The translations under genes and the position numbers were made by a program. Under the pieces are notes generated by a model. The model ran no database searches, had not been told where the DNA came from, and saw only the letters and a list, made by a program, of their open reading frames with translations. Source: Pseudomonadota bacterium (lineage in GTDB: Bacteria > Pseudomonadota > Gammaproteobacteria > Burkholderiales > SG8-39). From it: a stretch of 64,000 nucleotides of DNA. The stretch lies in NCBI GenBank assembly GCA_043805375.1, contig JAZDIA010000034.1, positions 9,916 to 73,915 on the forward strand, in the 5' to 3' direction. Of this stretch, positions 1-64,000 are shown piece by piece; the first letter of the stretch is position 1, and each line of letters starts with the position of its first letter.

Positions 1-237
1 AAAACCTTCCCGAAAGCGCTGCACCCGGCCGCCTTCATGATCGACCGCGATCAGCAGCTCGGGCTTGCGCAAGGCACGGATGGCAGCCGTCAGTTCGCAT
101 AGCTGCTGCGGCGAGCGGTAATTGCGCGAGAACAGGATGACGCCGCCGACCAGGGGGTGGCGCAACAGTTGGCCCTCGGCCGCGCTCAATTCCGGACCCG
201 CTATATCGAGCATCACCGGACCCAGGGCTTCACTCAT
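1..237 (-). CDS. nagZ: beta-N-acetylhexosaminidase NagZ, N-terminal part (gene runs off the window start)
   Basis: Minus-strand translation from the ATG at 235-237 gives [40 protein letters not shown]...[14 protein letters not shown], a GH3 NagZ-type N-terminus. It is absent from the ORF track because it is truncated by the window edge. Confidence 0.7.
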
Positions 238-619
238 GGTCTTGGCCCTCGAGGACCACGAAGGCACAGGCCATCTCGACTTCGTCGCTCAAGCTCAAGT
301 GCGCGCGGCTGACGCCGCGCTCCTCGAGCAGCGCGGCGAGCGGCTCCGAAAACTCCAGATACGGCCTGCCCGAGCGCTCGTTGGCGACGCTGACGTTGTG
401 CCAGTTGACCGGAAAACGGATGCCCGTGCCCATGGCTTTGGAAAATGCTTCCTTGGCGGCGAAGCGCTTGGCGAGGTAGTGGGCCGGCTTCGCATGCGCG
501 CAAAAGCGCCGATATTCGTCATCGACCAGGACCCGCTGCGCGAAGCGATGGCCGAAGCGCGCCAGCGCCCGCTCGATGCGGTGGATATCGATCAGGTCGG
601 TGCCAATGCCGAGGATCAC
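230..619 (-). CDS. acpS: holo-[acyl-carrier-protein] synthase
   Basis: 129-aa ORF starting [18 protein letters not shown], an AcpS-type N-terminus. It overlaps the pdxJ stop by 4 nt, the classic pdxJ-acpS pairing. Confidence 0.85.
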
Positions 620-1341
620 GCGCGCCGGGCTTCGGTCATCAGCCGTTTCATCTCGCGCACTGCCGCCTCCCAGCCGATGAATAGGGCCTGTGCCACGATC
701 GCGTGGCCGATATTGAGTTCGGCGATGCCCGGCACGGCGGCGATCGGCCCGACATTGTCGTAGTTCAAGCCATGGCCCGCGTTCACCTTCAGGCCGACGC
801 GCTTGCCATACTCGACCGCGCCGCAGATGCGGCGTAACTCGGCCAGTTGTTCTTCTCCTGCCGTGTCGGCGTAATGACCGGTGTGAAGCTCGATCACCGG
901 CGCGCCGGCGGCCTTGGCCGCGTCGATCTGGGCAGTATCGGCGTCGATGAACAGCGACACGCGAATGCCCGATCCGCCCAGCATTCCGCAGGCGTCGCGC
1001 ACGCGCTCGAACTGGCTGACGACGTCGAGCCCGCCCTCGGTGGTCAGCTCCATGCGCCGCTCCGGCACCAGGCAGACATCGTGCGGACGGATGCCGAGCG
1101 CGATCTGCAGCATTTCGGGCGTCACTGCGGACTCCAGGTTCATGCGCGTGGTCAGTTGCGCGCGCAGGGTCTCGACATCGCGGTCCTGGATGTGACGGCG
1201 GTCCTCGCGCAAATGCAGAGTGATGGCATCGGCGCCGGCGCCCTCGGCAAGCAAGGCGGCGCGCAGCGGATCCGGGTATGTCGTGCCGCGCACCTGGCGC
1301 AGCGTGGCCACGTGGTCGATATTCACGCCGAGTTCGATCAC
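616..1341 (-). CDS. pdxJ: pyridoxine 5'-phosphate synthase
   Basis: 241-aa ORF starting [25 protein letters not shown], with [12 protein letters not shown], both typical PdxJ motifs. recO-pdxJ-acpS synteny. Confidence 0.9.
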
Positions 1342-2060
1342 AGTTGTTGCAGCTCCTCGAATATGCGCCGGCTGTTGAGCGGCTTTTGCTCCAGCAGATG
1401 GCTGATCAGCAGGCGCATCAACGCCTTCGCCTGCTGCAGGGTCAGCGGATCGCTGTAGTCATCGCGCACCATGTCGAGCAGCGTCTGTCCCGACAGCACC
1501 AGTCCCGGGTGCGCAGCGCCATTCACCGCTATTGGCCCGCGTTCCGCTTCGTAAGCATAAGACCGGTACGGGTCGATCTCCCCGCCGCTGACGCTGTCGC
1601 GGTCCAGCGCCAGCGCATATCCCAGTTCGCGCAGCAGAGCCTTTTCGAAACGGCGCAGCACCGCACCGGGCTCCGGTTCCTCGGCCAGGCGCGCGAGCGC
1701 CGCCTGATAGTCGAGGAACAGCTTCTCGTGCGCGTCTTCACGCGGCAGCAGCTTCAACAGCAACTCGTTGAGATAGAAGCCGCACAAGAGCGCCCTGCCC
1801 TGCAGGCGCGGCTGCCCGCCTTGCCATTCGGCGCGCAGCAGCAGGCGCAGCTCGCCGCGCCCGGACCAGGACAGGCCCAGAGGCTGGAATGCCATGATGC
1901 TGCCGCGCAGCGCTGAACGCGGGCGTTTGGCCCCGCGCGCCACCATGGCGACGCGGCCATGCGAACGGGTGAAGGTTTCCACCACCAGACTGGTCTCGCG
2001 GAAGGGGTAGGTATGCAGGACGTATCCGGGCTGATTGTCCTGTCGTGCGTGCGCGCTCAT
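1338..2060 (-). CDS. recO: DNA repair protein RecO
   Basis: 240-aa ORF with [26 protein letters not shown], a RecO OB-fold N-terminus. Lies between era and pdxJ. Confidence 0.85.
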
Positions 2061-2115
2061 TGGACTACCTTGCCGCTGCGCGTCAAGGATTCGCCCTTGG
2101 GGCGGCCCGTCGGGC

Positions 2116-3009
2116 TCATGGCTCGAATCCCAGGTTCCTGAGTGCGCGTTCGTCGTCGGCCCAGCCCTGTTTGACTTTGACCCAGATCTGCAGGAACACC
2201 TTGCCGCCGAACAGCATCTCCATGTCGCGCCGCGCCTCGGTCCCGATCAGCTTCAGCTTCTCGCCGCCCTTGCCGATGACCATCGCCTTGTGGCTGGCTT
2301 TGTCGACGATGATGGCCGCATGGATGCGGCGCAGTTTCCCCTCGGTTTCGAATTTTTCGATAGCCGTGCTGGCGCCATAAGGCAGCTCGTCGCCGAGCTG
2401 TCGAAATAATTTCTCGCGCACCAGCTCCGCCGCGAGAAAACGCTCGCTGCGATCGGTCACCTCGCCAGCCGGGTAGATCGCCGGCTGCTGCGGCAGGTGC
2501 GCTCGCAGCGTTTGCAGCAATCGATCCGTCTGCTCCCCGCTCTTGCCGCTTATCGGCACGATGTCCGAGAAAGCACGCTCGGCCTGCGCTTTGGCAAGCA
2601 AAGGCAACAACAGCTTTTTGTCCGCGAGGCGATCTATTTTATTTACCGCCAGCACCGCCGGGTGTCCCGCGGGCAGAAGAGCGAACACCTGTCGGTCTTC
2701 GCGACTGATGCGTCCGGCTTCGATCACCACAAGGATCGCTTCCACGTCCCGCAGCGCCTGGGTGACGCTGCGGTTCATCAGGCGGTTCAGGGCGCCCGCG
2801 TTCTTGGTTTGAAAGCCAGGCGTGTCGACAAACACGTACTGCGTGTCCGCACTGGTAAGAATGCCGGTGATGCGATGGCGCGTGGTCTGCGCCTTGCGCG
2901 AGGTGATGCTGATTTTTTCCCCGACCAGATGGTTCAGCAGCGTCGACTTGCCGACATTGGGCCGGCCGATGATGGCGATGGTGCCGCAGCGAAAACCTGC
3001 GGGCTTCAT
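2116..3009 (-). CDS. era: GTPase Era
   Basis: G1 motif [17 protein letters not shown], and a C-terminal KH domain. I moved the start from the ORF-track maximum (3111) to the ATG at 3007-3009 (MKPAGFRCG...), which gives the usual 4-nt rnc/era overlap. Confidence 0.9.
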
Positions 3010-3674
3010 TTCTGCGTCTGTGCGAACGCGCGCCGCGCCGCTTCCTGCTCGGCAATGCGCCGGCTCGCGCCAAATCCGGTGGCACGGATCGCCAGTTGCG
3101 GGATCTGGCATTCCACCTGGAACAACTGATTATGCGCCGCGCCCTGGGTCGCCACCACGTCGTACTGCGGCAGCGCCAGTTTGCGCGCTTGCAGCAGCTC
3201 CTGCAATAAGGTCTTCGGATCTTTGCCCAGGGTTTGCGGATCGAGGTGTTCGAGCAGGGACGCGTACAGGCCGCGGATCACGCCCCCGGCTGCGGCGAAA
3301 CCTCCATCGAGAAAGACTGCGCCGAACAGGGCTTCAACGCTATCGGCCAGGATCGAAGGACGGCGGAAACCGCCGCTCCTTAACTCGCCTTCGCCCAGGC
3401 GCAGGTAACTCCCCAGATCGAGTTCCTGCGCCAATTCGGCCAGGGTCTCCTGCCGTACCAGGTTGGCGCGCAAGCGCGAAAGCTCGCCCTCCTTCAGATC
3501 GCCAAACCGCTGGTACAGTTCCTGCGCGATGCAGCAATTTAGGACGCTGTCGCCAAGAAACTCGATACGCTCGTTGTGCGGCGTGCTGTGGCTGCGGTGG
3601 GTCAGCGCCTGTTGCAGCAGGGGCGCTTGGGCGAAGCTGTAACCCAGTTTGCGTTGCAGCGGCCCGTAATCCAT
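3006..3674 (-). CDS. rnc: ribonuclease III
   Basis: 222-aa ORF with the RNase III signature [12 protein letters not shown] and a C-terminal dsRBD. Confidence 0.9.
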
Positions 3675-3691
3675 CGCGCCGGGGGCGGGTG

Positions 3692-4069
3692 CTACTCTTT
3701 GTCCGCGCGGCCGCCGGGCGCGGTGCTGGCGGCAAAATCGATAACCACCGATACGTTGGAGAACAATGGAATCTTCTTCGAATACGCAAACGAGATGACG
3801 ACTTCGCCGGCGTCCTTGGTTACTTCCAGTTCCCCCGGAGTCACCGCCGTAATATTGTCAACGTTGGAGCGGCGCTCGAAAGCCTTGCGTATGTCGCTGA
3901 CGCTTCCGGTCCGCCCTTCGCTGGCGGCGATGCCGACGATGGCCTTCTTGGCGGTCGTGAATTCAGAGTAGGCGGGTCCGATTTTCATGGCGCCCACGGC
4001 GGCCAAGGCCAGCATTACGCCGATCAGGAAGACCACCAGGAAACTGACTCCGCGTTGCTTGTTGCGCAT
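3692..4069 (-). CDS. DUF4845-type small membrane-anchored protein
   Basis: 125 aa with one N-terminal TM helix ([21 protein letters not shown]). Sits in the conserved position between lepB and rnc. The family name is recalled from memory. Confidence 0.6.
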
Positions 4070-4082
4070 GATTGCAAGCTCC

Positions 4083-4871
4083 CTATTTGAACTGTCCGAA
4101 GCGTCTCAGTTCACTGAAATTGAACCAGATAAAAAACGCCTTGCCGACGATATTCGCCTCGGGCAAGAAGCCCCATACGCGACTGTCGCTGCTGTTGTCG
4201 CGGTTGTCACCCATCATGAAGTAATGACCCGGCGGAACCGTGCACGCCATGCCGTTACTATTGTAAATGCAATTTTCCCGTTGCGGGAACTGTTTTACAT
4301 AGGGCAGCGCTGCCGCCTCGCTCGTATCGACCAGGATCGCGTGCTCGGTCTTCCCCAGGGTTTCGGTGTAGCGCTTCAGGTACTGAATCTTGTCCCTGAG
4401 CAGGTAGTCGCCGGCCTCCTTCAGCGGCACTTCCACGCCGTTGATGGTGAGACGCTTGTTCTGGTAGTCCAGTTTGTCTCCGGGCAGGCCGACGACGCGC
4501 TTGATGTAATCGACCGTCGGATCGTCGGGGTAACGGAACACCATGACATCGCCTCTTTCGGGTTCGTTCATGTCGATGATCTTCTTGTTGCTCACTGGCA
4601 GGCGGATGCCGTAGGTGTACTTGTTGACCAGGATGAAATCGCCGACCAGCAGGGTCGGGATCATTGAGCCCGACGGGATCTTGAATGGCTCCACCAGAAA
4701 CGAGCGCAGCAGGAATACGATCAGGATCACCGGGAAAAAGCTCTTCGGATATTCGATCCACCAGGACTCTTTCGCCCCGGCGGCGCGGCGCTTGCCGAAA
4801 TAGACCGCATCCAGAGCCGTCACGGCGCCGGTGATCACCAGCAGAACGAAAAGCAGTAGTGCGAAATTCAT
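4083..4871 (-). CDS. lepB: signal peptidase I
   Basis: S26 boxes PSGSMIPTL (catalytic Ser) and GDNRDNSSDSR. Start set to the ATG at 4869-4871 (MNFALLLFVLL...) instead of the ORF maximum at 5012, which would overlap lepA. Confidence 0.9.
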   Translation of the reverse strand: MNFALLLFVLLVITGAVTALDAVYFGKRRAAGAKESWWIEYPKSFFPVILIVFLLRSFLVEPFKIPSGSMIPTLLVGDFILVNKYTYGIRLPVSNKKIIDMNEPERGDVMVFRYPDDPTVDYIKRVVGLPGDKLDYQNKRLTINGVEVPLKEAGDYLLRDKIQYLKRYTETLGKTEHAILVDTSEAAALPYVKQFPQRENCIYNSNGMACTVPPGHYFMMGDNRDNSSDSRVWGFLPEANIVGKAFFIWFNFSELRRFGQFK

Positions 4872-4879
4872 TGGTTTTC

Positions 4880-6670
<1,791 letters not shown>

Positions 6671-6671
6671 G

Positions 6672-6698
6672 AAAAAGGGTGCCTGCATGGCACCCTTT
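6672..6698 (-). terminator. stem-loop between the glutaredoxin-like gene and lepA
   Basis: Perfect 10-bp stem aaagggtgcc/ggcacccttt (6674-6683 and 6689-6698) with a 5-nt loop. On the minus strand it runs into a T tract just before the lepA ATG. Confidence 0.45.
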
Positions 6699-6718
6699 GA
6701 AGAATAACATTCGGTATT

Positions 6719-6988
6719 TTAACGGATTTTGACCAGATGAGCACGAACTTTCCCGGCATCCAGATGATAATGGCACAACTCGGCGCCGGCGTGCATCAGC
6801 ACCGGCACCAGGGTATCGAAACGCTGTTCCAGAACCGGATCGCTGTCGATATCGATCACCTCGAGCGCGAACCCGAATTCGCCGCGCAGGGTGCCCAGCG
6901 CGGCGAGCATTTCATCGCACAGGTGGCAGTAGCTGCGGCTGTAGAGCGTCAGCCGCAGCGTCGCCGCATCGCCTTCGCGCGTGAGCAC
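6719..6988 (-). CDS. glutaredoxin-like (DUF836/glutaredoxin 2 family) protein
   Basis: 89 aa with a CHLC redox motif (YSRSYCHLCDEM) in a thioredoxin-fold-sized protein. Confidence 0.6.
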   Translation of the reverse strand: MLTREGDAATLRLTLYSRSYCHLCDEMLAALGTLRGEFGFALEVIDIDSDPVLEQRFDTLVPVLMHAGAELCHYHLDAGKVRAHLVKIR

Positions 6989-6998
6989 AGTGTCGGAC

Positions 6999-8411
6999 TT
7001 ACTTGTCGTTCAGACCCGTGATGGTGACGAAACTCTGGTTCTCGCCGCGGCGCACGTGCAAAGTGATCGTGGCGGCTTTGTCTATGGCGTTTAGCGCCTT
7101 GTTGAACTGCGCCACGCTCTTGGCCTCGGTATTGTTGCCCTTGTGGATCAGCGCCAGGATGATGTCGCCCTTGCGCAGGTCTCCGTGCGGTTGGCCGCGC
7201 ACTTCGTCCACCACCAAGCCGCTCGCGATCTTCAGTTCCTTGCGCTGCTCGTCCGTGATCTCAGACAACACCAGACCTAGGCGGTTGGCGGCCGCTTCCG
7301 CCGGCTTGGCGCGTCTGCTTTCGCGGCTGGCCTGCTTCTCCTCCGGAATCTCGCCCACGCTCAGCGTCAGATCCTTGACCGCACCCTTGCGCCATACCTG
7401 CAGGACCACTTTGCTGCCCGGGCGGGTTGCGCCGACGATCCGCGGCAAGTCGCTCGAGTTCGAGACGCTCTTGCCGTCGAACTTGATGATGACGTCGCTT
7501 ACCTCCACTCCGGCCTTGTCCGCCGGGCCGCCTTTCTCCACCGCGTTGATCAGGGCGCCCTCGGGCTTGGCCAGGCCGAAGGAATCGGCCAGTTCCTTGG
7601 TCACCTCCTGGATCACCACGCCGATGCGGCCGCGAGTGACGCGTCCGGTGCTGCGCAATTGGTTTTGCACGTCCAGCGCGAGGTCGATGGGGATGGCGAA
7701 TGACAGCCCCATGTAGCCGCCGGTACGGCTGTAGATCTGCGAGTTGATGCCGACCACCTCGCCGCGCAGGTTGAACAGCGGGCCGCCCGAGTTGCCCGGG
7801 TTCACCGCGGCGTCGGTCTGAATGAAGGGCACCAGGTTTTCCTGCGGCAGCGAGCGGCCCTTGCCGCTGACGATACCGGCGGTCACGGTGTTGTCGAAAC
7901 CGAAAGGCGAACCGATCGCCAGCACCCATTCGCCCACCTTGAGCTTGTTCGGATCGCCCAGCTTGACCATGGGGAGCCCGGCCGCCTCGATCTTGATCAG
8001 CGCCACGTCGGTGCGCTTGTCGGCGCCGATGACCTTGGCCTTGAATTCGTGTTTATCGTTGAGGCGTACCGTGATCTCGTCTGCTCCATCGACGACGTGC
8101 GCGTTGGTAAGAATGTAGCCGTCGGCGCTGATGATGAAACCCGAACCCAGCGAGCGGGTGGAGAACCCGTGGGGCCCCTGGCCGGGATTCGGGGGGGCAA
8201 AGCGGCGGAAGAATTCGTAGAACGGGTCGTCCTCGTCCAGATTCGGCATTTGCGGCATTTTCGCTTGCTCGCGCACGTTTTGCGCGGTGCTGATATTGAC
8301 CACCGCCGGCCCCTGCTTTTCCACCAATTCGGTGAAATCGGGCAAATCGCGCGCTTGGGCAAAGACGCTCAGCGGAAGCAACAACAGCCATAGGAAAAGT
8401 AGTTTTCGCAT
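6999..8411 (-). CDS. mucD: periplasmic serine endoprotease, DegP/DegQ/MucD family
   Basis: 470 aa with a signal peptide, trypsin-like motifs TNAHVV and GNSGGPL, and two PDZ-length C-terminal segments. Located downstream of rpoE-rseA-rseB. Confidence 0.85.
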   Translation of the reverse strand: MRKLLFLWLLLLPLSVFAQARDLPDFTELVEKQGPAVVNISTAQNVREQAKMPQMPNLDEDDPFYEFFRRFAPPNPGQGPHGFSTRSLGSGFIISADGYILTNAHVVDGADEITVRLNDKHEFKAKVIGADKRTDVALIKIEAAGLPMVKLGDPNKLKVGEWVLAIGSPFGFDNTVTAGIVSGKGRSLPQENLVPFIQTDAAVNPGNSGGPLFNLRGEVVGINSQIYSRTGGYMGLSFAIPIDLALDVQNQLRSTGRVTRGRIGVVIQEVTKELADSFGLAKPEGALINAVEKGGPADKAGVEVSDVIIKFDGKSVSNSSDLPRIVGATRPGSKVVLQVWRKGAVKDLTLSVGEIPEEKQASRESRRAKPAEAAANRLGLVLSEITDEQRKELKIASGLVVDEVRGQPHGDLRKGDIILALIHKGNNTEAKSVAQFNKALNAIDKAATITLHVRRGENQSFVTITGLNDK

Positions 8412-8485
8412 CGTTATGTCCTTTCTTGCGCTTTATGGAGTATTACAGAAAAAAGTTCTGCTGCGGACCTGCGTGCTTTGTTTGA

Positions 8486-9439
8486 TCAAGGCTTGCGGTA
8501 TACCACCGATTCCGCAAATTTCTCCACGCTTTCGGCCGGCGCTTCCCCGACCACGGTGACCAGATGATTGTCTATCTGCCGGCTGTAGATGTGGATCGCG
8601 CCCTGGCGCGATAGTCCCGGGTGCAAGGAGGTCTTGTTCGCCATCGGCTCGATGAACACCGAGACCGCCGCCAGCCCGTCGGAATAGACCACATGGCCGA
8701 CCTCGCTGGAGCCGCCCTGGGTGCGTTTCATCTCGGTTATTTTCCTGAAGCCGTGCAGTTCCGGTTTGATGGTCCAGCCGGATGCGGCCAGACTGGCCGC
8801 GACGGCCCCGGAATTCTCGACACGCCAGGCGCGCGACTTGGCGAGAAACTTGGACTTGAGCTGGCCGTGGTCGATCTTGCCGCCGATCTCGATCTGGGTG
8901 AAAGCGAACTGCTCGACCACCTCGTTTTTGTCGTCTAAGGTCTGGGACTTGAGCAGCATGCCGGTGTCGGTGTCGGCCCACAACCTGCGGCCGTAGCGTA
9001 GCTTGTCCTTGGGCTCGAGCACGATCGCCTGGCAGTCGTAGCCGGCGATGCGCTCGATCCCTTCCTTGGTCACCCCGTAGTGCTCGCCGATATCCTGCAG
9101 GTTGGCTGGCAACAGCGCCGGAAACACCTTGTGATCGGTCTGCCGGTCGACTCTCACCGTTTTGCTGTCTGGCAGGTAGCACTTCACCTCATCGCCGCTC
9201 CGGACGATCTCGCGCGACTCGCCTTCCAGCGTCTCCAGTCGCTCGTTCACCCCGTGCCGCCCAGCCACGTGGACGATGCGCAAAGTTTCGGCCTGGTCGC
9301 CGCTGTGGTAGACAAAAGTTCCCGTATAGCTGAGCGTTTGCGTTGCCGCACGGATGCGTTCCAGCCACGACAGCGCATCGCCCCCGGCCCACGCCGACTG
9401 AGCCGACAGCGCGAGCAACAGCACGGCCGCGATTCTCAT
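8486..9439 (-). CDS. rseB: sigma-E factor regulatory protein RseB/MucB
   Basis: 317 aa with a signal peptide. Has a 4-nt overlap with the upstream anti-sigma gene and sits in the rseB position of the operon. Confidence 0.8.
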   Translation of the reverse strand: MRIAAVLLLALSAQSAWAGGDALSWLERIRAATQTLSYTGTFVYHSGDQAETLRIVHVAGRHGVNERLETLEGESREIVRSGDEVKCYLPDSKTVRVDRQTDHKVFPALLPANLQDIGEHYGVTKEGIERIAGYDCQAIVLEPKDKLRYGRRLWADTDTGMLLKSQTLDDKNEVVEQFAFTQIEIGGKIDHGQLKSKFLAKSRAWRVENSGAVAASLAASGWTIKPELHGFRKITEMKRTQGGSSEVGHVVYSDGLAAVSVFIEPMANKTSLHPGLSRQGAIHIYSRQIDNHLVTVVGEAPAESVEKFAESVVYRKP

Positions 9440-9927
9440 CGACGCACGCCGCTCCGCTCTTCGGCCACGGTGCGCACATAGGGCGCAACCCCCTGCATCG
9501 CGTTGCTGGGGGAATAGCGCTGATGCGCGAGCAGATAGTCCTTCGCGCCCTTGCCTGCAGGCACCGCGACCCGTCTGACTTCGGTCTTGGCAGCAATCTG
9601 CAGCGAATCCTGCTGCAGACCAGGCAAAGCCATCCAGCCGACGAATGCCACTGCGGCGATGCTCGCCGCCACCGACAAGGCTAACCAGCGCAGCTTCTCC
9701 GCCGTGTTGCGCCGCCTCGGCGCAAGCACCGTGGGCTCAGCTTCGAGCTGGGCGCAGATTCTGGCACACAGATCCGGACCCTGCACGCCGCGCAGGGCAT
9801 CCCCGATCAGGTGATAGCAGTCCCAGTCGCCGCGCAAATCGGCATCGCGTTTGAGTTGCAACGGAAGCTGGCGGGCGTGCTCGCTCTCCAACTCTCCATC
9901 CATCCAGGTGGATAAATTTTCTGTCAT
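9436..9927 (-). CDS. rseA: anti-sigma-E factor RseA/MucA
   Basis: Start at the ATG 9925-9927 gives MTENLSTWMDGELE, the conserved RseA N-terminal motif. There is a single central TM segment (LALSVAASIAAVAFVGW). Confidence 0.7.
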   Translation of the reverse strand: MTENLSTWMDGELESEHARQLPLQLKRDADLRGDWDCYHLIGDALRGVQGPDLCARICAQLEAEPTVLAPRRRNTAEKLRWLALSVAASIAAVAFVGWMALPGLQQDSLQIAAKTEVRRVAVPAGKGAKDYLLAHQRYSPSNAMQGVAPYVRTVAEERSGVRR

Positions 9928-9931
9928 GGCG

Positions 9932-10531
9932 TCACCATCTCTTGTCTTTGGATAGGTCCAGCAGCGGCCGCAACTCCCCGGCGATCGCCTCGCGCGCACG
10001 GTAGATGCGGGAGCGCACCGTGCCGATGGGGCAATCCATTATTTTCGCGATATCTTCGTAGTTCATGCCATCGATCTCGCGCAGAATTATCGCCGCCCTC
10101 AGTTCCGCAGGCAGCCGATCCATGCTTCGGTTCACTGTTTGCGCGATCTGCTTGCTCATCAGCAGATTCTCCGGCGTATTGAGGTCGCGCAACTGATCAC
10201 CGTCGTCAAACCCTTCCGCCTCTTCCGCGTCGTAGTTGGTTGTTGTAGGCACGTGCCGGCCCATTGACGCCAGGTAGTTCTTCGCGGTATTGATGCCGAT
10301 CCGGTAAAGCCAGGTATAGAAAGCGCTGTCGCCACGGAACGAAGGCAATGCCCGGTAGGCCTTGATGAAAGCCTCCTGGGTCACATCCTCGACCTCGGCC
10401 TGATCGTGGATGAAGCGTGATAGCAGACGCCCGAGCTTGCGCTGATATTTGCTGACCAGCAACTCGAAGGCATACTTGTCGCCCTGTTGTGCACGCTCGA
10501 CCAGTTGCTGGTCAATGTCGCGCTCACCCAT
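9932..10531 (-). CDS. rpoE: RNA polymerase sigma-E (ECF sigma-24)
   Basis: Start at the ATG 10529-10531 gives MGERDIDQQLVERAQQGDKYAFELLVSKYQRK, a typical RpoE/AlgU N-terminus, with region 4 HTH YEDIAKIMDCPIGTVRSRI. Confidence 0.9.
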   Translation of the reverse strand: MGERDIDQQLVERAQQGDKYAFELLVSKYQRKLGRLLSRFIHDQAEVEDVTQEAFIKAYRALPSFRGDSAFYTWLYRIGINTAKNYLASMGRHVPTTTNYDAEEAEGFDDGDQLRDLNTPENLLMSKQIAQTVNRSMDRLPAELRAAIILREIDGMNYEDIAKIMDCPIGTVRSRIYRAREAIAGELRPLLDLSKDKRW

Positions 10532-10759
10532 GCACCGCCCTTCCCCGAAGCCCCGAGTCTGCTTTTCGTTCGTCCTGCTCAGGTGGGGTTCAGTATACGC
10601 CAACTGCGCAGGCGCCCGCGGGAACACGGCGCCCTGGACGAAGTCCAGTTCAAGCATTTCGATCGGCGCCGCACTGCTACCGGGAAACTTCAAGTCCTAC
10701 CTCGCACACATAGGAGCACATAGTACGATGAATGTCTGACCGCAGCGCGCGCAGTAAGT

Positions 10760-11122
10760 TCACGGCCGAGCGCATCGCCAGCGCAGCCAGACACGCAGCC
10801 GGCGCAATTCCTCCGCCGCGGCGCAGTCGGGCAATAGCACCAGGCGCCGGCCGCGCCCTCCGGGCGCACCCAGATTCACCACTACCAGCCAGTTCGATAC
10901 GTAATTGCCGGGCTGTATCTCGGCCTCGTTCCATTGCCCCGAGCCGTCTTGCCAGCGGGCATCGCTTTTCGCCCTCACTTCCAGCGCGCGCACGGCGCGC
11001 CGGCCCAGTTGCAGGGCCGGTGCAAGGTGCCAAATCCAGGCTAAAACTATGCCTGTCGCGGCCGGCAGGAAACCAAAGCGCGGCAGGCTGATCCAGGTAC
11101 AAGCAAGCGCCGCGCCAGCCAT
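10760..11122 (-). CDS. YgfX/CptA-like small inner-membrane protein (start uncertain)
   Basis: The ORF-track maximum (to 11296) overlaps the fabF 3' end. Two hydrophobic segments are followed by ...WQDGSGQW...LLPDCAAAEELRRLRVWLRW, which resembles the YgfX layout. No good start codon could be fixed. Confidence 0.35.
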   Translation of the reverse strand: MAGAALACTWISLPRFGFLPAATGIVLAWIWHLAPALQLGRRAVRALEVRAKSDARWQDGSGQWNEAEIQPGNYVSNWLVVVNLGAPGGRGRRLVLLPDCAAAEELRRLRVWLRWRCARP

Positions 11123-11181
11123 GAGCGTCAAAGCCAATGCAAGAACGCGGGAAGGTCTCAGCGTGACGGTGAGAGTCTGAC

Positions 11182-12420
11182 TCAAACCCGGCCGAATACC
11201 AGGGTGCCGTTGGTGCCGCCAAAACCGAAGGAATTCGACAGCGCCACGTTGATTTTCATCCGGCGCGCCGTATTCGGTACATAGTCCAGGTCGCATTGCG
11301 GATCCTGATTGAAGATATTGATCGTGGGCGGCGCCGTCTGCTCGGACACGGCAAGCGCCGAAAACACGGCTTCCACCCCCCCCGCGGCACCCAGCAGGTG
11401 CCCGGTCATGGACTTGGTCGAACTGAGCGCAACTCTTGTCGCGTGCGTGCCGAGGCTGCGCTTGACTGCAGTGGTCTCGGCGAGATCCCCCAAGGGGGTC
11501 GAGGTGCCATGGGCGTTGATGTAATCCACCTGGTCGGCGTTCAGGCGCGCGTTGCGGAGCGCGCTGTTCATGCAGCGTGCCGCGCCTTCGCCATCCTCGC
11601 GCGGAGCCGTCATGTGGAAGGCATCGCCGCTCATGCCGTAACCCGCAAGTTCGGCGTAAATTTTCGCGCCGCGTGCCCGGGCACGCTCGTACTCCTCCAG
11701 CACCAGCACGCCCGCGCCCTCTCCAAGCACAAAACCATCGCGGTCGCGGTCCCAGGGACGGCTGGCGCCGGCTGGGTCGTCGTTACGGGTCGAAAGCGCG
11801 CGCGCCTGGGCGAAGCCGCCCGTGGCAAGTTCGGTGACCACGGCCTCGGCGCCGCCAGCGACCATCACATCGCAATCGCCGTATTCGATCAGGCGTCCGG
11901 ATTCGCCGATGCAGTGCGTCGCCGTGGCGCACGCGGTCACCATGGCGAGATTCGGGCCTTTCAGGCCGTACTTGATCGACAGGTTCCCGGAAATCATGTT
12001 GATGATCGTGCTCGGGATGAAGAACGGCGAGATCTTGCGCGGCCCGCTCGCAAGCAACTCCCTTTGGGTTTGCTCGATCATCTGCAGACCGCCGATGCCC
12101 GAGCCGATGTTGACGCCGATGCGATCCGCGTTCTCCGGCGTAACCTGGATGCCGCAATCCCGCATCGCCTGAATGCCCGCCGCCATGCCGTAATGGATGA
12201 AGGTATCCATGTGGCGCGCTTCCTTGCGCTCCAGGTACTGGGTGAGGTCGAAATTTTTCACCTCCCCCGCGATCCGGCAGGCGAGCCGCGACGGGTCGAA
12301 ACGGCTGATTTTGGTGATGCCCGAATTGCCGGCGAGGATGTTAGCCCAGGCTTCGGTAACGCTGTTACCTACCGGGCAGATAATGCCCAACCCGGTTATC
12401 ACGACTCTGCGGCGGGACAA
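11182..12420 (-). CDS. fabF: 3-oxoacyl-ACP synthase II
   Basis: 412 aa with active-site Cys context VTACATATHCIG and the His motifs NAHGTSTP and MTGHLLGAAG. Confidence 0.92.
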   Translation of the reverse strand: MSRRRVVITGLGIICPVGNSVTEAWANILAGNSGITKISRFDPSRLACRIAGEVKNFDLTQYLERKEARHMDTFIHYGMAAGIQAMRDCGIQVTPENADRIGVNIGSGIGGLQMIEQTQRELLASGPRKISPFFIPSTIINMISGNLSIKYGLKGPNLAMVTACATATHCIGESGRLIEYGDCDVMVAGGAEAVVTELATGGFAQARALSTRNDDPAGASRPWDRDRDGFVLGEGAGVLVLEEYERARARGAKIYAELAGYGMSGDAFHMTAPREDGEGAARCMNSALRNARLNADQVDYINAHGTSTPLGDLAETTAVKRSLGTHATRVALSSTKSMTGHLLGAAGGVEAVFSALAVSEQTAPPTINIFNQDPQCDLDYVPNTARRMKINVALSNSFGFGGTNGTLVFGRV

Positions 12421-12456
12421 ATTTGCTCCGGAAAAAAGCGCGCTGGCCGCTGGAAG

Positions 12457-12699
12457 TCAGGCTTTCTTGGTGTGGCTTTTGACGTAGTCGATCGCCTGTT
12501 GGACGGTGGTGATTTTTTCGGCGTCTTCGTCGGGAATTTCGGTTTCGAATTCCTCCTCCAGGGCCATGACCAGCTCGACCGTATCTAGCGAGTCGGCGCC
12601 CAGGTCATCGATGAAGGAGGACTCGTTCTTTATTTCCGCTTCGTTTACGCCCAACTGCTCGGCGACGATTTTCTTCACCCTTTGATCGACATTTTCCAT
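12457..12699 (-). CDS. acpP: acyl carrier protein
   Basis: 80 aa with [19 protein letters not shown], which contains the phosphopantetheine-attachment Ser. An aaggag RBS lies upstream. Confidence 0.95.
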
Positions 12700-12784
12700 T
12701 TTCTACTCCTTCCTTCTTTTTTGGCTTCGGAAACAGCCCGGCATTTTAGCAAGATTAACTGCCGCGCGTTTGATAATTCCGTGC

Positions 12785-12856
12785 TCATGCCATGTACATG
12801 CCGCCATCAATATGCAGTGTGGCGCCGGTTACCAATGCGACTTGTCCTTGCAGCAT
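12785..12856 (-). pseudogene. fabG: fabG remnant: 23-codon in-frame fusion of the FabG N-terminus and C-terminus
   Basis: Minus-strand translation gives MLQGQVALVTGA|TLHIDGGMYMA*. This is the FabG start (compare E. coli MNFEGKIALVTGAS) joined directly to the FabG end (ITGETLHVNGGMYMV*). It sits exactly in the fabG slot, 2 nt after the fabD stop and about 85 nt before acpP. Confidence 0.7.
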
Positions 12857-12858
12857 GA

Positions 12859-13794
12859 TCACACCCCCTTCGATTGGCCTATGCCCTGCTCAATGCTGGC
12901 CTTGTCCAGCAGGGCAAGGGACTCCAGGCTGCCGTCATTGCGCTTGGTCATGCCCGCCAGCACTTTGCCCGGCCCACATTCGGCGACGTGGGTGATGCCC
13001 TGGGCTGCAAAAGCCTGGATGGTTTCCACCCAGCGCACCGGGTTGCAGGCCTGGCGCACCAGCGCATCCTTGATTCGCGCCGGATCGCCGTAACTTGCCA
13101 CGTCGACATTGTTGATCACCGGGACGCGCGGCGCGTTGAATGCGATGCCCCGCATGTATTGCTTCAGGCGTTCCGCGGCGGGCTGCATCAGCGCCGAATG
13201 AAAAGGCGCGCTCACCGGCAAGGGCAGCGCGCGCTTGGCGCCTTTGGCCTTGGCCGCGTCGCAGGCGCGCTTCACCGCCGCGGCATGGCCGGCGATGACT
13301 ACCTGGCCGGGCGAATTGAAGTTTACCGCCTGCACCACCTCGCCCTGCGCGGCCTCGGCGCAAGCGGCGCGCACCGCGTCTTCGTCCAGCCCCAGGATCG
13401 CGGCCATGGCGCCCTGCCCCTGCGGCACCGCTTCCTGCATCGCCCGGGCACGGAAGCGCACCAGCGGCAGCGCATCGCGAAACGGCAACACGCCCGCGGC
13501 CACCAGCGCGGTGTACTCGCCCAGGCTGTGTCCCGCAACCACCGCCGGCTCCGCGCCGCCCAGGCTGATCCAGGCGCGATAGGCTGCGTAACCGGCAATG
13601 AGCATGACCGGCTGCGTGTTGACCGTCATGTTGAGTTGCTCCGCCGGGCCTTCGGCCATCAGCTTGCCGAGGTCCTGGTCGAGCGCGTCAGAGGCCTCGG
13701 CGAGCACGTCGCGCACTGCGGCAATATCGCCGTAGGCCTGCATCATGCCCACCGACTGCGAACCCTGCCCGGGAAATACCATTGCGAGTTTCAT
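12859..13794 (-). CDS. fabD: malonyl-CoA:ACP transacylase
   Basis: 311 aa starting MVFPGQGSQ, with the active-site GHSLGEY. Confidence 0.9.
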
Positions 13795-13815
13795 CGATTC
13801 CAGTTCAATATCGGA

Positions 13816-14775
13816 TTACATTTGCACCAAGGTCGCGCCCCAGGTGAAACCGCCGCCCACGGCCTGCAGCATGACTCTGTGCCCGGGCATGATGCGGCCG
13901 TCGCGTATCGCCGCATCCAGCGCCAGCGGCACCGAGGCGGCCGACGTGTTGCCATGCGTATCCACGGTCACGATCAGCTTTTCCGGCGGCAGACCCAGCC
14001 GCTTCGCGGTCGACTCGAGGATGCGCAGATTGGCCTGGTGCGGAATCAGCCAATCGATGTCCTCAATCCGCAGGCCGCATTTTGACAGCGTTTCGCGCGC
14101 AACCTCATCAAGCACGCGCACTGCGAATTTGAACACCGCCGGGCCGTCCATGCGCAGGAACGGATCGCCGATTGCCTTGCCGCCGCAGACACTGCCGGGA
14201 ACGGACAGAATGCCGGCGTAGCTGCCGTCGGCGTGCAGGGCGCTCGCCATGATGCCGGGCTTGTCGTTCGCCCTCAGTATTACCGCCCCGGCACCGTCGC
14301 CGAACAGCACGCAGGTGCCGCGGTCGTTCCAGTCGAGGATGCGAGAAAACACTTCTGCGCCCACCACCAGGGCGCAGCGGTGCTGACCCGAGCGGATGAA
14401 CAGGTCGGCCGTGACCAGTGCATAGACGAAGCCGCTGCATACTGCCTGCACATCGAAGGCCGGGCCGCCCTTGATGCCGAGTTTGGCCTGCAGCAGGCAC
14501 GCGGTGCTGGGAAAGATGTAGTCCGGGGTCGAGGTGGCAAGGATGATTAGGTCGATTTCCTGCGCGGCGATGCCGGCGCTGGCAATGGCGGCTCTGCTCG
14601 CCTCCAGCGCAAGACTGCTCGAGGTTTCCCCCGCTTCCGCGATATGCCGCTGGCGGATGCCGGTGCGCGAGCGTATCCACTCGTCGGAGGTATCCATGCG
14701 CCGCGCCAGGTCGCCGTTGGTAACGACATTGCGCGGCAAATAGCCGCCGCTGCCGATGATTCTGGAATAGATCAC
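13816..14775 (-). CDS. fabH: 3-oxoacyl-ACP synthase III
   Basis: 319 aa with active-site Cys context [10 protein letters not shown], plus HQANLRI and GGGFTWG. Confidence 0.9.
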
Positions 14776-15797
14776 GCCGCTTCCACAGTGTTATGGCCTG
14801 CTGCCGCCAGGCGTTGGGAAATGCGCTGCAGCACACCCTCGCGCACTTCATCGAACGCGCGCTCGATCGCGTTCTGGAACGCTAAACTGTCGGCCGAGCC
14901 GTGGCTTTTCACCACGATGCCTTTCAGGCCGAGCAGGCTGGCGCCGTTGTAGCGCCCCGGGTCCACCCGGCGCTTGAACGCGGCGAGCACGGGCACAGCC
15001 ATGATGCCGCAGAGATATGTGAACCAGTTGCGCTTGAATTCATCGGTGAGGAAAGAGCGCAGCATCTTGGCCAGGCCTTCGGCGCTCTTGAGCGCGACAT
15101 TGCCGACGAAACCGTCGCACACCACCACGTCGGTAGTCCCTTTGAAGATATCGTCGCCTTCGACGTTGCCGTAAAAATTGAGGCCGCTCGCGCGCAGCAG
15201 CTCCGCCGCCTGCTTCACCACCTCGTTGCCTTTGATTTCCTCTTCGCCGATGTTGAGCAGTCCGATGCTGGGGCGTTCCTTGTGCTGCATGGCCGACACC
15301 AGCGTGGCACCCATGATGGCGAACTGCAACAAATGTTCCGCTGTGCAATTGACGTTTGCGCCCAAGTCGAGCACGTAAACCTCGCCTTTCATGGTGGGCA
15401 ATATGCCGGCAATTGCGGGACGGTCGATTCCGGGCAGCGTCTTGAGAACGAAGCGCGAAATCGCCATTAGCGCGCCGGTGTTGCCGGCGCTGACGCAGGC
15501 GTGCGCGGTGCCGTTCTTGACCAGATTGACGGCGACGCGCATGGACGAGTCCTTTTTTCCGCGCAGTGCCGAGGCTGGTGCCTCGTCCATGCCAACTTCT
15601 TGGCTCGCATTGTGCACCAGCAAATGCGGGCCGGGCTCAGCATGGCGCGTACGCAACTCGGCCTCGATCGCGTCCCGCAGACCGACCAGAACGATGTTGC
15701 TGCGCGGATGCACATTCTGGAAACTGAGGGCAGCGGGAACGGTAACGCTGGGGCCGTGATCGCCCCCCATGCAATCGATGGCTACCGTGGTCTCCAT
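14772..15797 (-). CDS. plsX: phosphate acyltransferase PlsX
   Basis: 341 aa with [11 protein letters not shown] near the N-terminus. rpmF-plsX-fabH synteny. Confidence 0.9.
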
Positions 15798-15874
15798 TTA
15801 GTTATAGCGGTAGTCAAACCGGCCTGCGGCCGCGCAAACGGGCACGCTGCCCGTTTGCAATGCGCCGGACGCGC

Positions 15875-16054
15875 CTATTCGCCCTTGGTCGCGACGATTT
15901 TCTTGCCACGATAATAGCCGCCGGGGCTGATATGGTGGCGCAGGTGAACCTCGCCCGTCGTCGGTTCGACTGCGAGGGGCGCTTGGGTGAGAAAGCTGTG
16001 CGCGCGATGCATGCCGCGTTTCGAGGGTGATTTCTTGTTCTGCTGAACCGCCAT
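15875..16054 (-). CDS. rpmF: 50S ribosomal protein L32
   Basis: Hand translation from the ATG 16052-16054 gives [59 protein letters not shown] (59 aa, too short to appear in the ORF track). An aaggag RBS lies upstream. The track's 98-aa ORF 15814-16110 is the wrong frame. Confidence 0.9.
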
Positions 16055-16079
16055 GTGTCTATGCTCCTTACCCGTTCAA

Positions 16080-16173
16080 TTTTAGTTCCGGCATAACGCG
16101 CTTCGCGCATTAGCCTCCACCTGCCTGTACAGTTTTAGTTCCGGCATAATGCGCTTCGCGCATTAGCCTCCAC
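16080..16173. repeat. 41-nt direct duplication (1 mismatch, 53-bp period) at the yceD 3' end
   Basis: ttttagttccggcataa[c/t]gcgcttcgcgcattagcctccac occurs at 16080-16120 and 16133-16173. The second copy contains the last yceD codons (..SFSGG*). Each copy holds a short hairpin, aatgcgc-ttc-gcgcatt. Confidence 0.9.
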
Positions 16174-16654
16174 TGAAACTTCGTTTTCCGAGGGCGGCGA
16201 GCGCCTGAAAAGGCGTCGGATCGGCGCTCCCACCAGACTCTGCCGCTGCGCTGCATCGCTCGTGCTTGGGCACCATCGGCAAACCGAGCAAAACTTCGTC
16301 TTCCACCAACGCCGCAACGCTCATTTCGCGGCCGGCCACCACGCGCTCCATGTCATCCTCGTCCGCCGTGATTTCGGCCTCGCTCAAGGCCAATTCCAAC
16401 CGCGCCTCGAGATGCAGCGGCAAGTCCAGTTCGCCGAGACAACGCTGGCATTCAAGGCGCACACTGCCGTTCACGGTCAGCCTGAGCGCCGGCTTGCCGC
16501 GCTCGTTGATTTCGCCGGTCAAAACAAAATCAAGCACCGAACCCGAGCATCCGGATTGGGCGAGCCGCGGCAGGGATTCCATGCCGAGCCGCCCCTTGAG
16601 CACCGCCGCATTGCGGGCAAACGCCAAGCCATCAACGGCCGCCGGTTGCAACAT
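16163..16654 (-). CDS. yceD: YceD (DUF177) protein
   Basis: 163 aa with C..C...C..C-type pairs (ECQRCLGEL) and an acidic tail. Lies immediately upstream of rpmF, as in most bacteria. Confidence 0.8.
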   Translation of the reverse strand: MLQPAAVDGLAFARNAAVLKGRLGMESLPRLAQSGCSGSVLDFVLTGEINERGKPALRLTVNGSVRLECQRCLGELDLPLHLEARLELALSEAEITADEDDMERVVAGREMSVAALVEDEVLLGLPMVPKHERCSAAAESGGSADPTPFQALAALGKRSFSGG

Positions 16655-16791
16655 AAGGGGCGCATGATATTATTTTTACCCTCTACTGTCAAAGGAAAAA
16701 CAAAATTTTCAACACCTTGCCGAAGGTTTACGTGGTGTGGGCGCTGATCATTTCAGCGACCGCGCAAATCCGTGGTTAAATCCGGTTCCAT

Positions 16792-17379
16792 ATGCAAGCG
16801 ACGCCCCAAATCGTTCTCGCCTCGACCTCGAAATACCGCCGCGAGCTGCTCACGCGGCTGGGATTGGCGTTCGAGACGGCATCCCCGGACGTGGACGAGA
16901 TGCCGCTCCCGGATGAGGCGCCGCAGGACACGGCACGGCGACTGGCCGTAGCCAAGGCGCGGGCAGTGGCGGCGCATTTTCCCCGGGCAATCGTCATCGG
17001 ATCGGACCAGGTGGCGGTACTTGAGGGGTTGAGACTGGGCAAGCCGGGAAATCACGCCAACGCCCTGCTTCAGCTCAAGGCCATGCGCGCCAAGGAAGTG
17101 GTGTTTCACACCGCGTTGTGCGTGTACTCCGCCGCCAGCGGGCAGGCACAGACGCGAGTTGTGCCCTACTACGTGCGCTTTCGCGATTTCAGCGATGCGC
17201 AGATCGAGCATTATCTTCGGCGCGAGCAGCCCTACGACTGCGCCGGCAGCGCACGGTCCGAAGGACTGGGCATCGCACTCATCGCGGCGATGCGCGGCGA
17301 TGACCCCAACGCCCTGATCGGACTGCCGCTGATTGCGCTCACCGAAATGCTCGCCGCGCAGGGCGTGAGCGTCTTGTAA
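16792..17379 (+). CDS. maf: Maf-like nucleoside triphosphate pyrophosphatase
   Basis: 195 aa starting ...IVLASTSKYRRELLTRLGL, with GSDQV and YDCAGS, all Maf/YceF-type motifs. Confidence 0.8.
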   Translation: MQATPQIVLASTSKYRRELLTRLGLAFETASPDVDEMPLPDEAPQDTARRLAVAKARAVAAHFPRAIVIGSDQVAVLEGLRLGKPGNHANALLQLKAMRAKEVVFHTALCVYSAASGQAQTRVVPYYVRFRDFSDAQIEHYLRREQPYDCAGSARSEGLGIALIAAMRGDDPNALIGLPLIALTEMLAAQGVSVL

Positions 17380-17393
17380 ATGGCACGCTGATC

Positions 17394-18104
17394 ATGCCGG
17401 CGGGTACGCTGTTTCTCATCCCCACCACGCTCGGCGACAGCGCGCTTGCGGCAGTCATTCCGCAGGAAGTGCAGCAGCGCGTGCGCACCCTGGACTACTT
17501 CGTCGCTGAAAATCCGAAGACTGCGCGCGCCTATCTGAAGAGAATCGGCACGGTAAGACCATTGCAGCATCTGCACATCGCCAGCCTGAACGAGCATACG
17601 CCGGATGAGGCCATCGCCGGCCTGGCAGCGCCCTTGCGCGCCGGATGGGACGTGGGCGTAATGTCCGAGGCGGGTTGCCCCGGCATTGCCGACCCCGGCG
17701 CCAAACTGGTGCTGCACGCGCACCGGCACGCCATCCGGGTCGTGCCTATGGTTGGTCCGTCCTCCATTTTGCTCGCGCTTATGGCCTCCGGCCTGAACGG
17801 ACAGAGTTTCGTATTTCACGGCTATCTGCCGGTAGCGGAGGTCGAGCGGGAAAAAGCGTTGCGGGAACTGGAAAAACAGTCACGGCGACTGAAGCAGACG
17901 CAGATCTTCATTGAGACGCCGTACCGCAACCAGAAACTGCTGCACCGCATCCTTGGCGCCTGCGCGAGCGCTACCCTGCTCTGCGTGGCTGCCGATATCA
18001 CGCTTGCCGGGGAGGACATCCGCACCATGACCGTTGCGGCATGGAAAAAAAGCCCGCCCCAGCTTGATCGCCGGCCGGCCTTGTTCTTGCTGCTGGCGGC
18101 CTAA
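17394..18104 (+). CDS. SAM-dependent methyltransferase, tetrapyrrole-methylase (RsmI-like) fold
   Basis: 236 aa with GTLFLIPTTLGD near the N-terminus and SEAGCPGIADPG, as in the TP_methylase family. Confidence 0.6.
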   Translation: MPAGTLFLIPTTLGDSALAAVIPQEVQQRVRTLDYFVAENPKTARAYLKRIGTVRPLQHLHIASLNEHTPDEAIAGLAAPLRAGWDVGVMSEAGCPGIADPGAKLVLHAHRHAIRVVPMVGPSSILLALMASGLNGQSFVFHGYLPVAEVEREKALRELEKQSRRLKQTQIFIETPYRNQKLLHRILGACASATLLCVAADITLAGEDIRTMTVAAWKKSPPQLDRRPALFLLLAA

Positions 18105-18126
18105 AGGCTGTTCCCGTAACTCGAGC

Positions 18127-19074
18127 TCAGCGCAGCCGAATGCTTTCGCGCAGCGTATACTCGGCGAAGCCCTTCGCCGCAGCGGCGCCGAAGCGCCTGG
18201 CGATGCGCTCGACCGGATTGGATTTCTCGGTATAATCGAATATCGTCTCGGCCTTGACCACGTCGCGCGCCACCGATTCGACGCTGCCGAAGCCGTCCGC
18301 CAGACCCAGTTCCACGGCTTTCTGTCCGGTCCAGACCAGGCCGCTGAACAATTCCGGATTGTCCTTCAGGCGCTTGCCGCGGCCCTGCTTCACCACAGCG
18401 ATAAACTGCCGGTGAATGTCGTTCAGCATACCCAGTGCGTACTCCTTCTGCTTCGGATCCACCGGGGAAAACGGGTCCATGAAGTTTTTGTTCTCGCCCG
18501 CAGCGAGCAATCGCCGCTCCACGCCCAGCTTCTCCATGCCGCCGGCGAAGCCGAAACCGTCCATGAGTACGCCGATTGAACCGACCAGGCTCGCCTTGTT
18601 GACGTAGATCTTGTCGGCCGAGGCGGCGACGAAATAGCCGCCCGAGGCGCAAATGTCCTCAACCACCACGTACAGCGGCGTGTTGGCATAGATGCCGCGC
18701 AAGCGCCGCACCTCGTCGTTAATGATGCCCGATTGCACTGGGCTGCCGCCGGGCGAGTTGATGCGCAGAATCACCCCTTGCGTGTTCTTGTCCTTGAACG
18801 CGCGCTGCAGCGCGGCGGTGACCTTCTCGGCGCTGGCGTCGCCCTTGGCATCGATCACTCCGTCGAGTTCAATCAAAGCCGTGTGTCTGCCGTCGGCGAG
18901 AATGTCGCCGTCGCCACGCCACTCGAACACCATGACGATGAGGAACGTGATATAGGCGAAAGTCAGGAGCTTGAAGAAAATGCCCCAATAGCGCGCCCGC
19001 CGCTGCTCCTTCAACGCAGAAAATGCGAGCTTCTCCAGTACTTCGCGCTCCCAGTTCTTTTCCGATTCCGCCAT
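18127..19074 (-). CDS. sppA: S49-family signal peptide peptidase SppA (36K type)
   Basis: 315 aa with an N-terminal TM segment, INSPGGS, and the Ser context CASGGYFVA. Confidence 0.8.
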   Translation of the reverse strand: MAESEKNWEREVLEKLAFSALKEQRRARYWGIFFKLLTFAYITFLIVMVFEWRGDGDILADGRHTALIELDGVIDAKGDASAEKVTAALQRAFKDKNTQGVILRINSPGGSPVQSGIINDEVRRLRGIYANTPLYVVVEDICASGGYFVAASADKIYVNKASLVGSIGVLMDGFGFAGGMEKLGVERRLLAAGENKNFMDPFSPVDPKQKEYALGMLNDIHRQFIAVVKQGRGKRLKDNPELFSGLVWTGQKAVELGLADGFGSVESVARDVVKAETIFDYTEKSNPVERIARRFGAAAAKGFAEYTLRESIRLR

Positions 19075-19250
19075 CGCTTCAACCTTTCACTTTCATATGG
19101 ACCTTGCCATCGGCCTCGAACACATTCAAGCCCACCAGCTTCGCGCCGCCGCACGGCCCGCCGCGGCATGCACCACTGCCCGGCGCATACAGCGCGCCAT
19201 GAGCGGAGCATATCAAATACTCGCCCCGGACGGGCGTTCGCTGACTTCGC

Positions 19251-19907
19251 TCAGGCGTTCTTTGCCAGCCATGACGCCAGTTCCCGCGGCGTATCGATGC
19301 AGGCGAGTGGATGGAACGCGGTCAGACCGTCCCTGGAATGGGCGCCATAGCTCACCGCCAATGCCGGCACGCCCGCATTCACCGCCATCTGCAAGTCGTG
19401 CGCGGTATCGCCTATCATCAGCGTCGCTTCCGGCCCGATCAGCAGCTCCTGCATCAGCTCATGCAGCATCGCCGGATGCGGTTTGGAATGGGTTTCGTCG
19501 GCGCAGCGCGAAGCATCGAAGTACTGCTTCAGTTGCCTAGCCTCGAGCACGCGCTCCATGCCAGCGCGGGTTTTGCCGGTAGCCACCGCCAGCATATGCC
19601 CTTTCTGTTTCAGGACGGCCAGCATCTCGCGCATGCCCGGGAACAGTTCGAGGTCGGGGTCGCGCGCCAGATAATGATGGCGGTAGCGCTCCACCAGCCT
19701 GCCATAATCGCTTGGCGGCAGCTCGGGCACGGCATAGGCCAGCGCATCTTTCAGCCCCAGACCGATCACATGGGCGGCGCGCTCGCGCTCCGGCACCGGC
19801 AGGCCCAGATCGCGGCAGCTCTCCTGGATGCTGGCGACGATGGCCGCGGCCGAATCCATCAGCGTTCCGTCCCAGTCGAAAACCAGCAATTCAAATCGTT
19901 TTGGCAT
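19251..19907 (-). CDS. HAD-superfamily hydrolase (phosphoglycolate phosphatase-like)
   Basis: 218 aa with HAD motif I (VFDWDGTLMDS) and motif IV (MIGDTAHDLQMA). Confidence 0.75.
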   Translation of the reverse strand: MPKRFELLVFDWDGTLMDSAAAIVASIQESCRDLGLPVPERERAAHVIGLGLKDALAYAVPELPPSDYGRLVERYRHHYLARDPDLELFPGMREMLAVLKQKGHMLAVATGKTRAGMERVLEARQLKQYFDASRCADETHSKPHPAMLHELMQELLIGPEATLMIGDTAHDLQMAVNAGVPALAVSYGAHSRDGLTAFHPLACIDTPRELASWLAKNA

Positions 19908-19914
19908 CTACGTC

Positions 19915-20844
19915 CTATTCGATGGTGGATATGAAATTCTCGAGTTCGGGCGGCAGCGGCGCTTCGAGCTTCAGCCTGTCGCCGCTGAGCGGATGCACAA
20001 ATGCAAGCTTCCAGGCATGCAGGAACATGCGCTTCAAGCCTTGTTTGGCGAGACGCTTGTTCAAATCGAAGTCGCCGTACTTGTCGTCGCCCACGATCGG
20101 GAATCCTAAGTGTGCGAGGTGCACGCGAATCTGGTGCGTGCGCCCGGTCTTCAGGTGCGCCTGCAGCAGACTGTAGTCTCCGCAGGCACGCTCCAGCTCG
20201 AACACGGTGTGCGACTCCCTTCCTTCATCGGCCACGCTGACGCGGCGTTCGCCTGCGCCGGTTACATAGCGTTGCAGCTTGAGTTTCACGTGCCGCTTGC
20301 CCGAGGGCCACTTGCCTCGCACCAATACCAGATAGCGCTTGTCCATTTGCCCGCCGCGGATCAGTTCATGCATCGCCGTGAGCACCGAGCGCTTCTTGGC
20401 GAGCAGCAACAGGCCCGAGGTGTCGCGATCGAGCCGATGCACGAGTTCGATGAACTTCGCCTCGGGGCGCGCGGCGCGTAACTGCTCGATCACGCCGTAG
20501 CTGATACCGCTGCCGCCGTGCACCGCCAGGCCAGCCGGCTTGTTGGCGGCGATCAGGCCTTCGTCCTCATACAGCAGGGGGAGGTCGATTCTTGGCGGCT
20601 TAGATGGGGCCGCCTTGGCCCCCAGCCGCAAAGGCGGGATGCGCACCCGGTCGTCTTGCCGCAAGCGGTAGGTCGCGTCCACGCGAGCACTGTTGACCCG
20701 CACTTCCCCGCTTCTGAGGATGCGGTAGATATGGCTCTTGGGCACGCCTTTGCACTCGCGCAGAAGGAAATTGTCGACGCGCTGGCCCGCGGTTTCAGAG
20801 CCAATATGCACCTGTCTCACGGAAACTTTACTTAAATCCTTCAT
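19915..20844 (-). CDS. rluC: 23S rRNA pseudouridine synthase RluC
   Basis: 309 aa with an S4 domain, then the catalytic motif HRLDRDTSGLLLLAKK. Divergent from rne, as in E. coli. Confidence 0.85.
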   Translation of the reverse strand: MKDLSKVSVRQVHIGSETAGQRVDNFLLRECKGVPKSHIYRILRSGEVRVNSARVDATYRLRQDDRVRIPPLRLGAKAAPSKPPRIDLPLLYEDEGLIAANKPAGLAVHGGSGISYGVIEQLRAARPEAKFIELVHRLDRDTSGLLLLAKKRSVLTAMHELIRGGQMDKRYLVLVRGKWPSGKRHVKLKLQRYVTGAGERRVSVADEGRESHTVFELERACGDYSLLQAHLKTGRTHQIRVHLAHLGFPIVGDDKYGDFDLNKRLAKQGLKRMFLHAWKLAFVHPLSGDRLKLEAPLPPELENFISTIE

Positions 20845-21201
20845 TTTGCTTATAATGTTGCCACTGGCTCAGTCGCGGGACAGGGTTTGTTACGTCAAAA
20901 TGACATTTTCAGACCTGAACACGTCCCCGGTTTTGCGGCCCGGAAGGCCGTAACCCTGGGCAATGCGGTTAATATCGCTCACCGGAAGTAGCGAGAGTGT
21001 AATTGATTTGGCGCGCTCGAAGCAGCGGCAGATTACGACATCCGGTACGCGTACCGGAAACAAGTTCGACAGACCCAACCGATTCTCCTTCCACTTTTCT
21101 TATGCAAGGCTGGAACGCATCGCTAAGCCACTGAACGTCTAGGCCCAGGTTTGTCCTGCCCGAGGTTTGTCCTGCCCATGCGCGCGCGGGAGCAATATTT
21201 A
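20845..21201 (+). promoter_or_regulatory. rne promoter and long 5' leader region
   Basis: 357-bp gap between the divergent genes rluC and rne. A TATAAT lies near 20851-20856. In E. coli the long rne 5' UTR mediates RNase E autoregulation. I have not folded this sequence. Confidence 0.4.
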
Positions 21202-23838
21202 ATGAAGCGCATGCTGTTTAATGCGACACAGGCCGAAGAACTCCGTGTCGCCATAGTCGATGGTCAGAAGCTGGTTGACCTCGACATTGAATCGGCCTCG
21301 AAAGAGCAACGCAAGAGCAATATCTACAAGGGTGTCGTTACGCGCGTCGAGCCCAGCCTCGAAGCCGCGTTCATCGACTACGGTACCGAGCGTCACGGTT
21401 TTCTCCCGTTCAAGGAAGTTGCCCGCGCCTACTTCAAGCCCGGGATCGACGTAGGCCACGCGCGCATCCAGGACGCGATCAAGGAAGGTCAGGAACTGAT
21501 CGTCCAGGTGGAAAAAGACGAACGCGGGAACAAAGGCGCAGCGCTCACCACTTTCATCAGCCTGGCCGGGCGCTACCTGGTGCTGATGCCGAACAACCCG
21601 CGCGGCGGCGGCGTGTCGCGGCGCGTCGAAGGCGAGGAGCGCGAAGACCTGCGCGACACCGTGGGTCAACTCGAGATCCCGCCGGGGATGAGCGTGATCG
21701 CGCGCACCGCGGGCATCGGCCGCTCGTTCGAGGAACTCGATTGGGACCTGAAGTACCTGTTGCAGCTTTGGCACGCAATCGAGGAAGCTTCGACCACCCA
21801 GAAAGGCGCCTTCCTGATTTACCAGGAAGGCAGCCTCGTCATCCGCGCGATCCGCGACTACTTCCATCCGGAGATCGGCGAGATCCTGATCGATACCGAT
21901 GCGATCTACGACCAGGCACAGCAGTTCATGGCGCACGTGATGCCGGACAACGTAAACCGGGTGAAGCGTTACCGCGACGACGTCCCTCTATTTTCGCGTT
22001 TCCAAATCGAGCACCAGATCGAGACCGCCTACTCACGCCAGGTGAACCTGCCCGCAGGCGGAGCCGTGGTCATCGACCACACCGAGGCGCTGGTGGCGAT
22101 CGACGTCAACTCCGCGCGCTCCACGCGTGGCAGCGACATCGAGGAGACGGCGTTCCGCACCAATCTCGAGGCAGCCGAGGAGATCGCGCGCCAGTTGCGC
22201 CTGCGCGATCTCGGCGGGCTGATCGTCATCGATTTCATCGACATGGAGTCGCAGCGCAACCAGCGCGAGGTGGAAGACCGCCTGCGCGAATCGCTGCGCT
22301 TCGACCGCGCCCGGGTGCAGATGGGAAAGATCTCACGCTTCGGCCTGATGGAACTCTCGCGCCAGCGCCTGCGCCCTTCCCTTGGCGAAGGCAGCACCAT
22401 CACCTGCCCGCGCTGCAACGGCATCGGCCATATCCGCGGCATTGAATCCACTGCGCTGCACATCCTGCGCATCATCCAGGAAGAAGCGATGAAGGAAAAC
22501 ACCGCCGCCGTGCATGCCCAGATGCCGGTCGATGTGGCGACATTCCTCCTCAATGAGAAGCGCACCGATATCCACGGCGTCGAGGCCCGCCTCAAGGTCA
22601 ACGTGGTACTGATACCGAATACGCACCTGGAAACGCCGCATTACCAGATTTCGCGTCTGCGCCACGACGATCTCAATCATGCCGAGCCCCTGGCCGCGAG
22701 CTATAACATGGTGCAGGTGCCCGTCGAAGAAGAGGCCAAACCGCTGGCGAGCATGGAGCCGAAGGCGCCGCGGCAGGAGGCCGCAGTACAGAGCATCACC
22801 CCGAGCGAGCCCGCGCCTGCTTCGACGCCCAAGATGTCCGAGTCGGAAGCGCAAGCCAAACCTGGGATCATTTCGCGCATCATGGGTTGGCTGAAGGGCG
22901 AGACGCCGAAAGCGAAAGCCGAACCAAGCAGCGGAATCCGTCCCTCGCGCCGAGAACCAAGGCGTGAAGCGCAACGCGAACGTGGTGAACGCGGCGGGCG
23001 CGGCGGACGCGGCGGGCGTGATCGCATGGAACGCGGTGGTCGCGAAGGCAGGCCGGCGCAAGGCGAAGTCGACCGGCTGGAGCCGCGCGAGCCGCGCCAG
23101 GATCGCAACCGCGGCGAACGTCCGGAGCGCGAAGCGCGCCCCGAGCGCCCACCGCGCGAACCGCGTGAGTCACGCACCCCACGGACGCAGGCGCTGGGCG
23201 AAGCTCAGGCAGGCCCTGAAGCCAGGCCGCAGGATGAGCAAAGCCCGGAAGGCAGCAGTGACAGCGGGCGCAGCCGCGGCCGGCGCGGACGTGGTGGGCG
23301 CGGCGGTCGCGGGGAACGCGGTGGTCGCGGTGAGCGCGTTGAGCCGGGGGAACGCGGAGAACGCACGGAGCAAGCGCAGCACGCGGCGCGGGCGGAACGT
23401 GCCGAGCGCGAAAGCGAAGCCCAAGGCGAAACGCTGACGCCTGTGCAGCCAATCATGCCAGAGGAAAGTCTTGCCGCCCCTGCCTATGCGGCTGCACCGG
23501 TGGAGCTTGCGATCCACGCCGTGGCGGACGAAATGCCGGCGTCGGTCGCGGTCGCCGAACCGGACCTGGTACCCACGCCCGCGGCACCGGCAGCTCCTGC
23601 CGAAGCGGTCCAAATAGCGGCACCGGTTCGTTCTGCGCCGGCTCCACTACCCGCGCCTATCGCCGAGATGGAGACGGCGCTGCAGGAAAGCGGTCTGGTG
23701 ATGATCCGGACCGATCCGAGCAAAGTGAAGTTAGCCGAGCCGGTGGCCGAGCCGCAGTTGGTGGCACCGCGGCCGCGGCCGCGGCGTGCACCGCCCCCCG
23801 ACACCGGGCCACTGCAGATCGTCGAAACGAAAAAATAG
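21202..23838 (+). CDS. rne: ribonuclease E
   Basis: Start at MKRMLFNATQAEELRVAIVDGQ (ATG 21202). It has the S1 domain and the catalytic N-terminal half, then an Arg/Glu/Pro-rich low-complexity C-terminal half (RGERGGRGGRGGR...). Confidence 0.9.
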   Translation: MKRMLFNATQAEELRVAIVDGQKLVDLDIESASKEQRKSNIYKGVVTRVEPSLEAAFIDYGTERHGFLPFKEVARAYFKPGIDVGHARIQDAIKEGQELIVQVEKDERGNKGAALTTFISLAGRYLVLMPNNPRGGGVSRRVEGEEREDLRDTVGQLEIPPGMSVIARTAGIGRSFEELDWDLKYLLQLWHAIEEASTTQKGAFLIYQEGSLVIRAIRDYFHPEIGEILIDTDAIYDQAQQFMAHVMPDNVNRVKRYRDDVPLFSRFQIEHQIETAYSRQVNLPAGGAVVIDHTEALVAIDVNSARSTRGSDIEETAFRTNLEAAEEIARQLRLRDLGGLIVIDFIDMESQRNQREVEDRLRESLRFDRARVQMGKISRFGLMELSRQRLRPSLGEGSTITCPRCNGIGHIRGIESTALHILRIIQEEAMKENTAAVHAQMPVDVATFLLNEKRTDIHGVEARLKVNVVLIPNTHLETPHYQISRLRHDDLNHAEPLAASYNMVQVPVEEEAKPLASMEPKAPRQEAAVQSITPSEPAPASTPKMSESEAQAKPGIISRIMGWLKGETPKAKAEPSSGIRPSRREPRREAQRERGERGGRGGRGGRDRMERGGREGRPAQGEVDRLEPREPRQDRNRGERPEREARPERPPREPRESRTPRTQALGEAQAGPEARPQDEQSPEGSSDSGRSRGRRGRGGRGGRGERGGRGERVEPGERGERTEQAQHAARAERAERESEAQGETLTPVQPIMPEESLAAPAYAAAPVELAIHAVADEMPASVAVAEPDLVPTPAAPAAPAEAVQIAAPVRSAPAPLPAPIAEMETALQESGLVMIRTDPSKVKLAEPVAEPQLVAPRPRPRRAPPPDTGPLQIVETKK

Positions 23839-23866
23839 ATTCGTGTCCAGGCAACAGCGCAACGAC

Positions 23867-24013
23867 TCGGCCATCCTGATGGCCGAGCAGGACGCGCAGG
23901 ACGCGCAGTCCGCGTTGCGCATGGCGGATCGCGTCTACGTGCTCGAATACGGGCGCATTGGGCACGAGGGCGCAAGCGCCGAACTCGCAGCCGACGACTA
24001 TATCCACCAGGCC
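23867..24013 (+). pseudogene. remnant of a LivF-like ABC ATPase C-terminus
   Basis: The translation SAILMAEQDAQDAQSALRMADRVYVLEYGRIGHEGASAELAADDYIHQA resembles the D-loop/H-loop end of branched-chain amino-acid ABC ATPases (ILLVEQNA..AL..ADRGYVLENGRIV..G.A.EL). No Walker A or signature region lies upstream. Confidence 0.5.
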
Positions 24014-24108
24014 AGGGTCGAACGGGACAGCCGCAAAGTCGCCACATCGGGGAACTATTCAATGTTCTTCAGTTCAAACTGGAATCTGTCCCGATCGCAA
24101 AAAACTCC

Positions 24109-24441
24109 ATGACACTAGATGAATCGCATCGGCGTTCCCTTGCCTATGGGCGTACTAATAACGATAAACCCAATTTCGATTCGCTTGTCGGTTCCGATTT
24201 GACGCTATTGGTCGAACAAAATCAGAGCTTGCAAATCCATGTCTTTCCCGGCATGGAACCGCCGTGTGAACAAATCGTCAACACGAACAACTTCGTCATT
24301 ACGACCCACGCCAACGGGTTGATCGTGGTACACTCACCAATAACGATTTCCTGGAATAAACAGATCGGGGCGCGCACAATTCCGGCGTCATCTGGTCCGA
24401 ACAAAGCAAGGGCACGAACCCAATCGGAACTGCAATCGTGA
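24109..24441 (+). CDS. hypothetical protein (weak call)
   Basis: 110-aa ORF in an AT-richer patch with no recognisable motif. Confidence 0.2.
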   Translation: MTLDESHRRSLAYGRTNNDKPNFDSLVGSDLTLLVEQNQSLQIHVFPGMEPPCEQIVNTNNFVITTHANGLIVVHSPITISWNKQIGARTIPASSGPNKARARTQSELQS

Positions 24442-24534
24442 AGCAAGCGCCGACCGTTATTCATGCCGATCGGATGCGAATTCCGTCAAGCTATCCGCCA
24501 ACAATCACTCCGCCATATCAACAGGGAATAGAGC

Positions 24535-25251
24535 GTGACGCTGAAAGCGACTTCAATTTGCAAATCATTTGGGAACATCAAAGCACTTGATGACGTCAGC
24601 CTGCACGTTGCCGCCGGCGAATTCGTGGCACTGCTCGGCCCTAACGGCGCCGGCAAAACCACGTTGTTTCAAATACTTTCCGGGCTCTTTACCGCGGACC
24701 AGGGGAAAGCTGTTATTTGCGGCGCGGATATCCGCATAACGCCGATTGCGGCCTTGTGGCAACTGGGGATCGTGTTCCAGCAGCCTGCATTGGATCTGGA
24801 TCTGAGCGTAACAGCCAATCTGCAGTTTCAGGCCGACCTGCACGGCATCGCGCGCAAAGAGGCAAAAAAGCGCATCGCCTCTTGCCTGTCGCGCTTCGGA
24901 CTGTCGGAACGCGCGCGAGACACGGCGCGGGTTTTATCCGGCGGTAACCGGCGCAAGGTGGAATTGGCACGCGCCTTGATGACACGCCCCAAGTTGTTAT
25001 TGATGGACGAGCCCACCGCCGGCATCGACCCGGCTTCGCGCACGCAGATGATTGCGGATGTCAAAACCCTGTGCAAGGAACAAAACATGGCTGTCTTGTG
25101 GGCCACGCACCTGGTGGATGAAGCCGACGGTGCGGATCGCATCATTGTGATGGCCAAAGGCCGCGTGCAATTCGATGGACTGTCGGCGCAACTGGTTGCC
25201 GCTCAGAAATGCGCATCATTGACGGATGCCTTTTTACGCCTGACCGAATAA
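24535..25251 (+). CDS. ABC transporter ATP-binding protein (ABC-2/exporter-like; PQQ-dehydrogenase-system type)
   Basis: Walker A GPNGAGKTT, signature LSGGNRRKV and Walker B LLLMDEPTAGID. First gene of the ATPase / beta-propeller / SBP / ABC-2 permease order. Confidence 0.85.
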   Translation: MTLKATSICKSFGNIKALDDVSLHVAAGEFVALLGPNGAGKTTLFQILSGLFTADQGKAVICGADIRITPIAALWQLGIVFQQPALDLDLSVTANLQFQADLHGIARKEAKKRIASCLSRFGLSERARDTARVLSGGNRRKVELARALMTRPKLLLMDEPTAGIDPASRTQMIADVKTLCKEQNMAVLWATHLVDEADGADRIIVMAKGRVQFDGLSAQLVAAQKCASLTDAFLRLTE

Positions 25252-25273
25252 CGACAAAGAGGAACCCAGCATC

Positions 25274-26263
25274 ATGACCATTACGCTACAAAAGATTTTT
25301 CCGGTCTGTGCCCTGACTGTGGCGATAGCGCTTGCAGCGCCGGCATCGGCCAAACAGACCGGACAGGTCTTTGTCTCCAGCGAAAAAGACAATGTGATCG
25401 TTGTACTGGACGGCAAGACCCAGCAGCAGATCGCATTGATCAAGGTGTGCAAGCGCCCGCGTCCCCTGCAACTGACGAGCGATCGCCAGCGGCTGATCAC
25501 CGCATGCGGCGACGATGGCCTTGCCATGATGATCGATGTCGCCAGCCGAAAAGTGGTCGAGACGATCAAGCTGGGAGAGGGCGTCGAAATATTTGACCTA
25601 TCGCCTGATGGCAAAAAGATCTATTTTTCCAATGAAGACGAGGACGTCGTCATTGCCTTTGATCTTGTCGCCAAGAAGGTGATCAACCAGATCAAGGTAG
25701 GCGCAGAGCCGGAAGGCCTGCTCGTCACGCCGGACGGCAAGACGCTCTATGTGGCCTCCGAAGGGACCGATCTGGTCCATGTGATCGATCTTGCCAGCGG
25801 CAAGATCGTCAAAAATATCGAGGTCGGAAAGCATCCGCGCCGCTTAGCGCTGACCCCGGACGGCAAGGAACTATGGGTCGGCTGTGAGCTTAGCGCGTCG
25901 GTAAGCATCATCCGCACCGCTGACAACACTGTCGTCGGCAACGTCAAATTCGAGCCCAGAGGATTCCGCATCGACGATATAACCGCCGTGGGTATAACGA
26001 TCAGCGCTGATGGCAAAACAGCATACGTAGCGCTGGGCAGAGCGAGTCACGTGGCGGTGGTCGATGTGGCGGGCCGGAAGGTGCGCAATGTGATCCTGGT
26101 CGGCAAACGCGCCTGGGGTTTGGCCCTGTCGCGCGACAATAAGACGCTGTATGTTGCCAACGGCTTGTCGGATGATGTCTCGGTGGTCGATGTCGCCAGC
26201 GGCCGCGCGGTGAAGACGGTGAAGGTCGGCCGAGTACCGCATAGCGTGGTGATCGATGACTAA
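25274..26263 (+). CDS. YVTN-repeat beta-propeller protein (PQQ-dependent catabolism-associated type)
   Basis: 329 aa with a signal peptide and about seven repeats of the ...P.G..LSPDGK.LYV.. type (LSPDGKKIYFS, VTPDGKTLYVAS, LTPDGKELWVG, ISADGKTAYVA, LSRDNKTLYVAN). Confidence 0.8.
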   Translation: MTITLQKIFPVCALTVAIALAAPASAKQTGQVFVSSEKDNVIVVLDGKTQQQIALIKVCKRPRPLQLTSDRQRLITACGDDGLAMMIDVASRKVVETIKLGEGVEIFDLSPDGKKIYFSNEDEDVVIAFDLVAKKVINQIKVGAEPEGLLVTPDGKTLYVASEGTDLVHVIDLASGKIVKNIEVGKHPRRLALTPDGKELWVGCELSASVSIIRTADNTVVGNVKFEPRGFRIDDITAVGITISADGKTAYVALGRASHVAVVDVAGRKVRNVILVGKRAWGLALSRDNKTLYVANGLSDDVSVVDVASGRAVKTVKVGRVPHSVVIDD

Positions 26264-27485
26264 GCCGACAATCGATTCCGGATCCGGCCGCTGGCGCAAG
26301 TTGCTGGTTTGCGCCGCGCTGGCAAGCGCGAGCTTCGCAGTGCAGGCGCGCGAATTGACCATCGGCGTCGTCTATGTCCCGGATGATCCGAGCTATGAAT
26401 CGAAGCGGCTGGAAAAAAGCTATCCCGGCCACCCGCTGGGCCGGCCCAAAGCCGGCGCCGAGGTCGCCATCGCGCAATCGAGTTTTCAGCTCGCCAAGGG
26501 CGGCTTGAAAATCGCGTTGCAGGATGTGCCGCTTGATGACGTACAGCAGGCGCGGGCGCAGATCCTTGCGCTGGCACAGAAAGGCGTCAGGCATTTTCTG
26601 CTCGATTTGCCGGGTGCGACTGCGGTAGAGTTGAGCAAAGCGCTGCGGACGACCGACGTCCTGCTGTTCAACGTATCCGCGCCGGAGGACAGCTTGCGCC
26701 GTGCCGCCTGCAGCGCGAACCTGTTTCATACGCTGCCGGACGAATCGATGACGGCGCATGCGATCGCCCAATTCCTGACCGCGCGCAGATGGACCAAAGT
26801 GCTGCTTTTGACCAGCACGGTAGCTGCCGATGCATCGCGCATCGCCGCGACCCGGCAAGCGATCAAGCGCTATGGTCTCAGACTGGTGGCCGACAAAACC
26901 TTCAAGCTCTCCAACGATCCGCGTGAGCGCGAATTGGGCAACGTCGCGTTGCTCACGGCAGGGATCGATGCCGATGTGGTGTGGGTAGTCGACACCGACG
27001 GCGAATTCGCGAACAGCGTGCCTTACCGCACAAATCTGCCCCGTCCCGTGGTCGGTAGCGCCGGACTGGTGGCCGAAGCCTGGCAGACCTCATGGGAGCG
27101 CTATGGCGGACCGCAGTTGTCGCGGCGTTTCCAGAAATTGACGAATCGGCCGATGGCGGGCGCCGATTGGGCGGCATTGATTGCCACCAAGGCCATCATC
27201 GAGGTCGCGCTTAAATTGCCGGATGCGCGCGAACATCGGCGCGCATTGCGCAGTCCGGATCTGGTACTGGATGCCTTCAAGGGGGTGCGCTTGTCGTTTC
27301 GCCCATGGGACCAGCAATTGCGGCAGCCGGTGTTTCTGGCGCACGGCGGCATCGGCGGTGGTATCGCGGCGGTGGCGCCCATCGAAGGCTTTTTGCATCC
27401 CAAGAATAACCTGGATACCCTGGGTGCCGACGAGAAGGAATCGCCCTGCAGGTTAAGCGATGACGCAATCGGCGGAAATAAATGA
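26256..27485 (+). CDS. periplasmic substrate-binding protein, LivK-like fold (PQQ-dehydrogenase-system type)
   Basis: 409 aa with a signal peptide (LLVCAALASASFAVQA). Overlaps both neighbours (8 nt and ATGA). Confidence 0.65.
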   Translation: MTKPTIDSGSGRWRKLLVCAALASASFAVQARELTIGVVYVPDDPSYESKRLEKSYPGHPLGRPKAGAEVAIAQSSFQLAKGGLKIALQDVPLDDVQQARAQILALAQKGVRHFLLDLPGATAVELSKALRTTDVLLFNVSAPEDSLRRAACSANLFHTLPDESMTAHAIAQFLTARRWTKVLLLTSTVAADASRIAATRQAIKRYGLRLVADKTFKLSNDPRERELGNVALLTAGIDADVVWVVDTDGEFANSVPYRTNLPRPVVGSAGLVAEAWQTSWERYGGPQLSRRFQKLTNRPMAGADWAALIATKAIIEVALKLPDAREHRRALRSPDLVLDAFKGVRLSFRPWDQQLRQPVFLAHGGIGGGIAAVAPIEGFLHPKNNLDTLGADEKESPCRLSDDAIGGNK

Positions 27486-28279
27486 AAACCGCTCACGCCT
27501 TGCTCGCATTGCGTGCGATCGCCGGCCGCGAAATCGACAAGTTCCTGCGCCAGCCGGGGCGGCTGATTTCGACGCTGGTGCGCCCGGCCTTGTGGCTGGT
27601 GGTGTTTGCGGTCGGATTCCAGAACGTCTTTGGCGTCGCGATCCTGCCGCCATATGACACTTACGTCGAATATCGGGTCTATATGGTGCCCGGGTTGGCG
27701 ATGATGGTATGCCTGTTCAACGGCATGCAATCCTCTTTGGCGATGGTGTACGACCGCGAGATGGGCGTGATGCGCCTGTTGCTGACCGCGCCGTTGCCGC
27801 GCGCCTATTTGCTGGTGTGCAAGCTGCTCGGAACCACTTTCCTGTCGCTGTTGCAGACCGCGGCGTTTTTCCTGCTGGCAGTGCTGTTCGGCATCAATCT
27901 GAGCATCACGCAAATCATCATCGCCATGCCGATCGTGGCGCTGGGCGCATTGATGCTGGCTGCATTCGGCCTGATGCTGTCGGTATACATCAAGCAATTG
28001 GAAAATTTCGCCGGCACCATGAACTTCGTGATTTTCCCGATGTTTTTCTTTTCGACGGCCCTGTATCCGTTGTGGAAGATCGAGGAATCGGGTGCGCAAT
28101 GGATCTATGCGATTACCCGTTTCAATCCGTTTACCCACGCAATCGAAGCGCTGCGCTTTAGCTTGTATGGACAGATCGAGCCGACTTCGCTCGCCGTGGT
28201 TGCCGCAAGCACCGTCGTGTTTTACCTGATTGCCGCAGTCGGATATGACCCGCAACGGGGTTTGGTCAATTCCGCTTGA
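27482..28279 (+). CDS. ABC-2 type transporter permease (PedC-like)
   Basis: 265 aa with six hydrophobic segments and the N-terminal ...REIDKFLRQPGRLISTLVRP motif typical of ABC-2 permeases. Confidence 0.8.
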   Translation: MKTAHALLALRAIAGREIDKFLRQPGRLISTLVRPALWLVVFAVGFQNVFGVAILPPYDTYVEYRVYMVPGLAMMVCLFNGMQSSLAMVYDREMGVMRLLLTAPLPRAYLLVCKLLGTTFLSLLQTAAFFLLAVLFGINLSITQIIIAMPIVALGALMLAAFGLMLSVYIKQLENFAGTMNFVIFPMFFFSTALYPLWKIEESGAQWIYAITRFNPFTHAIEALRFSLYGQIEPTSLAVVAASTVVFYLIAAVGYDPQRGLVNSA

Positions 28280-28313
28280 GACCACTCCCCACTATTTCCC
28301 ATGGAGCAGCGTT

Positions 28314-29324
28314 ATGCCCATTCGTTTCCTGCTTTGCATCCTCACCGCACTGCTGTTGCTGCTGCCGCTGACCGGTCCGAACGCGAAGGACAAGCCCTTG
28401 ACCCCGGTGCGTGTCGGCGCGCTGGAATTCGGCTCGGTCAATTGGGAACTGGAGGTTATCCAAAGCCGTGGACTGGCCAAGAAGCGCGGCATTGATTTGC
28501 AAATCGTTCCGCTTGGGTCGGGCGACGCCTACACCGTCGCGCTGCAGGGGGGCGCGGTTGACATAATGGTCGCCGACTGGATCTGGGTCAGTCGCCAGCG
28601 CGCCGAGTCCTATCCATATACCTTCGCCCCTTATTTCAACGCGGTTGGTTCGGTGATGGTCAAGTCCGATAGCGGCATCAGGCAATTGGCGGATTTGCGG
28701 GACAAAAAGCTGGGCATCGCCGGCGGCCCGTCGGATAAGACTTGGCTGTTGCTGCGCGCCTATGCGCAACGCAAGCTCGGCGTCGATCTGACGCAATTCA
28801 CCAAGCCGACCTATGCGGCGCCGCCATTGCTGAATGAATTGGTTTCGCGCGGACAAGTGGATGCGGCACTAAACGCCTGGCATTATGCGGCACGCCTGGA
28901 AGTGGGCGGTATGCATGCATTGATCGAGATGCCGGAAATTCTTGCAGGGCTGGGAATTGAAAAACCGATTCCGCTGATCGGCTGGGTGTTCCGTGAAGAT
29001 TGGGCGGCGGCCAACAGTGAAGCGGTCAAGAACTTTTTGGCCGCATCGTATGAAGCGAAAGCAATTTTGGCCAGTTCCGATGCGCAATGGGACCAGATCA
29101 GGCCGAAAATGCGGGCTGAAAACGATGCGGTATTCAAGGCGCTGCGCGCGAAATTTCGCGCCGGCATTCCGGTCTGCTCCGATCAGAACACCATGACGGC
29201 GGTAGCCGCCACCTTCAAGATTCTGGCAGACACCGGCGGCGAAAAACTGGTCGGCAAGTCAAAGAGCCTGACAAGCGGCACTTTTTGGCCCGGTTTTTCA
29301 CTTCCGCCATGCAAGACGGATTGA
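28314..29324 (+). CDS. ABC transporter substrate-binding protein, NMT1/THI5 (NitT/TauT) family
   Basis: Start at ATG 28314 (MPIRFLLCILTALLLLLPLTG, a signal peptide) with a ggag RBS. Confidence 0.7.
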   Translation: MPIRFLLCILTALLLLLPLTGPNAKDKPLTPVRVGALEFGSVNWELEVIQSRGLAKKRGIDLQIVPLGSGDAYTVALQGGAVDIMVADWIWVSRQRAESYPYTFAPYFNAVGSVMVKSDSGIRQLADLRDKKLGIAGGPSDKTWLLLRAYAQRKLGVDLTQFTKPTYAAPPLLNELVSRGQVDAALNAWHYAARLEVGGMHALIEMPEILAGLGIEKPIPLIGWVFREDWAAANSEAVKNFLAASYEAKAILASSDAQWDQIRPKMRAENDAVFKALRAKFRAGIPVCSDQNTMTAVAATFKILADTGGEKLVGKSKSLTSGTFWPGFSLPPCKTD

Positions 29325-30082
29325 AACTCGGCGCGCAATTCGCGCAAAGCAGGTGGGCCCGCATCGTACCTGCGTTCGTGTTTGTATGCGTGTGGCAAGT
29401 GCTGGCGATAGCACTGGAGAGCAAGACCTTGCCGCCGCCAAGCGCAGTGCTGTCAATGCTGTGGCAAGAGATTCATACCGGTAAGTTACTGTTTCATCTC
29501 GGCATGACGTTGATTCGGGTCGCGATCAGCTTTGCCGCCGCGATGCTGATTGGCGTAGCCCTGGGCATATTAATGGGCGCATCCAAGACCTGGGACCGCC
29601 TGCTCGATGCTTTCCTTATTCTTGCGCTGAATATCCCTGCCCTGGTAACAATTATTCTGTGCTACATCTGGTTTGGCCTGTCCGAAATAGCGGCCGTGAT
29701 CGCCGTGACGGTGAATAAGATCCCGATGGTTGCCATCAGCTTGCGCGAAGGCGCCCGCGCGGTCGACCGGAACCTGTTGCAAGTGGCCAGGGTCTATCGT
29801 TTATCGCGCCGCGATACTTTCTTCAAAGTGTATTTTCCGCAGCTCTTTCCCTACCTGTTCGGTTCGGCCCGCAATGGCCTGGCGATAATCTGGAAAATCG
29901 TGCTGGTGGTAGAACTGCTGGGACGCAGCAACGGAGTTGGCTTTCAGATCGGCAGTTTTTTCCACTTTTTCGATATCACCGGGATTCTGGCTTACACGCT
30001 GGCCTTTGCACTGGTCGTCTTCAGTATCGAAGCGCTGTTGTTTCGCCCGCTGGAAACGTACCTCAACCGGTGGCGCCCATGA
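29309..30082 (+). CDS. ABC transporter permease (NitT/TauT family)
   Basis: BPD-type permease with multiple TM segments. The start is ambiguous (29285 or ATG 29309). Confidence 0.8.
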   Translation: MQDGLKLGAQFAQSRWARIVPAFVFVCVWQVLAIALESKTLPPPSAVLSMLWQEIHTGKLLFHLGMTLIRVAISFAAAMLIGVALGILMGASKTWDRLLDAFLILALNIPALVTIILCYIWFGLSEIAAVIAVTVNKIPMVAISLREGARAVDRNLLQVARVYRLSRRDTFFKVYFPQLFPYLFGSARNGLAIIWKIVLVVELLGRSNGVGFQIGSFFHFFDITGILAYTLAFALVVFSIEALLFRPLETYLNRWRP

Positions 30083-30888
30083 CTTTCCTAAAGGTGGGTA
30101 TCCGTAAGAAAGTGTATGCCAACGGCTGCTGCGCGATCGAAAACCTGGCATTTGGCGCGCGCTCTGGCGAGTTTGTCGCTATTGTCGGCCCTTCCGGCGC
30201 CGGCAAGACGACGCTGCTCAATCTGATTGCCGGGCTTGATCGGGACATGGAGGGCAGCATCGCCTTTCAGTCCGGGCAAGGAAGGCAGGCCGGCCCCAGG
30301 ACCAGCTTCATGTTCCAGGAGCCGCGCCTGATGCCGTGGCTGAGCGTGCAGCAAAACCTGGAACTGGTTCTGGCCCCGCAATCGCGCGCGCATCAAGTCA
30401 CGCCGCTGCAGGATTTGCTGGCACTGGTGGGTCTACCGGGTTGCGGCGCAATGTTTCCCGGCCAGTTATCGGGGGGCATGCAGCGCCGGGTTGCGTTGCT
30501 GCGTGCCTTCATCGTCGAGCCGCATTTATTGCTCATGGATGAGCCGTTTCAGTCGCTCGATGCGCCGACCGCCAATCAGCTCAGAATCCTGCTGCAGGAC
30601 CTGTGGCAGCGCACTTGCCCCACCGTGCTGTTCGTCACCCACAGCCTGCGTGAAGCGATCAGCCTGGCCGACCGGATTCTGTTTTTCTCTACCCAGCCTT
30701 GCAGAGTCATCTTGGATCTTCCGGTCGATCTGCGGCGCCCACGCGCAATCGAGGACTTGTGCGTCCAGAAATTGCATGAATCCCTGCTGGATCAATATCC
30801 CCAGCTACTGGGAGGGCTGATTACGCCTTCCCCGAAAAAAACGACGGATAGCGCATTCCCGCATGCGGCAAGAGGCAAAACAGGCTGA
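30079..30888 (+). CDS. ABC transporter ATP-binding protein (NitT/TauT family)
   Basis: Walker A GPSGAGKTT, signature LSGGMQRRV and Walker B LLLMDEPFQSLD. ATGA overlap with the permease stop. Confidence 0.85.
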   Translation: MTFLKVGIRKKVYANGCCAIENLAFGARSGEFVAIVGPSGAGKTTLLNLIAGLDRDMEGSIAFQSGQGRQAGPRTSFMFQEPRLMPWLSVQQNLELVLAPQSRAHQVTPLQDLLALVGLPGCGAMFPGQLSGGMQRRVALLRAFIVEPHLLLMDEPFQSLDAPTANQLRILLQDLWQRTCPTVLFVTHSLREAISLADRILFFSTQPCRVILDLPVDLRRPRAIEDLCVQKLHESLLDQYPQLLGGLITPSPKKTTDSAFPHAARGKTG

Positions 30889-30976
30889 GTTGAGAATAGA
30901 CATCCACGCCTTACCGGCGAAGTATCAGCGTTAGTTGAACACCCCGAAACCCGCTTTTCGCTGGTTTTCCTTTCGA

Positions 30977-32479
30977 TCAGAAGTCGTACTGAGCACGCAG
31001 CACGATGGCGTTTTCGGTCTGGTCAGCCCTGCCTGAGACCTTTATCGGCGTATCAAATTTGGTATGCACGTAATTCAGGATAAGCCGCGCATTCGGGTTA
31101 AATATCCATTTGGCAGCGGCAGTCCAGGCGTCCGCCTCGCTCGTGTAGGACGTAGAAGCTGTCGCCGTCGGCAATAACGACTTGAAGTCCGATGCATCGT
31201 ATTTGCTGTAGAGCAGGCCCAACTCAAACGCGCCCCAGCCGCCTTTTTCGTCAAAGTTACGTTTGGGTTTGATCCGCCCGAACACCCCGCTCTTGTAGCT
31301 ATCGGCCCAGTTTTCGCCTGTGACCAGCCAATTCAAATCGGCGTACCAAACATTGATGTCATTATCGTAAAGCATATCGGTATTCGGAGTGTCGGTCGTA
31401 TTACCAATCCGCCGCCCTGCAAAATTAGCATTGATATGCTCAGCCTGAAGTTTAACGGGTCCATATGCAACAGCCGTTTCCAACCCCCGGCGGCTGCGAT
31501 CAGCCTGGGCGTCGCCCAGCCTAGTAACAGTAAAGAATGTTGCGCCGTTTCCTTCCGTAACCTGGCTGATACTGCTGCCGGTTGAAGTCGAGAAACCGAT
31601 ACGCCCTTTGCTCGCCGACGCCCCCACATGAATCACCGCATTCTTGATTTCCGCCAGACTGGCAAAATTGGCGTTGACGCGGCCTGCGATATCCTTTGCA
31701 TTACTCACATCATCATTGTTCTGCCCGGTCCCATTCACGGCATATATGTTGTAATTGAGCCAAGGCAGCGGGTCGCCGTACAGCATCACGCCGCGATCGT
31801 AGGTCGATGTAAAAATGGTGCCGTTGTTGGTTGCCAGAGAAGGCTCGGTGAAATCGTAGAAATTGCTGCTATGAGCACGCTCAAGCCCGAAAAAAGGCTT
31901 GAATTGGCCGGCGCGGATCTTGGCGCCTTGCCATCGGGTAAAATCCAGATGGCCGTAGGTCAGCGCTGTCGTACCTTTGGCTCCTGTATTGTCGTTGGCA
32001 TATTCGCCCTCGACACGCACCGCGAAATCCTTGAGGAACGAGAAGGTACCACCGAGGCGCGCGCGCCGGATGCTGAAGGTATCGTTTTTCCATTGCGTGG
32101 GTTCGTAGGTGCGGTAATCAGTCTGTATCCGCCCGTTGATCTGCAGTTTCCAATCGCCGCTGCCATCCTCAAATACCAGCCCGTCCTTGAACGAGGCGTA
32201 CGCCGGGTTAACCATGCCCATGCCTTTTTCTGCAATCTTCTGCTCCTTGTTCTGCGCCAGTTGTTGCTGCACCGCCGTCAATTCCGCGCTGAGCGCCTGC
32301 ATCTGCTTTTCCTGCTCCGCGCGCTGCTGCTGCATTTGTTGCATCATCTGTTCGAGCAGTTTGATACGGGCTTCCGCATCGTTCTGCTCTTGAGCCCGCG
32401 CAGCCGGTATTGCCATTACTGCCAGCATGCCCAGCAGCACCACGCGTTTGCCCGACTCCAAGAAATAGTTCATGTCCAT
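30977..32479 (-). CDS. OprO/OprP-like porin with an N-terminal coiled-coil segment
   Basis: 500 aa with a signal peptide, a Gln-rich heptad-like stretch (LLEQMMQQMQQQRAEQEKQMQALSAELTAVQQQLAQ), then alternating beta-strand sequence ending ...LRAQYDF (aromatic terminus). The family call is from memory. Confidence 0.55.
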   Translation of the reverse strand: MDMNYFLESGKRVVLLGMLAVMAIPAARAQEQNDAEARIKLLEQMMQQMQQQRAEQEKQMQALSAELTAVQQQLAQNKEQKIAEKGMGMVNPAYASFKDGLVFEDGSGDWKLQINGRIQTDYRTYEPTQWKNDTFSIRRARLGGTFSFLKDFAVRVEGEYANDNTGAKGTTALTYGHLDFTRWQGAKIRAGQFKPFFGLERAHSSNFYDFTEPSLATNNGTIFTSTYDRGVMLYGDPLPWLNYNIYAVNGTGQNNDDVSNAKDIAGRVNANFASLAEIKNAVIHVGASASKGRIGFSTSTGSSISQVTEGNGATFFTVTRLGDAQADRSRRGLETAVAYGPVKLQAEHINANFAGRRIGNTTDTPNTDMLYDNDINVWYADLNWLVTGENWADSYKSGVFGRIKPKRNFDEKGGWGAFELGLLYSKYDASDFKSLLPTATASTSYTSEADAWTAAAKWIFNPNARLILNYVHTKFDTPIKVSGRADQTENAIVLRAQYDF

Positions 32480-32784
32480 CCCCTAAGTTCGCTCTGAAAT
32501 CAGAATTTCGGTGAAATCCGACTGGCTGTTATGTTTATAGGATACAGCGTTGCTGTCAAGCACCGCCAAATATGAATGCACATGCATGTTCCCGATGCAG
32601 TTGAGCCTGCGGTCGAACATGGTCGGTGGGTAGAAGAAATGCAGAGATTGAGCGCCAAATGTCTGGTTTGCGCTAACGCTTCTGAACATTTGCCGCACCG
32701 GCTCCCCTGCCGTCAATCTGGCGCCGGGCATCGCGGCATGCGATTTGCCCAAGGCTCGCACTGCCTGTAACATCCCGGTTCATT

Positions 32785-34227
32785 TTGAGTTCACGCAAAC
32801 ACTTGAACAATAAGCCCCCATTGCTGCCTGTGCTGTTGCAGATGTTGCTCGCAGCCTGCCTGCTCGGCGCGTGCGCAACGCAAACTTACCGGGCCAAACC
32901 TATCGCACCCGAACAGGCAGCCCGGCAATGGCGCGAGCGCAGCCTGCAAAGTCCGTTGCTGCAGGCATACATGGCCGGGCAGGGCCATGCGGAAAACCGG
33001 CTCCCGGTCAAGGAATGGGGATTGCCGGAACTGACCATGGCAGCGTTCTTTTTTCACCCGAATCTAGAACTGGCACGTGCCCAATGGCAAGCCGCGCAAG
33101 CTATGCAAGCCACCGCGGCGCAGAAGCTCAATCCGTCCCTGAATACAAGCGCGGAGCACCACAGCAAGGCCAGCGGCGTTTCCCCTTGGACGCTTGGCGT
33201 CGCCCTGGATTTTACGCTTGAAGCAAGCGGCAAACGCGAAGCACGCATGGAGCATGCTGCCAGCCTGTCCGAAGCGGCGCGCCTGGATTCCGGCCAGACT
33301 GCCTGGCAGGTGCGCAGCCATTTACGCCTGCGGCTGCTCGACTATTACGCTGTGCTGCGCCAGGTAGAACTACTGCAAGAAGAAACTGCTGCGCGCGCGG
33401 AAATTGTCAGACTGTTGGAAACCCGCTTGGGCGCGGGCCTGATTTCCGACGTGGATGTGAGCGACGCACGCCTGCAATTCCAGAAAACGCAGGCAATTCT
33501 GGATGCCGAAACCAGCCGTATCCCTGAATTGCAAGCCACCCTGGCCGCTGCCGTGGGGCTGCCTGCTTTGGCGCTCGCCACTGCAACGCTGCAGCTTTCA
33601 GCGTTCGACCGGATCGTGGCGGCTGATCGACTCCCTGCTGCTGAAATACAGCGTGCTGCCCTGCTCAACCGCCTGGACATTCGCGCTGCGCTGGCCCGTT
33701 ACAGCGCAGCGGAAGCCAAGTTCAGGCTGGAAATCGCCAAGCAGCGGCCCGACATCGCCCTTGGTCCCGGTTACAGTTTCGACCAAGGAGACAACCGCTG
33801 GTCGCTGGGTCTTTCTCTGGCGTTGGCCTGGCTCAACAAGAACGAAGGTCCGATTGCGGAAGCCCTGGCGCAAAGGGAGGTCGAGGCGCGCCGGTTCGAA
33901 GCCTTGCAGGCACGCGTCATCGGCGAGCAGGAACAGGGACTGGTGCGCTATCTTGCGAGTCTGGACGAACTGGCGAAAGCCGAGGGGCTGCGCAACGCCG
34001 TCACTGCCAAAGCAGCGCTGATCGAAAAGCAGTTCGATGCCGGTTATAGTGATCGTATCGAACTCGCCGGCACGCGGCTGGAAGGCATCAGCGCGGAACA
34101 AGCGGTATCCGACGCGCGCATCAGGACGCAACGTGCGCTCGGCGCATTGGAGGATGCCGTGCAGCAGCCCTTGGACGGCAGCGCGCCGTTACCTGATCTT
34201 TTCGCTGCAAGGAATTCCGAACCATGA
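32785..34227 (+). CDS. czcC: outer-membrane efflux lipoprotein, TolC/CzcC family
   Basis: 480 aa with a lipobox LLGAC and two OEP repeats. First gene of a C-B-A efflux operon. The start may be the internal Met at 32842. Confidence 0.75.
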   Translation: MSSRKHLNNKPPLLPVLLQMLLAACLLGACATQTYRAKPIAPEQAARQWRERSLQSPLLQAYMAGQGHAENRLPVKEWGLPELTMAAFFFHPNLELARAQWQAAQAMQATAAQKLNPSLNTSAEHHSKASGVSPWTLGVALDFTLEASGKREARMEHAASLSEAARLDSGQTAWQVRSHLRLRLLDYYAVLRQVELLQEETAARAEIVRLLETRLGAGLISDVDVSDARLQFQKTQAILDAETSRIPELQATLAAAVGLPALALATATLQLSAFDRIVAADRLPAAEIQRAALLNRLDIRAALARYSAAEAKFRLEIAKQRPDIALGPGYSFDQGDNRWSLGLSLALAWLNKNEGPIAEALAQREVEARRFEALQARVIGEQEQGLVRYLASLDELAKAEGLRNAVTAKAALIEKQFDAGYSDRIELAGTRLEGISAEQAVSDARIRTQRALGALEDAVQQPLDGSAPLPDLFAARNSEP

Positions 34228-35288
34228 ACCGCAAGATACTCGCCATTATCACGCTGCAAACCCTGATCATCATCGTGCTGTTCTGGGCGCTGGTGTTCTA
34301 TGGCAAGGACGAATATGAAGCCTATACGAGTGAGGATGACAACCAGATAGCCAGCGTGTCGCGCATTGCCGAGGATAAAGGTTCCACCGTGGTCACGCTG
34401 TCTGCGGAATCGCAGCAGCAGAGCGGCATTGCCGTTTCCGTCCTGCAAGGCACGGCCTATCAGCCGACGCTGGCCTCGTTCGGCTCCGTGCTTAGCATCC
34501 AACCTTTGATCGAGTTGCGTTCGCGTTACCTGGCCGCGCGAGCGGATGCCAATGTAGTGCGCGCCTCGCTGAACAATTCGCAACAGGATTACCAGCGTTT
34601 GCTCGCGCTCAACCGTGACGGCCGCAACGTATCCGACCGCGCCCTGCAAGCTGCCGAAGCGGTGTGGAAAGCGGATGAGGCAAAACTCGCCGCCGCAGAA
34701 ACCGTGGCCGTCAACCAGCGCGATACCATGCGTCAGCAGTGGGGTGACACTCTCACGGCATGGGCAACGCAGCCGCACAGCCACGCGGAATTGCAACGCT
34801 TGATCGAACAGCGCGACGTGCTGATTCAGGTAAGTCTGCCGTTTGAAGCAATCACACCGGAAAAAAACAGTTCTCTTAGCGTGGAACCTGCCGGAATGCA
34901 AGGCAAGGCGATCCGCGCCGGCTACATTTCGCCTTCCCCGCAGACCGACCCGACGATTCAGGGCCGCACTTTTTATTACTTCGCCCCGGCAGACAAGCTG
35001 CGTGCCGGCATGCGCGTGGCAGTCAAACTCGCGGGGCAAGGCAAGGCCGTCGGCGGCGTGATCGTGCCGGCGAGCGCAGTGGTATGGTATGCCGGCAAAG
35101 CCTGGGTTTATCAGCAGCAAGCCGCGGAACGCTTCGTGCGTCGCCAGGTCGGCACGGACACGGAATCCGGCGAGGGCTGGTTCAATGCCGGTAATCTCAA
35201 TGCAGGAGACCGCGTGGTAACCAGTGGCGTACAGTTGCTGTTGTCGGAGGAATTCAAGTATCAGATCAAGAACGAGAACGAAGACTGA
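34224..35288 (+). CDS. czcB: RND efflux periplasmic adaptor (membrane fusion protein)
   Basis: 354 aa with an N-terminal TM helix and a coiled-coil hairpin region. ATGA overlap with czcC. Confidence 0.7.
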   Translation: MNRKILAIITLQTLIIIVLFWALVFYGKDEYEAYTSEDDNQIASVSRIAEDKGSTVVTLSAESQQQSGIAVSVLQGTAYQPTLASFGSVLSIQPLIELRSRYLAARADANVVRASLNNSQQDYQRLLALNRDGRNVSDRALQAAEAVWKADEAKLAAAETVAVNQRDTMRQQWGDTLTAWATQPHSHAELQRLIEQRDVLIQVSLPFEAITPEKNSSLSVEPAGMQGKAIRAGYISPSPQTDPTIQGRTFYYFAPADKLRAGMRVAVKLAGQGKAVGGVIVPASAVVWYAGKAWVYQQQAAERFVRRQVGTDTESGEGWFNAGNLNAGDRVVTSGVQLLLSEEFKYQIKNENED

Positions 35289-35372
35289 TGACAAATCCGG
35301 CTGGTATGAGAAGAATGAGCGAGCACGCGGCACGGCAATCGGACGGGACTGCGGGTTCATAAGAGTTTCGGC

Positions 35373-38300
35373 ATGATGTCGGCCATCGTCCGCTTCTCCA
35401 TCCGCTTCTACGGCGTCGTCATCGGCCTGGCAAGCCTGGTGGTGGTTTACGGCCTTTACACCCTGACGCGCACCAATCTCGACGTTTTTCCGGAATTCTC
35501 GCCGACGCAGGTCATTATCCAGACCGAATCACCTGGGCTGTCTGCGGAACGGGTGGAGGTGCTGGTCACGCAACCGATAGAAAACAGCATCGCGGGCACG
35601 GTGGGCATCGACATGATGCGCTCGCAGTCGATTCCCGGCCTTTCCGTGGTGACCGTGATCTTCAAGGAAGGCTCCGATATCTACCGCAACCGGCAAGTTG
35701 TCGCGGAACGCCTCGCCGGGCTGGCCGGCCGGCTGCCGCGCGGCATCACGCCGGACATTACGCCGCTAACCTCCTCCGCCAGCACGGTGCTGGGCGCGGG
35801 GATAACCTCGGACACGCGCTCGCCGATGGAGCTGCGCTCCCTGGTGGACTGGACCATCCGCCCGCACCTGCTGGCGGTGCCCGGAGTGGCTGACGTCAAC
35901 GTTTTCGGCGGCCAGGTGCGTCAGTTCCAGATACAGGTAGAGCCGGACAAACTGATCCGCTACGGCCTGTCGTTACAGGACGTGCTGGATGCAGCCGGCC
36001 ACGCCACCGGTGTGCTCGGTGGCGGCTACATCGAGAACCGCAACCAGCGCATCGTCATCAATTCCGAAGGTCAAGCCACCACTCCCGCGCAACTGGCGCA
36101 GGCCACGCTGCTGCACCGCAACGGGCAGACGGTGCGGCTGGGAGATATAGGCAGCGTGATCGAAGCCGCCGCGCCTTCGATCAGCGCTGCCGCCATCGAC
36201 GGCAAGCCCGGCGTCTACCTCTCGGTGCAAGGCCAACTCGGCGCCAACACCAAAGCGGTCACCCAGGCTACGGAAAAGGCGCTGCAAGACCTGGCGCCGA
36301 TGCTGGCAGCGGAGCAGGTCACGCTGCATGCCAGGCTGTTCCGGCCCGCCAACTTCATCGAAACCGCCGTCTCCGGGGTCAAGAGCGACATTCTGGTCGG
36401 TTCGGCGCTGGTGGTGACGGTGTTGTTCCTGTTCCTGTTCAACGCGCGCACCGCGTTCATTTCGGCCACGGCGATTCCACTATCCCTGCTTGCCGCCATT
36501 CTCATCCTCAACCGCTATGGCATCGGGCTCAATATCATGGTGCTGGGCGGGCTGGCGATCGCGCTGGGCGAAGTGGTGGACGACGCCATCATCGACACCG
36601 AAAACATCTTCCGCCGCCTGCGCGAAAACCACCAATTGGCCACGCCGCTGCCGCTGCACGAGGTGGTGTTCAACGCCTCGATGGAAGTGCGCAATTCGGT
36701 AGTCTATGCCACCATCATCGTCGCCCTGGTGTTCATGCCGCTGCTGACCCTGTCCGGCGTGGCGGGCCGGCTGTTCGCCCCGCTCGGAATGGCCTACATT
36801 TTTGCCATCATGGCCTCGCTGGTGGTGGCGCTGACCCTGACGCCGGCGCTGTGCTATATCCTGTTCGCGCGCGCCGATCTCGAAAGCGCCGACCCGCCGC
36901 TGATCCGGATGATCAAAGGCGGCTACGTGCGCACGTTGCACAGAATCGAACGGCATTACCGCCTCACCATCGGCCTGGTGGCCTTGTTCATCGCCCTCGG
37001 GCTGGGCATCCTGCCGCTGTTCAAGAGCCAGTTCATTCCCAACCTCAAGGAAGGCCATTACATCCTGCACATGACGGCCGTGCCCGGCACTTCGGAGAAG
37101 GAATCGCTGCGCATCGGAGAACGCGTTACGCAAGCCATCGGCAGCATCAAGGGGGTGAAATCGGTGGCCCAGTGGGTGGGCCGGGCGCAGAACGGGGCCG
37201 ACACCTTCGGCACGCACTACAGCGAATTCGAAGTGGAAATCGGCACGCTCTCCGGAGAGGAACAAGGGCGCATCCTGCATCAGATCCGCGAGACCCTGAC
37301 CGGCTACCCCGGCGCAAGCTCGGCCGCGCGCAGCTACCCCGGCGTCAACTTCGCCATCAACACCTTCCTCACCGAGCGCATCGAGGAAACCATTTCCGGC
37401 TTTGCCGCGGCGATGGTCGTCAATATCTACGGCAGCGATCTTGACGCGCTTGACCGCGATGCATGGGCAGTGGCAAACGTGCTGGCAAGCATCCCCGGCG
37501 CCACCGACGTACAGGTGCAGTCACCGCCGGGAACGCCGCAGTTGAATATCCGCCTGCGCCCGGAACGCATGGCGCAATGGGGGCTGAAACCGCTGGATGT
37601 TCTGGAAAACATCCGCGTCGCCTACGAGGGCGTGCCGGTAGCGCAGGTATACGAAGGCAACCGCATTGTCGGTGTCAGCGTGGTGTTGGCCCCTGCGGTG
37701 CGCCAGCATATCGGTGATATCGGCAGCCTGCCGCTGCGCAACCCGGAAGGACGTATCGTACGTTTGGCCGATATCGCCGATATCGTCCAGGCCAGCGGTC
37801 GCGGCAAAATCATGCACATAGGAGCAAAGCGCATCCAGATCGTCACCTGCAACGTTGCCAAACGCGACATCGGCAGCTTCTCGGCGGAAATGAAAAAACG
37901 CGTGCGCAGCGAGGTGAAATTCTCCCCCGGCAACTATCCTGCCTTCACCGGCGAGGCCGAGGCCCAGGCGCAATCCCGTGAAGACCTCGTCGTCCATTCG
38001 CTGCTGGCCGGCGTCGGCATCTTCCTCATGCTCTACATTGCTTTCGGGCGGTTGCGCAACCTGCTGCTCACTTTCGCCAACTTGCCCTTCGCCCTGATCG
38101 GCGGGGTGCTGGCCGTGCTGTTTACCGGCGGCTGGATATCGCTTGGCTCGCTGGTCGGGTTTGTCACTCTGTTCGGCATCACGCTGCGCAACTCCATCAT
38201 GCTGGTGTCGCATTACCAGCACCTGATCGGCGAAGAAGGCATGACCTGGGGGCTGGAAACCGCCATCCGCGGCGCTTCCGAGCGCCTGCCGTCGATCCTG

Positions 38301-38492
38301 ATGACGGCGCTGGTCACAGCTCTCGGTTTGCTGCCGCTCGCCCTCGGCAGCGGCCAGCCGGGGCGCGAAATCGAAGGCCCGATGGCGACCATCATCGTCG
38401 GCGGGCTGATCACTTCGACCATCCTGAATCTGCTGATCCTGCCGACCATCATGCTGCATTTCGGACGCTTCGAAAAAGACACCCTCAAATAG
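35373..38492 (+). CDS. czcA: CusA/CzcA-family heavy-metal efflux RND pump
   Basis: 1039 aa with 12-TM RND topology and a conserved TM4 acidic motif (GLAIALGEVVDDAIIDTENIFRRL). Confidence 0.88.
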   Translation: MMSAIVRFSIRFYGVVIGLASLVVVYGLYTLTRTNLDVFPEFSPTQVIIQTESPGLSAERVEVLVTQPIENSIAGTVGIDMMRSQSIPGLSVVTVIFKEGSDIYRNRQVVAERLAGLAGRLPRGITPDITPLTSSASTVLGAGITSDTRSPMELRSLVDWTIRPHLLAVPGVADVNVFGGQVRQFQIQVEPDKLIRYGLSLQDVLDAAGHATGVLGGGYIENRNQRIVINSEGQATTPAQLAQATLLHRNGQTVRLGDIGSVIEAAAPSISAAAIDGKPGVYLSVQGQLGANTKAVTQATEKALQDLAPMLAAEQVTLHARLFRPANFIETAVSGVKSDILVGSALVVTVLFLFLFNARTAFISATAIPLSLLAAILILNRYGIGLNIMVLGGLAIALGEVVDDAIIDTENIFRRLRENHQLATPLPLHEVVFNASMEVRNSVVYATIIVALVFMPLLTLSGVAGRLFAPLGMAYIFAIMASLVVALTLTPALCYILFARADLESADPPLIRMIKGGYVRTLHRIERHYRLTIGLVALFIALGLGILPLFKSQFIPNLKEGHYILHMTAVPGTSEKESLRIGERVTQAIGSIKGVKSVAQWVGRAQNGADTFGTHYSEFEVEIGTLSGEEQGRILHQIRETLTGYPGASSAARSYPGVNFAINTFLTERIEETISGFAAAMVVNIYGSDLDALDRDAWAVANVLASIPGATDVQVQSPPGTPQLNIRLRPERMAQWGLKPLDVLENIRVAYEGVPVAQVYEGNRIVGVSVVLAPAVRQHIGDIGSLPLRNPEGRIVRLADIADIVQASGRGKIMHIGAKRIQIVTCNVAKRDIGSFSAEMKKRVRSEVKFSPGNYPAFTGEAEAQAQSREDLVVHSLLAGVGIFLMLYIAFGRLRNLLLTFANLPFALIGGVLAVLFTGGWISLGSLVGFVTLFGITLRNSIMLVSHYQHLIGEEGMTWGLETAIRGASERLPSILMTALVTALGLLPLALGSGQPGREIEGPMATIIVGGLITSTILNLLILPTIMLHFGRFEKDTLK

Positions 38493-38585
38493 TCAGAGGC
38501 TGTTGAGAAGAGAGCATCACGACCATTGAGCCGCTTATTGACTTCTTCAGCAGTTATTCAACAGCCTGCTGACGCTGCTTTGGGG

Positions 38586-39254
38586 CTATTTGATCGAGGC
38601 CGGATCTCTCGCATAAACCACGAACCATCTCTCGGGCATGCCGGCCCCCTGGGGATTGTTCTTACCCTGGAAAATATCGTATTCGCCGACAAGATGAAAT
38701 CCGACGTTTTCCATCCAGGTCTTTACCTGCTCCTTCTTGATCCTGTCTTCGGGAAGATCCCACTTTTTTGCAATCGGGTCATCGTATTCCTGTTCGACGA
38801 TCGCGATTCGCCCGCCGGGTTTGAGGTCGGCGGCGAGCACGCTCAGGTAGCCCTGGCGATCGTTCGTGTTATGAAAAACATCGTGAAAAAAAGCTACATC
38901 CACCTCGTCTTTCGGCAGCTTAGGCTTATCCTGCTCGGAGAGGATCGTCTGCAGGTTGCTTACGCTTTCTTTTCTTGCCTTTGCCTTGACGTGATCCAGA
39001 AGATCCGGCCACAGATCGACAGCCAGAGCTTTTCCAGATGGCGCAACAGCCTTGGCAAATGACAGGGTGAAAGCACCAACACCTGACCCGATATCGGCAA
39101 CCACATCACCGGGTTTTAGCTTCAAGCATGAGATTACTTCGTTGACCTTAAGACCGGATACTCTTTCGGGCCTCTCCAGTCGTTTGATCCAAGTCGCGGC
39201 GTCGGTTAAGTCCTGGTGAGTACCGGGCTTCTTGCCCCCCTGATCTGGATGCAT
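38586..39254 (-). CDS. class I SAM-dependent methyltransferase
   Basis: Motif I VADIGSGVGAFT. Start placed at ATG 39252-39254, which has a gaggag RBS. The ORF maximum is 39302. Confidence 0.7.
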   Translation of the reverse strand: MHPDQGGKKPGTHQDLTDAATWIKRLERPERVSGLKVNEVISCLKLKPGDVVADIGSGVGAFTLSFAKAVAPSGKALAVDLWPDLLDHVKAKARKESVSNLQTILSEQDKPKLPKDEVDVAFFHDVFHNTNDRQGYLSVLAADLKPGGRIAIVEQEYDDPIAKKWDLPEDRIKKEQVKTWMENVGFHLVGEYDIFQGKNNPQGAGMPERWFVVYARDPASIK

Positions 39255-39449
39255 TCTGACTCCTCTGATGAAATTCGCTGGTGAACAGGACAAACCAATC
39301 AAAGCCTATAAACTTCTTCTTCGATCATGCAATAATCATAACAGAAAATCGGCCTATCCCTCTGTCCCGGCCGCGCCAAGCGCCGATGCCAAACATCGCT
39401 GCGGCTCGAGTGCGCGGTCGAGCTAGCGTAACCGCAGACCGAACAAACC

Positions 39450-39851
39450 ATGCCCAATCAGGTCATCGAATTCACTACGGACAAGCGCTTCGTCCGCCGC
39501 GCGCGCGAACTGAAGACCATGGCAGCAATGGTGCGCCTGTACTGCCGCGGACACGATCACCCGGGCCGTTCTCCGCTTTGCGAAGCGTGCGCGGCGCTCC
39601 TCGATTACGCCGCGCGCCGCCTCGATCGCTGCGTCTTCGGAGATTCGAAACCGACCTGCACCAACTGCTTGGTCCATTGCTATAGCGCGGACCTGCGCGA
39701 ACAGGTCAGGGTGGTCATGAAATGGGCCGGTCCGCGCATGCTGTGGCGCCATCCGGTCCTGAGTTTTTTCCACGCGCTCGATGGGCGCCGGCCGGCGCCT
39801 ATGCTGCCTGCTAAGCCGGCGCAGGGTACAGATGATTCTCGCGCTGAATGA
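39450..39851 (+). CDS. YgbA-like 'nitrous oxide-stimulated promoter' family protein
   Basis: 133 aa with Cys-rich motifs RLYCRGHDH...LCEACAALLDYAARRLDRC....KPTCTNCLVHCY, typical of this family. Confidence 0.65.
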   Translation: MPNQVIEFTTDKRFVRRARELKTMAAMVRLYCRGHDHPGRSPLCEACAALLDYAARRLDRCVFGDSKPTCTNCLVHCYSADLREQVRVVMKWAGPRMLWRHPVLSFFHALDGRRPAPMLPAKPAQGTDDSRAE

Positions 39852-40100
39852 CTCCAAGGCGTCGCCCCGGGGCATGCGGCAACGCCAATTCTTCCCGCTT
39901 GAATCCAGCGTTGGAGCGCAGGACGTATCCGCACAGACCGTCGGGATGCCGCACTCGCCTGGCGAGGACTAGCGCCAGCGGCAAATCAGGACGCGCGCAG
40001 GCCACCGGCTCCGCGCCCGCGTGGTTCTACGCGTGTACTCGCGACAACGTAGGCCCGCTTCCGGCCGACAGCGCGCAGTGGCGAACTGGCGCTACCGACA

Positions 40101-41189
40101 CTACGCGATCACTCCGGATTTCGGATCGCCGAACCGAATCGAATTTCGCCCTGCCGCTTTCGCCTGATACATTGCCATATCCGCCTGCTTAATAATATCT
40201 TCCCTGCTCGCTTCGTGATTGATAAATAGCGCCACTCCGATGCTCGCCGTACCATGATATTCAATAGCGGCTTCTACCTCGTTCTCCCGCTGACATTTCA
40301 GCTCGTACCGTCCGGCCAGGACGGCGTGGACTTTTTCCGCCACAACTCTGGACAGTAGGACAGACTTGGCTTTGTCCTTATCCAGTTCACAGAGAACCAG
40401 CACGAACTCATCGCCGCCAAAACGCGCGACCGTATCCATCTCACGTAAGCAACCGGTGATGCGCCGGCCCACCTCCGGCAGCAGCAGATCCCCGATGGTA
40501 TGACCATGCGTATCATTGAGCAGTTTGAAGTTGTCCAAATCGAGAAACATCAGTGCGCCGTACCGTCCACTGCGTTTGCTGGTCGCCATGGCTTGATCCA
40601 ATCGATCGCTCAGCAGACGCCGATTGGGAAGTTGCGTCAACGCGTCATAAAACGCCAAATTGTGAATCTTCTGCTCATTTTCCATACGCTCGCTGATGTC
40701 GCGGGAAACAACGACAACACGCGACGCTTGGCCTTGGCTATTTCTAATCAGCGTGCCGCAGGATTCCATGTAACGGATATTGCCGTTTCCCAGCACAAAG
40801 CGAAAATTCAAGCGATGGCCGCGGCCCGATTGCACGGTGTCCTTGAATGCCCGTTTCACAAGTTCCAAATCAGCTGGATGTATCTCGGCGAAGGAGTCCG
40901 AGCCCTTAAGGGGTTCGACGTCGCCAAAAAGGCCGGCGTAAGAGGGGCTGTTGTAGAGCCGCCGGCCTTGCAGATCAATCACCGCAAAAAAGTCTTCGCT
41001 GTTCTCAACGATCATGCGAAAGAACTCTTCACTTCTTGGCTCGCGTCCATCGGCCCTCTTGGAGGCCGCGCATTGAGGTGCTTCCGTCTGCATTTGCCGG
41101 CTTGGATCGTTGTGCTTCCGCATGTCGTCCCGGTTCACGGGCTTTCCCTCCGTATCCGCGTGCCGACTGTCTTTTCCAGTATACATCAT
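40101..41189 (-). CDS. PAS-domain diguanylate cyclase (GGDEF)
   Basis: PAS segment (FFRMIVENSEDFFAVIDLQGRRLY) followed by a GGDEF domain with an intact RFGGDEFVLVL. The start is uncertain (ORF maximum 41366). Confidence 0.8.
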   Translation of the reverse strand: MMYTGKDSRHADTEGKPVNRDDMRKHNDPSRQMQTEAPQCAASKRADGREPRSEEFFRMIVENSEDFFAVIDLQGRRLYNSPSYAGLFGDVEPLKGSDSFAEIHPADLELVKRAFKDTVQSGRGHRLNFRFVLGNGNIRYMESCGTLIRNSQGQASRVVVVSRDISERMENEQKIHNLAFYDALTQLPNRRLLSDRLDQAMATSKRSGRYGALMFLDLDNFKLLNDTHGHTIGDLLLPEVGRRITGCLREMDTVARFGGDEFVLVLCELDKDKAKSVLLSRVVAEKVHAVLAGRYELKCQRENEVEAAIEYHGTASIGVALFINHEASREDIIKQADMAMYQAKAAGRNSIRFGDPKSGVIA

Positions 41190-41501
41190 CAGTAGAATCC
41201 GGTATTGCCGATCAGCGTAACGGGAACAATCGGCGTGCATTCTGCGCCATGTCATTCGACACTTCAATCCGTCGACCGCCGCCAAAATGGCGGGCCTCGC
41301 GATTGCCGGCCATGAAAGAAATCCCCGGTACAAGCGCGACGACAGTCGCGAACGCGGCTGCCACAACGACCAAGGCGAAGGGGCTCATTAGACTCTTTTT
41401 TCGGAAATTAGGAAACCAATTTTATGCGCCGCTTGCGATCGGAATGTTGACGAAAGTCACGATATGGGGGGGAGGGGGAAGGCGGACGCAGTCAGGCGAC
41501 A

Positions 41502-42068
41502 TCAGTCCGGTTTCCGCTGGAACGCCGGATAGATCGCGGCGACGATTTCCCCGTCCGCCGCCCAGGCCTTGCAGCCGTCGATGAAATACGGGCGCTCGGC
41601 CTTGTCTTCGGGGGCACGGGGCGCGACCGGCTGGCCGTCTTCGGGCCAACTGCCCAGCGTCTGAAACGCCACCGTCGCAGCCGGGAGCAACAGTTCGCGC
41701 AGATGGGTGCAGCCTTTCACGCCGCCAACGCACGCCTGCACCGCGTGCCGCCAGCCCGCGCCTATCTTCTTGCCGATCAGTTCTTTAAACGCCGGCGCGA
41801 CCGCGAAACAAGGCGCGTAAGGCGCCGACAGCGTCGCCACCTCGATGTCGCGCACGACCATATCGTTGTCGATGGTCAGCCGCAGCGCCATGTCATGCAC
41901 CGCTTCGCCCGGTTCGCGCAAACCGCGAAACGCCTCGCGATAGCTGAAGGTCTTGGTATCGACGATCCGCGCCTCGATGTCCCAGAGGCCGTCCTCGCGC
42001 TGGTAGCCCTCGCAGCTTATGCTTCGCGCGTGCTTATGGCTGCGCGGCGCCGGTGGCAGCAGATTCAT
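41502..42068 (-). CDS. DUF2889 family protein
   Basis: Start at ATG 42066-42068 (MNLLPPAPRS...). The conserved ...VGGVKGCTHLRELL... motif is recalled as DUF2889. Confidence 0.65.
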   Translation of the reverse strand: MNLLPPAPRSHKHARSISCEGYQREDGLWDIEARIVDTKTFSYREAFRGLREPGEAVHDMALRLTIDNDMVVRDIEVATLSAPYAPCFAVAPAFKELIGKKIGAGWRHAVQACVGGVKGCTHLRELLLPAATVAFQTLGSWPEDGQPVAPRAPEDKAERPYFIDGCKAWAADGEIVAAIYPAFQRKPD

Positions 42069-42098
42069 GGTCTGGTTCCTTTGATCAAGTCGCTTTTT

Positions 42099-42265
42099 GC
42101 GCGGACGAAAAACCGTCCGCGCGGATCGTTGATTGCGCCCGGATGAAAAGCACATCCGCACGCAATCAACGATCTTGTATAAAACCCCAGCACTGTCTTT
42201 GGTTTTTTGATAATAACCGTGTTTTCTGTGCGGATACGCTTTTCATCCGCACAGAAAACACGGTT
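42099..42265. repeat. cluster of three perfect hairpins in the uvrB-DUF2889 spacer
   Basis: H1 is 42099-42122 (9-bp stem gcgcggacg/cgtccgcgc). H2 is 42124-42174 (14-bp outer stem gatcgttgattgcg/cgcaatcaacgatc plus inner stem cggatg/catccg). H3 is 42215-42265 (21-bp stem aaccgtgttttctgtgcggat/atccgcacagaaaacacggtt). H2 and H3 share the 12-nt core cggatgaaaagc in opposite orientations. Confidence 0.9.
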
Positions 42266-42332
42266 GGCGCGCGCAGCGCGCAAATTCGCTCGTCGCATGC
42301 GGCGGTATTCAGAACACCGTACATCGTTTCGC

Positions 42333-44423
<2,091 letters not shown>

Positions 44424-44424
44424 G

Positions 44425-45642
44425 ATGAATACTCCTCACTCCCCTTCCCTGCTAGCCGGCGTGCAAATGGCGCCGCGCGATCCCATCGTGGGTCTGACCG
44501 AAGCCTATAACGCCGACAAGAACCCGAAAAAGGTCAATCTCGGCGTCGGCGTATACACCGGCGATGACGGCAAGGTGCCGCTGCTGGAGTGCGTGCGCCG
44601 CGCCGAGCGCCAGCTGGTCGAGCAACCGAGCGCGCGCAACTACCTGCCTATCGACGGCCTCGCGGCCTACGACAAGGCGGTGCAAAGCCTGGTCTTCGGC
44701 GCCGACAGCCCGGCGCTAAAGGAAGGCCGCATCGTCACCGTGCAGTCGCTGGGCGGTACCGGCGGCCTCAGGGTGGGAGGCGATTTCCTGCGCCGCACCG
44801 CGCCCGATGCCACGCTGTGGATCAGCGATCCGAGCTGGGAAAACCACCGCGCCGTGTTCGAGAGCGCCGGCTTCAAGGTCAATACCTACCCCTATTACGA
44901 TGCCAAGACCCGCGGCGTCGACTTCGACGGCATGCTAGCGGCGCTCAAGACCATGCCGGCCGGGGATATCGTGCTGCTGCACGCCTGCTGCCACAATCCA
45001 ACCGGCGTCGACCTGAGCGAAGCGCAATGGGCCGACGTCGTCGCGACCATCGGCGCGCGCGGCCTGGTGCCTTTCGTCGACATCGCCTACCAGGGCTTAG
45101 GCGACGGCCTCGATGCCGACGGCAGCGCCGTGCGCCACTTCGCCCTGAGCGGCCTGCCGCTGTTCGTGGCGAATTCGTTTTCCAAGTCGTTCTCGCTCTA
45201 CGGCGAGCGCGTGGGCAGCCTGAACGTGGTTGCCGGAAGCAGCGAGGAAGGCGCGCGCGTCCTGTCGCAGATCAAGCGCCTGGTGCGCTCCAATTACTCC
45301 AACCCGCCGACCCACGGCAGCAAGATCGTCGCCGCGGTGCTTACGACGCCGGAACTGCGCGCGCTGTGGGTGCAGGAACTGGGGCAGATGCGCGAGCGCA
45401 TCAAGTCCATGAGAAAACTTCTGGTCGATACGATCCATGCGCGCGTGCCCGGCGTCAACTTCGGCTTCGTCAGGCGCCAGCGCGGCATGTTTTCGTATTC
45501 CGGCCTGACGCGCGACCAGGTGGTGCGCATGCGCGAGGAATTCGCGGTCTATGCGATCGAGAGCGGGCGCATCTGCGTGGCTGCGCTCAACACCGGGAAC
45601 GTGGACTACTCCGCTGACGCCATTGCCAAGGTGATCGGCTAG
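44425..45642 (+). CDS. aspartate/aromatic-amino-acid aminotransferase (class I)
   Basis: 405 aa with the PLP-Lys context [15 protein letters not shown] and the N-terminal APRDPIVGL motif. The true start may be GTG 44461 or ATG 44467. Confidence 0.85.
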
Positions 45643-45740
45643 GGCATGCTTGCTGCGGGAACGGCGTAAATGGGGGGGGAACAGGGTGAGGTGAATGCCG
45701 GGCTGATTCGTTTTTCACTCGGGCAGCGCTTCAATTTCAA

Positions 45741-45770
45741 TTGACCCGCCCCCCTCCCTGCCGTTAAAAT
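45741..45770 (+). promoter_or_regulatory. sigma-70-type promoter for tRNA-Asn
   Basis: TTGACC (45741-45746), a 17-bp spacer, then TTAAAAT (45764-45770), followed by a GC-rich discriminator (gcgcc). It lies about 40 nt upstream of the tRNA. Confidence 0.5.
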
Positions 45771-45808
45771 ATGCGCCTTTCTGAGCCCGACTCAACCGGG
45801 TTCACCGT

Positions 45809-45884
45809 TCCCCGATAGCTCAGCCGGTAGAGCGACGGACTGTTAATCCGCAGGTCCGAGGTTCGAACCCTCGTCGGGGAGCCA
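45809..45884 (+). tRNA. tRNA-Asn (anticodon GUU)
   Basis: Hand-folded 76-nt cloverleaf. Acceptor tccccga/tcgggga, D arm gctc-agccggta-gagc, anticodon loop ctGTTaa, T arm cgagg-ttcgaac-cctcg, and an encoded CCA. Confidence 0.93.
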
Positions 45885-45888
45885 ATAT

Positions 45889-45922
45889 CAGAGCCAATCT
45901 CCAAAGGATTGGCTCTTTTTTG
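45889..45922 (+). terminator. Rho-independent terminator after tRNA-Asn
   Basis: Stem agagccaatc/gattggctct with a 7-8 nt loop, followed by tttttt. Confidence 0.6.
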
Positions 45923-46267
45923 TTCAGCCATGTATCCACTGTGTATCCGCTCGGAATCAGCCAACAAAAAGCCCGCCGAAGCGGGCTCTTGATCCTGCTA
46001 CCGCCGGCGCGGTCAGTGCAGCGAAACCTCGGGGTGGTTCGCTTTGCGCTCGTGCAGTTCGTGCTCGCGCAGTACCTGCTCGCGGGTCGGACCGGCTCCC
46101 TCGTTGATTTCCCGCTCGGTCGCTTGCTTGTAGAGCGCCGGTTCAGTTGGGTAACCCAGCTCAGTCCTGCTGCAATGGTCGCTCAGGGCCGAACAGAATC
46201 CGGCAACGCATTCGTCACCATGCGCGGCGCCCCGCTTGCCTGAGACCGTCAGGCGGCGGTTAAGCCC

Positions 46268-46573
46268 TTATGCAGCTTCAAGCCGCTCGATGCGTTCATA
46301 TCCTCCGCGCTGCTCAAGCGTCCAGACATCGACGGCCTGCTGCATGCGTAGCCATATCTCCGGACCATTGCCCAGCAGCTTGCCCAAGCGGATCGCCATG
46401 TCCGCGGTCACGCTGCGCTTTTCAAGCAGCACCTCCGAAACCGTCAGGCGCGAAACCCCAAGGCGGTCGGCAAATTCCTTTTGCGTCAGCCCCAGCGCCG
46501 GCAGCACGTCCTCGCGCAAGATTTCGCCCGGGTGCGTTGGGCGTCGGTTCGGGTTTCTCAAGGTCTTAGCCAT
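46268..46573 (-). CDS. higA: HigA-family antitoxin (XRE-type HTH)
   Basis: 101 aa with HPGEILREDVLPALGLTQKEFADRLGVSRLTVSEVL, a HigA/VapI-type HTH. It overlaps the toxin stop by 1 nt. Confidence 0.8.
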   Translation of the reverse strand: MAKTLRNPNRRPTHPGEILREDVLPALGLTQKEFADRLGVSRLTVSEVLLEKRSVTADMAIRLGKLLGNGPEIWLRMQQAVDVWTLEQRGGYERIERLEAA

Positions 46574-46851
46574 CAGTGATAGTCCTCCAGGTTAAGGTCG
46601 GTCGCGTTCTCACCAACAAAGCGGAACGCGATGCGCCAGTTTCCCGATACAGTCATCGCCCATTCTCCCTTCCGGTCGAATTTCAGCGGGTGCAGGTGCA
46701 TGCCGGCAATATCCAACTGCTCCACAGTGGTTGCCTCTTCGATCAGGTCAAGTATGCGGCGAATGCGCGGCCCGTGCTTGGCATTGATCGCGCGAGCGTC
46801 ATCGTTCTTGAAGAATCGTTCGATGCCCTTGTGTCGGAAATTCTTAATCAT
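46573..46851 (-). CDS. higB: HigB-like RelE/ParE-superfamily toxin
   Basis: 92 aa (MIKNFRHKGIERFF...WRIAFRF...DLNLEDYH), the 'plasmid maintenance system killer' pattern. The toxin lies upstream of the antitoxin, as in higBA. Confidence 0.8.
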   Translation of the reverse strand: MIKNFRHKGIERFFKNDDARAINAKHGPRIRRILDLIEEATTVEQLDIAGMHLHPLKFDRKGEWAMTVSGNWRIAFRFVGENATDLNLEDYH

Positions 46852-46860
46852 GGAAGTAGT

Positions 46861-46899
46861 GTAATCGTATTAAATACGTTATGCAATAGCTTAGATTAC
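46861..46899. promoter_or_regulatory. nested palindromes upstream of higB (candidate operator)
   Basis: cgtatt-a-aatacg (46866-46878) is nested within gtaatc...gattac (46861-46866 and 46894-46899), 10-50 nt upstream of the higB start. Confidence 0.3.
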
Positions 46900-47180
46900 A
46901 TTTTCTCAAGCTGTTACCGCAGGTAAGCCCTCGGATGCGGAGCGGGGAAAACGCGCTAGAACGGTCTGCAAGGCGTTTGCCGCCGTGCCGGCGCCAGAGT
47001 ACCAGCCGTGGACGACTGCGCAGCGGGACAGCCGCAGGCGCAACGCTGAGGGCCGCTGCGTCGAGGTCGCCATAGCCGAGTTCAGCACGCTGTCGAGCCG
47101 GGCGATTGCGGAGATGTGCGGGGTCGGGCACCAATTCGTCAGCATGGTTCGGTTGTCGGCGCGCGCCAACACTGATCGCC

Positions 47181-47206
47181 CCATAACGCGCAGGCTGGTC
47201 AATCTG
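47181..47206 (+). repeat. 26-bp direct repeat, copy A
   Basis: ccataacgcgcaggctggtcaatctg matches 25 of 26 positions in copy B, 1900 bp downstream. Confidence 0.9.
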
Positions 47207-47280
47207 ATTTCTCTAAGCTTGCGCCGACCGCGTCCAAGCCCGACTGCAACAAGTCACTGCGCCTGGATTAGGAGAACCCG

Positions 47281-47907
47281 CTACTGTTTAGGACGAAACC
47301 CCTGCGAAGGACCGGGCGTTGGACGTTGCCCCACTCCTGGGCGCGCCGCCCCTTGAGGCTGTCGCGGAGTAACAACTGCACTCTGTGGCGGTCTCGGATT
47401 AACACCCGCACTCGGTGGTCGTTGGACGGGACGGTCAGCCGGCATTGGACGCTGCTCTCCTCCTGGACGTGGCCCGAGTTGTGGCTGTCGCGGATTAATG
47501 GTTGCGCGCGGTGGCAGGTGACTCCATTGCGGCATCTGCCTGTACCAGGGCCGGCCGATGTAGTGATCCTGCCAGTAACTACCGCTGATGAAAGTGACAA
47601 CGCCAATACCGATCGCGGCACCGTAGTTAATCACGGGAACATTCGCCCCTTGGTAGGAATAGGCGATGTTACGTGCATACACCCAGCCCCTGTTTGGCCC
47701 CGCAATAACATCACACCAGCTGTAATCTTGCAGACACCCCTGAACATCCACGGTAAACCCACCTCCTAGGATCGCCACCACGGGATAGTCTCTGGCGGGT
47801 CCGGCGCGCAGGTGGGCAGTCTTGGCGGTATAAGCCACCTGTGCACTTGCTGCAACCGGAAGGGCGAGCGTTGCCGCGGCAAGAACCAGCACTTTCAGAT
47901 AGTTCAT
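47281..47907 (-). CDS. secreted SH3b-domain protein with a Pro/Gln-rich tail
   Basis: 208 aa with a signal peptide (ALPVAASAQ) and an SH3b-like LRAGPARDYPVVAILGGGFTVDVQGCLQDYSWCDV..GWV. The C-terminal repeats are NPRQPQ, NPRPPQ and TPRQPQ. Confidence 0.65.
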   Translation of the reverse strand: MNYLKVLVLAAATLALPVAASAQVAYTAKTAHLRAGPARDYPVVAILGGGFTVDVQGCLQDYSWCDVIAGPNRGWVYARNIAYSYQGANVPVINYGAAIGIGVVTFISGSYWQDHYIGRPWYRQMPQWSHLPPRATINPRQPQLGPRPGGEQRPMPADRPVQRPPSAGVNPRPPQSAVVTPRQPQGAARPGVGQRPTPGPSQGFRPKQ

Positions 47908-48340
47908 ATTTCACCCCCTTTTCTGTTCTATTACTGCCATGAGATAGCGATAAATACGACGCCATGAAACTTGGATCTCGAAGAATATTGCTAGGCGCGG
48001 GCGACATTCCACCATCTTCGTTAGCGCCTCACATTCCACCAGGGATACCACTTTCATGATTTATCGCTACAGTCGCTCCACAGGAGTTCAGGCTAGCAAG
48101 TTCGCGCGACGATAGTGGTAAGCAATTGTTTCAATCTGTAAGCGGCGGCTTGTGTCGGCCAGGTCCGTTGCTATCCAGCGTAGCGGGCGAGGCGCATAGC
48201 TCCACAGGGACCCCCCCACCCCTTGCGTAGGACGCCACGGCGGGTCCGTCCTGTCGATTTATGCTACCGTGGTGCCGTATCCGTAGGCTCCCGTGTTACC
48301 GCAACGGGGGGTGTACGGCCAAGTGCGGAAAGCACAACGT

Positions 48341-48889
48341 ATGAATACAAACATAATCATTGAGATCTTCCTGGCGTTTGTGGTGTCGTTTGCCGGTAGG
48401 GGTCTTTGGCAAGTGCTGAAGCGCAACGGCTTCGTTGTAAGCGTAATGCGCGATGAATCAATCCTATCCAATCTAATTTCCCGCAGCAGGTTGAACAGTG
48501 CGTCACCAGTCATTACTGTCTGGGCACAAAAACTTCCAAGCGGAAATTCCGGATACTTCGGATACCCCGTAAATATCCAAGTTTTGATTGCTGCGGACAA
48601 GGGGGCGGAGCGCAAGATGAAAATAATGTCGGGATTCGTGCTGTTGGGAGTAGTACTCGGAAGCTACCTCTTGGGCACAGTGTATCTTGCCATTAACGTG
48701 ATCATCATTTTCCTTTCCGCGATACCGGGCATCTCCGCGCCGACCCGTGACAACGCTTTAATCTATGTTATGCAACTGGCTGTCATCCTCGACAAGTGGC
48801 GTGCAGAAAATGCAACCGAGTGCGAGCAGTGGATCGACCAAGCGTGGAGCCTTCGCCCACTTTATAACGCGGTAAAGACCGCTCGATGA
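48341..48889 (+). CDS. hypothetical membrane protein
   Basis: Start at MNTNIIIEIFLAFVVSF. There are about three hydrophobic helices and no recognisable family. Confidence 0.4.
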   Translation: MNTNIIIEIFLAFVVSFAGRGLWQVLKRNGFVVSVMRDESILSNLISRSRLNSASPVITVWAQKLPSGNSGYFGYPVNIQVLIAADKGAERKMKIMSGFVLLGVVLGSYLLGTVYLAINVIIIFLSAIPGISAPTRDNALIYVMQLAVILDKWRAENATECEQWIDQAWSLRPLYNAVKTAR

Positions 48890-49055
48890 CTTGTAGCCGA
48901 TGCGAACCGCCTGTGAGCACCACGCCAACTCAATCGCCTCTAGTGCCCCGCCGCACAGTACATTGTGGTCCGTTGCTGCGCGGTCAGCATTGACCGTCGT
49001 GCGCGACTTGCGCTGACCACCCCTCACCCACCCAATTCCTTGGCTGGATGAGCGT

Positions 49056-49829
49056 TTGGTGAGGCTTCACCCCGATTACGCCATAACGCGCAGGCCGGTC
49101 AATCTGCTCCGCGCCAACAACAGAATTTGGGTCATAATGACAGAAGATCGATTTAAGGGAGCCTGGATCAAGATGCTTACGACCGATATTGGCAAGCGCA
49201 TCGAGCTGGTGTCGATGGATTCCCATTGCCTTGATATCTCGATTGCACTTTATCTGCAGGACCACGGTCAAGGGCCGGAGTTTCTCGTTCATACCTACAG
49301 CCGTCACCTGGAAGCGATACAGCGGGTCGATTTCATCTGCCGGGGAATGATCATCCTAGGAGGAATGGAATTCGTCCAGAATGGGTCGGGCCGGGTTCGA
49401 TTTTCCTGCCATGGAGATCATCTGAAGGCTTGCGCAAGGGTCTTTCTTGAAGTTTGCAAGTTGCCGAATGGAAGTCCGTTGGCGCCAAAAGAGTTGCTGA
49501 TCTTTGATAAGAAATCGAACCGGAATATCCGCGTGATCTCGGGTCCGGGAAGCGTCCGCCAGTTGACGGCGGATGGCCCGGACAATGAGGAGAAAACCCT
49601 CCGCATGTCTGCTGTGGCTCAGGGATTGACCAAACTTGCCGAATTGCAAGTGGGTGGACAAGGCACGAATCAGCTTTCCTTTTCCTGCGGCCAGACTCAC
49701 GATCGATTGATTGGTCTTTTGCTCGCGAGGTCCTTGAACGTCAGGGCCGTGCTGCGGGAGCAGGAGTTGGCGGCAGGGAGAGGCATTCTTTCTGCGCCCA
49801 GCGCCCGGAATGAGTCGATGAATCTCTAG
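49056..49829 (+). CDS. hypothetical protein immediately upstream of the corrinoid methyltransferase genes
   Basis: 257-aa ORF with a GTG start at 49056 preceded by ggatgag. An alternative ATG at 49137 gives MTEDRFKGAW. No recognisable motif. Composition matches the downstream lower-GC cassette. Confidence 0.45.
   Translation: MVRLHPDYAITRRPVNLLRANNRIWVIMTEDRFKGAWIKMLTTDIGKRIELVSMDSHCLDISIALYLQDHGQGPEFLVHTYSRHLEAIQRVDFICRGMIILGGMEFVQNGSGRVRFSCHGDHLKACARVFLEVCKLPNGSPLAPKELLIFDKKSNRNIRVISGPGSVRQLTADGPDNEEKTLRMSAVAQGLTKLAELQVGGQGTNQLSFSCGQTHDRLIGLLLARSLNVRAVLREQELAAGRGILSAPSARNESMNL
49081..49106 (+). repeat. 26-bp direct repeat, copy B
   Basis: ccataacgcgcaggccggtcaatctg lies inside the 5' end of ORF 49056-49829. 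Confidence 0.9.
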
Positions 49830-49873
49830 GTCAGCGCGTATCCCCTGTTGACAAACGGGTGAAGGAGTATGTG

Positions 49874-50947
49874 ATGCATAGCTTGAGTCAGATCATTCCT
49901 CCCATGACCGGGCGGCAGCGCGTTTTGGCGGCTTTGCGCCGGGAGCCCGTGGATCAAACGCCCGTTTGCAATCCAACCTCGGTTGCCACCGTGGAGCTGA
50001 TGGACCTGGTGGACGCCCCATTTCCGGATGCTAATCGCGTCCCGGAAAAAATGGCCCGTCTGGCCGCAACCGGGCACACCGAGTTGGGGTTCGATAGTGT
50101 GATGCCGGTCTTCAGCGTTATCCAGGAGTCTTCCGCTTTGGGCTGCAAGATTCAGTGGGAACAGAAAGACAATTGGCCTACCGTAAAAATGCGCGAACCG
50201 ATCTGGGAGGATGTCGGCGATATCCGGATTTCTCCGAATCTTCTGGATCATCCCGACATGCAGTGCGTCGTTCAGGCGATCAAGATCCTCAGAAGAGAGT
50301 TGGGCAATGAGGTCGCCATCATCGGAAAGACAATGGGGCCCTGGTCACTGGCTTATCATTGTTTTGGCGTGGAGCCTTTCCTGCTGTTGTCTTCAGATGA
50401 CCCCGGCAAGACCAAAGCTGTCCTCGACAAGCTCAAGGAAATCACGGTCCTGTTCGGTTTAGCCCAGATTGAGGCGGGAGCAGATGCTTTGACGTTACCC
50501 GATCATGCCACGGGTGATTTGGTCAGCGGCGAATACTACGCCAGGTACTTGCGTGATCTTCACAGGGAATTTGCCGAGCGACTGCCTGCCCCGATTATTC
50601 TTCATATTTGCGGCAAGACCACGGATCGCATGGAATACATCGCGCAGACAGGAATGGCCGCTTTTCATTTCGACTCGAAAAACGATCCGGGTGAATCCAT
50701 GAACATCGTGCAAAAGCGCATTTCCCTGGTAGGGAATATCAATAACCCGGAGACGCTTTTCTCGAAAGGTCCTGAAGAGGTTCGTCTGGAAGTCTATAAG
50801 AATTTGGAGGCCGGGGTGCAACTGGTCGGACCCGAATGCGCTATACCGCTTCAGACAGCCATTGAGAATTTGAAGGAAATTCCCAAGGCGGTGCGCGACT
50901 GGCATCGGGCGCAGCGCACCAAGGTGGCAGCAGGAACCACTGCCTGA
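49874..50947 (+). CDS. URO-D/MtaA-family, Zn-type corrinoid methyltransferase
   Basis: aaggag RBS followed by ATG 49874. About 357 aa. The H-x-C...C zinc-ligand pattern of MtaA/MtbA-type enzymes is present (ILHICGKT ... VGPECAIP). Length and layout fit the uroporphyrinogen-decarboxylase fold. Confidence 0.8.
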   Translation: MHSLSQIIPPMTGRQRVLAALRREPVDQTPVCNPTSVATVELMDLVDAPFPDANRVPEKMARLAATGHTELGFDSVMPVFSVIQESSALGCKIQWEQKDNWPTVKMREPIWEDVGDIRISPNLLDHPDMQCVVQAIKILRRELGNEVAIIGKTMGPWSLAYHCFGVEPFLLLSSDDPGKTKAVLDKLKEITVLFGLAQIEAGADALTLPDHATGDLVSGEYYARYLRDLHREFAERLPAPIILHICGKTTDRMEYIAQTGMAAFHFDSKNDPGESMNIVQKRISLVGNINNPETLFSKGPEEVRLEVYKNLEAGVQLVGPECAIPLQTAIENLKEIPKAVRDWHRAQRTKVAAGTTA

Positions 50948-51066
50948 ATCCGGAACCGGCTGTATGGCGGGCCCCTCTTGTGGCCGGCCATCCGCCGGAC
51001 GGCGGCCGGGGCGTCAGCCACCTTGGCTGCAACTCCTGCCTACATTCCATTTTTGATGAGGTCAGC

Positions 51067-51831
51067 ATGGTAGAAGTCAAGGATATTCAAAATGAGTTCA
51101 TTCGAACGGAAATTGAAGAGTTTATTGAACGGCCCGAGGAACGTGCGCGCATCATCCAAGTGTTTTCCAAGGCGCATCCGGATCTCCAGGCCATTGCGGC
51201 AGCCCTGATCGAAGGGGAGAACAAGCTCGTTGACCAGTTGACCCGCCGAGCCCTGGATACGGGTTTTGAGGCGTTGGATGTCATGGACAACGGATTGATT
51301 GCCGGGATGGCAATCGTGGCGATCAAATTCCGGCAGTCCTTCATTTATGTTCCAGAGGTTTTGACCTGCGCTCGCGCTATGAGAGCTGGGATGTGTCACA
51401 TTGAGCCGATCCTTTCGGCCTCGGGCATTAAACCCGTGGGTACGGTGATCATGGGAACGGTCAAGGGTGACCTTCATGACATTGGGAAGAACCTTTGCAT
51501 CATGATGTTACGAGGAACGGGTTTTATCGTCCATGACCTGGGGGTAGACACATCGTCGGACCGTTTCATCGAGGCCGTCGAAGAACACCATGCGCCTCTC
51601 CTGGGGATGTCGGCTCTGTTGACGACAACCATGCCCAACATGGGCAAAACGATCGAAGCCTTCATCGATGCAGGACTTCGGGATAAGATCAAAATCATGG
51701 TGGGAGGAACTCCAGTCACTCAGGAATTTGCCGATGACATGGGTGCCGATGGCTACGGCAAGGATGCCATGGCATGCGTGTCGTTGGCGAAACAGTTGCT
51801 TGGCGTGGAGGCCGGTGTGAGGAATCCGTAA
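51067..51831 (+). CDS. corrinoid (cobalamin-binding) protein
   Basis: Start at MVEVKDIQ. An N-terminal helical cap region is followed by a Rossmann domain with the full DxHxxG / SxL / GG cobalamin-binding motif set (GDLHDIGKN, MSALLTTT, MVGGTPV). Confidence 0.9.
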   Translation: MVEVKDIQNEFIRTEIEEFIERPEERARIIQVFSKAHPDLQAIAAALIEGENKLVDQLTRRALDTGFEALDVMDNGLIAGMAIVAIKFRQSFIYVPEVLTCARAMRAGMCHIEPILSASGIKPVGTVIMGTVKGDLHDIGKNLCIMMLRGTGFIVHDLGVDTSSDRFIEAVEEHHAPLLGMSALLTTTMPNMGKTIEAFIDAGLRDKIKIMVGGTPVTQEFADDMGADGYGKDAMACVSLAKQLLGVEAGVRNP

Positions 51832-51833
51832 AA

Positions 51834-52073
51834 ATGCAAAAAATCGATCCGGAGCAATATCAAAAACGTCTTGACCACATTACGGAATTATTTACCAGTA
51901 TGGTTGTTCACGCCGATGAACTCTCGAAAAGCCGCTGCCCCTATAAGAACCGCCTCAATCAGTGCACCGCACACGTTGGATGCCGGAACAAGACGAAACC
52001 TGCGGAAACGGGCAGCCCGCCAATCTGTGCCGGGGATGACAAGTTAGACTACCGCGGCGCCTGGGAAACATAG
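51834..52073 (+). CDS. 79-aa four-cysteine protein of unknown function
   Basis: The ATG lies 2 nt after the corrinoid-protein stop. Sequence MQKIDPEQYQKRLDHITELF...SRCPYKNRLNQCTAHVGCRNKTKPAETGSPPICAGDD, with spacing C-x8-C-x5-C-x16-C. Confidence 0.5.
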   Translation: MQKIDPEQYQKRLDHITELFTSMVVHADELSKSRCPYKNRLNQCTAHVGCRNKTKPAETGSPPICAGDDKLDYRGAWET

Positions 52074-52134
52074 CTGGAAATCAGGGAACTAAAAGTGGGC
52101 GGGCGATGCGTCTCTTTTCCCTGCTGCTTCTGAG

Positions 52135-53784
52135 ATGGCGACCATATCCTGCGAAGGAAACTCATGCGGTGGACGTCACGGGGCGTCCCTGTTTGAGTGC
52201 GCTGACGCATTGACGATCCAGTTGCCGAGCTCTTGCGGGCGCAAGGGAACCTGCCATGAGTGTATCGTTGAAGTTGTAGAAGGCCTGAACGCCCTGAATT
52301 CGCCCACTCAGGCGGAATTCTTCCTGCGCGATCAATGCAGACTCGCTTGTCAGGCCAGGATCGAGAATCCCAAGATTGACATCCGCTTTGCGCCCTTTCG
52401 GCGGTACTCCAAAATCCTGACCGCCAATCAGGAGAGATCCCTCCAACTGGACCCCCAGGTGACACGCCGCGGAGATGAAGTCTATTACGGTCAGGAACCG
52501 ATTGACCGCTATCGCGGCCACCTCTATGGGGTCGCCGTGGATCTGGGCACCACAACTGTGGTGTGTGACCTGGTCGATCTGGAAACGGGTTCGTCCCTCT
52601 GCCTGAGTTCTTTTGACAACCCGCAGCGGTTTGGCGGAAGCGACATAATGAACCGGATATCCTACGACGGAGGCCCATTTCACGGTGAATTGCACAAGGC
52701 CATCATCCATGCTCTAAACCATGAGATTCGAGAAATCTGCCAGAAGATGGGCGTTAACCGGGAAGAGATCTACGAAATCGTGGTTGCCGGAAATTCCACG
52801 ATGAGAGACCTGTTTTTTGACATCGACGTTCAGAGCATCGGGCGGAAGCCTTACAAATCAGTGATTGAATTGGAAATGCTTGCCGGAAAGCGTCATGGGA
52901 CGGTCTTGGTTGAAAAAGCGACCAAACTTGGCATCCAGATTCATTCCAAGGCCAGGATTTATGGCATGCCATTGATTGCCAGCCATGTTGGAGCCGACAC
53001 GGTGGCAGACTTGATCGCGATGGACATGGACTCTCAACAGGATGTTGTCATGGTGGTGGATGTTGGAACCAATACAGAGGTCGTCGTTGGATATGCCGGC
53101 AGGATGTTGATTGCTTCCTGTCCGGCAGGACCCGCCTTTGAAGGAGGTGCCGTCAAATACGGGATGCCTGGTTGTGATGGCGCCATTGAGAGTTTGTCCC
53201 GGAAGGATGGAGAATTTGACTACCGGACCATTGGAGGAGCCGCCCCCCGGGGAATTTGCGGTTCCGGTCTCATTGATCTGTTGGCTGAATTGCGCCGCCA
53301 TGGACTCATGACGTCGAAAGGAGTTTTCGCGGACAAGAAATATATCTTGGATATCGTGCCAAAATATGGCATCACCTTCTCTCGGGAGGATGCCAGTTAT
53401 CTTGCCCAGGCCAAAGCAGCTAACTATTGCGGTCAGTATATCCTGATGCGGGAATTTGGGGTTAGCCCGACAGATATCCAAACACTCTATCTGGCGGGAG
53501 GATTCGCTAATTACATTGATGTGGCCAACGCAATTGAGATCGGTTTTCTGGCGCCTGTAGCGCAAGAGCGCATCGTGAAGATCGGGAATGCCTCGGTCCA
53601 AGGAGCCCGGGAGATTTTGCTCTCAAAAAGCAGGCGTGATTCAATCCAGGAATTATTCAAACATATCGCTCACATTGAGTTGGAAACCACACCTGATTTC
53701 TTTGAGCTTTTTGTCGAGGGATGTCAATTTAAGCCGATGCCGAACGAAATCGTTTCATTGGCGGCCCCCGGAATGGAAGGATAG
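52135..53784 (+). CDS. RACo-type ATP-dependent reductive activase of corrinoid proteins (2Fe-2S ferredoxin + ASKHA/DUF4445)
   Basis: 549 aa. The N-terminal C-x5-C-x2-C...C pattern is SSCGRKGTCHEC ... RLACQA. The ASKHA phosphate-1 motif is GVAVDLGTTTVVCDLV, with later VDVGTNTEVV. Confidence 0.85.
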   Translation: MATISCEGNSCGGRHGASLFECADALTIQLPSSCGRKGTCHECIVEVVEGLNALNSPTQAEFFLRDQCRLACQARIENPKIDIRFAPFRRYSKILTANQERSLQLDPQVTRRGDEVYYGQEPIDRYRGHLYGVAVDLGTTTVVCDLVDLETGSSLCLSSFDNPQRFGGSDIMNRISYDGGPFHGELHKAIIHALNHEIREICQKMGVNREEIYEIVVAGNSTMRDLFFDIDVQSIGRKPYKSVIELEMLAGKRHGTVLVEKATKLGIQIHSKARIYGMPLIASHVGADTVADLIAMDMDSQQDVVMVVDVGTNTEVVVGYAGRMLIASCPAGPAFEGGAVKYGMPGCDGAIESLSRKDGEFDYRTIGGAAPRGICGSGLIDLLAELRRHGLMTSKGVFADKKYILDIVPKYGITFSREDASYLAQAKAANYCGQYILMREFGVSPTDIQTLYLAGGFANYIDVANAIEIGFLAPVAQERIVKIGNASVQGAREILLSKSRRDSIQELFKHIAHIELETTPDFFELFVEGCQFKPMPNEIVSLAAPGMEG

Positions 53785-53843
53785 ATCCTATTGCCGGCAT
53801 CGATCCGTGGAGACGTGAATACCATAAGAACGGGAAGGACAAA

Positions 53844-54899
53844 ATGGAGATTAAAGCTCTGAGAAAGAACTTTATTGTTGTCGGTGAGAATATCCACGCA
53901 ACGAGGGTACTCCTTCGCGGAGGGCAGTCTGTCACCACAACCGAAGGAGGGCAGGAAGCCGTCCGCTTCCAAGGGGTTGACGGGGAAACGCGCTATCTCC
54001 CCATTCCGGAAGAATACAAGAATACACAGGAATACCGGGACGGGCGAGTCAAACACATCAAGATTGCAATTCAGGCAGCAATGTCGGGACGTGAGTCCGA
54101 AGCCCAGCCAGGTCTGGAGTATTTGCAGCAGAAGGTTCGACAACAGCTCGATGCGGGAGCCGATTTCATTGATCTGAACGTCGATGAGGTTTCTTTACGT
54201 CCCGAAGACCAGAAGGCGGCTATGTCATGGCTGGTCCAGACGGTACGGCCAATATGTTCGGTTCCACTCTCTATTGATTCTTCCAATACCGAGACCATTC
54301 GTGCGGGATTAGAAGCCGGCAAGGGACACAACGGCAGACCCCTGCTCAATTCAGCTTCACTGGAACGAAAGTCGGCGCTGGAACTCGTTGTTGAATATCG
54401 GGCACAAGTGGTTGTGACGGCTGCCGGAGAAAGCGGCATGCCTGAGGACGATGTCGAACGGGTCGCCAACGCTTCGCGAATCGTGGAACTGGCTCTTGAA
54501 AAAGGCATTCCGCTTCACGATCTCTACATTGATGCCCTGGTGTTTCCGATATCGGTCGACAGTGATTACGGCAACCACTATTTCGAAGCGGTTCGCAAGC
54601 TTCGCGAAAAGTTCGGTCCCGAAATCCATATTACCGGCGGGCTCAGTAATGTGTCCTTTGGCCTTCCGATGCGCCGACTGGTGAACAACGTGTTCCTGAT
54701 TCTGGCGACCGAAGCGGGGGCCGACAGCGGCATCATCGATCCCGCTGCCGGTAGAGTAGATCAAGTGCTTGCAATGGACCGTCAGTCCCGGAGCTACCAG
54801 GTGGCGGCGGACTTATTGCTTGGCCGTGACATCGGCTGTCGCGACTTCCTGCGTGCCTTTCGGAGTAAAGAGCTTCAGACAGGTGTTGGAGCCAGCTAA
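53844..54899 (+). CDS. pterin-binding methyltetrahydrofolate:corrinoid methyltransferase (MetH/AcsE-like domain)
   Basis: 351 aa with motifs in the usual Pterin_bind order: VGENIHATR, ADFIDLNVD, PLSIDSS, LLNSASLE, YIDALVFP and TGGLSNVSFGLP. A ggaagga RBS lies upstream. Confidence 0.85.
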   Translation: MEIKALRKNFIVVGENIHATRVLLRGGQSVTTTEGGQEAVRFQGVDGETRYLPIPEEYKNTQEYRDGRVKHIKIAIQAAMSGRESEAQPGLEYLQQKVRQQLDAGADFIDLNVDEVSLRPEDQKAAMSWLVQTVRPICSVPLSIDSSNTETIRAGLEAGKGHNGRPLLNSASLERKSALELVVEYRAQVVVTAAGESGMPEDDVERVANASRIVELALEKGIPLHDLYIDALVFPISVDSDYGNHYFEAVRKLREKFGPEIHITGGLSNVSFGLPMRRLVNNVFLILATEAGADSGIIDPAAGRVDQVLAMDRQSRSYQVAADLLLGRDIGCRDFLRAFRSKELQTGVGAS

Positions 54900-54937
54900 G
54901 ACCCTGGACGCAGGCTGACTTCGATGTCTGCGAATAT

Positions 54938-54981
54938 TGTTAATCCGCAGGTCCGAGGTTCGAACCCTCGTCGGGGAGCCA
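54938..54981 (+). repeat. 44-bp copy of the tRNA-Asn 3' half (attR-like)
   Basis: tgttaatccgcaggtccgaggttcgaaccctcgtcggggagcca is identical to 45841-45884. No 5' half of a tRNA precedes it. Confidence 0.92.
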
Positions 54982-55028
54982 TCTTCTTTGTTTCGCTGCC
55001 TTATTCCTCGGGCACTAATACGCACTGC

Positions 55029-55226
55029 TCAACAACACCCGCCGGAGCGCCCGGAACCGTAATGCGCTTCCTGACGATTCCGGAAAAACTCGATTTCGGT
55101 CATGACGGGCCAGTCGGGATGCGTTGCGCGCAGGTGCGCGGCATAGGTTTCGTAGTCGGGCAGGCCGACCATCAACTTGGCGGCCTGCCCGAGATACTTC
55201 CCATACTTTGATAGATCGTTGAACAA
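55029..55226 (-). CDS. ybdD: YbdD/YjiX-family small protein
   Basis: A TTG start gives [57 protein letters not shown]...CC (compare E. coli YbdD [28 protein letters not shown]). Lies directly downstream of cstA. Confidence 0.8.
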   Translation of the reverse strand: [65 protein letters not shown]

Positions 55227-55230
55227 GATG

Positions 55231-57294
55231 TCAGCCCTTGACGGTTGACATCGCTTGGTACGGCATTTCGCAACTCGTGTCCTTGTCTTCACGCAAGGCC
55301 TTCAGGCACGAGATGACGGTGTAGTAAAGCATGCTGATGACCACGAAGATGAACAGCACGGCCAGTGCGGCATCCAGGTAGTTGTTGGAGACGATCTGCT
55401 GCATCTGCTCGACGCTCGTGGCCGGGGCGAGAACCTCTCCCTTGTCCAGAGCTGCCTGGAACTTGCCGGCCAGGGCGAGGAAGCCGATCTTCGGATTGAC
55501 GTCGAAGACCTTGTGCCAGCCCGCAGTCAGGGTGCAGACAAGCAGCCAGGATGCCGGCAAGATCGTGACCCACGCGTACTTCTGCCGTTTCATCTTGAAC
55601 AGAACAACCGTGCAAAGCATGAGCGCGACACCGGCCAGCATCTGGTTGGAAATGCCGAACAGCGGCCACAGGCTGTTGATGCCGCCAAGGGGATCGATCA
55701 CGCCCTGATAGAGGATGTATCCCCAGCCAGAGACGCAAAGGCCGGTAGCGATCACGTTGGCAGTCCAGGAGCGGGTCTGCTTGAGGGACGGAACGAAGAC
55801 GCCCAGCAGATCCTGCAGCATGAAGCGTCCGGCGCGCGTGCCGGCGTCACATGCAGTCAGGATGAACAGCGCCTCGAACAGGATGGCGAAGTGGTACCAG
55901 AAGGCCATCATGGCCTGGCCGCCGATTATCTGAGAGAATATCTGGGCCATGCCCACAGCCAGCGTCGGCGCGCCGCCCGCACGCGACAAAATGCTGTTCT
56001 CACCCACATCCTTCGCGGTCTGAATGAGCACGTCAGGCGTGATCACGAAACCCCACTGCGAGATGGCTTGCGCTGCGCCTTCCACGGTCGTGCCGATAAT
56101 GGCGGCCGGGCTGTTCATTGCGAAATAGACGCCCGGATCGATGATCGAAGCGGCAACCATCGCCATGATGGCAACGAAGGACTCCATCAGCATGCTGCCG
56201 TAACCGATCATGCGGGCGTTCTTCTCGTTGTCGAGCATCTTCGGCGTCGTGCCGGACGAGATCAGCGAATGAAAGCCCGAGACCGCCCCGCAGGCAATGG
56301 TGATGAAGATGAACGGGAACAGGCTGCCCGACCAGACCGGACCGGTTCCGTCGACGAACTGCGTGACTGCCGGCATGCGCAAGCTCGGTGCGACAAAGAC
56401 CATGGATATCGCCAGACAGATGACCGTTCCGATCTTAAGGAAGGTCGACAAGTAGCCGCGCGGCGCGAGCAGCAGCCACACCGGCAACACCGCCGCGACA
56501 AAGCCGTAGATGATGAGCATCCAGCTCAACTGCTTGCCGTCGAAGGTGAACATCGGCGCCCACGTCGGACTTTGCGATACCTGACCGCCGATGATGATGG
56601 CTGCGATCAGCAACACGAAGCCGATGATCGATACTTCGCCGACTCGTCCGGGGCGAAGGAAGCGGTTATAGACGCCCATGAACATGGCGATGGGGATGGT
56701 GGCGGCCACGGTGAAGGTTCCCCACGGGCTTACGGCCAGCGCTTTGACCACGATCAGCGCCAGAACGGCGAGGATGATCACCATGATCATGAACGTGGCA
56801 AACAGGGCGATCATGCCCGGGACCAGACCCAGTTCCGACTTGATGAGTTCGCCGAGCGAACGTCCGTCACGACGCGTCGAAACAAACAGCACCATGGAGT
56901 CCTGCACGGCGCCGGCGAGTACGACACCGACGATGATCCAGAGCGTTCCCGGCAGGTAACCCATCTGCGCCGCAAGCACCGGCCCGACCAGCGGCCCGGC
57001 ACCGGCAATGGCGGCGAAGTGTTGACCGAACAGGATGTACTTGTTTGTTGGAACGTAATCAAGACCGTCATTGCGGCGGACGGCCGGGGTAAGCCGCGTC
57101 GGGTCGAGTTGCATGACCTTATCGGCGATGTACAGGCTGTAGTACCGGTACGCCACCAGATAGATTGAAACTGCGGCAGAGATTATCCACAAGGCGTTGA
57201 TCGTTTCGCCCCGGGATAGCGCCACCGTGCCGAGGCAGAAGACCCCGACTGCGGTCAAGAGCCACCAAATGACATGTTTGGAAACGAGATTCAT
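55231..57294 (-). CDS. cstA: carbon starvation protein A (peptide/pyruvate transporter family)
   Basis: About 687 aa and polytopic. The N-terminus MNLVSKHVIWWLLT...RGETINALWIISAAVSIYLVAYRYYSLYIA matches the CstA pattern. Confidence 0.9.
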   Translation of the reverse strand: MNLVSKHVIWWLLTAVGVFCLGTVALSRGETINALWIISAAVSIYLVAYRYYSLYIADKVMQLDPTRLTPAVRRNDGLDYVPTNKYILFGQHFAAIAGAGPLVGPVLAAQMGYLPGTLWIIVGVVLAGAVQDSMVLFVSTRRDGRSLGELIKSELGLVPGMIALFATFMIMVIILAVLALIVVKALAVSPWGTFTVAATIPIAMFMGVYNRFLRPGRVGEVSIIGFVLLIAAIIIGGQVSQSPTWAPMFTFDGKQLSWMLIIYGFVAAVLPVWLLLAPRGYLSTFLKIGTVICLAISMVFVAPSLRMPAVTQFVDGTGPVWSGSLFPFIFITIACGAVSGFHSLISSGTTPKMLDNEKNARMIGYGSMLMESFVAIMAMVAASIIDPGVYFAMNSPAAIIGTTVEGAAQAISQWGFVITPDVLIQTAKDVGENSILSRAGGAPTLAVGMAQIFSQIIGGQAMMAFWYHFAILFEALFILTACDAGTRAGRFMLQDLLGVFVPSLKQTRSWTANVIATGLCVSGWGYILYQGVIDPLGGINSLWPLFGISNQMLAGVALMLCTVVLFKMKRQKYAWVTILPASWLLVCTLTAGWHKVFDVNPKIGFLALAGKFQAALDKGEVLAPATSVEQMQQIVSNNYLDAALAVLFIFVVISMLYYTVISCLKALREDKDTSCEMPYQAMSTVKG

Positions 57295-57761
57295 TACCCC
57301 TCCCACATTAAGTTACGCTCAGGCGGCATGTCACGGTTTCTGGCGAAATAGTTGCAGCCATATCGAAAAATATAGGTCGTCCAGGACTGCAAAACCGCTT
57401 ATGGACAAACCATTGATTGGATCGCTTTGCCAGTCCCAAACCGGCGCGTGGCGAATTCTAGCCTATTTTGGCGCCCGATTCATTTCTATCCGGCGAGCGA
57501 TTTCCATCGCTTGCAGTTGTCACAAATCGCTTCTGCGCTCGTATTGTTTGCGAGATTGTGCGGGTTTGTTTGTGCTGGGATCGCATTATGGATCGTAATC
57601 GTAGCCATTGCGAAACGTCTCCCCGGTTTTGCTTTCGTAATTCTAGGCATCACAAAGCGCAAATTGCTTTCGATAGGGTTTCCACCCATACTTGCCTGAA
57701 CGAAGCGTGGCCCGCGCCGCGAATGTGCGCCATGGATCCCGGAAATCCAGAGGAGGCTGTT

Positions 57762-60488
57762 ATGCAAGACAGAGAAGCCTACGCCAGGCCGATCGAAGAA
57801 CTCGTCGACGGTCTTCAGACACATCTCGAACGAGGCCTGTCCCAGCAGGAGGCGCAGGCGCGTCTGGCGAAATTCGGTGCGAATGAGCTGGCAAAGGAAG
57901 AACGCGCCTCGCCGTTCACGCTTTTTTTTGCCCAGTTCAAGAACACCCTTATCATCATCCTGCTCATCGCAACGGTACTCTCCGCGTTGTTGGGTGAGAT
58001 TGTCGACGCGGTCATCATTTTCGTGATCGTGCTGTTCTGTGCCGCTCTCAGCTTCGTTCAGGAATACCGCGCCGACCAGGCCCTCAATGCGCTGAAGCGG
58101 ATGCTGGCGCACACGATCACGGTGCTGCGAGACGGCATCGAGATACGCATTCCCTCCCATGAGCTCGTTCCCGGAGACATCATGCTCATCGAGGCGGGCG
58201 ACCGCATTCCGGCCGACGCGCGCCTTGCGGAAGTTCATTCCCTCAAATGCGACGAAGCAGCGCTTACGGGAGAGTCTTTTGCCGTCGAAAAATCCCTGAA
58301 GCTGTTGCCACTCGATGCGGCGATCGGTGATCGCTGCAATGTTGTCTTTACCGGGACAACGGTCACCTATGGCCGCGGGAAGGCAATCGTAACGAGCACG
58401 GGAATGAATTCGGAATTCGGTAAGATCGCCGAACAACTCTCCACCGTAGTCCGGGAAGCGTCTCCGCTCGAAAAGCGGACCGCGGAAATCGGTCGCTGGC
58501 TGGGACTGATCGCTCTGGGCGTGTGCGGGTTCGCGATCGTGGTCAGTATCGCAAGAGCGTGGATGGGAAATCAGCTAAACGTTGAGTTGGTATTGACCAT
58601 GAGCATGTTTGCCATCGCGCTCGCGGTGGCTGCGGTTCCGGAAGCGCTGGCGGCGATCGTAACCGGTGCGCTCGCTGTTGCCATGCACGAGATGGCGAAG
58701 CGCAATGCGTTGGTGCGACGCATGCCCGCCGTAGAAACACTCGGATGCACGACGGTGATCTGTACCGACAAGACGGGCACGCTGACTAAAGGCGAGATGA
58801 CGGCGCGCCGCGTGTTCGTGGGTGGCCGCACAAGCGAGATCAGCGGGGCTGGATACGCTCCCGCCGGCAGCTTCAATCCGCCGCTTCCGCTGGACGACAA
58901 CGCAGTGCGACTCATGTTGACGGGAGGATTGTTGTGCGGCGATGCCGTGTTAAGCGAAGATACCGGGCGCTGGTTTGTCAAGGGCGATTCCACGGAAGGC
59001 GCGCTTGTGGTACTGGCGGCAAAATCGGGACTGCAACAACACAAGACACGGATGGATGCGCCCAGGATCGCAGAGTTGCCATTCAGCTCTGAGCGCAAGC
59101 GGATGACTACGGTGCACCGCATGCCTGACGGCCGGCATCTCGCTTTCGTGAAAGGCGCCCCCGAGGTCCTGCTGAAGCGATGCATTTCGGCGCAGCGCCA
59201 AGACCAGCAACTGCCGCTAACCGATGACACACGGACGCAGATCCTCGCCGCGAGTGAAAAAATGGCGAAGGATGCGCTACGCGTGCTGGCACTTGCATAC
59301 AAGGAAGTTTGCACGGACGGGCCTCACGACGAGGAGACAGTTGAGCGCGGGCTGACATTCCTCGGTCTGATCGGCATGATGGATCCGCCCCGCGACGAGG
59401 CGACGGAAGCCGTAAGGATTTGCCGTCAGGTACATATCCGCCCGATCATGATTACCGGGGACCACAAACTTACGGCCGTGGCGGTTGCCGCGGAAATCGA
59501 CATCTACCGCGAAGGCGATATGGTGCTCACCGGTGACGATCTTGGCCGTATGAGCGATGAAAACTTTGAGAAAATCGTTGATCGGGTGACCGTATACGCG
59601 CGCGTGTCACCCATGGACAAGCTCAAGATCGTGCGAGCATGGAAGAATCGCGGCGAAGTCGTCGCGATGACAGGGGATGGCGTCAACGACGCGCCGGCGC
59701 TAAAGCATGCTGACATCGGCATTGCCATGGGAATCAGCGGAACCGACGTGGCGAAGGAAGCTGCTGACATGGTGCTTGCGGATGACAATTTCGCAACGAT
59801 CGTGGCGGCGATCGAGCGCGGTCGCTGGATCTACGACAACATCAAAAAGTATCTCACCTATCTGCTGCGCGCCAACATAACGGAAGTGGTCGTGCTGGGC
59901 GGTGTCGTGATCGTCGTCGGGTCCGAGCTGTTGCCGCTGTTGCCCGCCGCAATTCTTTACATCAACCTGGCCACCGACGGCTTGCCGGCCCTGGCCCTCG
60001 GGCTTGCCCCGCCCGATCGCGACATCATGCAGCGGCCGCCGCGTGACCCGACCGAGAGCGTTTTTTCCCGCGATGTGCGGCTTCTCGTGCTGCTTGGGGT
60101 CCTGATCGAGTGTCCGATCTTCTTGTGGATCTATTTCGACAACTACGCCGATATCGAGGTTGCAAGGACAAAGATTTTTCTCCTTTTCGTTTTCGTCGAG
60201 CTGATCATTTCCATGAGCTTCCGGTCGCTGCGATACAGCCTGTTCCAGGCGCCCCCTCACAAATGGCTGATGCTCGCGATAGCGTGGGAGCTTGCTTTGT
60301 TCGGCGTGCTGATCCAAATCCCGGCCGTGCGCGAGACGTTTGGAATCAGGATGCCGACCTGGCCTGACCTGGCAATGGCCCTGGCGGTCAGCGCGCTGGT
60401 TGTGTTCGCAATCGAATTGACCAAGGCATACTTGAGAGCAACCACGGGGAGACTCGATCGCGGCATCGCTGGTAGGGGCGGAGGTTAG
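57762..60488 (+). CDS. cation-transporting P-type ATPase (type II, Ca2+/Mg2+-like)
   Basis: aggagg RBS followed by ATG 57762. Has LTGES, the phosphorylation motif CTDKTGTLT, MITGD and TGDGVNDAPAL. The ORF-track start (57468) is probably too far upstream. Confidence 0.9.
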   Translation: MQDREAYARPIEELVDGLQTHLERGLSQQEAQARLAKFGANELAKEERASPFTLFFAQFKNTLIIILLIATVLSALLGEIVDAVIIFVIVLFCAALSFVQEYRADQALNALKRMLAHTITVLRDGIEIRIPSHELVPGDIMLIEAGDRIPADARLAEVHSLKCDEAALTGESFAVEKSLKLLPLDAAIGDRCNVVFTGTTVTYGRGKAIVTSTGMNSEFGKIAEQLSTVVREASPLEKRTAEIGRWLGLIALGVCGFAIVVSIARAWMGNQLNVELVLTMSMFAIALAVAAVPEALAAIVTGALAVAMHEMAKRNALVRRMPAVETLGCTTVICTDKTGTLTKGEMTARRVFVGGRTSEISGAGYAPAGSFNPPLPLDDNAVRLMLTGGLLCGDAVLSEDTGRWFVKGDSTEGALVVLAAKSGLQQHKTRMDAPRIAELPFSSERKRMTTVHRMPDGRHLAFVKGAPEVLLKRCISAQRQDQQLPLTDDTRTQILAASEKMAKDALRVLALAYKEVCTDGPHDEETVERGLTFLGLIGMMDPPRDEATEAVRICRQVHIRPIMITGDHKLTAVAVAAEIDIYREGDMVLTGDDLGRMSDENFEKIVDRVTVYARVSPMDKLKIVRAWKNRGEVVAMTGDGVNDAPALKHADIGIAMGISGTDVAKEAADMVLADDNFATIVAAIERGRWIYDNIKKYLTYLLRANITEVVVLGGVVIVVGSELLPLLPAAILYINLATDGLPALALGLAPPDRDIMQRPPRDPTESVFSRDVRLLVLLGVLIECPIFLWIYFDNYADIEVARTKIFLLFVFVELIISMSFRSLRYSLFQAPPHKWLMLAIAWELALFGVLIQIPAVRETFGIRMPTWPDLAMALAVSALVVFAIELTKAYLRATTGRLDRGIAGRGGG

Positions 60489-60836
60489 ACGAATGACTCG
60501 GGCGATCCGCACCAAGAAAAAGCCCAAGACGGTTTCGTCCCGGGCCAAAGCGTTCAAAGGGGAGGAGGGAAAAGAACTTTGAACGAAGTTTCATTTTCCG
60601 CCAATCGCGGCGACCGATATTGATATAAGTCACAAAGGGCCGAGATTTGCCACGCCAGGCCCGGGGCGGAACGAATCTCCTCCCCCCCTGCCCTTTTCCC
60701 GACGCTTATGGTACGGCCGCCGCATGCGTACGGCGATGGTCCGGTCCGGCACGGCCGTATTCGTCGGCTGCCCAATTTATGATCGCCCCCGATTTTTCTT
60801 GCACTCGTTCGAAGCACGCCTTATCTTTTTGCGCGA

Positions 60837-60872
60837 AGAATCCACAAGCTTATCCACAGATTCTGTGGATAG
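60837..60872. promoter_or_regulatory. DnaA-box-like cluster forming a 21-bp perfect palindrome
   Basis: TTATCCACA at 60850-60858 is an exact DnaA-box consensus. It faces TGTGGATAg (60864-72). tatccacaga-t-tctgtggata is a 10-1-10 palindrome, and an aATCCACA lies directly upstream. Confidence 0.35.
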
Positions 60873-60999
60873 TTTCTTGCCGCCACAATGCGCAATTCAA
60901 TCCGGGGGATCGCGGAACCGACGATGAATCCGGGGGAAGCGCCGAGCGGGCGCCCAGTGCGCATGGCGCGCGCCGGATTTTCGGCATTCCGGCTCGTCG

Positions 61000-61800
61000 C
61001 TATTTTGGGTGCGCGTTCAACCACGCGTCGGCGCGCTTCTTCGCCTCGGTGATCTGCTCCGGCTTCATTAACCTCTCCACCATGTTGCGGCTTTTTTTTG
61101 CTCGCGCTTCGCCACCCGCCGCCGCAATATTCCACCACTTGTGCGCTTCGATGTAGTCCATGGCGACGCCTTCCAGCCCTGTCTCGTAGATACGGCCCAG
61201 GTCGAACTGCGCCAATGGGTCTCCCTGTTCTGCTGCCTTCAGGTACCAGAACACTGCCTGTTTGTAGTCCAGCGCAACGCCCTGGGCGGTTTCGTACATC
61301 AGACCCAGGGCGGATTGCGCCCAAACATGCTCCTGTTCTCCTGCCTTCCGGTACCAGGACGCAGCCTGCTCGTAATCCTGCGCAATGCCTTGCCCGGTCT
61401 GGTACATCCGGCCCAGATTGTATTGCGCCTCAGCCAGTCCCTTTTCAGCGGCTTTTCGGTACCAGGACAGTGCCTGCGTATTGTCCTGCGCAATGCCCTG
61501 GCCTTTTTCGTACATGGAACCTAAATTGACTTGCGCCGCAGCAAGGTCTTGTTCCGCCGCTTTTCGGTACCAGGACAATGCCTGCTGATTGTCGGGCGCA
61601 ACGCCTTCCCCCTTCTCGTACATGAAACCCAGGGCGAATTGCGCCGGTGCGCTGTCGTAGGCCGCTGCTTTCTGCCAGGAATTCATCGCGCTTGCGTAGT
61701 CCTTGTTTTGATAAGATCTCAAGCCATCCTCGAAATCGCCGGCAAATGCAGAAACGGCCGACAATGCCAGGACGATCCCAATCGCTGCCAACAACCGCAT
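61000..61800 (-). CDS. Sel1-repeat (TPR-like) secreted protein
   Basis: 266 aa with a signal peptide and six or more tandem ~36-aa units of the form A..WY.KAAEQG...AQ..LG.MYE.G.GV..D. Confidence 0.8.
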   Translation of the reverse strand: MRLLAAIGIVLALSAVSAFAGDFEDGLRSYQNKDYASAMNSWQKAAAYDSAPAQFALGFMYEKGEGVAPDNQQALSWYRKAAEQDLAAAQVNLGSMYEKGQGIAQDNTQALSWYRKAAEKGLAEAQYNLGRMYQTGQGIAQDYEQAASWYRKAGEQEHVWAQSALGLMYETAQGVALDYKQAVFWYLKAAEQGDPLAQFDLGRIYETGLEGVAMDYIEAHKWWNIAAAGGEARAKKSRNMVERLMKPEQITEAKKRADAWLNAHPK

Positions 61801-62332
61801 GTCGCTCTCCTCATAGATGCTTCGCCACCGATCGCTCGGCGTTATTCAGACGCATTGGTTCTCAACCCATGATAATCCCTCCGGCGCAACTTGAGACGAT
61901 CACGTTTATCTTTTACAATAGCGCCGGCGTTCGCCAACCGGGTTACGCTGCCGGGCGCATGCCGTTTGGTCACGGTTCCAGGTGTCGTTGCATCAGAACC
62001 TAACCCGGACAAGCCGGAAGCAAACAGGTCGGCTCGTTTTGGGAGCTTCCATCTCGCGTATTGGTGCAGTTGCGCCGCCAAGAATCCTGCCAAGAATGTG
62101 CTCGATCTGGGCGTCGTCGCAAGGCGCTGCAGGCTCAGCCAGACCGGCTTGCGCCAACCTTGAATAAGGCGGGCCCATCGGCTGGCATTCGATGCACCAA
62201 CGACCGCTAACCAAATGATTTTTCTGTTATAATTAAAACTGTTTATCCATTGTCCCCCGGTCAGCGCAGGGTGGACGTGGAATGATTGCTTTGGGAAGCT
62301 CTGGTCAGCCCTAATCGAAAAGGATAATTGAG

Positions 62333-62521
62333 ATGAATGTGATTTGGCGTTTTTACATGGACGGTGGCCATCGGTGGAACTGGCAACAGATTGGCGCAGG
62401 CCAGGCGGTCGTGGCCGAATCATCCAAGGGCTACAGCAATTACGAAGCCTGCGTGGCGAATGCAAGAGACCGCGGTTACGTGTTTCTGCCGGCCCAGGGC
62501 AAACGGGCGCCAGGACGTTAG
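62333..62521 (+). CDS. small protein, possibly YegP/DUF1508-like
   Basis: 62 aa with WRFYMDGGHRWNWQQIGAGQAVVAESSKGYSNYEACVANARDRGY, loosely like the YegP repeat pattern (..W.W......G..vaeS..gY.....C...a). Confidence 0.35.
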   Translation: MNVIWRFYMDGGHRWNWQQIGAGQAVVAESSKGYSNYEACVANARDRGYVFLPAQGKRAPGR

Positions 62522-62524
62522 GCG

Positions 62525-62917
62525 ATGGAAAACCGTTACGGTTTTGGCAAGTCCGTGGCCATGAGCTTCGACGAGGCGATGACCAAGCTCACCGCAGAAT
62601 TGCAGAAGGAAGGCTTCGGCGTATTGACGGAGATCGACGTTGCCGGCACCTTGAAAAAAAAGCTGAATCACGACATGCCCCCGTACCGCATTCTGGGCGC
62701 CTGCAACCCCGCGTTTGCCAGGCGCGCGCTCACGGCGGAGCCGAGCATCGGCCTGCTTCTGCCCTGTAACGTCGTGGTTCGCCAGGATGCAGCCGGCACG
62801 GTGCAGGTGGAATTCCTCGATCCTGGAATGATGGGCCAACTCACCGCCAACCCCGATGTCGGCCCGATAGGCATTGAAGTGCGCGAGAAACTGCAGCGGG
62901 TGATGCGCGCGCTCTGA
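62525..62917 (+). CDS. DUF302 domain protein
   Basis: 130 aa with FDEAMTKLTAELQKEGFGVLTEIDV...YRILGACNP...LLPCNVVV, typical DUF302 motifs. Confidence 0.75.
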   Translation: MENRYGFGKSVAMSFDEAMTKLTAELQKEGFGVLTEIDVAGTLKKKLNHDMPPYRILGACNPAFARRALTAEPSIGLLLPCNVVVRQDAAGTVQVEFLDPGMMGQLTANPDVGPIGIEVREKLQRVMRAL

Positions 62918-63044
62918 CCGGCAGCCGCCACGAGTACGCCGACCGTCTCGAGAACGACTTGCCGCGTGAATGCGTGCGCAGTCTTCTGCGCGCAGGATGG
63001 GTTTGGCCATTTGTCATGCGCCCGTGAATTCAATGCAACAGTAA

Positions 63045-63478
63045 CTAGCCGCGTCTGCCCGGCGCTTGCGCCGGCGCGGGCTCGCCCTCCTGCAGGAACA
63101 TCTCTACCTGTATTTCTTCGCCGGGCTTGAGAACGACGAATTCGGCGTTACTTGAATCGAGTTGGCCGGGCATTTTTGGCAGCGCTTCGAGCAGCGCCGT
63201 GGAACCGATGATCTCTTCGTATTCCATGTCCCAGCGCTTGGCGCAGAACTCGGCTACGCGCAGCGCCATCGGCCGGCACTCGTCCAGTTCCTGCTGCGAG
63301 AAGCCGACCATGGTGAGTTTGCGATAGTGGCGGTACTTCATTTCCACCAGATAGTCCGCGGTTTCTTCGGCGTGTTGTGCAGGCTGATGTCCATATAGGT
63401 CACGGGCGTGTCCCGCGGCAGCAGTTGCTGCAGATGTTCCTGCATCACGCGCCAGGCGATGATGACCGTGGGCTGCAT
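63045..63478 (-). pseudogene. hypothetical gene downstream of MTHFR, apparently split by a frameshift near 63350-63360
   Basis: Frame A runs from ATG 63476-63478, 10 nt after the MTHFR stop, and reads MQPTVIIAWRVMQEHLQQLL...SLHNTPKKPRTIWWK*. Frame B reads ...AEETADYLVEMKYRHYRKLTMVGFSQQELDE... and continues to 63045. The two frames overlap at ccgaagaaaccgcgg. Confidence 0.3.
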
Positions 63479-63488
63479 GGCGCCAGGC

Positions 63489-64000
63489 TCAGAGTGCGAC
63501 GGTGGAGGCACGATCTTCGCTCGCCGGCGGCGCCGGCTTGCGTCCGGCGCGCACGCCCGACTCGCGCACGATGCCCGGAATAAAATGATTCTGGCGCTGC
63601 GCCATGATGTGCACACCGGCGATGCCGCGTATCGCGCGTATTGCCTGGATGAGTTCGATGCAGATCTTGCGCCCTTCGGCGCGGGGATCGGCCGCCTGCT
63701 CCAGCCGCGTGACGACTTCGTCCGGGATGTGCACGCCGGGCACCTTGCTCCTCAGCCAGCGCGCAGTGCGCGCCGAGCCTATGGGTCCGACACCGATGAG
63801 GATGTGGCAGCGCTCGTGCAGCCCTTCGTCGCGCACGCGCTGCATGTAGGCTTCGAGCAAGCCGAGGTCGAAGCAGTACTGCGTCTGCACGAACTGCGCG
63901 CCGGCAGCTATCTTGCGCGCGAGGCGCATCGGCCGCATGTCGTAGGGCGGAACAAAGGGGTTGTCCGCACCGCCCAGGAAAAGGCGCGGCACCGCGTTCA
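63489..64000 (-). CDS. metF: methylenetetrahydrofolate reductase (MetF-like), C-terminal part; gene continues beyond the window end
   Basis: ...KIAAGAQFVQTQYCFD...ILIGVGPIGSARTARWL.SKVPGVHIPDEVV.RL...IELIQAIRAIRGIAGVHIM is colinear with the C-terminal half of MetF-type MTHFR. Confidence 0.7.
   Translation of the reverse strand, partial: NAVPRLFLGGADNPFVPPYDMRPMRLARKIAAGAQFVQTQYCFDLGLLEAYMQRVRDEGLHERCHILIGVGPIGSARTARWLRSKVPGVHIPDEVVTRLEQAADPRAEGRKICIELIQAIRAIRGIAGVHIMAQRQNHFIPGIVRESGVRAGRKPAPPASEDRASTVAL

Follow-up and report, generated by a model that had tools for sequence, protein, structure and literature searches.

An in-frame deletion at a short direct repeat leaves a 23-codon fabG relic in an otherwise intact fab cluster of an uncultured Burkholderiales lineage

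Main

The 3-oxoacyl-ACP reductase FabG, a classical SDR, is essential in Escherichia coli, Pseudomonas aeruginosa and Ralstonia solanacearum (PMC4618531, PMC6558427). The closest described cases of redundancy at this step are R. solanacearum, a member of the Burkholderiales whose second active FabG provides a precedent (FabG1/FabG2; PMC4618531), and P. aeruginosa, with PA4389 and PA4786 (PMC6558427). Extra active 3-oxoacyl-ACP reductases of this kind might substitute for the operon enzyme in proteobacteria, yet in both species they do not make operon fabG dispensable (PMC4618531, PMC6558427). The loss of DNA between short direct repeats is, for its part, an established RecA-independent process (PMC5426353, PMC7145654).

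In this study, we describe a locus of an uncultured Burkholderiales lineage at which these two subjects meet. It lies in a 64-kb stretch of DNA, hereafter ‘the window’, which denotes the whole of the sequence analysed, and its fab cluster retains fabG as a 23-codon relic only. Whereas the operon copy is present and essential alongside the isozymes of R. solanacearum and P. aeruginosa, it is destroyed in the window, and a substitute is not found there.

Results

The window is a continuous contig with zero Ns and 60% G+C, and its minus strand carries the order plsX–fabH–fabD–(72-nt ORF)–acpP–fabF. The genes on either side of the short ORF are intact: plsX (14772–15797), fabH (13816–14775), fabD (12859–13794), acpP (12457–12699) and fabF (11182–12420), all on the minus strand, encode products that exceed NCBIfam equivalog or subfamily cut-offs (TIGR00182, 370 bits versus 243; TIGR00747, 419 versus 292; TIGR00128, 348 versus 261; NF002149, 152 versus 106; and TIGR03150, 666 versus 494, respectively), without alteration at any site that is invariant among relatives (0/79, 0/85, 0/73, 0/35 and 0/122). 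The ORF itself (12785–12856, minus strand), located from the ORF list and by alignment to relatives’ DNA, comprises 23 codons and a TGA stop and encodes MLQGQVALVTGATLHIDGGMYMA. An initial annotation, made from the letters alone, had described a canonical fab order with 159 nt between fabD and acpP, a relic start codon 2 nt after the fabD stop and a retained fabG–acpP spacer with its ribosome-binding site (RBS). Minus-strand reading and the ORF list agree with this layout, with 159 nt (12700–12858) from the fabD stop (TGA, 12861–12859) to the acpP ATG and the relic ATG at 12856–12854, while relatives’ DNA aligns through the whole 85-nt spacer.

The surrounding gene context, rpoE–rseAB–degP ... 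fabF–acpP–fabD–fabH–plsX–rpmF–yceD, is the canonical chromosomal one and collinear with that of all relatives. About 40 other genes of the window match Pfam profiles end to end at full length, which together with the absence of Ns rules out poor assembly or widespread pseudogenization. A CptA-family (PF07254) membrane-protein gene lies between rpoE and fabF (10760–11296, minus strand) and is kept at the same position in the relatives L100–L102 (relatives’ loci are referred to by L numbers), with a called product length that varies from 120 to 178 amino acids. The fabH–fabD spacer of L100, L102 and L103, the closest relatives by FabD, contains an approximately 95-nt purine-rich insertion that is missing from the window (13795–13815) and from L009, L002 and L013; what had been suspected to be a third deletion is really this insertion in a subset of relatives.

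Alignment to relatives establishes what remains of fabG. The relic joins the N-terminal 12–13 residues of FabG to its last 10–11 residues: it halts at T-G-A-T and resumes at L-H-I-D-G-G-M-Y-M-A, and residues ~14–236 of the 246-amino-acid protein of relatives are missing. Because relatives’ DNA aligns unbroken into both halves of the stub and on into the spacer, and because a tblastn search of the 64-kb window with a relative’s FabG matches there only, the ORF is a fabG remnant and not a chance reading frame. By position it is the FabG orthologue, flanked by fabD and acpP and matching the two ends of relatives’ fabG in collinear DNA, and it shares with FabG the orthologous end codons, the start context and the spacer. 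As a protein, lacking 223 of 246 residues, it falls outside the family, scoring 16.8 bits against a cut-off of 332 for NF004197 and 12.8 bits against 297.75 for TIGR01830, where the intact FabG of relative L085 reaches 398.7 and 324.5 bits. It holds one Rossmann-fold strand and half of the TGxxxGxG loop; the Ser-Tyr-Lys triad is gone, and the stub thus falls short of a classical SDR, which combines the full loop and the Ser-Tyr-Lys(-Asn) set in a Rossmann fold of ~250 amino acids. With almost the whole fold and the catalytic triad lost, the predicted product cannot be a reductase, and the ORF reads as a pseudogene scar rather than an enzyme.

The initial annotation had seen an N-terminal FabG fragment fused to the C-terminal end, about 220 codons lost, and a junction in a shared T-G-A motif that made microhomology-mediated deletion plausible; comparison with relatives substantiates each of these points and sharpens the last. 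Relatives have 741 nt where the window has 72 nt, so that exactly 669 nt, equivalent to 223 codons, are missing. BLAST alignment of window positions 7–19 kb to nine relatives is collinear throughout, except for the break in fabG and a variable maf–yceD spacer. In eight of the nine, two high-scoring segments overlap on the window at exactly 12819–12829 while the relative skips 669 nt; in the ninth (L003) the second segment begins further in. The 11-nt overlap, ACCGGCGCCAC on the minus strand, spans the codons T-G-A-T. Across 31 inventoried relatives, a repeat of the form ACC GGC GCx ACx occurs twice in fabG, once near each end, with an identical codon phase and a distance of 669 nt: codons 10–13 read ACC GGC GCC ACG (LV-T-G-A-T-RGIG), and the downstream copy reads ACC GGC GCG/GCC ACG/ACA (YI-T-G-A-T-LHVNGG). 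The longest exact run of the repeat varies from 2 to 13 nt among these relatives: it measures 8 nt in 16, falls below that in most of the rest and extends to a perfect 13-nt repeat, ACCGGCGCCACGC, in L095 and L098. The window has GCC, the N-terminal type, followed by ACA, a C-terminal type found in L008, which places the crossover inside the repeat.

Breakpoints within a direct repeat of which a single copy is kept, with the undeleted state read from relatives of this species, are the probable signature of slippage or template switching. The locus resembles spontaneous short-direct-repeat deletions (PMC5426353, PMC7145654) in that one 8–13-nt GC-rich repeat copy is retained and the 669 nt between the copies are lost. 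It differs from them in that the repeat is built by two conserved SDR motifs in phase and the deletion is automatically in frame, since its two copies are translated in one phase into the same four residues, and in that the event strikes a gene regarded as essential. This in-frame outcome also bears on whether the 23-codon ORF could be a selected micro-protein or leader peptide, or an engineered markerless deletion. The frame, start, RBS and stop are all intact, and the design is like that of laboratory in-frame deletions. The same-phase repeats yield such an ORF in any case, however; the ORF is unique to the window, so that no conservation backs a function, and the junction falls in natural microhomology with no cloning scar, in a lineage known only from MAGs. 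We therefore reject both variants as extremely improbable.

A more serious competitor is a technical or sampling artefact, in which the organism has an intact fabG and either template switching in vitro at the 11–13-nt GC-rich repeat, by PCR or by MDA of low-input or single-cell DNA, or the assembly of a rare defective molecule produced the observed sequence. MDA chimeras prime on 2–21 nt of complementarity (PMC1855051), a range that includes the window junction. In contrast to it, such chimeras are mostly inversions (>85%) rather than same-strand deletions (PMC1855051), come without extra substitutions at conserved codons and rarely dominate a consensus. Of the three causes that the initial annotation had offered, a paralogue elsewhere, an assembly collapse or a minority allele, collapse at the level of k-mers is unlikely, since assemblers usually work with k-mers longer than the exact repeat, which does not exceed 13 nt; a minority path would normally be expected to break the contig instead of crossing 64 kb.

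Comparison with relatives counts towards an artefact. The 80 loci retrieved by a GTDB-wide scan with the window FabD belong without exception to MAGs of uncultured Burkholderiales or Betaproteobacteria and reach at most 93% protein identity. The fabD–acpP distance is 750–990 nt in 74 of the 74 GTDB loci that hold both genes, compared with ~160 nt in the window, and in the close clade a gene for a 246-amino-acid FabG invariably occupies the interval. The best FabD match among 5.8 billion proteins is 94% identical, and its four contigs all carry FabG at this length. A scan of metagenome contigs with an N-terminal pattern identified 19 that match the 5′ end of fabG, all of them 246-amino-acid genes except two that run off the contig, and FabG is kept throughout the 120 protein clusters that best matched in a database survey. 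Sequence internal to fabG, for example AACATCACTTCGGTGGT, is conserved in the clade. A degenerate DNA pattern for the deletion junction found 0 matches in metagenome contigs, and the deletion allele is unique to the window among the sequences compared.

The comparison of sister loci that the initial annotation had proposed thus returns a 246-amino-acid FabG at this position in every comparable relative, none of which is conspecific. Look-ups for proteins identical to the window FabD, ACP or PlsX gave no match, and the nearest FabD in any collection searched, at 94% identity, is the closest approach to a conspecific sequence. The lineage, of the soil/groundwater type of uncultured betaproteobacterium, is known from MAGs and metagenome contigs only. 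These observations weigh against a real loss, as do the other fab genes, whose full conservation indicates that the FASII pathway is in use, as would be expected were it complete. An essential gene that is present in all ~100 relatives’ loci and in 120 protein clusters, a junction allele that did not recur in metagenome contigs, and relatives that are all MAGs or metagenome contigs, which makes a similar source probable here and leaves room for a defective or minority allele to have been assembled, are together what an artefact would predict. Set against the length of the repeat, the orientation of the junction and the continuity of the contig, we nonetheless regard an artefact as possible but rather unlikely.

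The DNA between the relic and acpP retains its features. The 85-nt spacer (12700–12784, minus strand), aligned with 45 relatives, contains the acpP RBS GGAAGGAG (12706–12713) and an extended −10-like element, TGCTAAAAT (12743–12751), on the same strand. In relatives the element reads TGGTAAAAT (TGnTAAAAT) and, by alignment only, is at least 95% conserved among the 45; the window form is alone in having C instead of G at the ‘n’ position. A strict scan of 12300–13300 for sigma-70 promoters and terminators found no promoter and no minus-strand terminator, and the conserved element is a putative acpP promoter of a form that the strict hexamer search would miss.

The relic also departs from relatives in sequence. 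At 12806–12811 (minus strand), 9–14 nt from the deletion junction, ATTGAT (Ile-Asp) replaces GTCAAC (Val-Asn), so that the stub reads H-I-D-G-G where relatives read HVNGG. Val-Asn is present in 58 of 58 full-length FabGs from the compared loci, which share 66–100% identity with the FabG of L085, the closest relative. The 120 database clusters were gathered with a chimeric ‘reconstructed’ FabG ending in HIDGG, a query made to find orthologues with that motif, and even so they have Asn in 120/120 and Val in 119/120, with Ile in one and Asp in none; for both sets combined, Asn is found in 178/178 orthologues and Val in 177/178. In the flanking FabF, ACP, FabD, FabH, PlsX and L32, the window departs from relatives at 1 of 420 invariant positions. 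In the stub, 9 of 23 positions are invariant in relatives by a count from residue tallies, and two of the nine are changed (Fisher p = 0.0012 if the changes are two events, 0.04 if the adjacent codons represent one).

Three of the 72 nucleotides of the relic (4.2%) are unique to the window, all within 12806–12811 and none elsewhere in the relic. The flanking genes show window-unique rates of 3.6% at fourfold sites and 1.1% at codon positions 1 and 2, and the stub has a rate that neutral drift over the full length of the lineage-specific branch could produce. The substitutions hint that the stub evolved free of FabG constraint, a signal limited to two adjacent codons and perhaps to one mutational event. 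With four of its six bases differing from every close relative, the hexamer looks like the result of a single multi-nucleotide event: DNA synthesis close to the junction might have been error-prone, or an SDR paralogue might have supplied a conversion patch. Neither the window nor any of the 103 loci searched contains a donor of CTGCATATTGATGGCGGC. The motif V/I-D-G-G occurs in functional SDRs generally.

Substitution at otherwise invariant sites tilts the balance towards a deletion that is real and not brand new, as an event in vitro would leave the change from Val-Asn to Ile-Asp unexplained unless the intact fabG of the species already has Ile-Asp. Were an intact conspecific fabG to read HVNGG, release from constraint would have preceded, or caused, the divergence of the relic; were it to read HIDGG, the argument from relaxed constraint would fall. 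If, alternatively, a genomic SDR were to carry ...GCCACACTGCATATTGATGGCGG..., the patch would be a gene-conversion tract that marks the likely substitute reductase.

A diverged scar in an essential gene would also be reconciled by redundancy, if the genome had another intact fabG, or a duplicate of the fab segment, at a different site and the window held the decaying copy. This amounts to a special case of a real deletion complemented from outside the window, with an orthologous copy in place of a distinct paralogue. The window has the canonical chromosomal context, collinear with all relatives, and no duplicated cluster appears in the relatives’ loci that were compared, which leaves a redundant copy improbable.

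A second eroded gene lies nearby. The maf–yceD spacer (16655–16791) retains only a 20-codon stub, MPKVYVVWALIISATAQIRG (ORF 16717–16779, plus strand), of a DUF4124 gene of ~140 amino acids that is intact in L013, L004 and L084 (Pfam PF13511, E = 5 × 10−14) and partly deleted in L009, and no gene is called in the ~240-nt gap of L101 and L103. To judge from these states, the DUF4124 gene is probably eroding naturally by stepwise deletions in this subclade, which we count in favour of a real deletion in fabG.

Elsewhere in the window, a tRNA (45809–45881) lies 5′ of a HigB-like toxin/HTH antitoxin pair (46268–46851), which is followed, within 45809–54899, by a block of lower third-position GC. 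The block holds a corrinoid-dependent methyl-transfer cassette comprising a URO-D-like methyltransferase (49859–50947), a B12-binding protein (50980–51831), a RACo reductive activator (52135–53784) and a pterin-binding methyltransferase (53844–54899). The region could have arrived by horizontal transfer as an island that serves methyl-group or O-demethylation metabolism.

Discussion

The reading we favour, at a probability of roughly 55%, is that the window records a genuine, non-recent deletion allele carried by viable cells, with ketoacyl-ACP reductase activity supplied from outside the window. From the junction, the substitutions and the state of the neighbouring genes we infer how and when the deletion arose, that its carriers were viable and that they were complemented in trans. 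The chromosomal fabG of this lineage would have lost 669 bp (codons about 13–235) by a RecA-independent process (slippage, template switching or single-strand annealing) at two short direct repeats that lie in register, ACC-GGC-GCx-ACx, and correspond to the SDR motifs LVTGAT and ITGAT. The shared codon phase of the repeats would by itself give a 23-codon in-frame stub. The start of the stub remains coupled to fabD, and its stop codon, the spacer and the signals of acpP survive, so that expression of acpP and fabF should be unaffected.

Because the other FASII genes of the cluster are intact and conserved and the scar has diverged at residues invariant in FabG, the deletion appears to have persisted in viable cells, and such persistence would in turn require 3-oxoacyl-ACP reductase activity from a gene outside the 64-kb window, within which the tblastn search recovered no SDR paralogue and hence no candidate for complementation in trans. 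Either a paralogue of FabG or a different SDR might be the substitute. Deletions between short direct repeats are a well-known type of scar, and it is the target gene that makes the case mildly surprising.

If the junction were instead an artefact, it would serve as a warning that a contig of otherwise high quality can harbour a clean in-frame deletion at 11–13 nt of microhomology, which would lead automated pathway reconstruction to call FASII incomplete. Should the deletion be real, the organism could be a free-living betaproteobacterium permanently without operon fabG, in which a ketoreductase encoded elsewhere, either non-orthologous or paralogous, serves type II fatty-acid synthesis and lipid A synthesis, a proposal that we advance tentatively and with somewhat less confidence than that of the deletion itself. 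If true, it would represent a natural displacement of FabG, an antibacterial target described as the only known enzyme for its step (PMC4618531, PMC8007833). A viable natural lineage without operon fabG would imply a replacement reductase that merits identification and would also show that two conserved SDR motifs constitute a built-in hotspot for in-frame deletion in GC-rich fabG genes.

Follow-up and report, generated by a model that had tools for sequence, protein, structure and literature searches.

The interval 45885-54937 of the 64-kb window (the entire stretch of DNA analysed here) is probably the remnant of an island that was inserted into tRNA-Asn by a tyrosine integrase, likely of the P4 type, was later gutted, and had an operon added to it. 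In its current state, the interval is not one island; its gutted backbone carries a mosaic made up of at least four acquisitions.

The tRNA-Asn gene and its displaced half

The only tRNA gene identified by ARAGORN in the window is an intact tRNA-Asn(GTT) on the plus strand (45809-45884; Rfam tRNA model, 67 bits), which represents the attL side and is preceded by a promoter-like site at 45741-45770 detected in a promoter scan. Positions 33-76 of this tRNA (45841-45884), which run from the anticodon loop, at its second base, through to A76 in the CCA end, recur exactly and in the same orientation at 54938-54981, as claimed in the original prediction; all 44 nucleotides match, and the identity does not continue for even one base at either end. 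The second copy, the displaced 3' half of tRNA-Asn and the putative attR core, is not adjoined by a tRNA 5' half, again as originally described. A third copy is absent across the 64 kb even with up to three mismatches allowed, and none is expected by chance. The geometry of the repeat supports crossover in the anticodon loop by a tyrosine integrase; an attB extending from the anticodon loop to CCA has been described for one integrase group, and tRNA-Asn islands with repeats but no integrase have already appeared in published surveys (bioRxiv 10.1101/2020.11.02.365908; Islander, PMC4383910). Pfam searches of the ORFs, and of the gaps as six-frame fragments, revealed no integrase, and neither did tblastn of the entire 64 kb with three different integrases from relatives, so that the absence of an integrase between the repeats, noted originally, holds for the whole window.

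Both its composition and its direct comparison to a donor lineage (see below) mark the interval as foreign. Between the repeats, the GC content is 55.2%, whereas the left and right sides have 61.1% and 59.1%, respectively; the SH3b ORF, the ORFs without a family match and the methyltransferase cassette have GC3 values of 0.55-0.64, and higBA of 0.70-0.73, compared with 0.85-0.86 in uvrB and the aminotransferase gene and 0.81 in cstA. The switch between foreign and host-like composition occurs exactly at both copies of the repeat. The AT-richer interior suggested at the outset is real, but the GC-rich appearance of the left 2 kb is due in part to a proline-rich ORF, and by GC3 this part is foreign as well.

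An integration hotspot

The uvrB-aminotransferase-tRNA-Asn synteny is retained in ∼100 Burkholderiales loci, and this locus is an integration hotspot. Integrases abut tRNA-Asn in six relatives (L002, L017, L030, L035, L079 and L101), integrase fragments are present at the locus in L095, L096 and L098, and several relatives carry single or tandem islands edged by the same tRNA half. In L101 and L105, which contain tandem islands, the bounding copies are 44-46 nt long and have their first base at A31/C32, and the repeat in the window begins 1-2 nt later than all bona fide displaced copies in the relatives. An 860-bp island in L051 lacks an integrase and contains only a higBA-like pair.

The intact tRNA is followed by an intrinsic terminator on the plus strand, with an 11-bp stem (hairpin 45890-45916) and a T run to 45922, and the terminator scan detected nothing comparable after 54981. 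This asymmetry was correctly recorded in the original prediction, but the position of the terminator is not unusual: in this clade, the same hairpin is found 3' of intact tRNAs (L004, L006, L007, L093-L096, L099, L104-L113) and of displaced tRNA halves (L097, L098, L100, L101, L105) alike. Next comes a pair of heptamers, TGTATCC-N4-TGTATCC (45931-45948, plus strand), which are candidate arm-type integrase sites. In relatives, the same position is occupied by pairs of other heptamers (TGTAGGC, GTATCC, GGGTTAC), with both members changing in concert. The terminator is 98.8% identical in L101, a distant host whose aminotransferase is only 68% identical, the native terminators of other genera are unlike it, and strains that are 97-99% identical upstream part company right after it. 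All three post-core arms in L101 open with a hairpin, and its integrase-bearing island has the identical layout of hairpin, repeat pair and integrase gene. We infer that the terminator and the heptamers are island-borne. The terminator could nevertheless be native because, in L094, L104 and L099, the sequence past the terminator-plus-heptamers soon becomes host-like (GC3 0.8-0.9); an integrase after the terminator-plus-heptamers is absent in every relative seen.

Gene content of the interval

The tRNA-proximal part of the interval contains a relic of a mobile-element gene, namely, the last 74 codons and the stop of a gene for a protein of 133-147 amino acids (46013-46237, minus strand), in a stop-to-stop frame that lacks a start codon and shares 80% identity with P0280 (residues 74-147). 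In L102, the gene comes fourth behind a P4-type integrase and is itself followed by two AlpA genes and a gene for a DnaB-like helicase; in L103, it ends ∼220 nt from the 3' end of tRNA-Asp and converges on the tRNA, the same arrangement as in the window. The terminator of the truncated gene (45965-45988, minus strand), a hairpin (AGCCCGC-CGAA-GCGGGCT) that has an A run on the plus strand, is homologous to the one that follows the intact gene in L103. The relic is truncated by the left edge of the higBA module (46232-46900, minus strand), which consists of higA (46268-46573; Pfam HTH_3, TIGR02607 HigA above the cut-off) and higB (46573-46851; Pfam HigB-like toxin), both on the minus strand. The module is 90% identical at the nucleotide level to those in L087-L092, where it is located 3' of tRNA-Leu(CAA); it is a wandering module that cut the mobile-element gene.

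The next segment includes an ORF whose product combines an SH3b domain with a signal peptide and a proline-rich tail (47281-47907, minus strand; Pfam SH3_3/SH3_4, GC3 0.56) and a 182-aa membrane-like ORF (48341-48889, plus strand), deposited as a hypothetical protein, which matched no family in Pfam or NCBIfam and is one of two interior ORFs without such a match. The SH3b ORF is skipped in the depositor's protein numbering. A 36-nt hairpin element (48276-48311) that recurs in L100 precedes the 182-aa ORF. Both ORFs are bracketed by a 38-nt direct repeat (47169-47206 and 49069-49106, plus strand), with copies that are 84% identical (25/26 in the core), the second of which ends ∼10 nt from the left limit of the donor-derived DNA.

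This DNA, the corrinoid methyltransferase cassette (49112-54936, 5.8 kb, plus strand), encompasses unk218, a conserved 218-aa gene that leads the operon (49173-49829), an MtaA/CmuA-family (URO-D/MtaA-type) methyltransferase (49874-50947), a B12-binding corrinoid protein (51067-51831), a 79-aa ORF (51834-52073), a RACo activase (52135-53784) and a pterin-binding methyltransferase (53844-54899), all on the plus strand; the assignments come from Pfam, NCBIfam and PDB matches. These assignments bear out the originally proposed content of the interior (higBA, an SH3b protein, uncharacterized ORFs and a corrinoid cassette), and the last stop, at 54899, lies 38 nt before the repeat as stated. The relatives of the cassette are chromosomal DNA of a ∼52% GC lineage, with nucleotide identities of 94.3% and 96.4% to L083, 96.2% to L084 and 81% to L081, a 616-kb contig with which the flanks of L083 and L084 are syntenic. 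The cassette is collinear with the donor-lineage clusters except for the missing MTHFR gene, which is present in L081 and L083 (L081 also has purU) and is marked in the window by a deletion scar at 53785-53787; the host's own metF is 8.5 kb away. All cassette genes are full length, with a pN/pS of 0.21 and GC3 equal to that of the donor. The cassette was acquired from this distant, lower-GC bacterial lineage.

The right-hand junction and loss of mobility

The donor homology, as seen in L084, ends at 54936, one nucleotide before the tRNA half and inside the anticodon loop, and therefore, no island arm survives at the right end. Without an integrase, an excisionase and this arm, the island is immobile and can no longer move. 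Of the two options offered originally, immobilization thus stands, whereas mobilization in trans is unlikely because donor chromosomal DNA extends to within 1 nt of the displaced half, the arm is gone, and the repeat begins 1-2 nt late.

Beyond the repeat, the host-like flank (55029-57294) consists of ybdD (55029-55226, minus strand; Pfam Sel_put) and cstA (55231-57294, minus strand; Pfam CstA), and is 92.9% identical at the nucleotide level to L085, the nearest cstA-ybdD relative, with homology beginning at 54984, within 3 nt of the 44-mer. There is neither a tRNA nor a repeat beside ybdD in L085, so that, by this comparison, the junction on the right may itself have arisen secondarily. No relative was found with the empty site envisaged in the original prediction, aminotransferase-tRNA-Asn-ybdD-cstA.

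Evolutionary scenario and alternatives

We infer the order of events, and the joining of the operon to the tRNA half, as follows. An island with a tyrosine integrase, probably of the P4 type, would have integrated into the anticodon-loop-to-CCA segment of tRNA-Asn, such that sequence carried by the island rebuilt the tRNA, supplied a terminator and probably arm-type sites, and pushed the original 3' half out to 54938-54981. The backbone would then have been gutted, the higBA module inserted into the gene closest to the tRNA, and the segment with the SH3b and uncharacterized ORFs joined on. Most recently, the 5.8-kb corrinoid- and folate-dependent methyltransferase operon would have taken the place of all sequence as far as the displaced half's crossover point, and its own MTHFR gene would have been lost.

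The two copies of the repeat, however, need not share one event, and in the arrays of relatives the displaced halves keep the terminator that the window copy lacks. Given the tandem arrays and 107-nt island stubs in L097, L098, L101 and L105, the 44-mer could be a genuine integrase scar, but one with a partner other than the tRNA end now present. At the hotspot, several islands would have accreted and been deleted, and a subsequent deletion, perhaps one that used the 4-nt GCCA microhomology seen in L085 (..TCTGCCACTATTCTTCG.. in L085 compared with ..GAGCCATCTTCTTTG.. in the window), would have fused the 44-mer to ybdD. The repeats would then not delimit one insertion, and the terminator and heptamers would be resident DNA. 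Such a history agrees with the loss of synteny with L085 precisely where the 44-mer ends, but is unlikely all the same: it takes more events than a single island, composition switches exactly at both repeat copies, and no more copies of the repeat or terminator occur rightward within the window.

A still smaller probability attaches to a second tRNA-Asn, just upstream of ybdD in the ancestor, that was degraded when foreign DNA, arriving by illegitimate recombination with no integrase involved, took the place of the spacer and of the 32 nt at the 5' end of this gene. At this locus, Oxalobacteraceae commonly have tandem tRNA-Asn genes (140 bp to 8 kb apart), the tRNA half is directly abutted by donor chromosomal DNA with no island arm, and the joint-side donor sequence is unlike an anticodon stem-loop; but none of the ∼30 loci of the window's clade has a second full tRNA-Asn, L085 lacks a tRNA beside ybdD, a mobile-element relic occupies the tRNA-proximal end, and the joint falls in the 7-nt anticodon loop where the bona fide repeats of relatives begin, a ∼1-in-10 coincidence for a random break. 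That the cassette or the right flank was misjoined to a Burkholderiales contig across the tRNA-derived repeat is very improbable, even though the window comes from a 102-kb MAG contig and contigs of another organism, in the same assembly-accession run as L085, match the cassette at 94-96% identity. The left joint at ∼49112 has no shared repeat able to mislead an assembler, the donor lineage differs after GCGAATA and has no tRNA there, the window copy is 4-6% off L083 and has a clean MTHFR deletion, with host metF nearby, and the k-mer size carried in the names of related assemblies (k141) exceeds 44 nt.

Comparison with known systems

The gutted island resembles the anticodon-centred attP class of Islander tRNA islands in having an island-regenerated intact tRNA and a same-orientation displaced 3' fragment at the far end. 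An integrase gene within the interval, a requirement of Islander, is lacking here, and chromosomal DNA of another lineage occupies the place of the island arm beside the displaced fragment. The asn-tDNA islands of Enterobacteriaceae (ICEKp/high-pathogenicity-island type and degenerate relatives) likewise target tRNA-Asn; in the survey of these islands, repeats are accompanied by an integrase, with a few cases of repeats only or neither, and for most asn1 integrases (group I.a), attB starts in the T-loop (bioRxiv 10.1101/2020.11.02.365908). The window repeat, in contrast, starts in the anticodon loop, and the host order and cargo differ. Further parallels are the same-locus islands in L101, L105, L051 and L002, which share the tRNA, the 44-46-nt repeat, the terminator and heptamer-pair layout and toxin-antitoxin cargo, but keep either the integrase (L101, L002) or the terminator after the displaced half, whereas the window has neither. 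Secondary-site integration or aberrant excision by lambda-type integrases joins an att core to unrelated chromosomal DNA at the crossover segment; the joint in the window is similarly placed, although the donor site is unlike the core.

By gene content, the cassette can be likened to the horizontally mobile cmu pathway of Methylobacterium extorquens CM4, in which an MtaA/CmuA-family methyltransferase and a methylcobalamin:H4F methyltransferase transfer a methyl group from the substrate via a corrinoid to tetrahydrofolate, and MetF and PurU oxidize the folate-bound C1 unit (PMC3621897). The likeness extends to the MtaA/CmuA-family methyltransferase of the cassette and to the MTHFR (L081, L083) and purU (L081) of the donor clusters; unlike cmu, the cassette encodes the methyltransferase and the corrinoid protein as separate genes, includes a RACo-type activase and is led by the 218-aa gene.

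An integrase scar at tRNA-Asn and the composition of the interval

The only tRNA gene in the 64-kb window, tRNA-Asn(GTT) at 45809-45884 (detected by ARAGORN; 67 bits with Rfam), is followed in the same orientation by a displaced copy of its 3' part. The two copies (45841-45884 and 54938-54981) are identical, and the match stops sharply at both edges, where the very next base differs. They comprise tRNA positions 33-76, with the second anticodon-loop base at one end and the final A of CCA at the other; no third copy is present in the 64 kb with up to 3 mismatches allowed, and none is expected by chance. The exact duplication reported in the original prediction (44/44, with no 5' half beside the second copy) is real and is the scar of an integrase. 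The interval between the copies (45885-54937), with the gene content originally described, is foreign to the host by its GC and GC3, its absence from all relatives and the tracing of its corrinoid methyltransferase cassette (49112-54936) to another lineage. The proposed compositional difference was confirmed by measurement: the GC content of the interval is 55.2%, whereas the left side has 61.1% and the right side 59.1%, and the GC3 values within the interval (0.70-0.73 in higBA and 0.55-0.64 in the cassette, the SH3b ORF and the unknown ORFs) are below those of the flanking genes (0.85-0.86 for uvrB and the aminotransferase gene and 0.81 for cstA). Outside the interval, GC3 is lowered in two stretches, 24500-32500 and 38586-41366 (0.59-0.77, compared with ~0.8 elsewhere); a GGDEF/PAS gene and a methyltransferase gene are among their contents, and these stretches may likewise have been acquired.

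The interval lacks the integrase gene of a tRNA island. No integrase domain was detected by Pfam in the ORFs or in six-frame translations of the gaps of the interval, tblastn with three integrases from relatives detected none across the 64 kb, and a relaxed search (Pfam, E up to 5; tblastn) found no integrase remnants in 45885-46267 and 46852-47280, the two gaps originally singled out, or in 47908-48340 and 48890-49055. Among other mobile-element traits, a relic gene and a candidate arm are present beside the tRNA; the arm beside the displaced half is absent. In a search of the interval for riboswitches and other known RNAs, the tRNA was the sole RNA found, megablast against 72,556 plasmids produced no match that would indicate a plasmid vehicle, and exact-protein look-ups of the window genes led to no contigs beyond the source MAG, whose deposited 102-kb contig carries the label Pseudomonadota. 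By its neighbours, this contig belongs to Burkholderiales.

The tRNA-Asn locus is an integration hotspot

The gene order uvrB-aminotransferase-tRNA-Asn is conserved in 80 species genomes and 19 further metagenomic contigs, none of which contains any part of the 9-kb interval. This locus is a proven integration hotspot: integrases directly adjoin tRNA-Asn in six of the comparison loci (L002, L017, L030, L035, L079 and L101), integrase fragments are found in three (L095, L096 and L098), and prophage lysis genes in one (L003). The locus L101 is a tandem array (reoriented, with the tRNA on the plus strand) that consists of an intact tRNA (1504-1579), an integrase gene (1606-2667, minus strand), a 46-nt copy of the 3' part of the tRNA (5825-5870) and a third copy with a terminator (8369-8453). 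L105, which belongs to the species group most similar to the window (90% nucleotide identity), has an intact tRNA, then an insertion of 2.7 kb and a decayed copy, with a 107-nt stub separating this copy from an exact one. An integrase-less mini-island in another genus (L051, 4724-5712) encompasses only a higB/higA-like pair in an 860-bp interval, with tRNA-Asn and a terminator on one side, and a decayed tRNA 3' half and a second, homologous terminator on the other side. The copies in the relatives start at tRNA positions 26-32 and end at CCA or beyond.

The 107-nt stub is present between two tRNA-half copies 152 nt apart in three loci (L097, 343-537, and L098, 1086-1280, both reoriented; L105, 5529-5724). 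It is composed of both arms of an L101-type island, with an ACGTAG repeat pair on one side and ..TTAGGGCCTAAAGAACAA on the other. Deletion has left nothing of the island but these arms, and two different strain backgrounds share the stub.

The tRNA-proximal arm, the relic gene and higBA

A strong terminator (11-bp stem, 45890-45916, followed by a T run) is located 3' of the intact tRNA, and no comparable terminator follows the second copy of the repeat (after 54981). This placement, which was originally listed as an oddity, is ordinary at this locus: the same hairpin is found 3' of intact tRNAs in the relatives (L004, L006, L007, L093-L096, L099 and L104-L113) as well as 3' of displaced halves (L097, L098, L100, L101 and L105), and in L105, the direct repeat is exact over ~88 nt, including both the core and the terminator. 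Several lines of evidence suggest that the hairpin is carried by mobile DNA. Strains that are 97-99% identical over uvrB, the aminotransferase gene, the tRNA and the terminator diverge completely directly after the terminator; in L101, the terminator is conserved at 98.8% identity, although the aminotransferase of this locus is only 68% identical to that in the window; and each of the three sequences after the tRNA core in L101 starts with a hairpin, which is followed, in the integrase-bearing island, by a short direct-repeat pair and then by int. The native terminators at the tRNA-Asn locus in other genera are all different.

In the clade of the window, a pair of heptamers spaced by ~11 nt is located 12-25 nt past the terminator. 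In the window, these are TGTATCC at 45931 and 45942 (pair 45931-45948); in a comparison of the window with L004, L006, L007, L093-L101 and L104-L113, the heptamers were found to vary by lineage (TGTATCC, GTATCC, TGTAGGC and GGGTTAC), with both copies changing together. In the tRNA-Leu loci included in this comparison (groundwater contigs L087-L092), tRNA-Leu(CAA) has a similar pair, ATATCC/TGTATCC, on its 3' side, and the higBA module downstream of this pair is 90% identical to that of the window. We infer that the terminator and the heptamers comprise the tRNA-proximal arm of an island family. The alternative, that they are resident host DNA, is compatible with the lack of an integrase after this combination in any relative and with host-like genes starting within ~1 kb in L094, L104 and L099; the abrupt divergence past the terminator and the hairpins on all three arms in L101 point to mobile DNA. 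If the terminator and heptamers are indeed an island arm, an island-borne terminator with concerted heptamer pairs would be a usable signature for decayed islands at the tRNA-Asn locus.

A minus-strand terminator (45965-45988) adjoins the heptamers, next to an 84-codon frame without a start codon (46016-46267). Over its last 74 codons, this frame shares 80% identity with a family of hypothetical proteins of 133-147 aa (their residues 74-147). In L102, the gene occupies the fourth position after a P4-type integrase (Arm-DNA-bind_3, Phage_int_M and Phage_integrase domains) and is itself followed by two AlpA genes and a DnaB-like helicase gene; in L103, the gene and a homologous terminator stop ~220 nt short of the tRNA-Asp 3' end, converging on that tRNA as in the window. 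By these comparisons, the frame is a relic of the island backbone; no viral relatives of the gene were found. The possibility that the same frame is an integrase C-terminus was rejected given its membership in this small hypothetical family. The relic gene (46013-46237, minus strand) is cut at 46232-46237 by the 669-bp higBA module, whose 90%-identical copies in the groundwater contigs lie directly after tRNA-Leu(CAA). The module consists of a gene for a HigB/RelE-fold toxin (PF05015, 9e-18) located upstream of an HTH antitoxin gene (TIGR02607, 107.7 bits, with the cut-off at 47.7), with a 1-nt overlap.

Between higBA and the cassette, the SH3b ORF and a 182-aa unknown ORF are enclosed by a 38-nt direct repeat (47169-47206 and 49069-49106; 84% identity, with 25/26 in the core CCATAACGCGCAGGCYGGTCAATCTG), whose second copy ends ~10 nt from the left limit of the donor-derived DNA; the origin of this repeat from a tRNA or att fragment found no support. 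The depositor numbered the proteins without the SH3b ORF (47281-47907, minus strand), going directly from HigB to the hypothetical protein after it, and because this ORF contains an internal 75-nt repeat (47315-47389 and 47441-47515, 72% identical), it may be a pseudogene or merely uncalled. A 36-nt hairpin element (CGTATCCGTAGGCTCCCGTGTTACCGCAACGGGGGG, 48276-48311), without an Rfam match, recurs at 92% identity in L100 (8750-8785, reoriented), in the same setting as in the window, namely, after a tRNA half, a terminator and a higBA-like pair, and before an unknown ORF with low GC3.

A recently transferred corrinoid methyltransferase operon

The cassette closely matches sequences from a distinct lineage: 49124-53784 and 53788-54909 are, respectively, 94.3% and 96.4% identical to L083 (an 8.6-kb contig with 52% GC), and 53788-54936 is 96.2% identical to a second donor contig, L084. 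These two contigs are ~80-82% identical to L081 (a 616-kb contig with 50% GC) and share its flanks, with a GntR regulator upstream of the operon in L083, a Virulence_fact gene downstream in L084, and, in L081, purU past the GntR regulator and lysW/lysX genes nearby. In the donor lineage (L081), the operon is ordinary chromosomal DNA; the nearest named homologue, 75% identical, comes from a Terriglobia MAG.

The operon starts with a gene for a conserved 218-aa protein (49173-49829), followed by those for an MtaA/CmuA-family methyltransferase (TIGR01463, 249 bits, with the cut-off at 235.4; PDB 4ay7, 5e-52), a corrinoid protein (Pfam B12-binding and B12-binding_2), a 79-aa protein (51834-52073), a RACo-type reductive activase (Pfam RACo middle and C-terminal domains, Fer2) and a pterin-binding methyltransferase (Pfam Pterin_bind). 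The 218-aa and 79-aa proteins match no family, and every donor-lineage copy of the operon (L081 and L083) retains the two. The corrinoid protein, the activase and the pterin-binding methyltransferase are recognizable components of a corrinoid system that do not reach the NCBIfam equivalog cut-offs, and no characterized close homologue was found. The donors encode a methylenetetrahydrofolate reductase (MTHFR) between RACo and the last gene of the operon, and a clean deletion of 1.59 kb has removed this gene from the window cassette. The host encodes an MTHFR of its own, metF (63489-63992, minus strand), with a host-like GC3 of 0.82, 8.5 kb from the cassette. All six cassette genes have retained the donor length, pN/pS relative to L083 is 0.21, and GC3 is unchanged from the donor, which together argue for a recent transfer and for genes that are probably functional. 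The transferred genes are intact and under purifying selection, and the one that was dropped is redundant with host metF.

The junctions of the donor DNA and the right flank

On the left, the donor homology fades at ~49112-49124, ~50 nt upstream of the first cassette gene, so that the palindromic GntR operator of the donor is excluded. On the right, the homology to L084 runs to 54936 (..GCGAATA), followed by one T and, from 54938, by the tRNA half; with donor homology within 1 nt of the tRNA half, no island arm is left beside it. A donor tRNA as the recombination anchor was rejected given that L081-L084 contain no tRNA. Compared with all bona fide displaced copies in the relatives, the repeat in the window has its start shifted 1-2 nt further into the tRNA, so the left edge of the second 44-mer appears to be a secondary joint that dates from the arrival of the operon. 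This joint falls in the anticodon loop, the presumed crossover segment, where integrase-mediated exchange with a non-att site would place it, fusing a foreign chromosomal operon to the tRNA half. That the operon was captured in this manner by the island's own integrase, through recombination of the att core with a non-att site just downstream of the operon, is nevertheless rather unlikely: the donor site at the right joint (GCCTGCGAATAAAAGCCCTAAG) bears no likeness to the anticodon stem-loop, and ~1 in 10 random breaks within the tRNA gene would place the joint in the loop as well. If integrase capture did occur, tRNA-island integrases would now and then serve to capture genes, and the island would pay for this with the loss of its own arm and its mobility.

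The origin of the other side of the displaced half is similarly subject to more than one reading. The cstA-ybdD genes are host-like (GC3 0.81) and 92.9% identical over 57504-54984 to the relative L085, where the homology stops no more than 3 nt from the 44-mer and gives way to a radical-SAM gene, with no tRNA-like sequence; in the second such relative, L086, cobW lies beside ybdD, again with no tRNA. A decayed tRNA half in the L085 flank was rejected, since local alignment scored no better than shuffled sequences. The empty site sought on the basis of the original prediction (aminotransferase-tRNA-Asn-ybdD-cstA) was found neither among ~100 loci with the left flank and the tRNA nor in L085 and L086, the only loci with the right flank, identified through the closest CstA homologues; the two flanks were never joined. 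In particular, none of the 80 aminotransferase loci in species genomes has ybdD/cstA or island genes downstream, and an exact 26-mer of the right flank had no match in metagenomes. The sequence whose fusion to tRNA-Asn would mark the empty site or excision is TCTTCTTTG. Possibly, tRNA-Asn was natively flanked by cstA-ybdD in the lineage of the window and L085 is rearranged; possibly, too, a later event joined the 44-mer to ybdD, for which the sequence ..TCTGCCACTATTCTTCG.. in L085 offers a GCCA microhomology.

An immobile, re-used island in comparison with known systems

The interval is a decayed, repeatedly re-used and immobile island at a hotspot, for which the original view of a single island is too simple. 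Of the two states initially envisaged, immobilization stands; mobilization in trans does not fit the missing arm beside the displaced half. This is a compact example of a dead island at a tRNA hotspot that is still a landing pad for metabolic operons. The extent of the repeat, from the anticodon loop to CCA, is the published signature of integrases with anticodon-loop crossover (PMC4383910; bioRxiv 10.1101/2020.11.02.365908), and this kind of island is already well known because tRNA-Asn islands with repeats and without an integrase are listed in surveys (bioRxiv 10.1101/2020.11.02.365908). Standard island finders drop integrase-less islands, so that their later history is seldom read. Of lasting value is the record, resolved to the nucleotide, of an operon recently transferred into an island stump, where both ends of the inter-lineage transfer can be placed almost to the nucleotide. 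Through this transfer, a corrinoid/folate methyl-transfer system is now present in a Burkholderiales genome. By analogy with the cmu pathway (PMC3621897), in which a methyl group passes via a corrinoid to tetrahydrofolate, the cassette most likely moves a methyl group from a donor along the same route.
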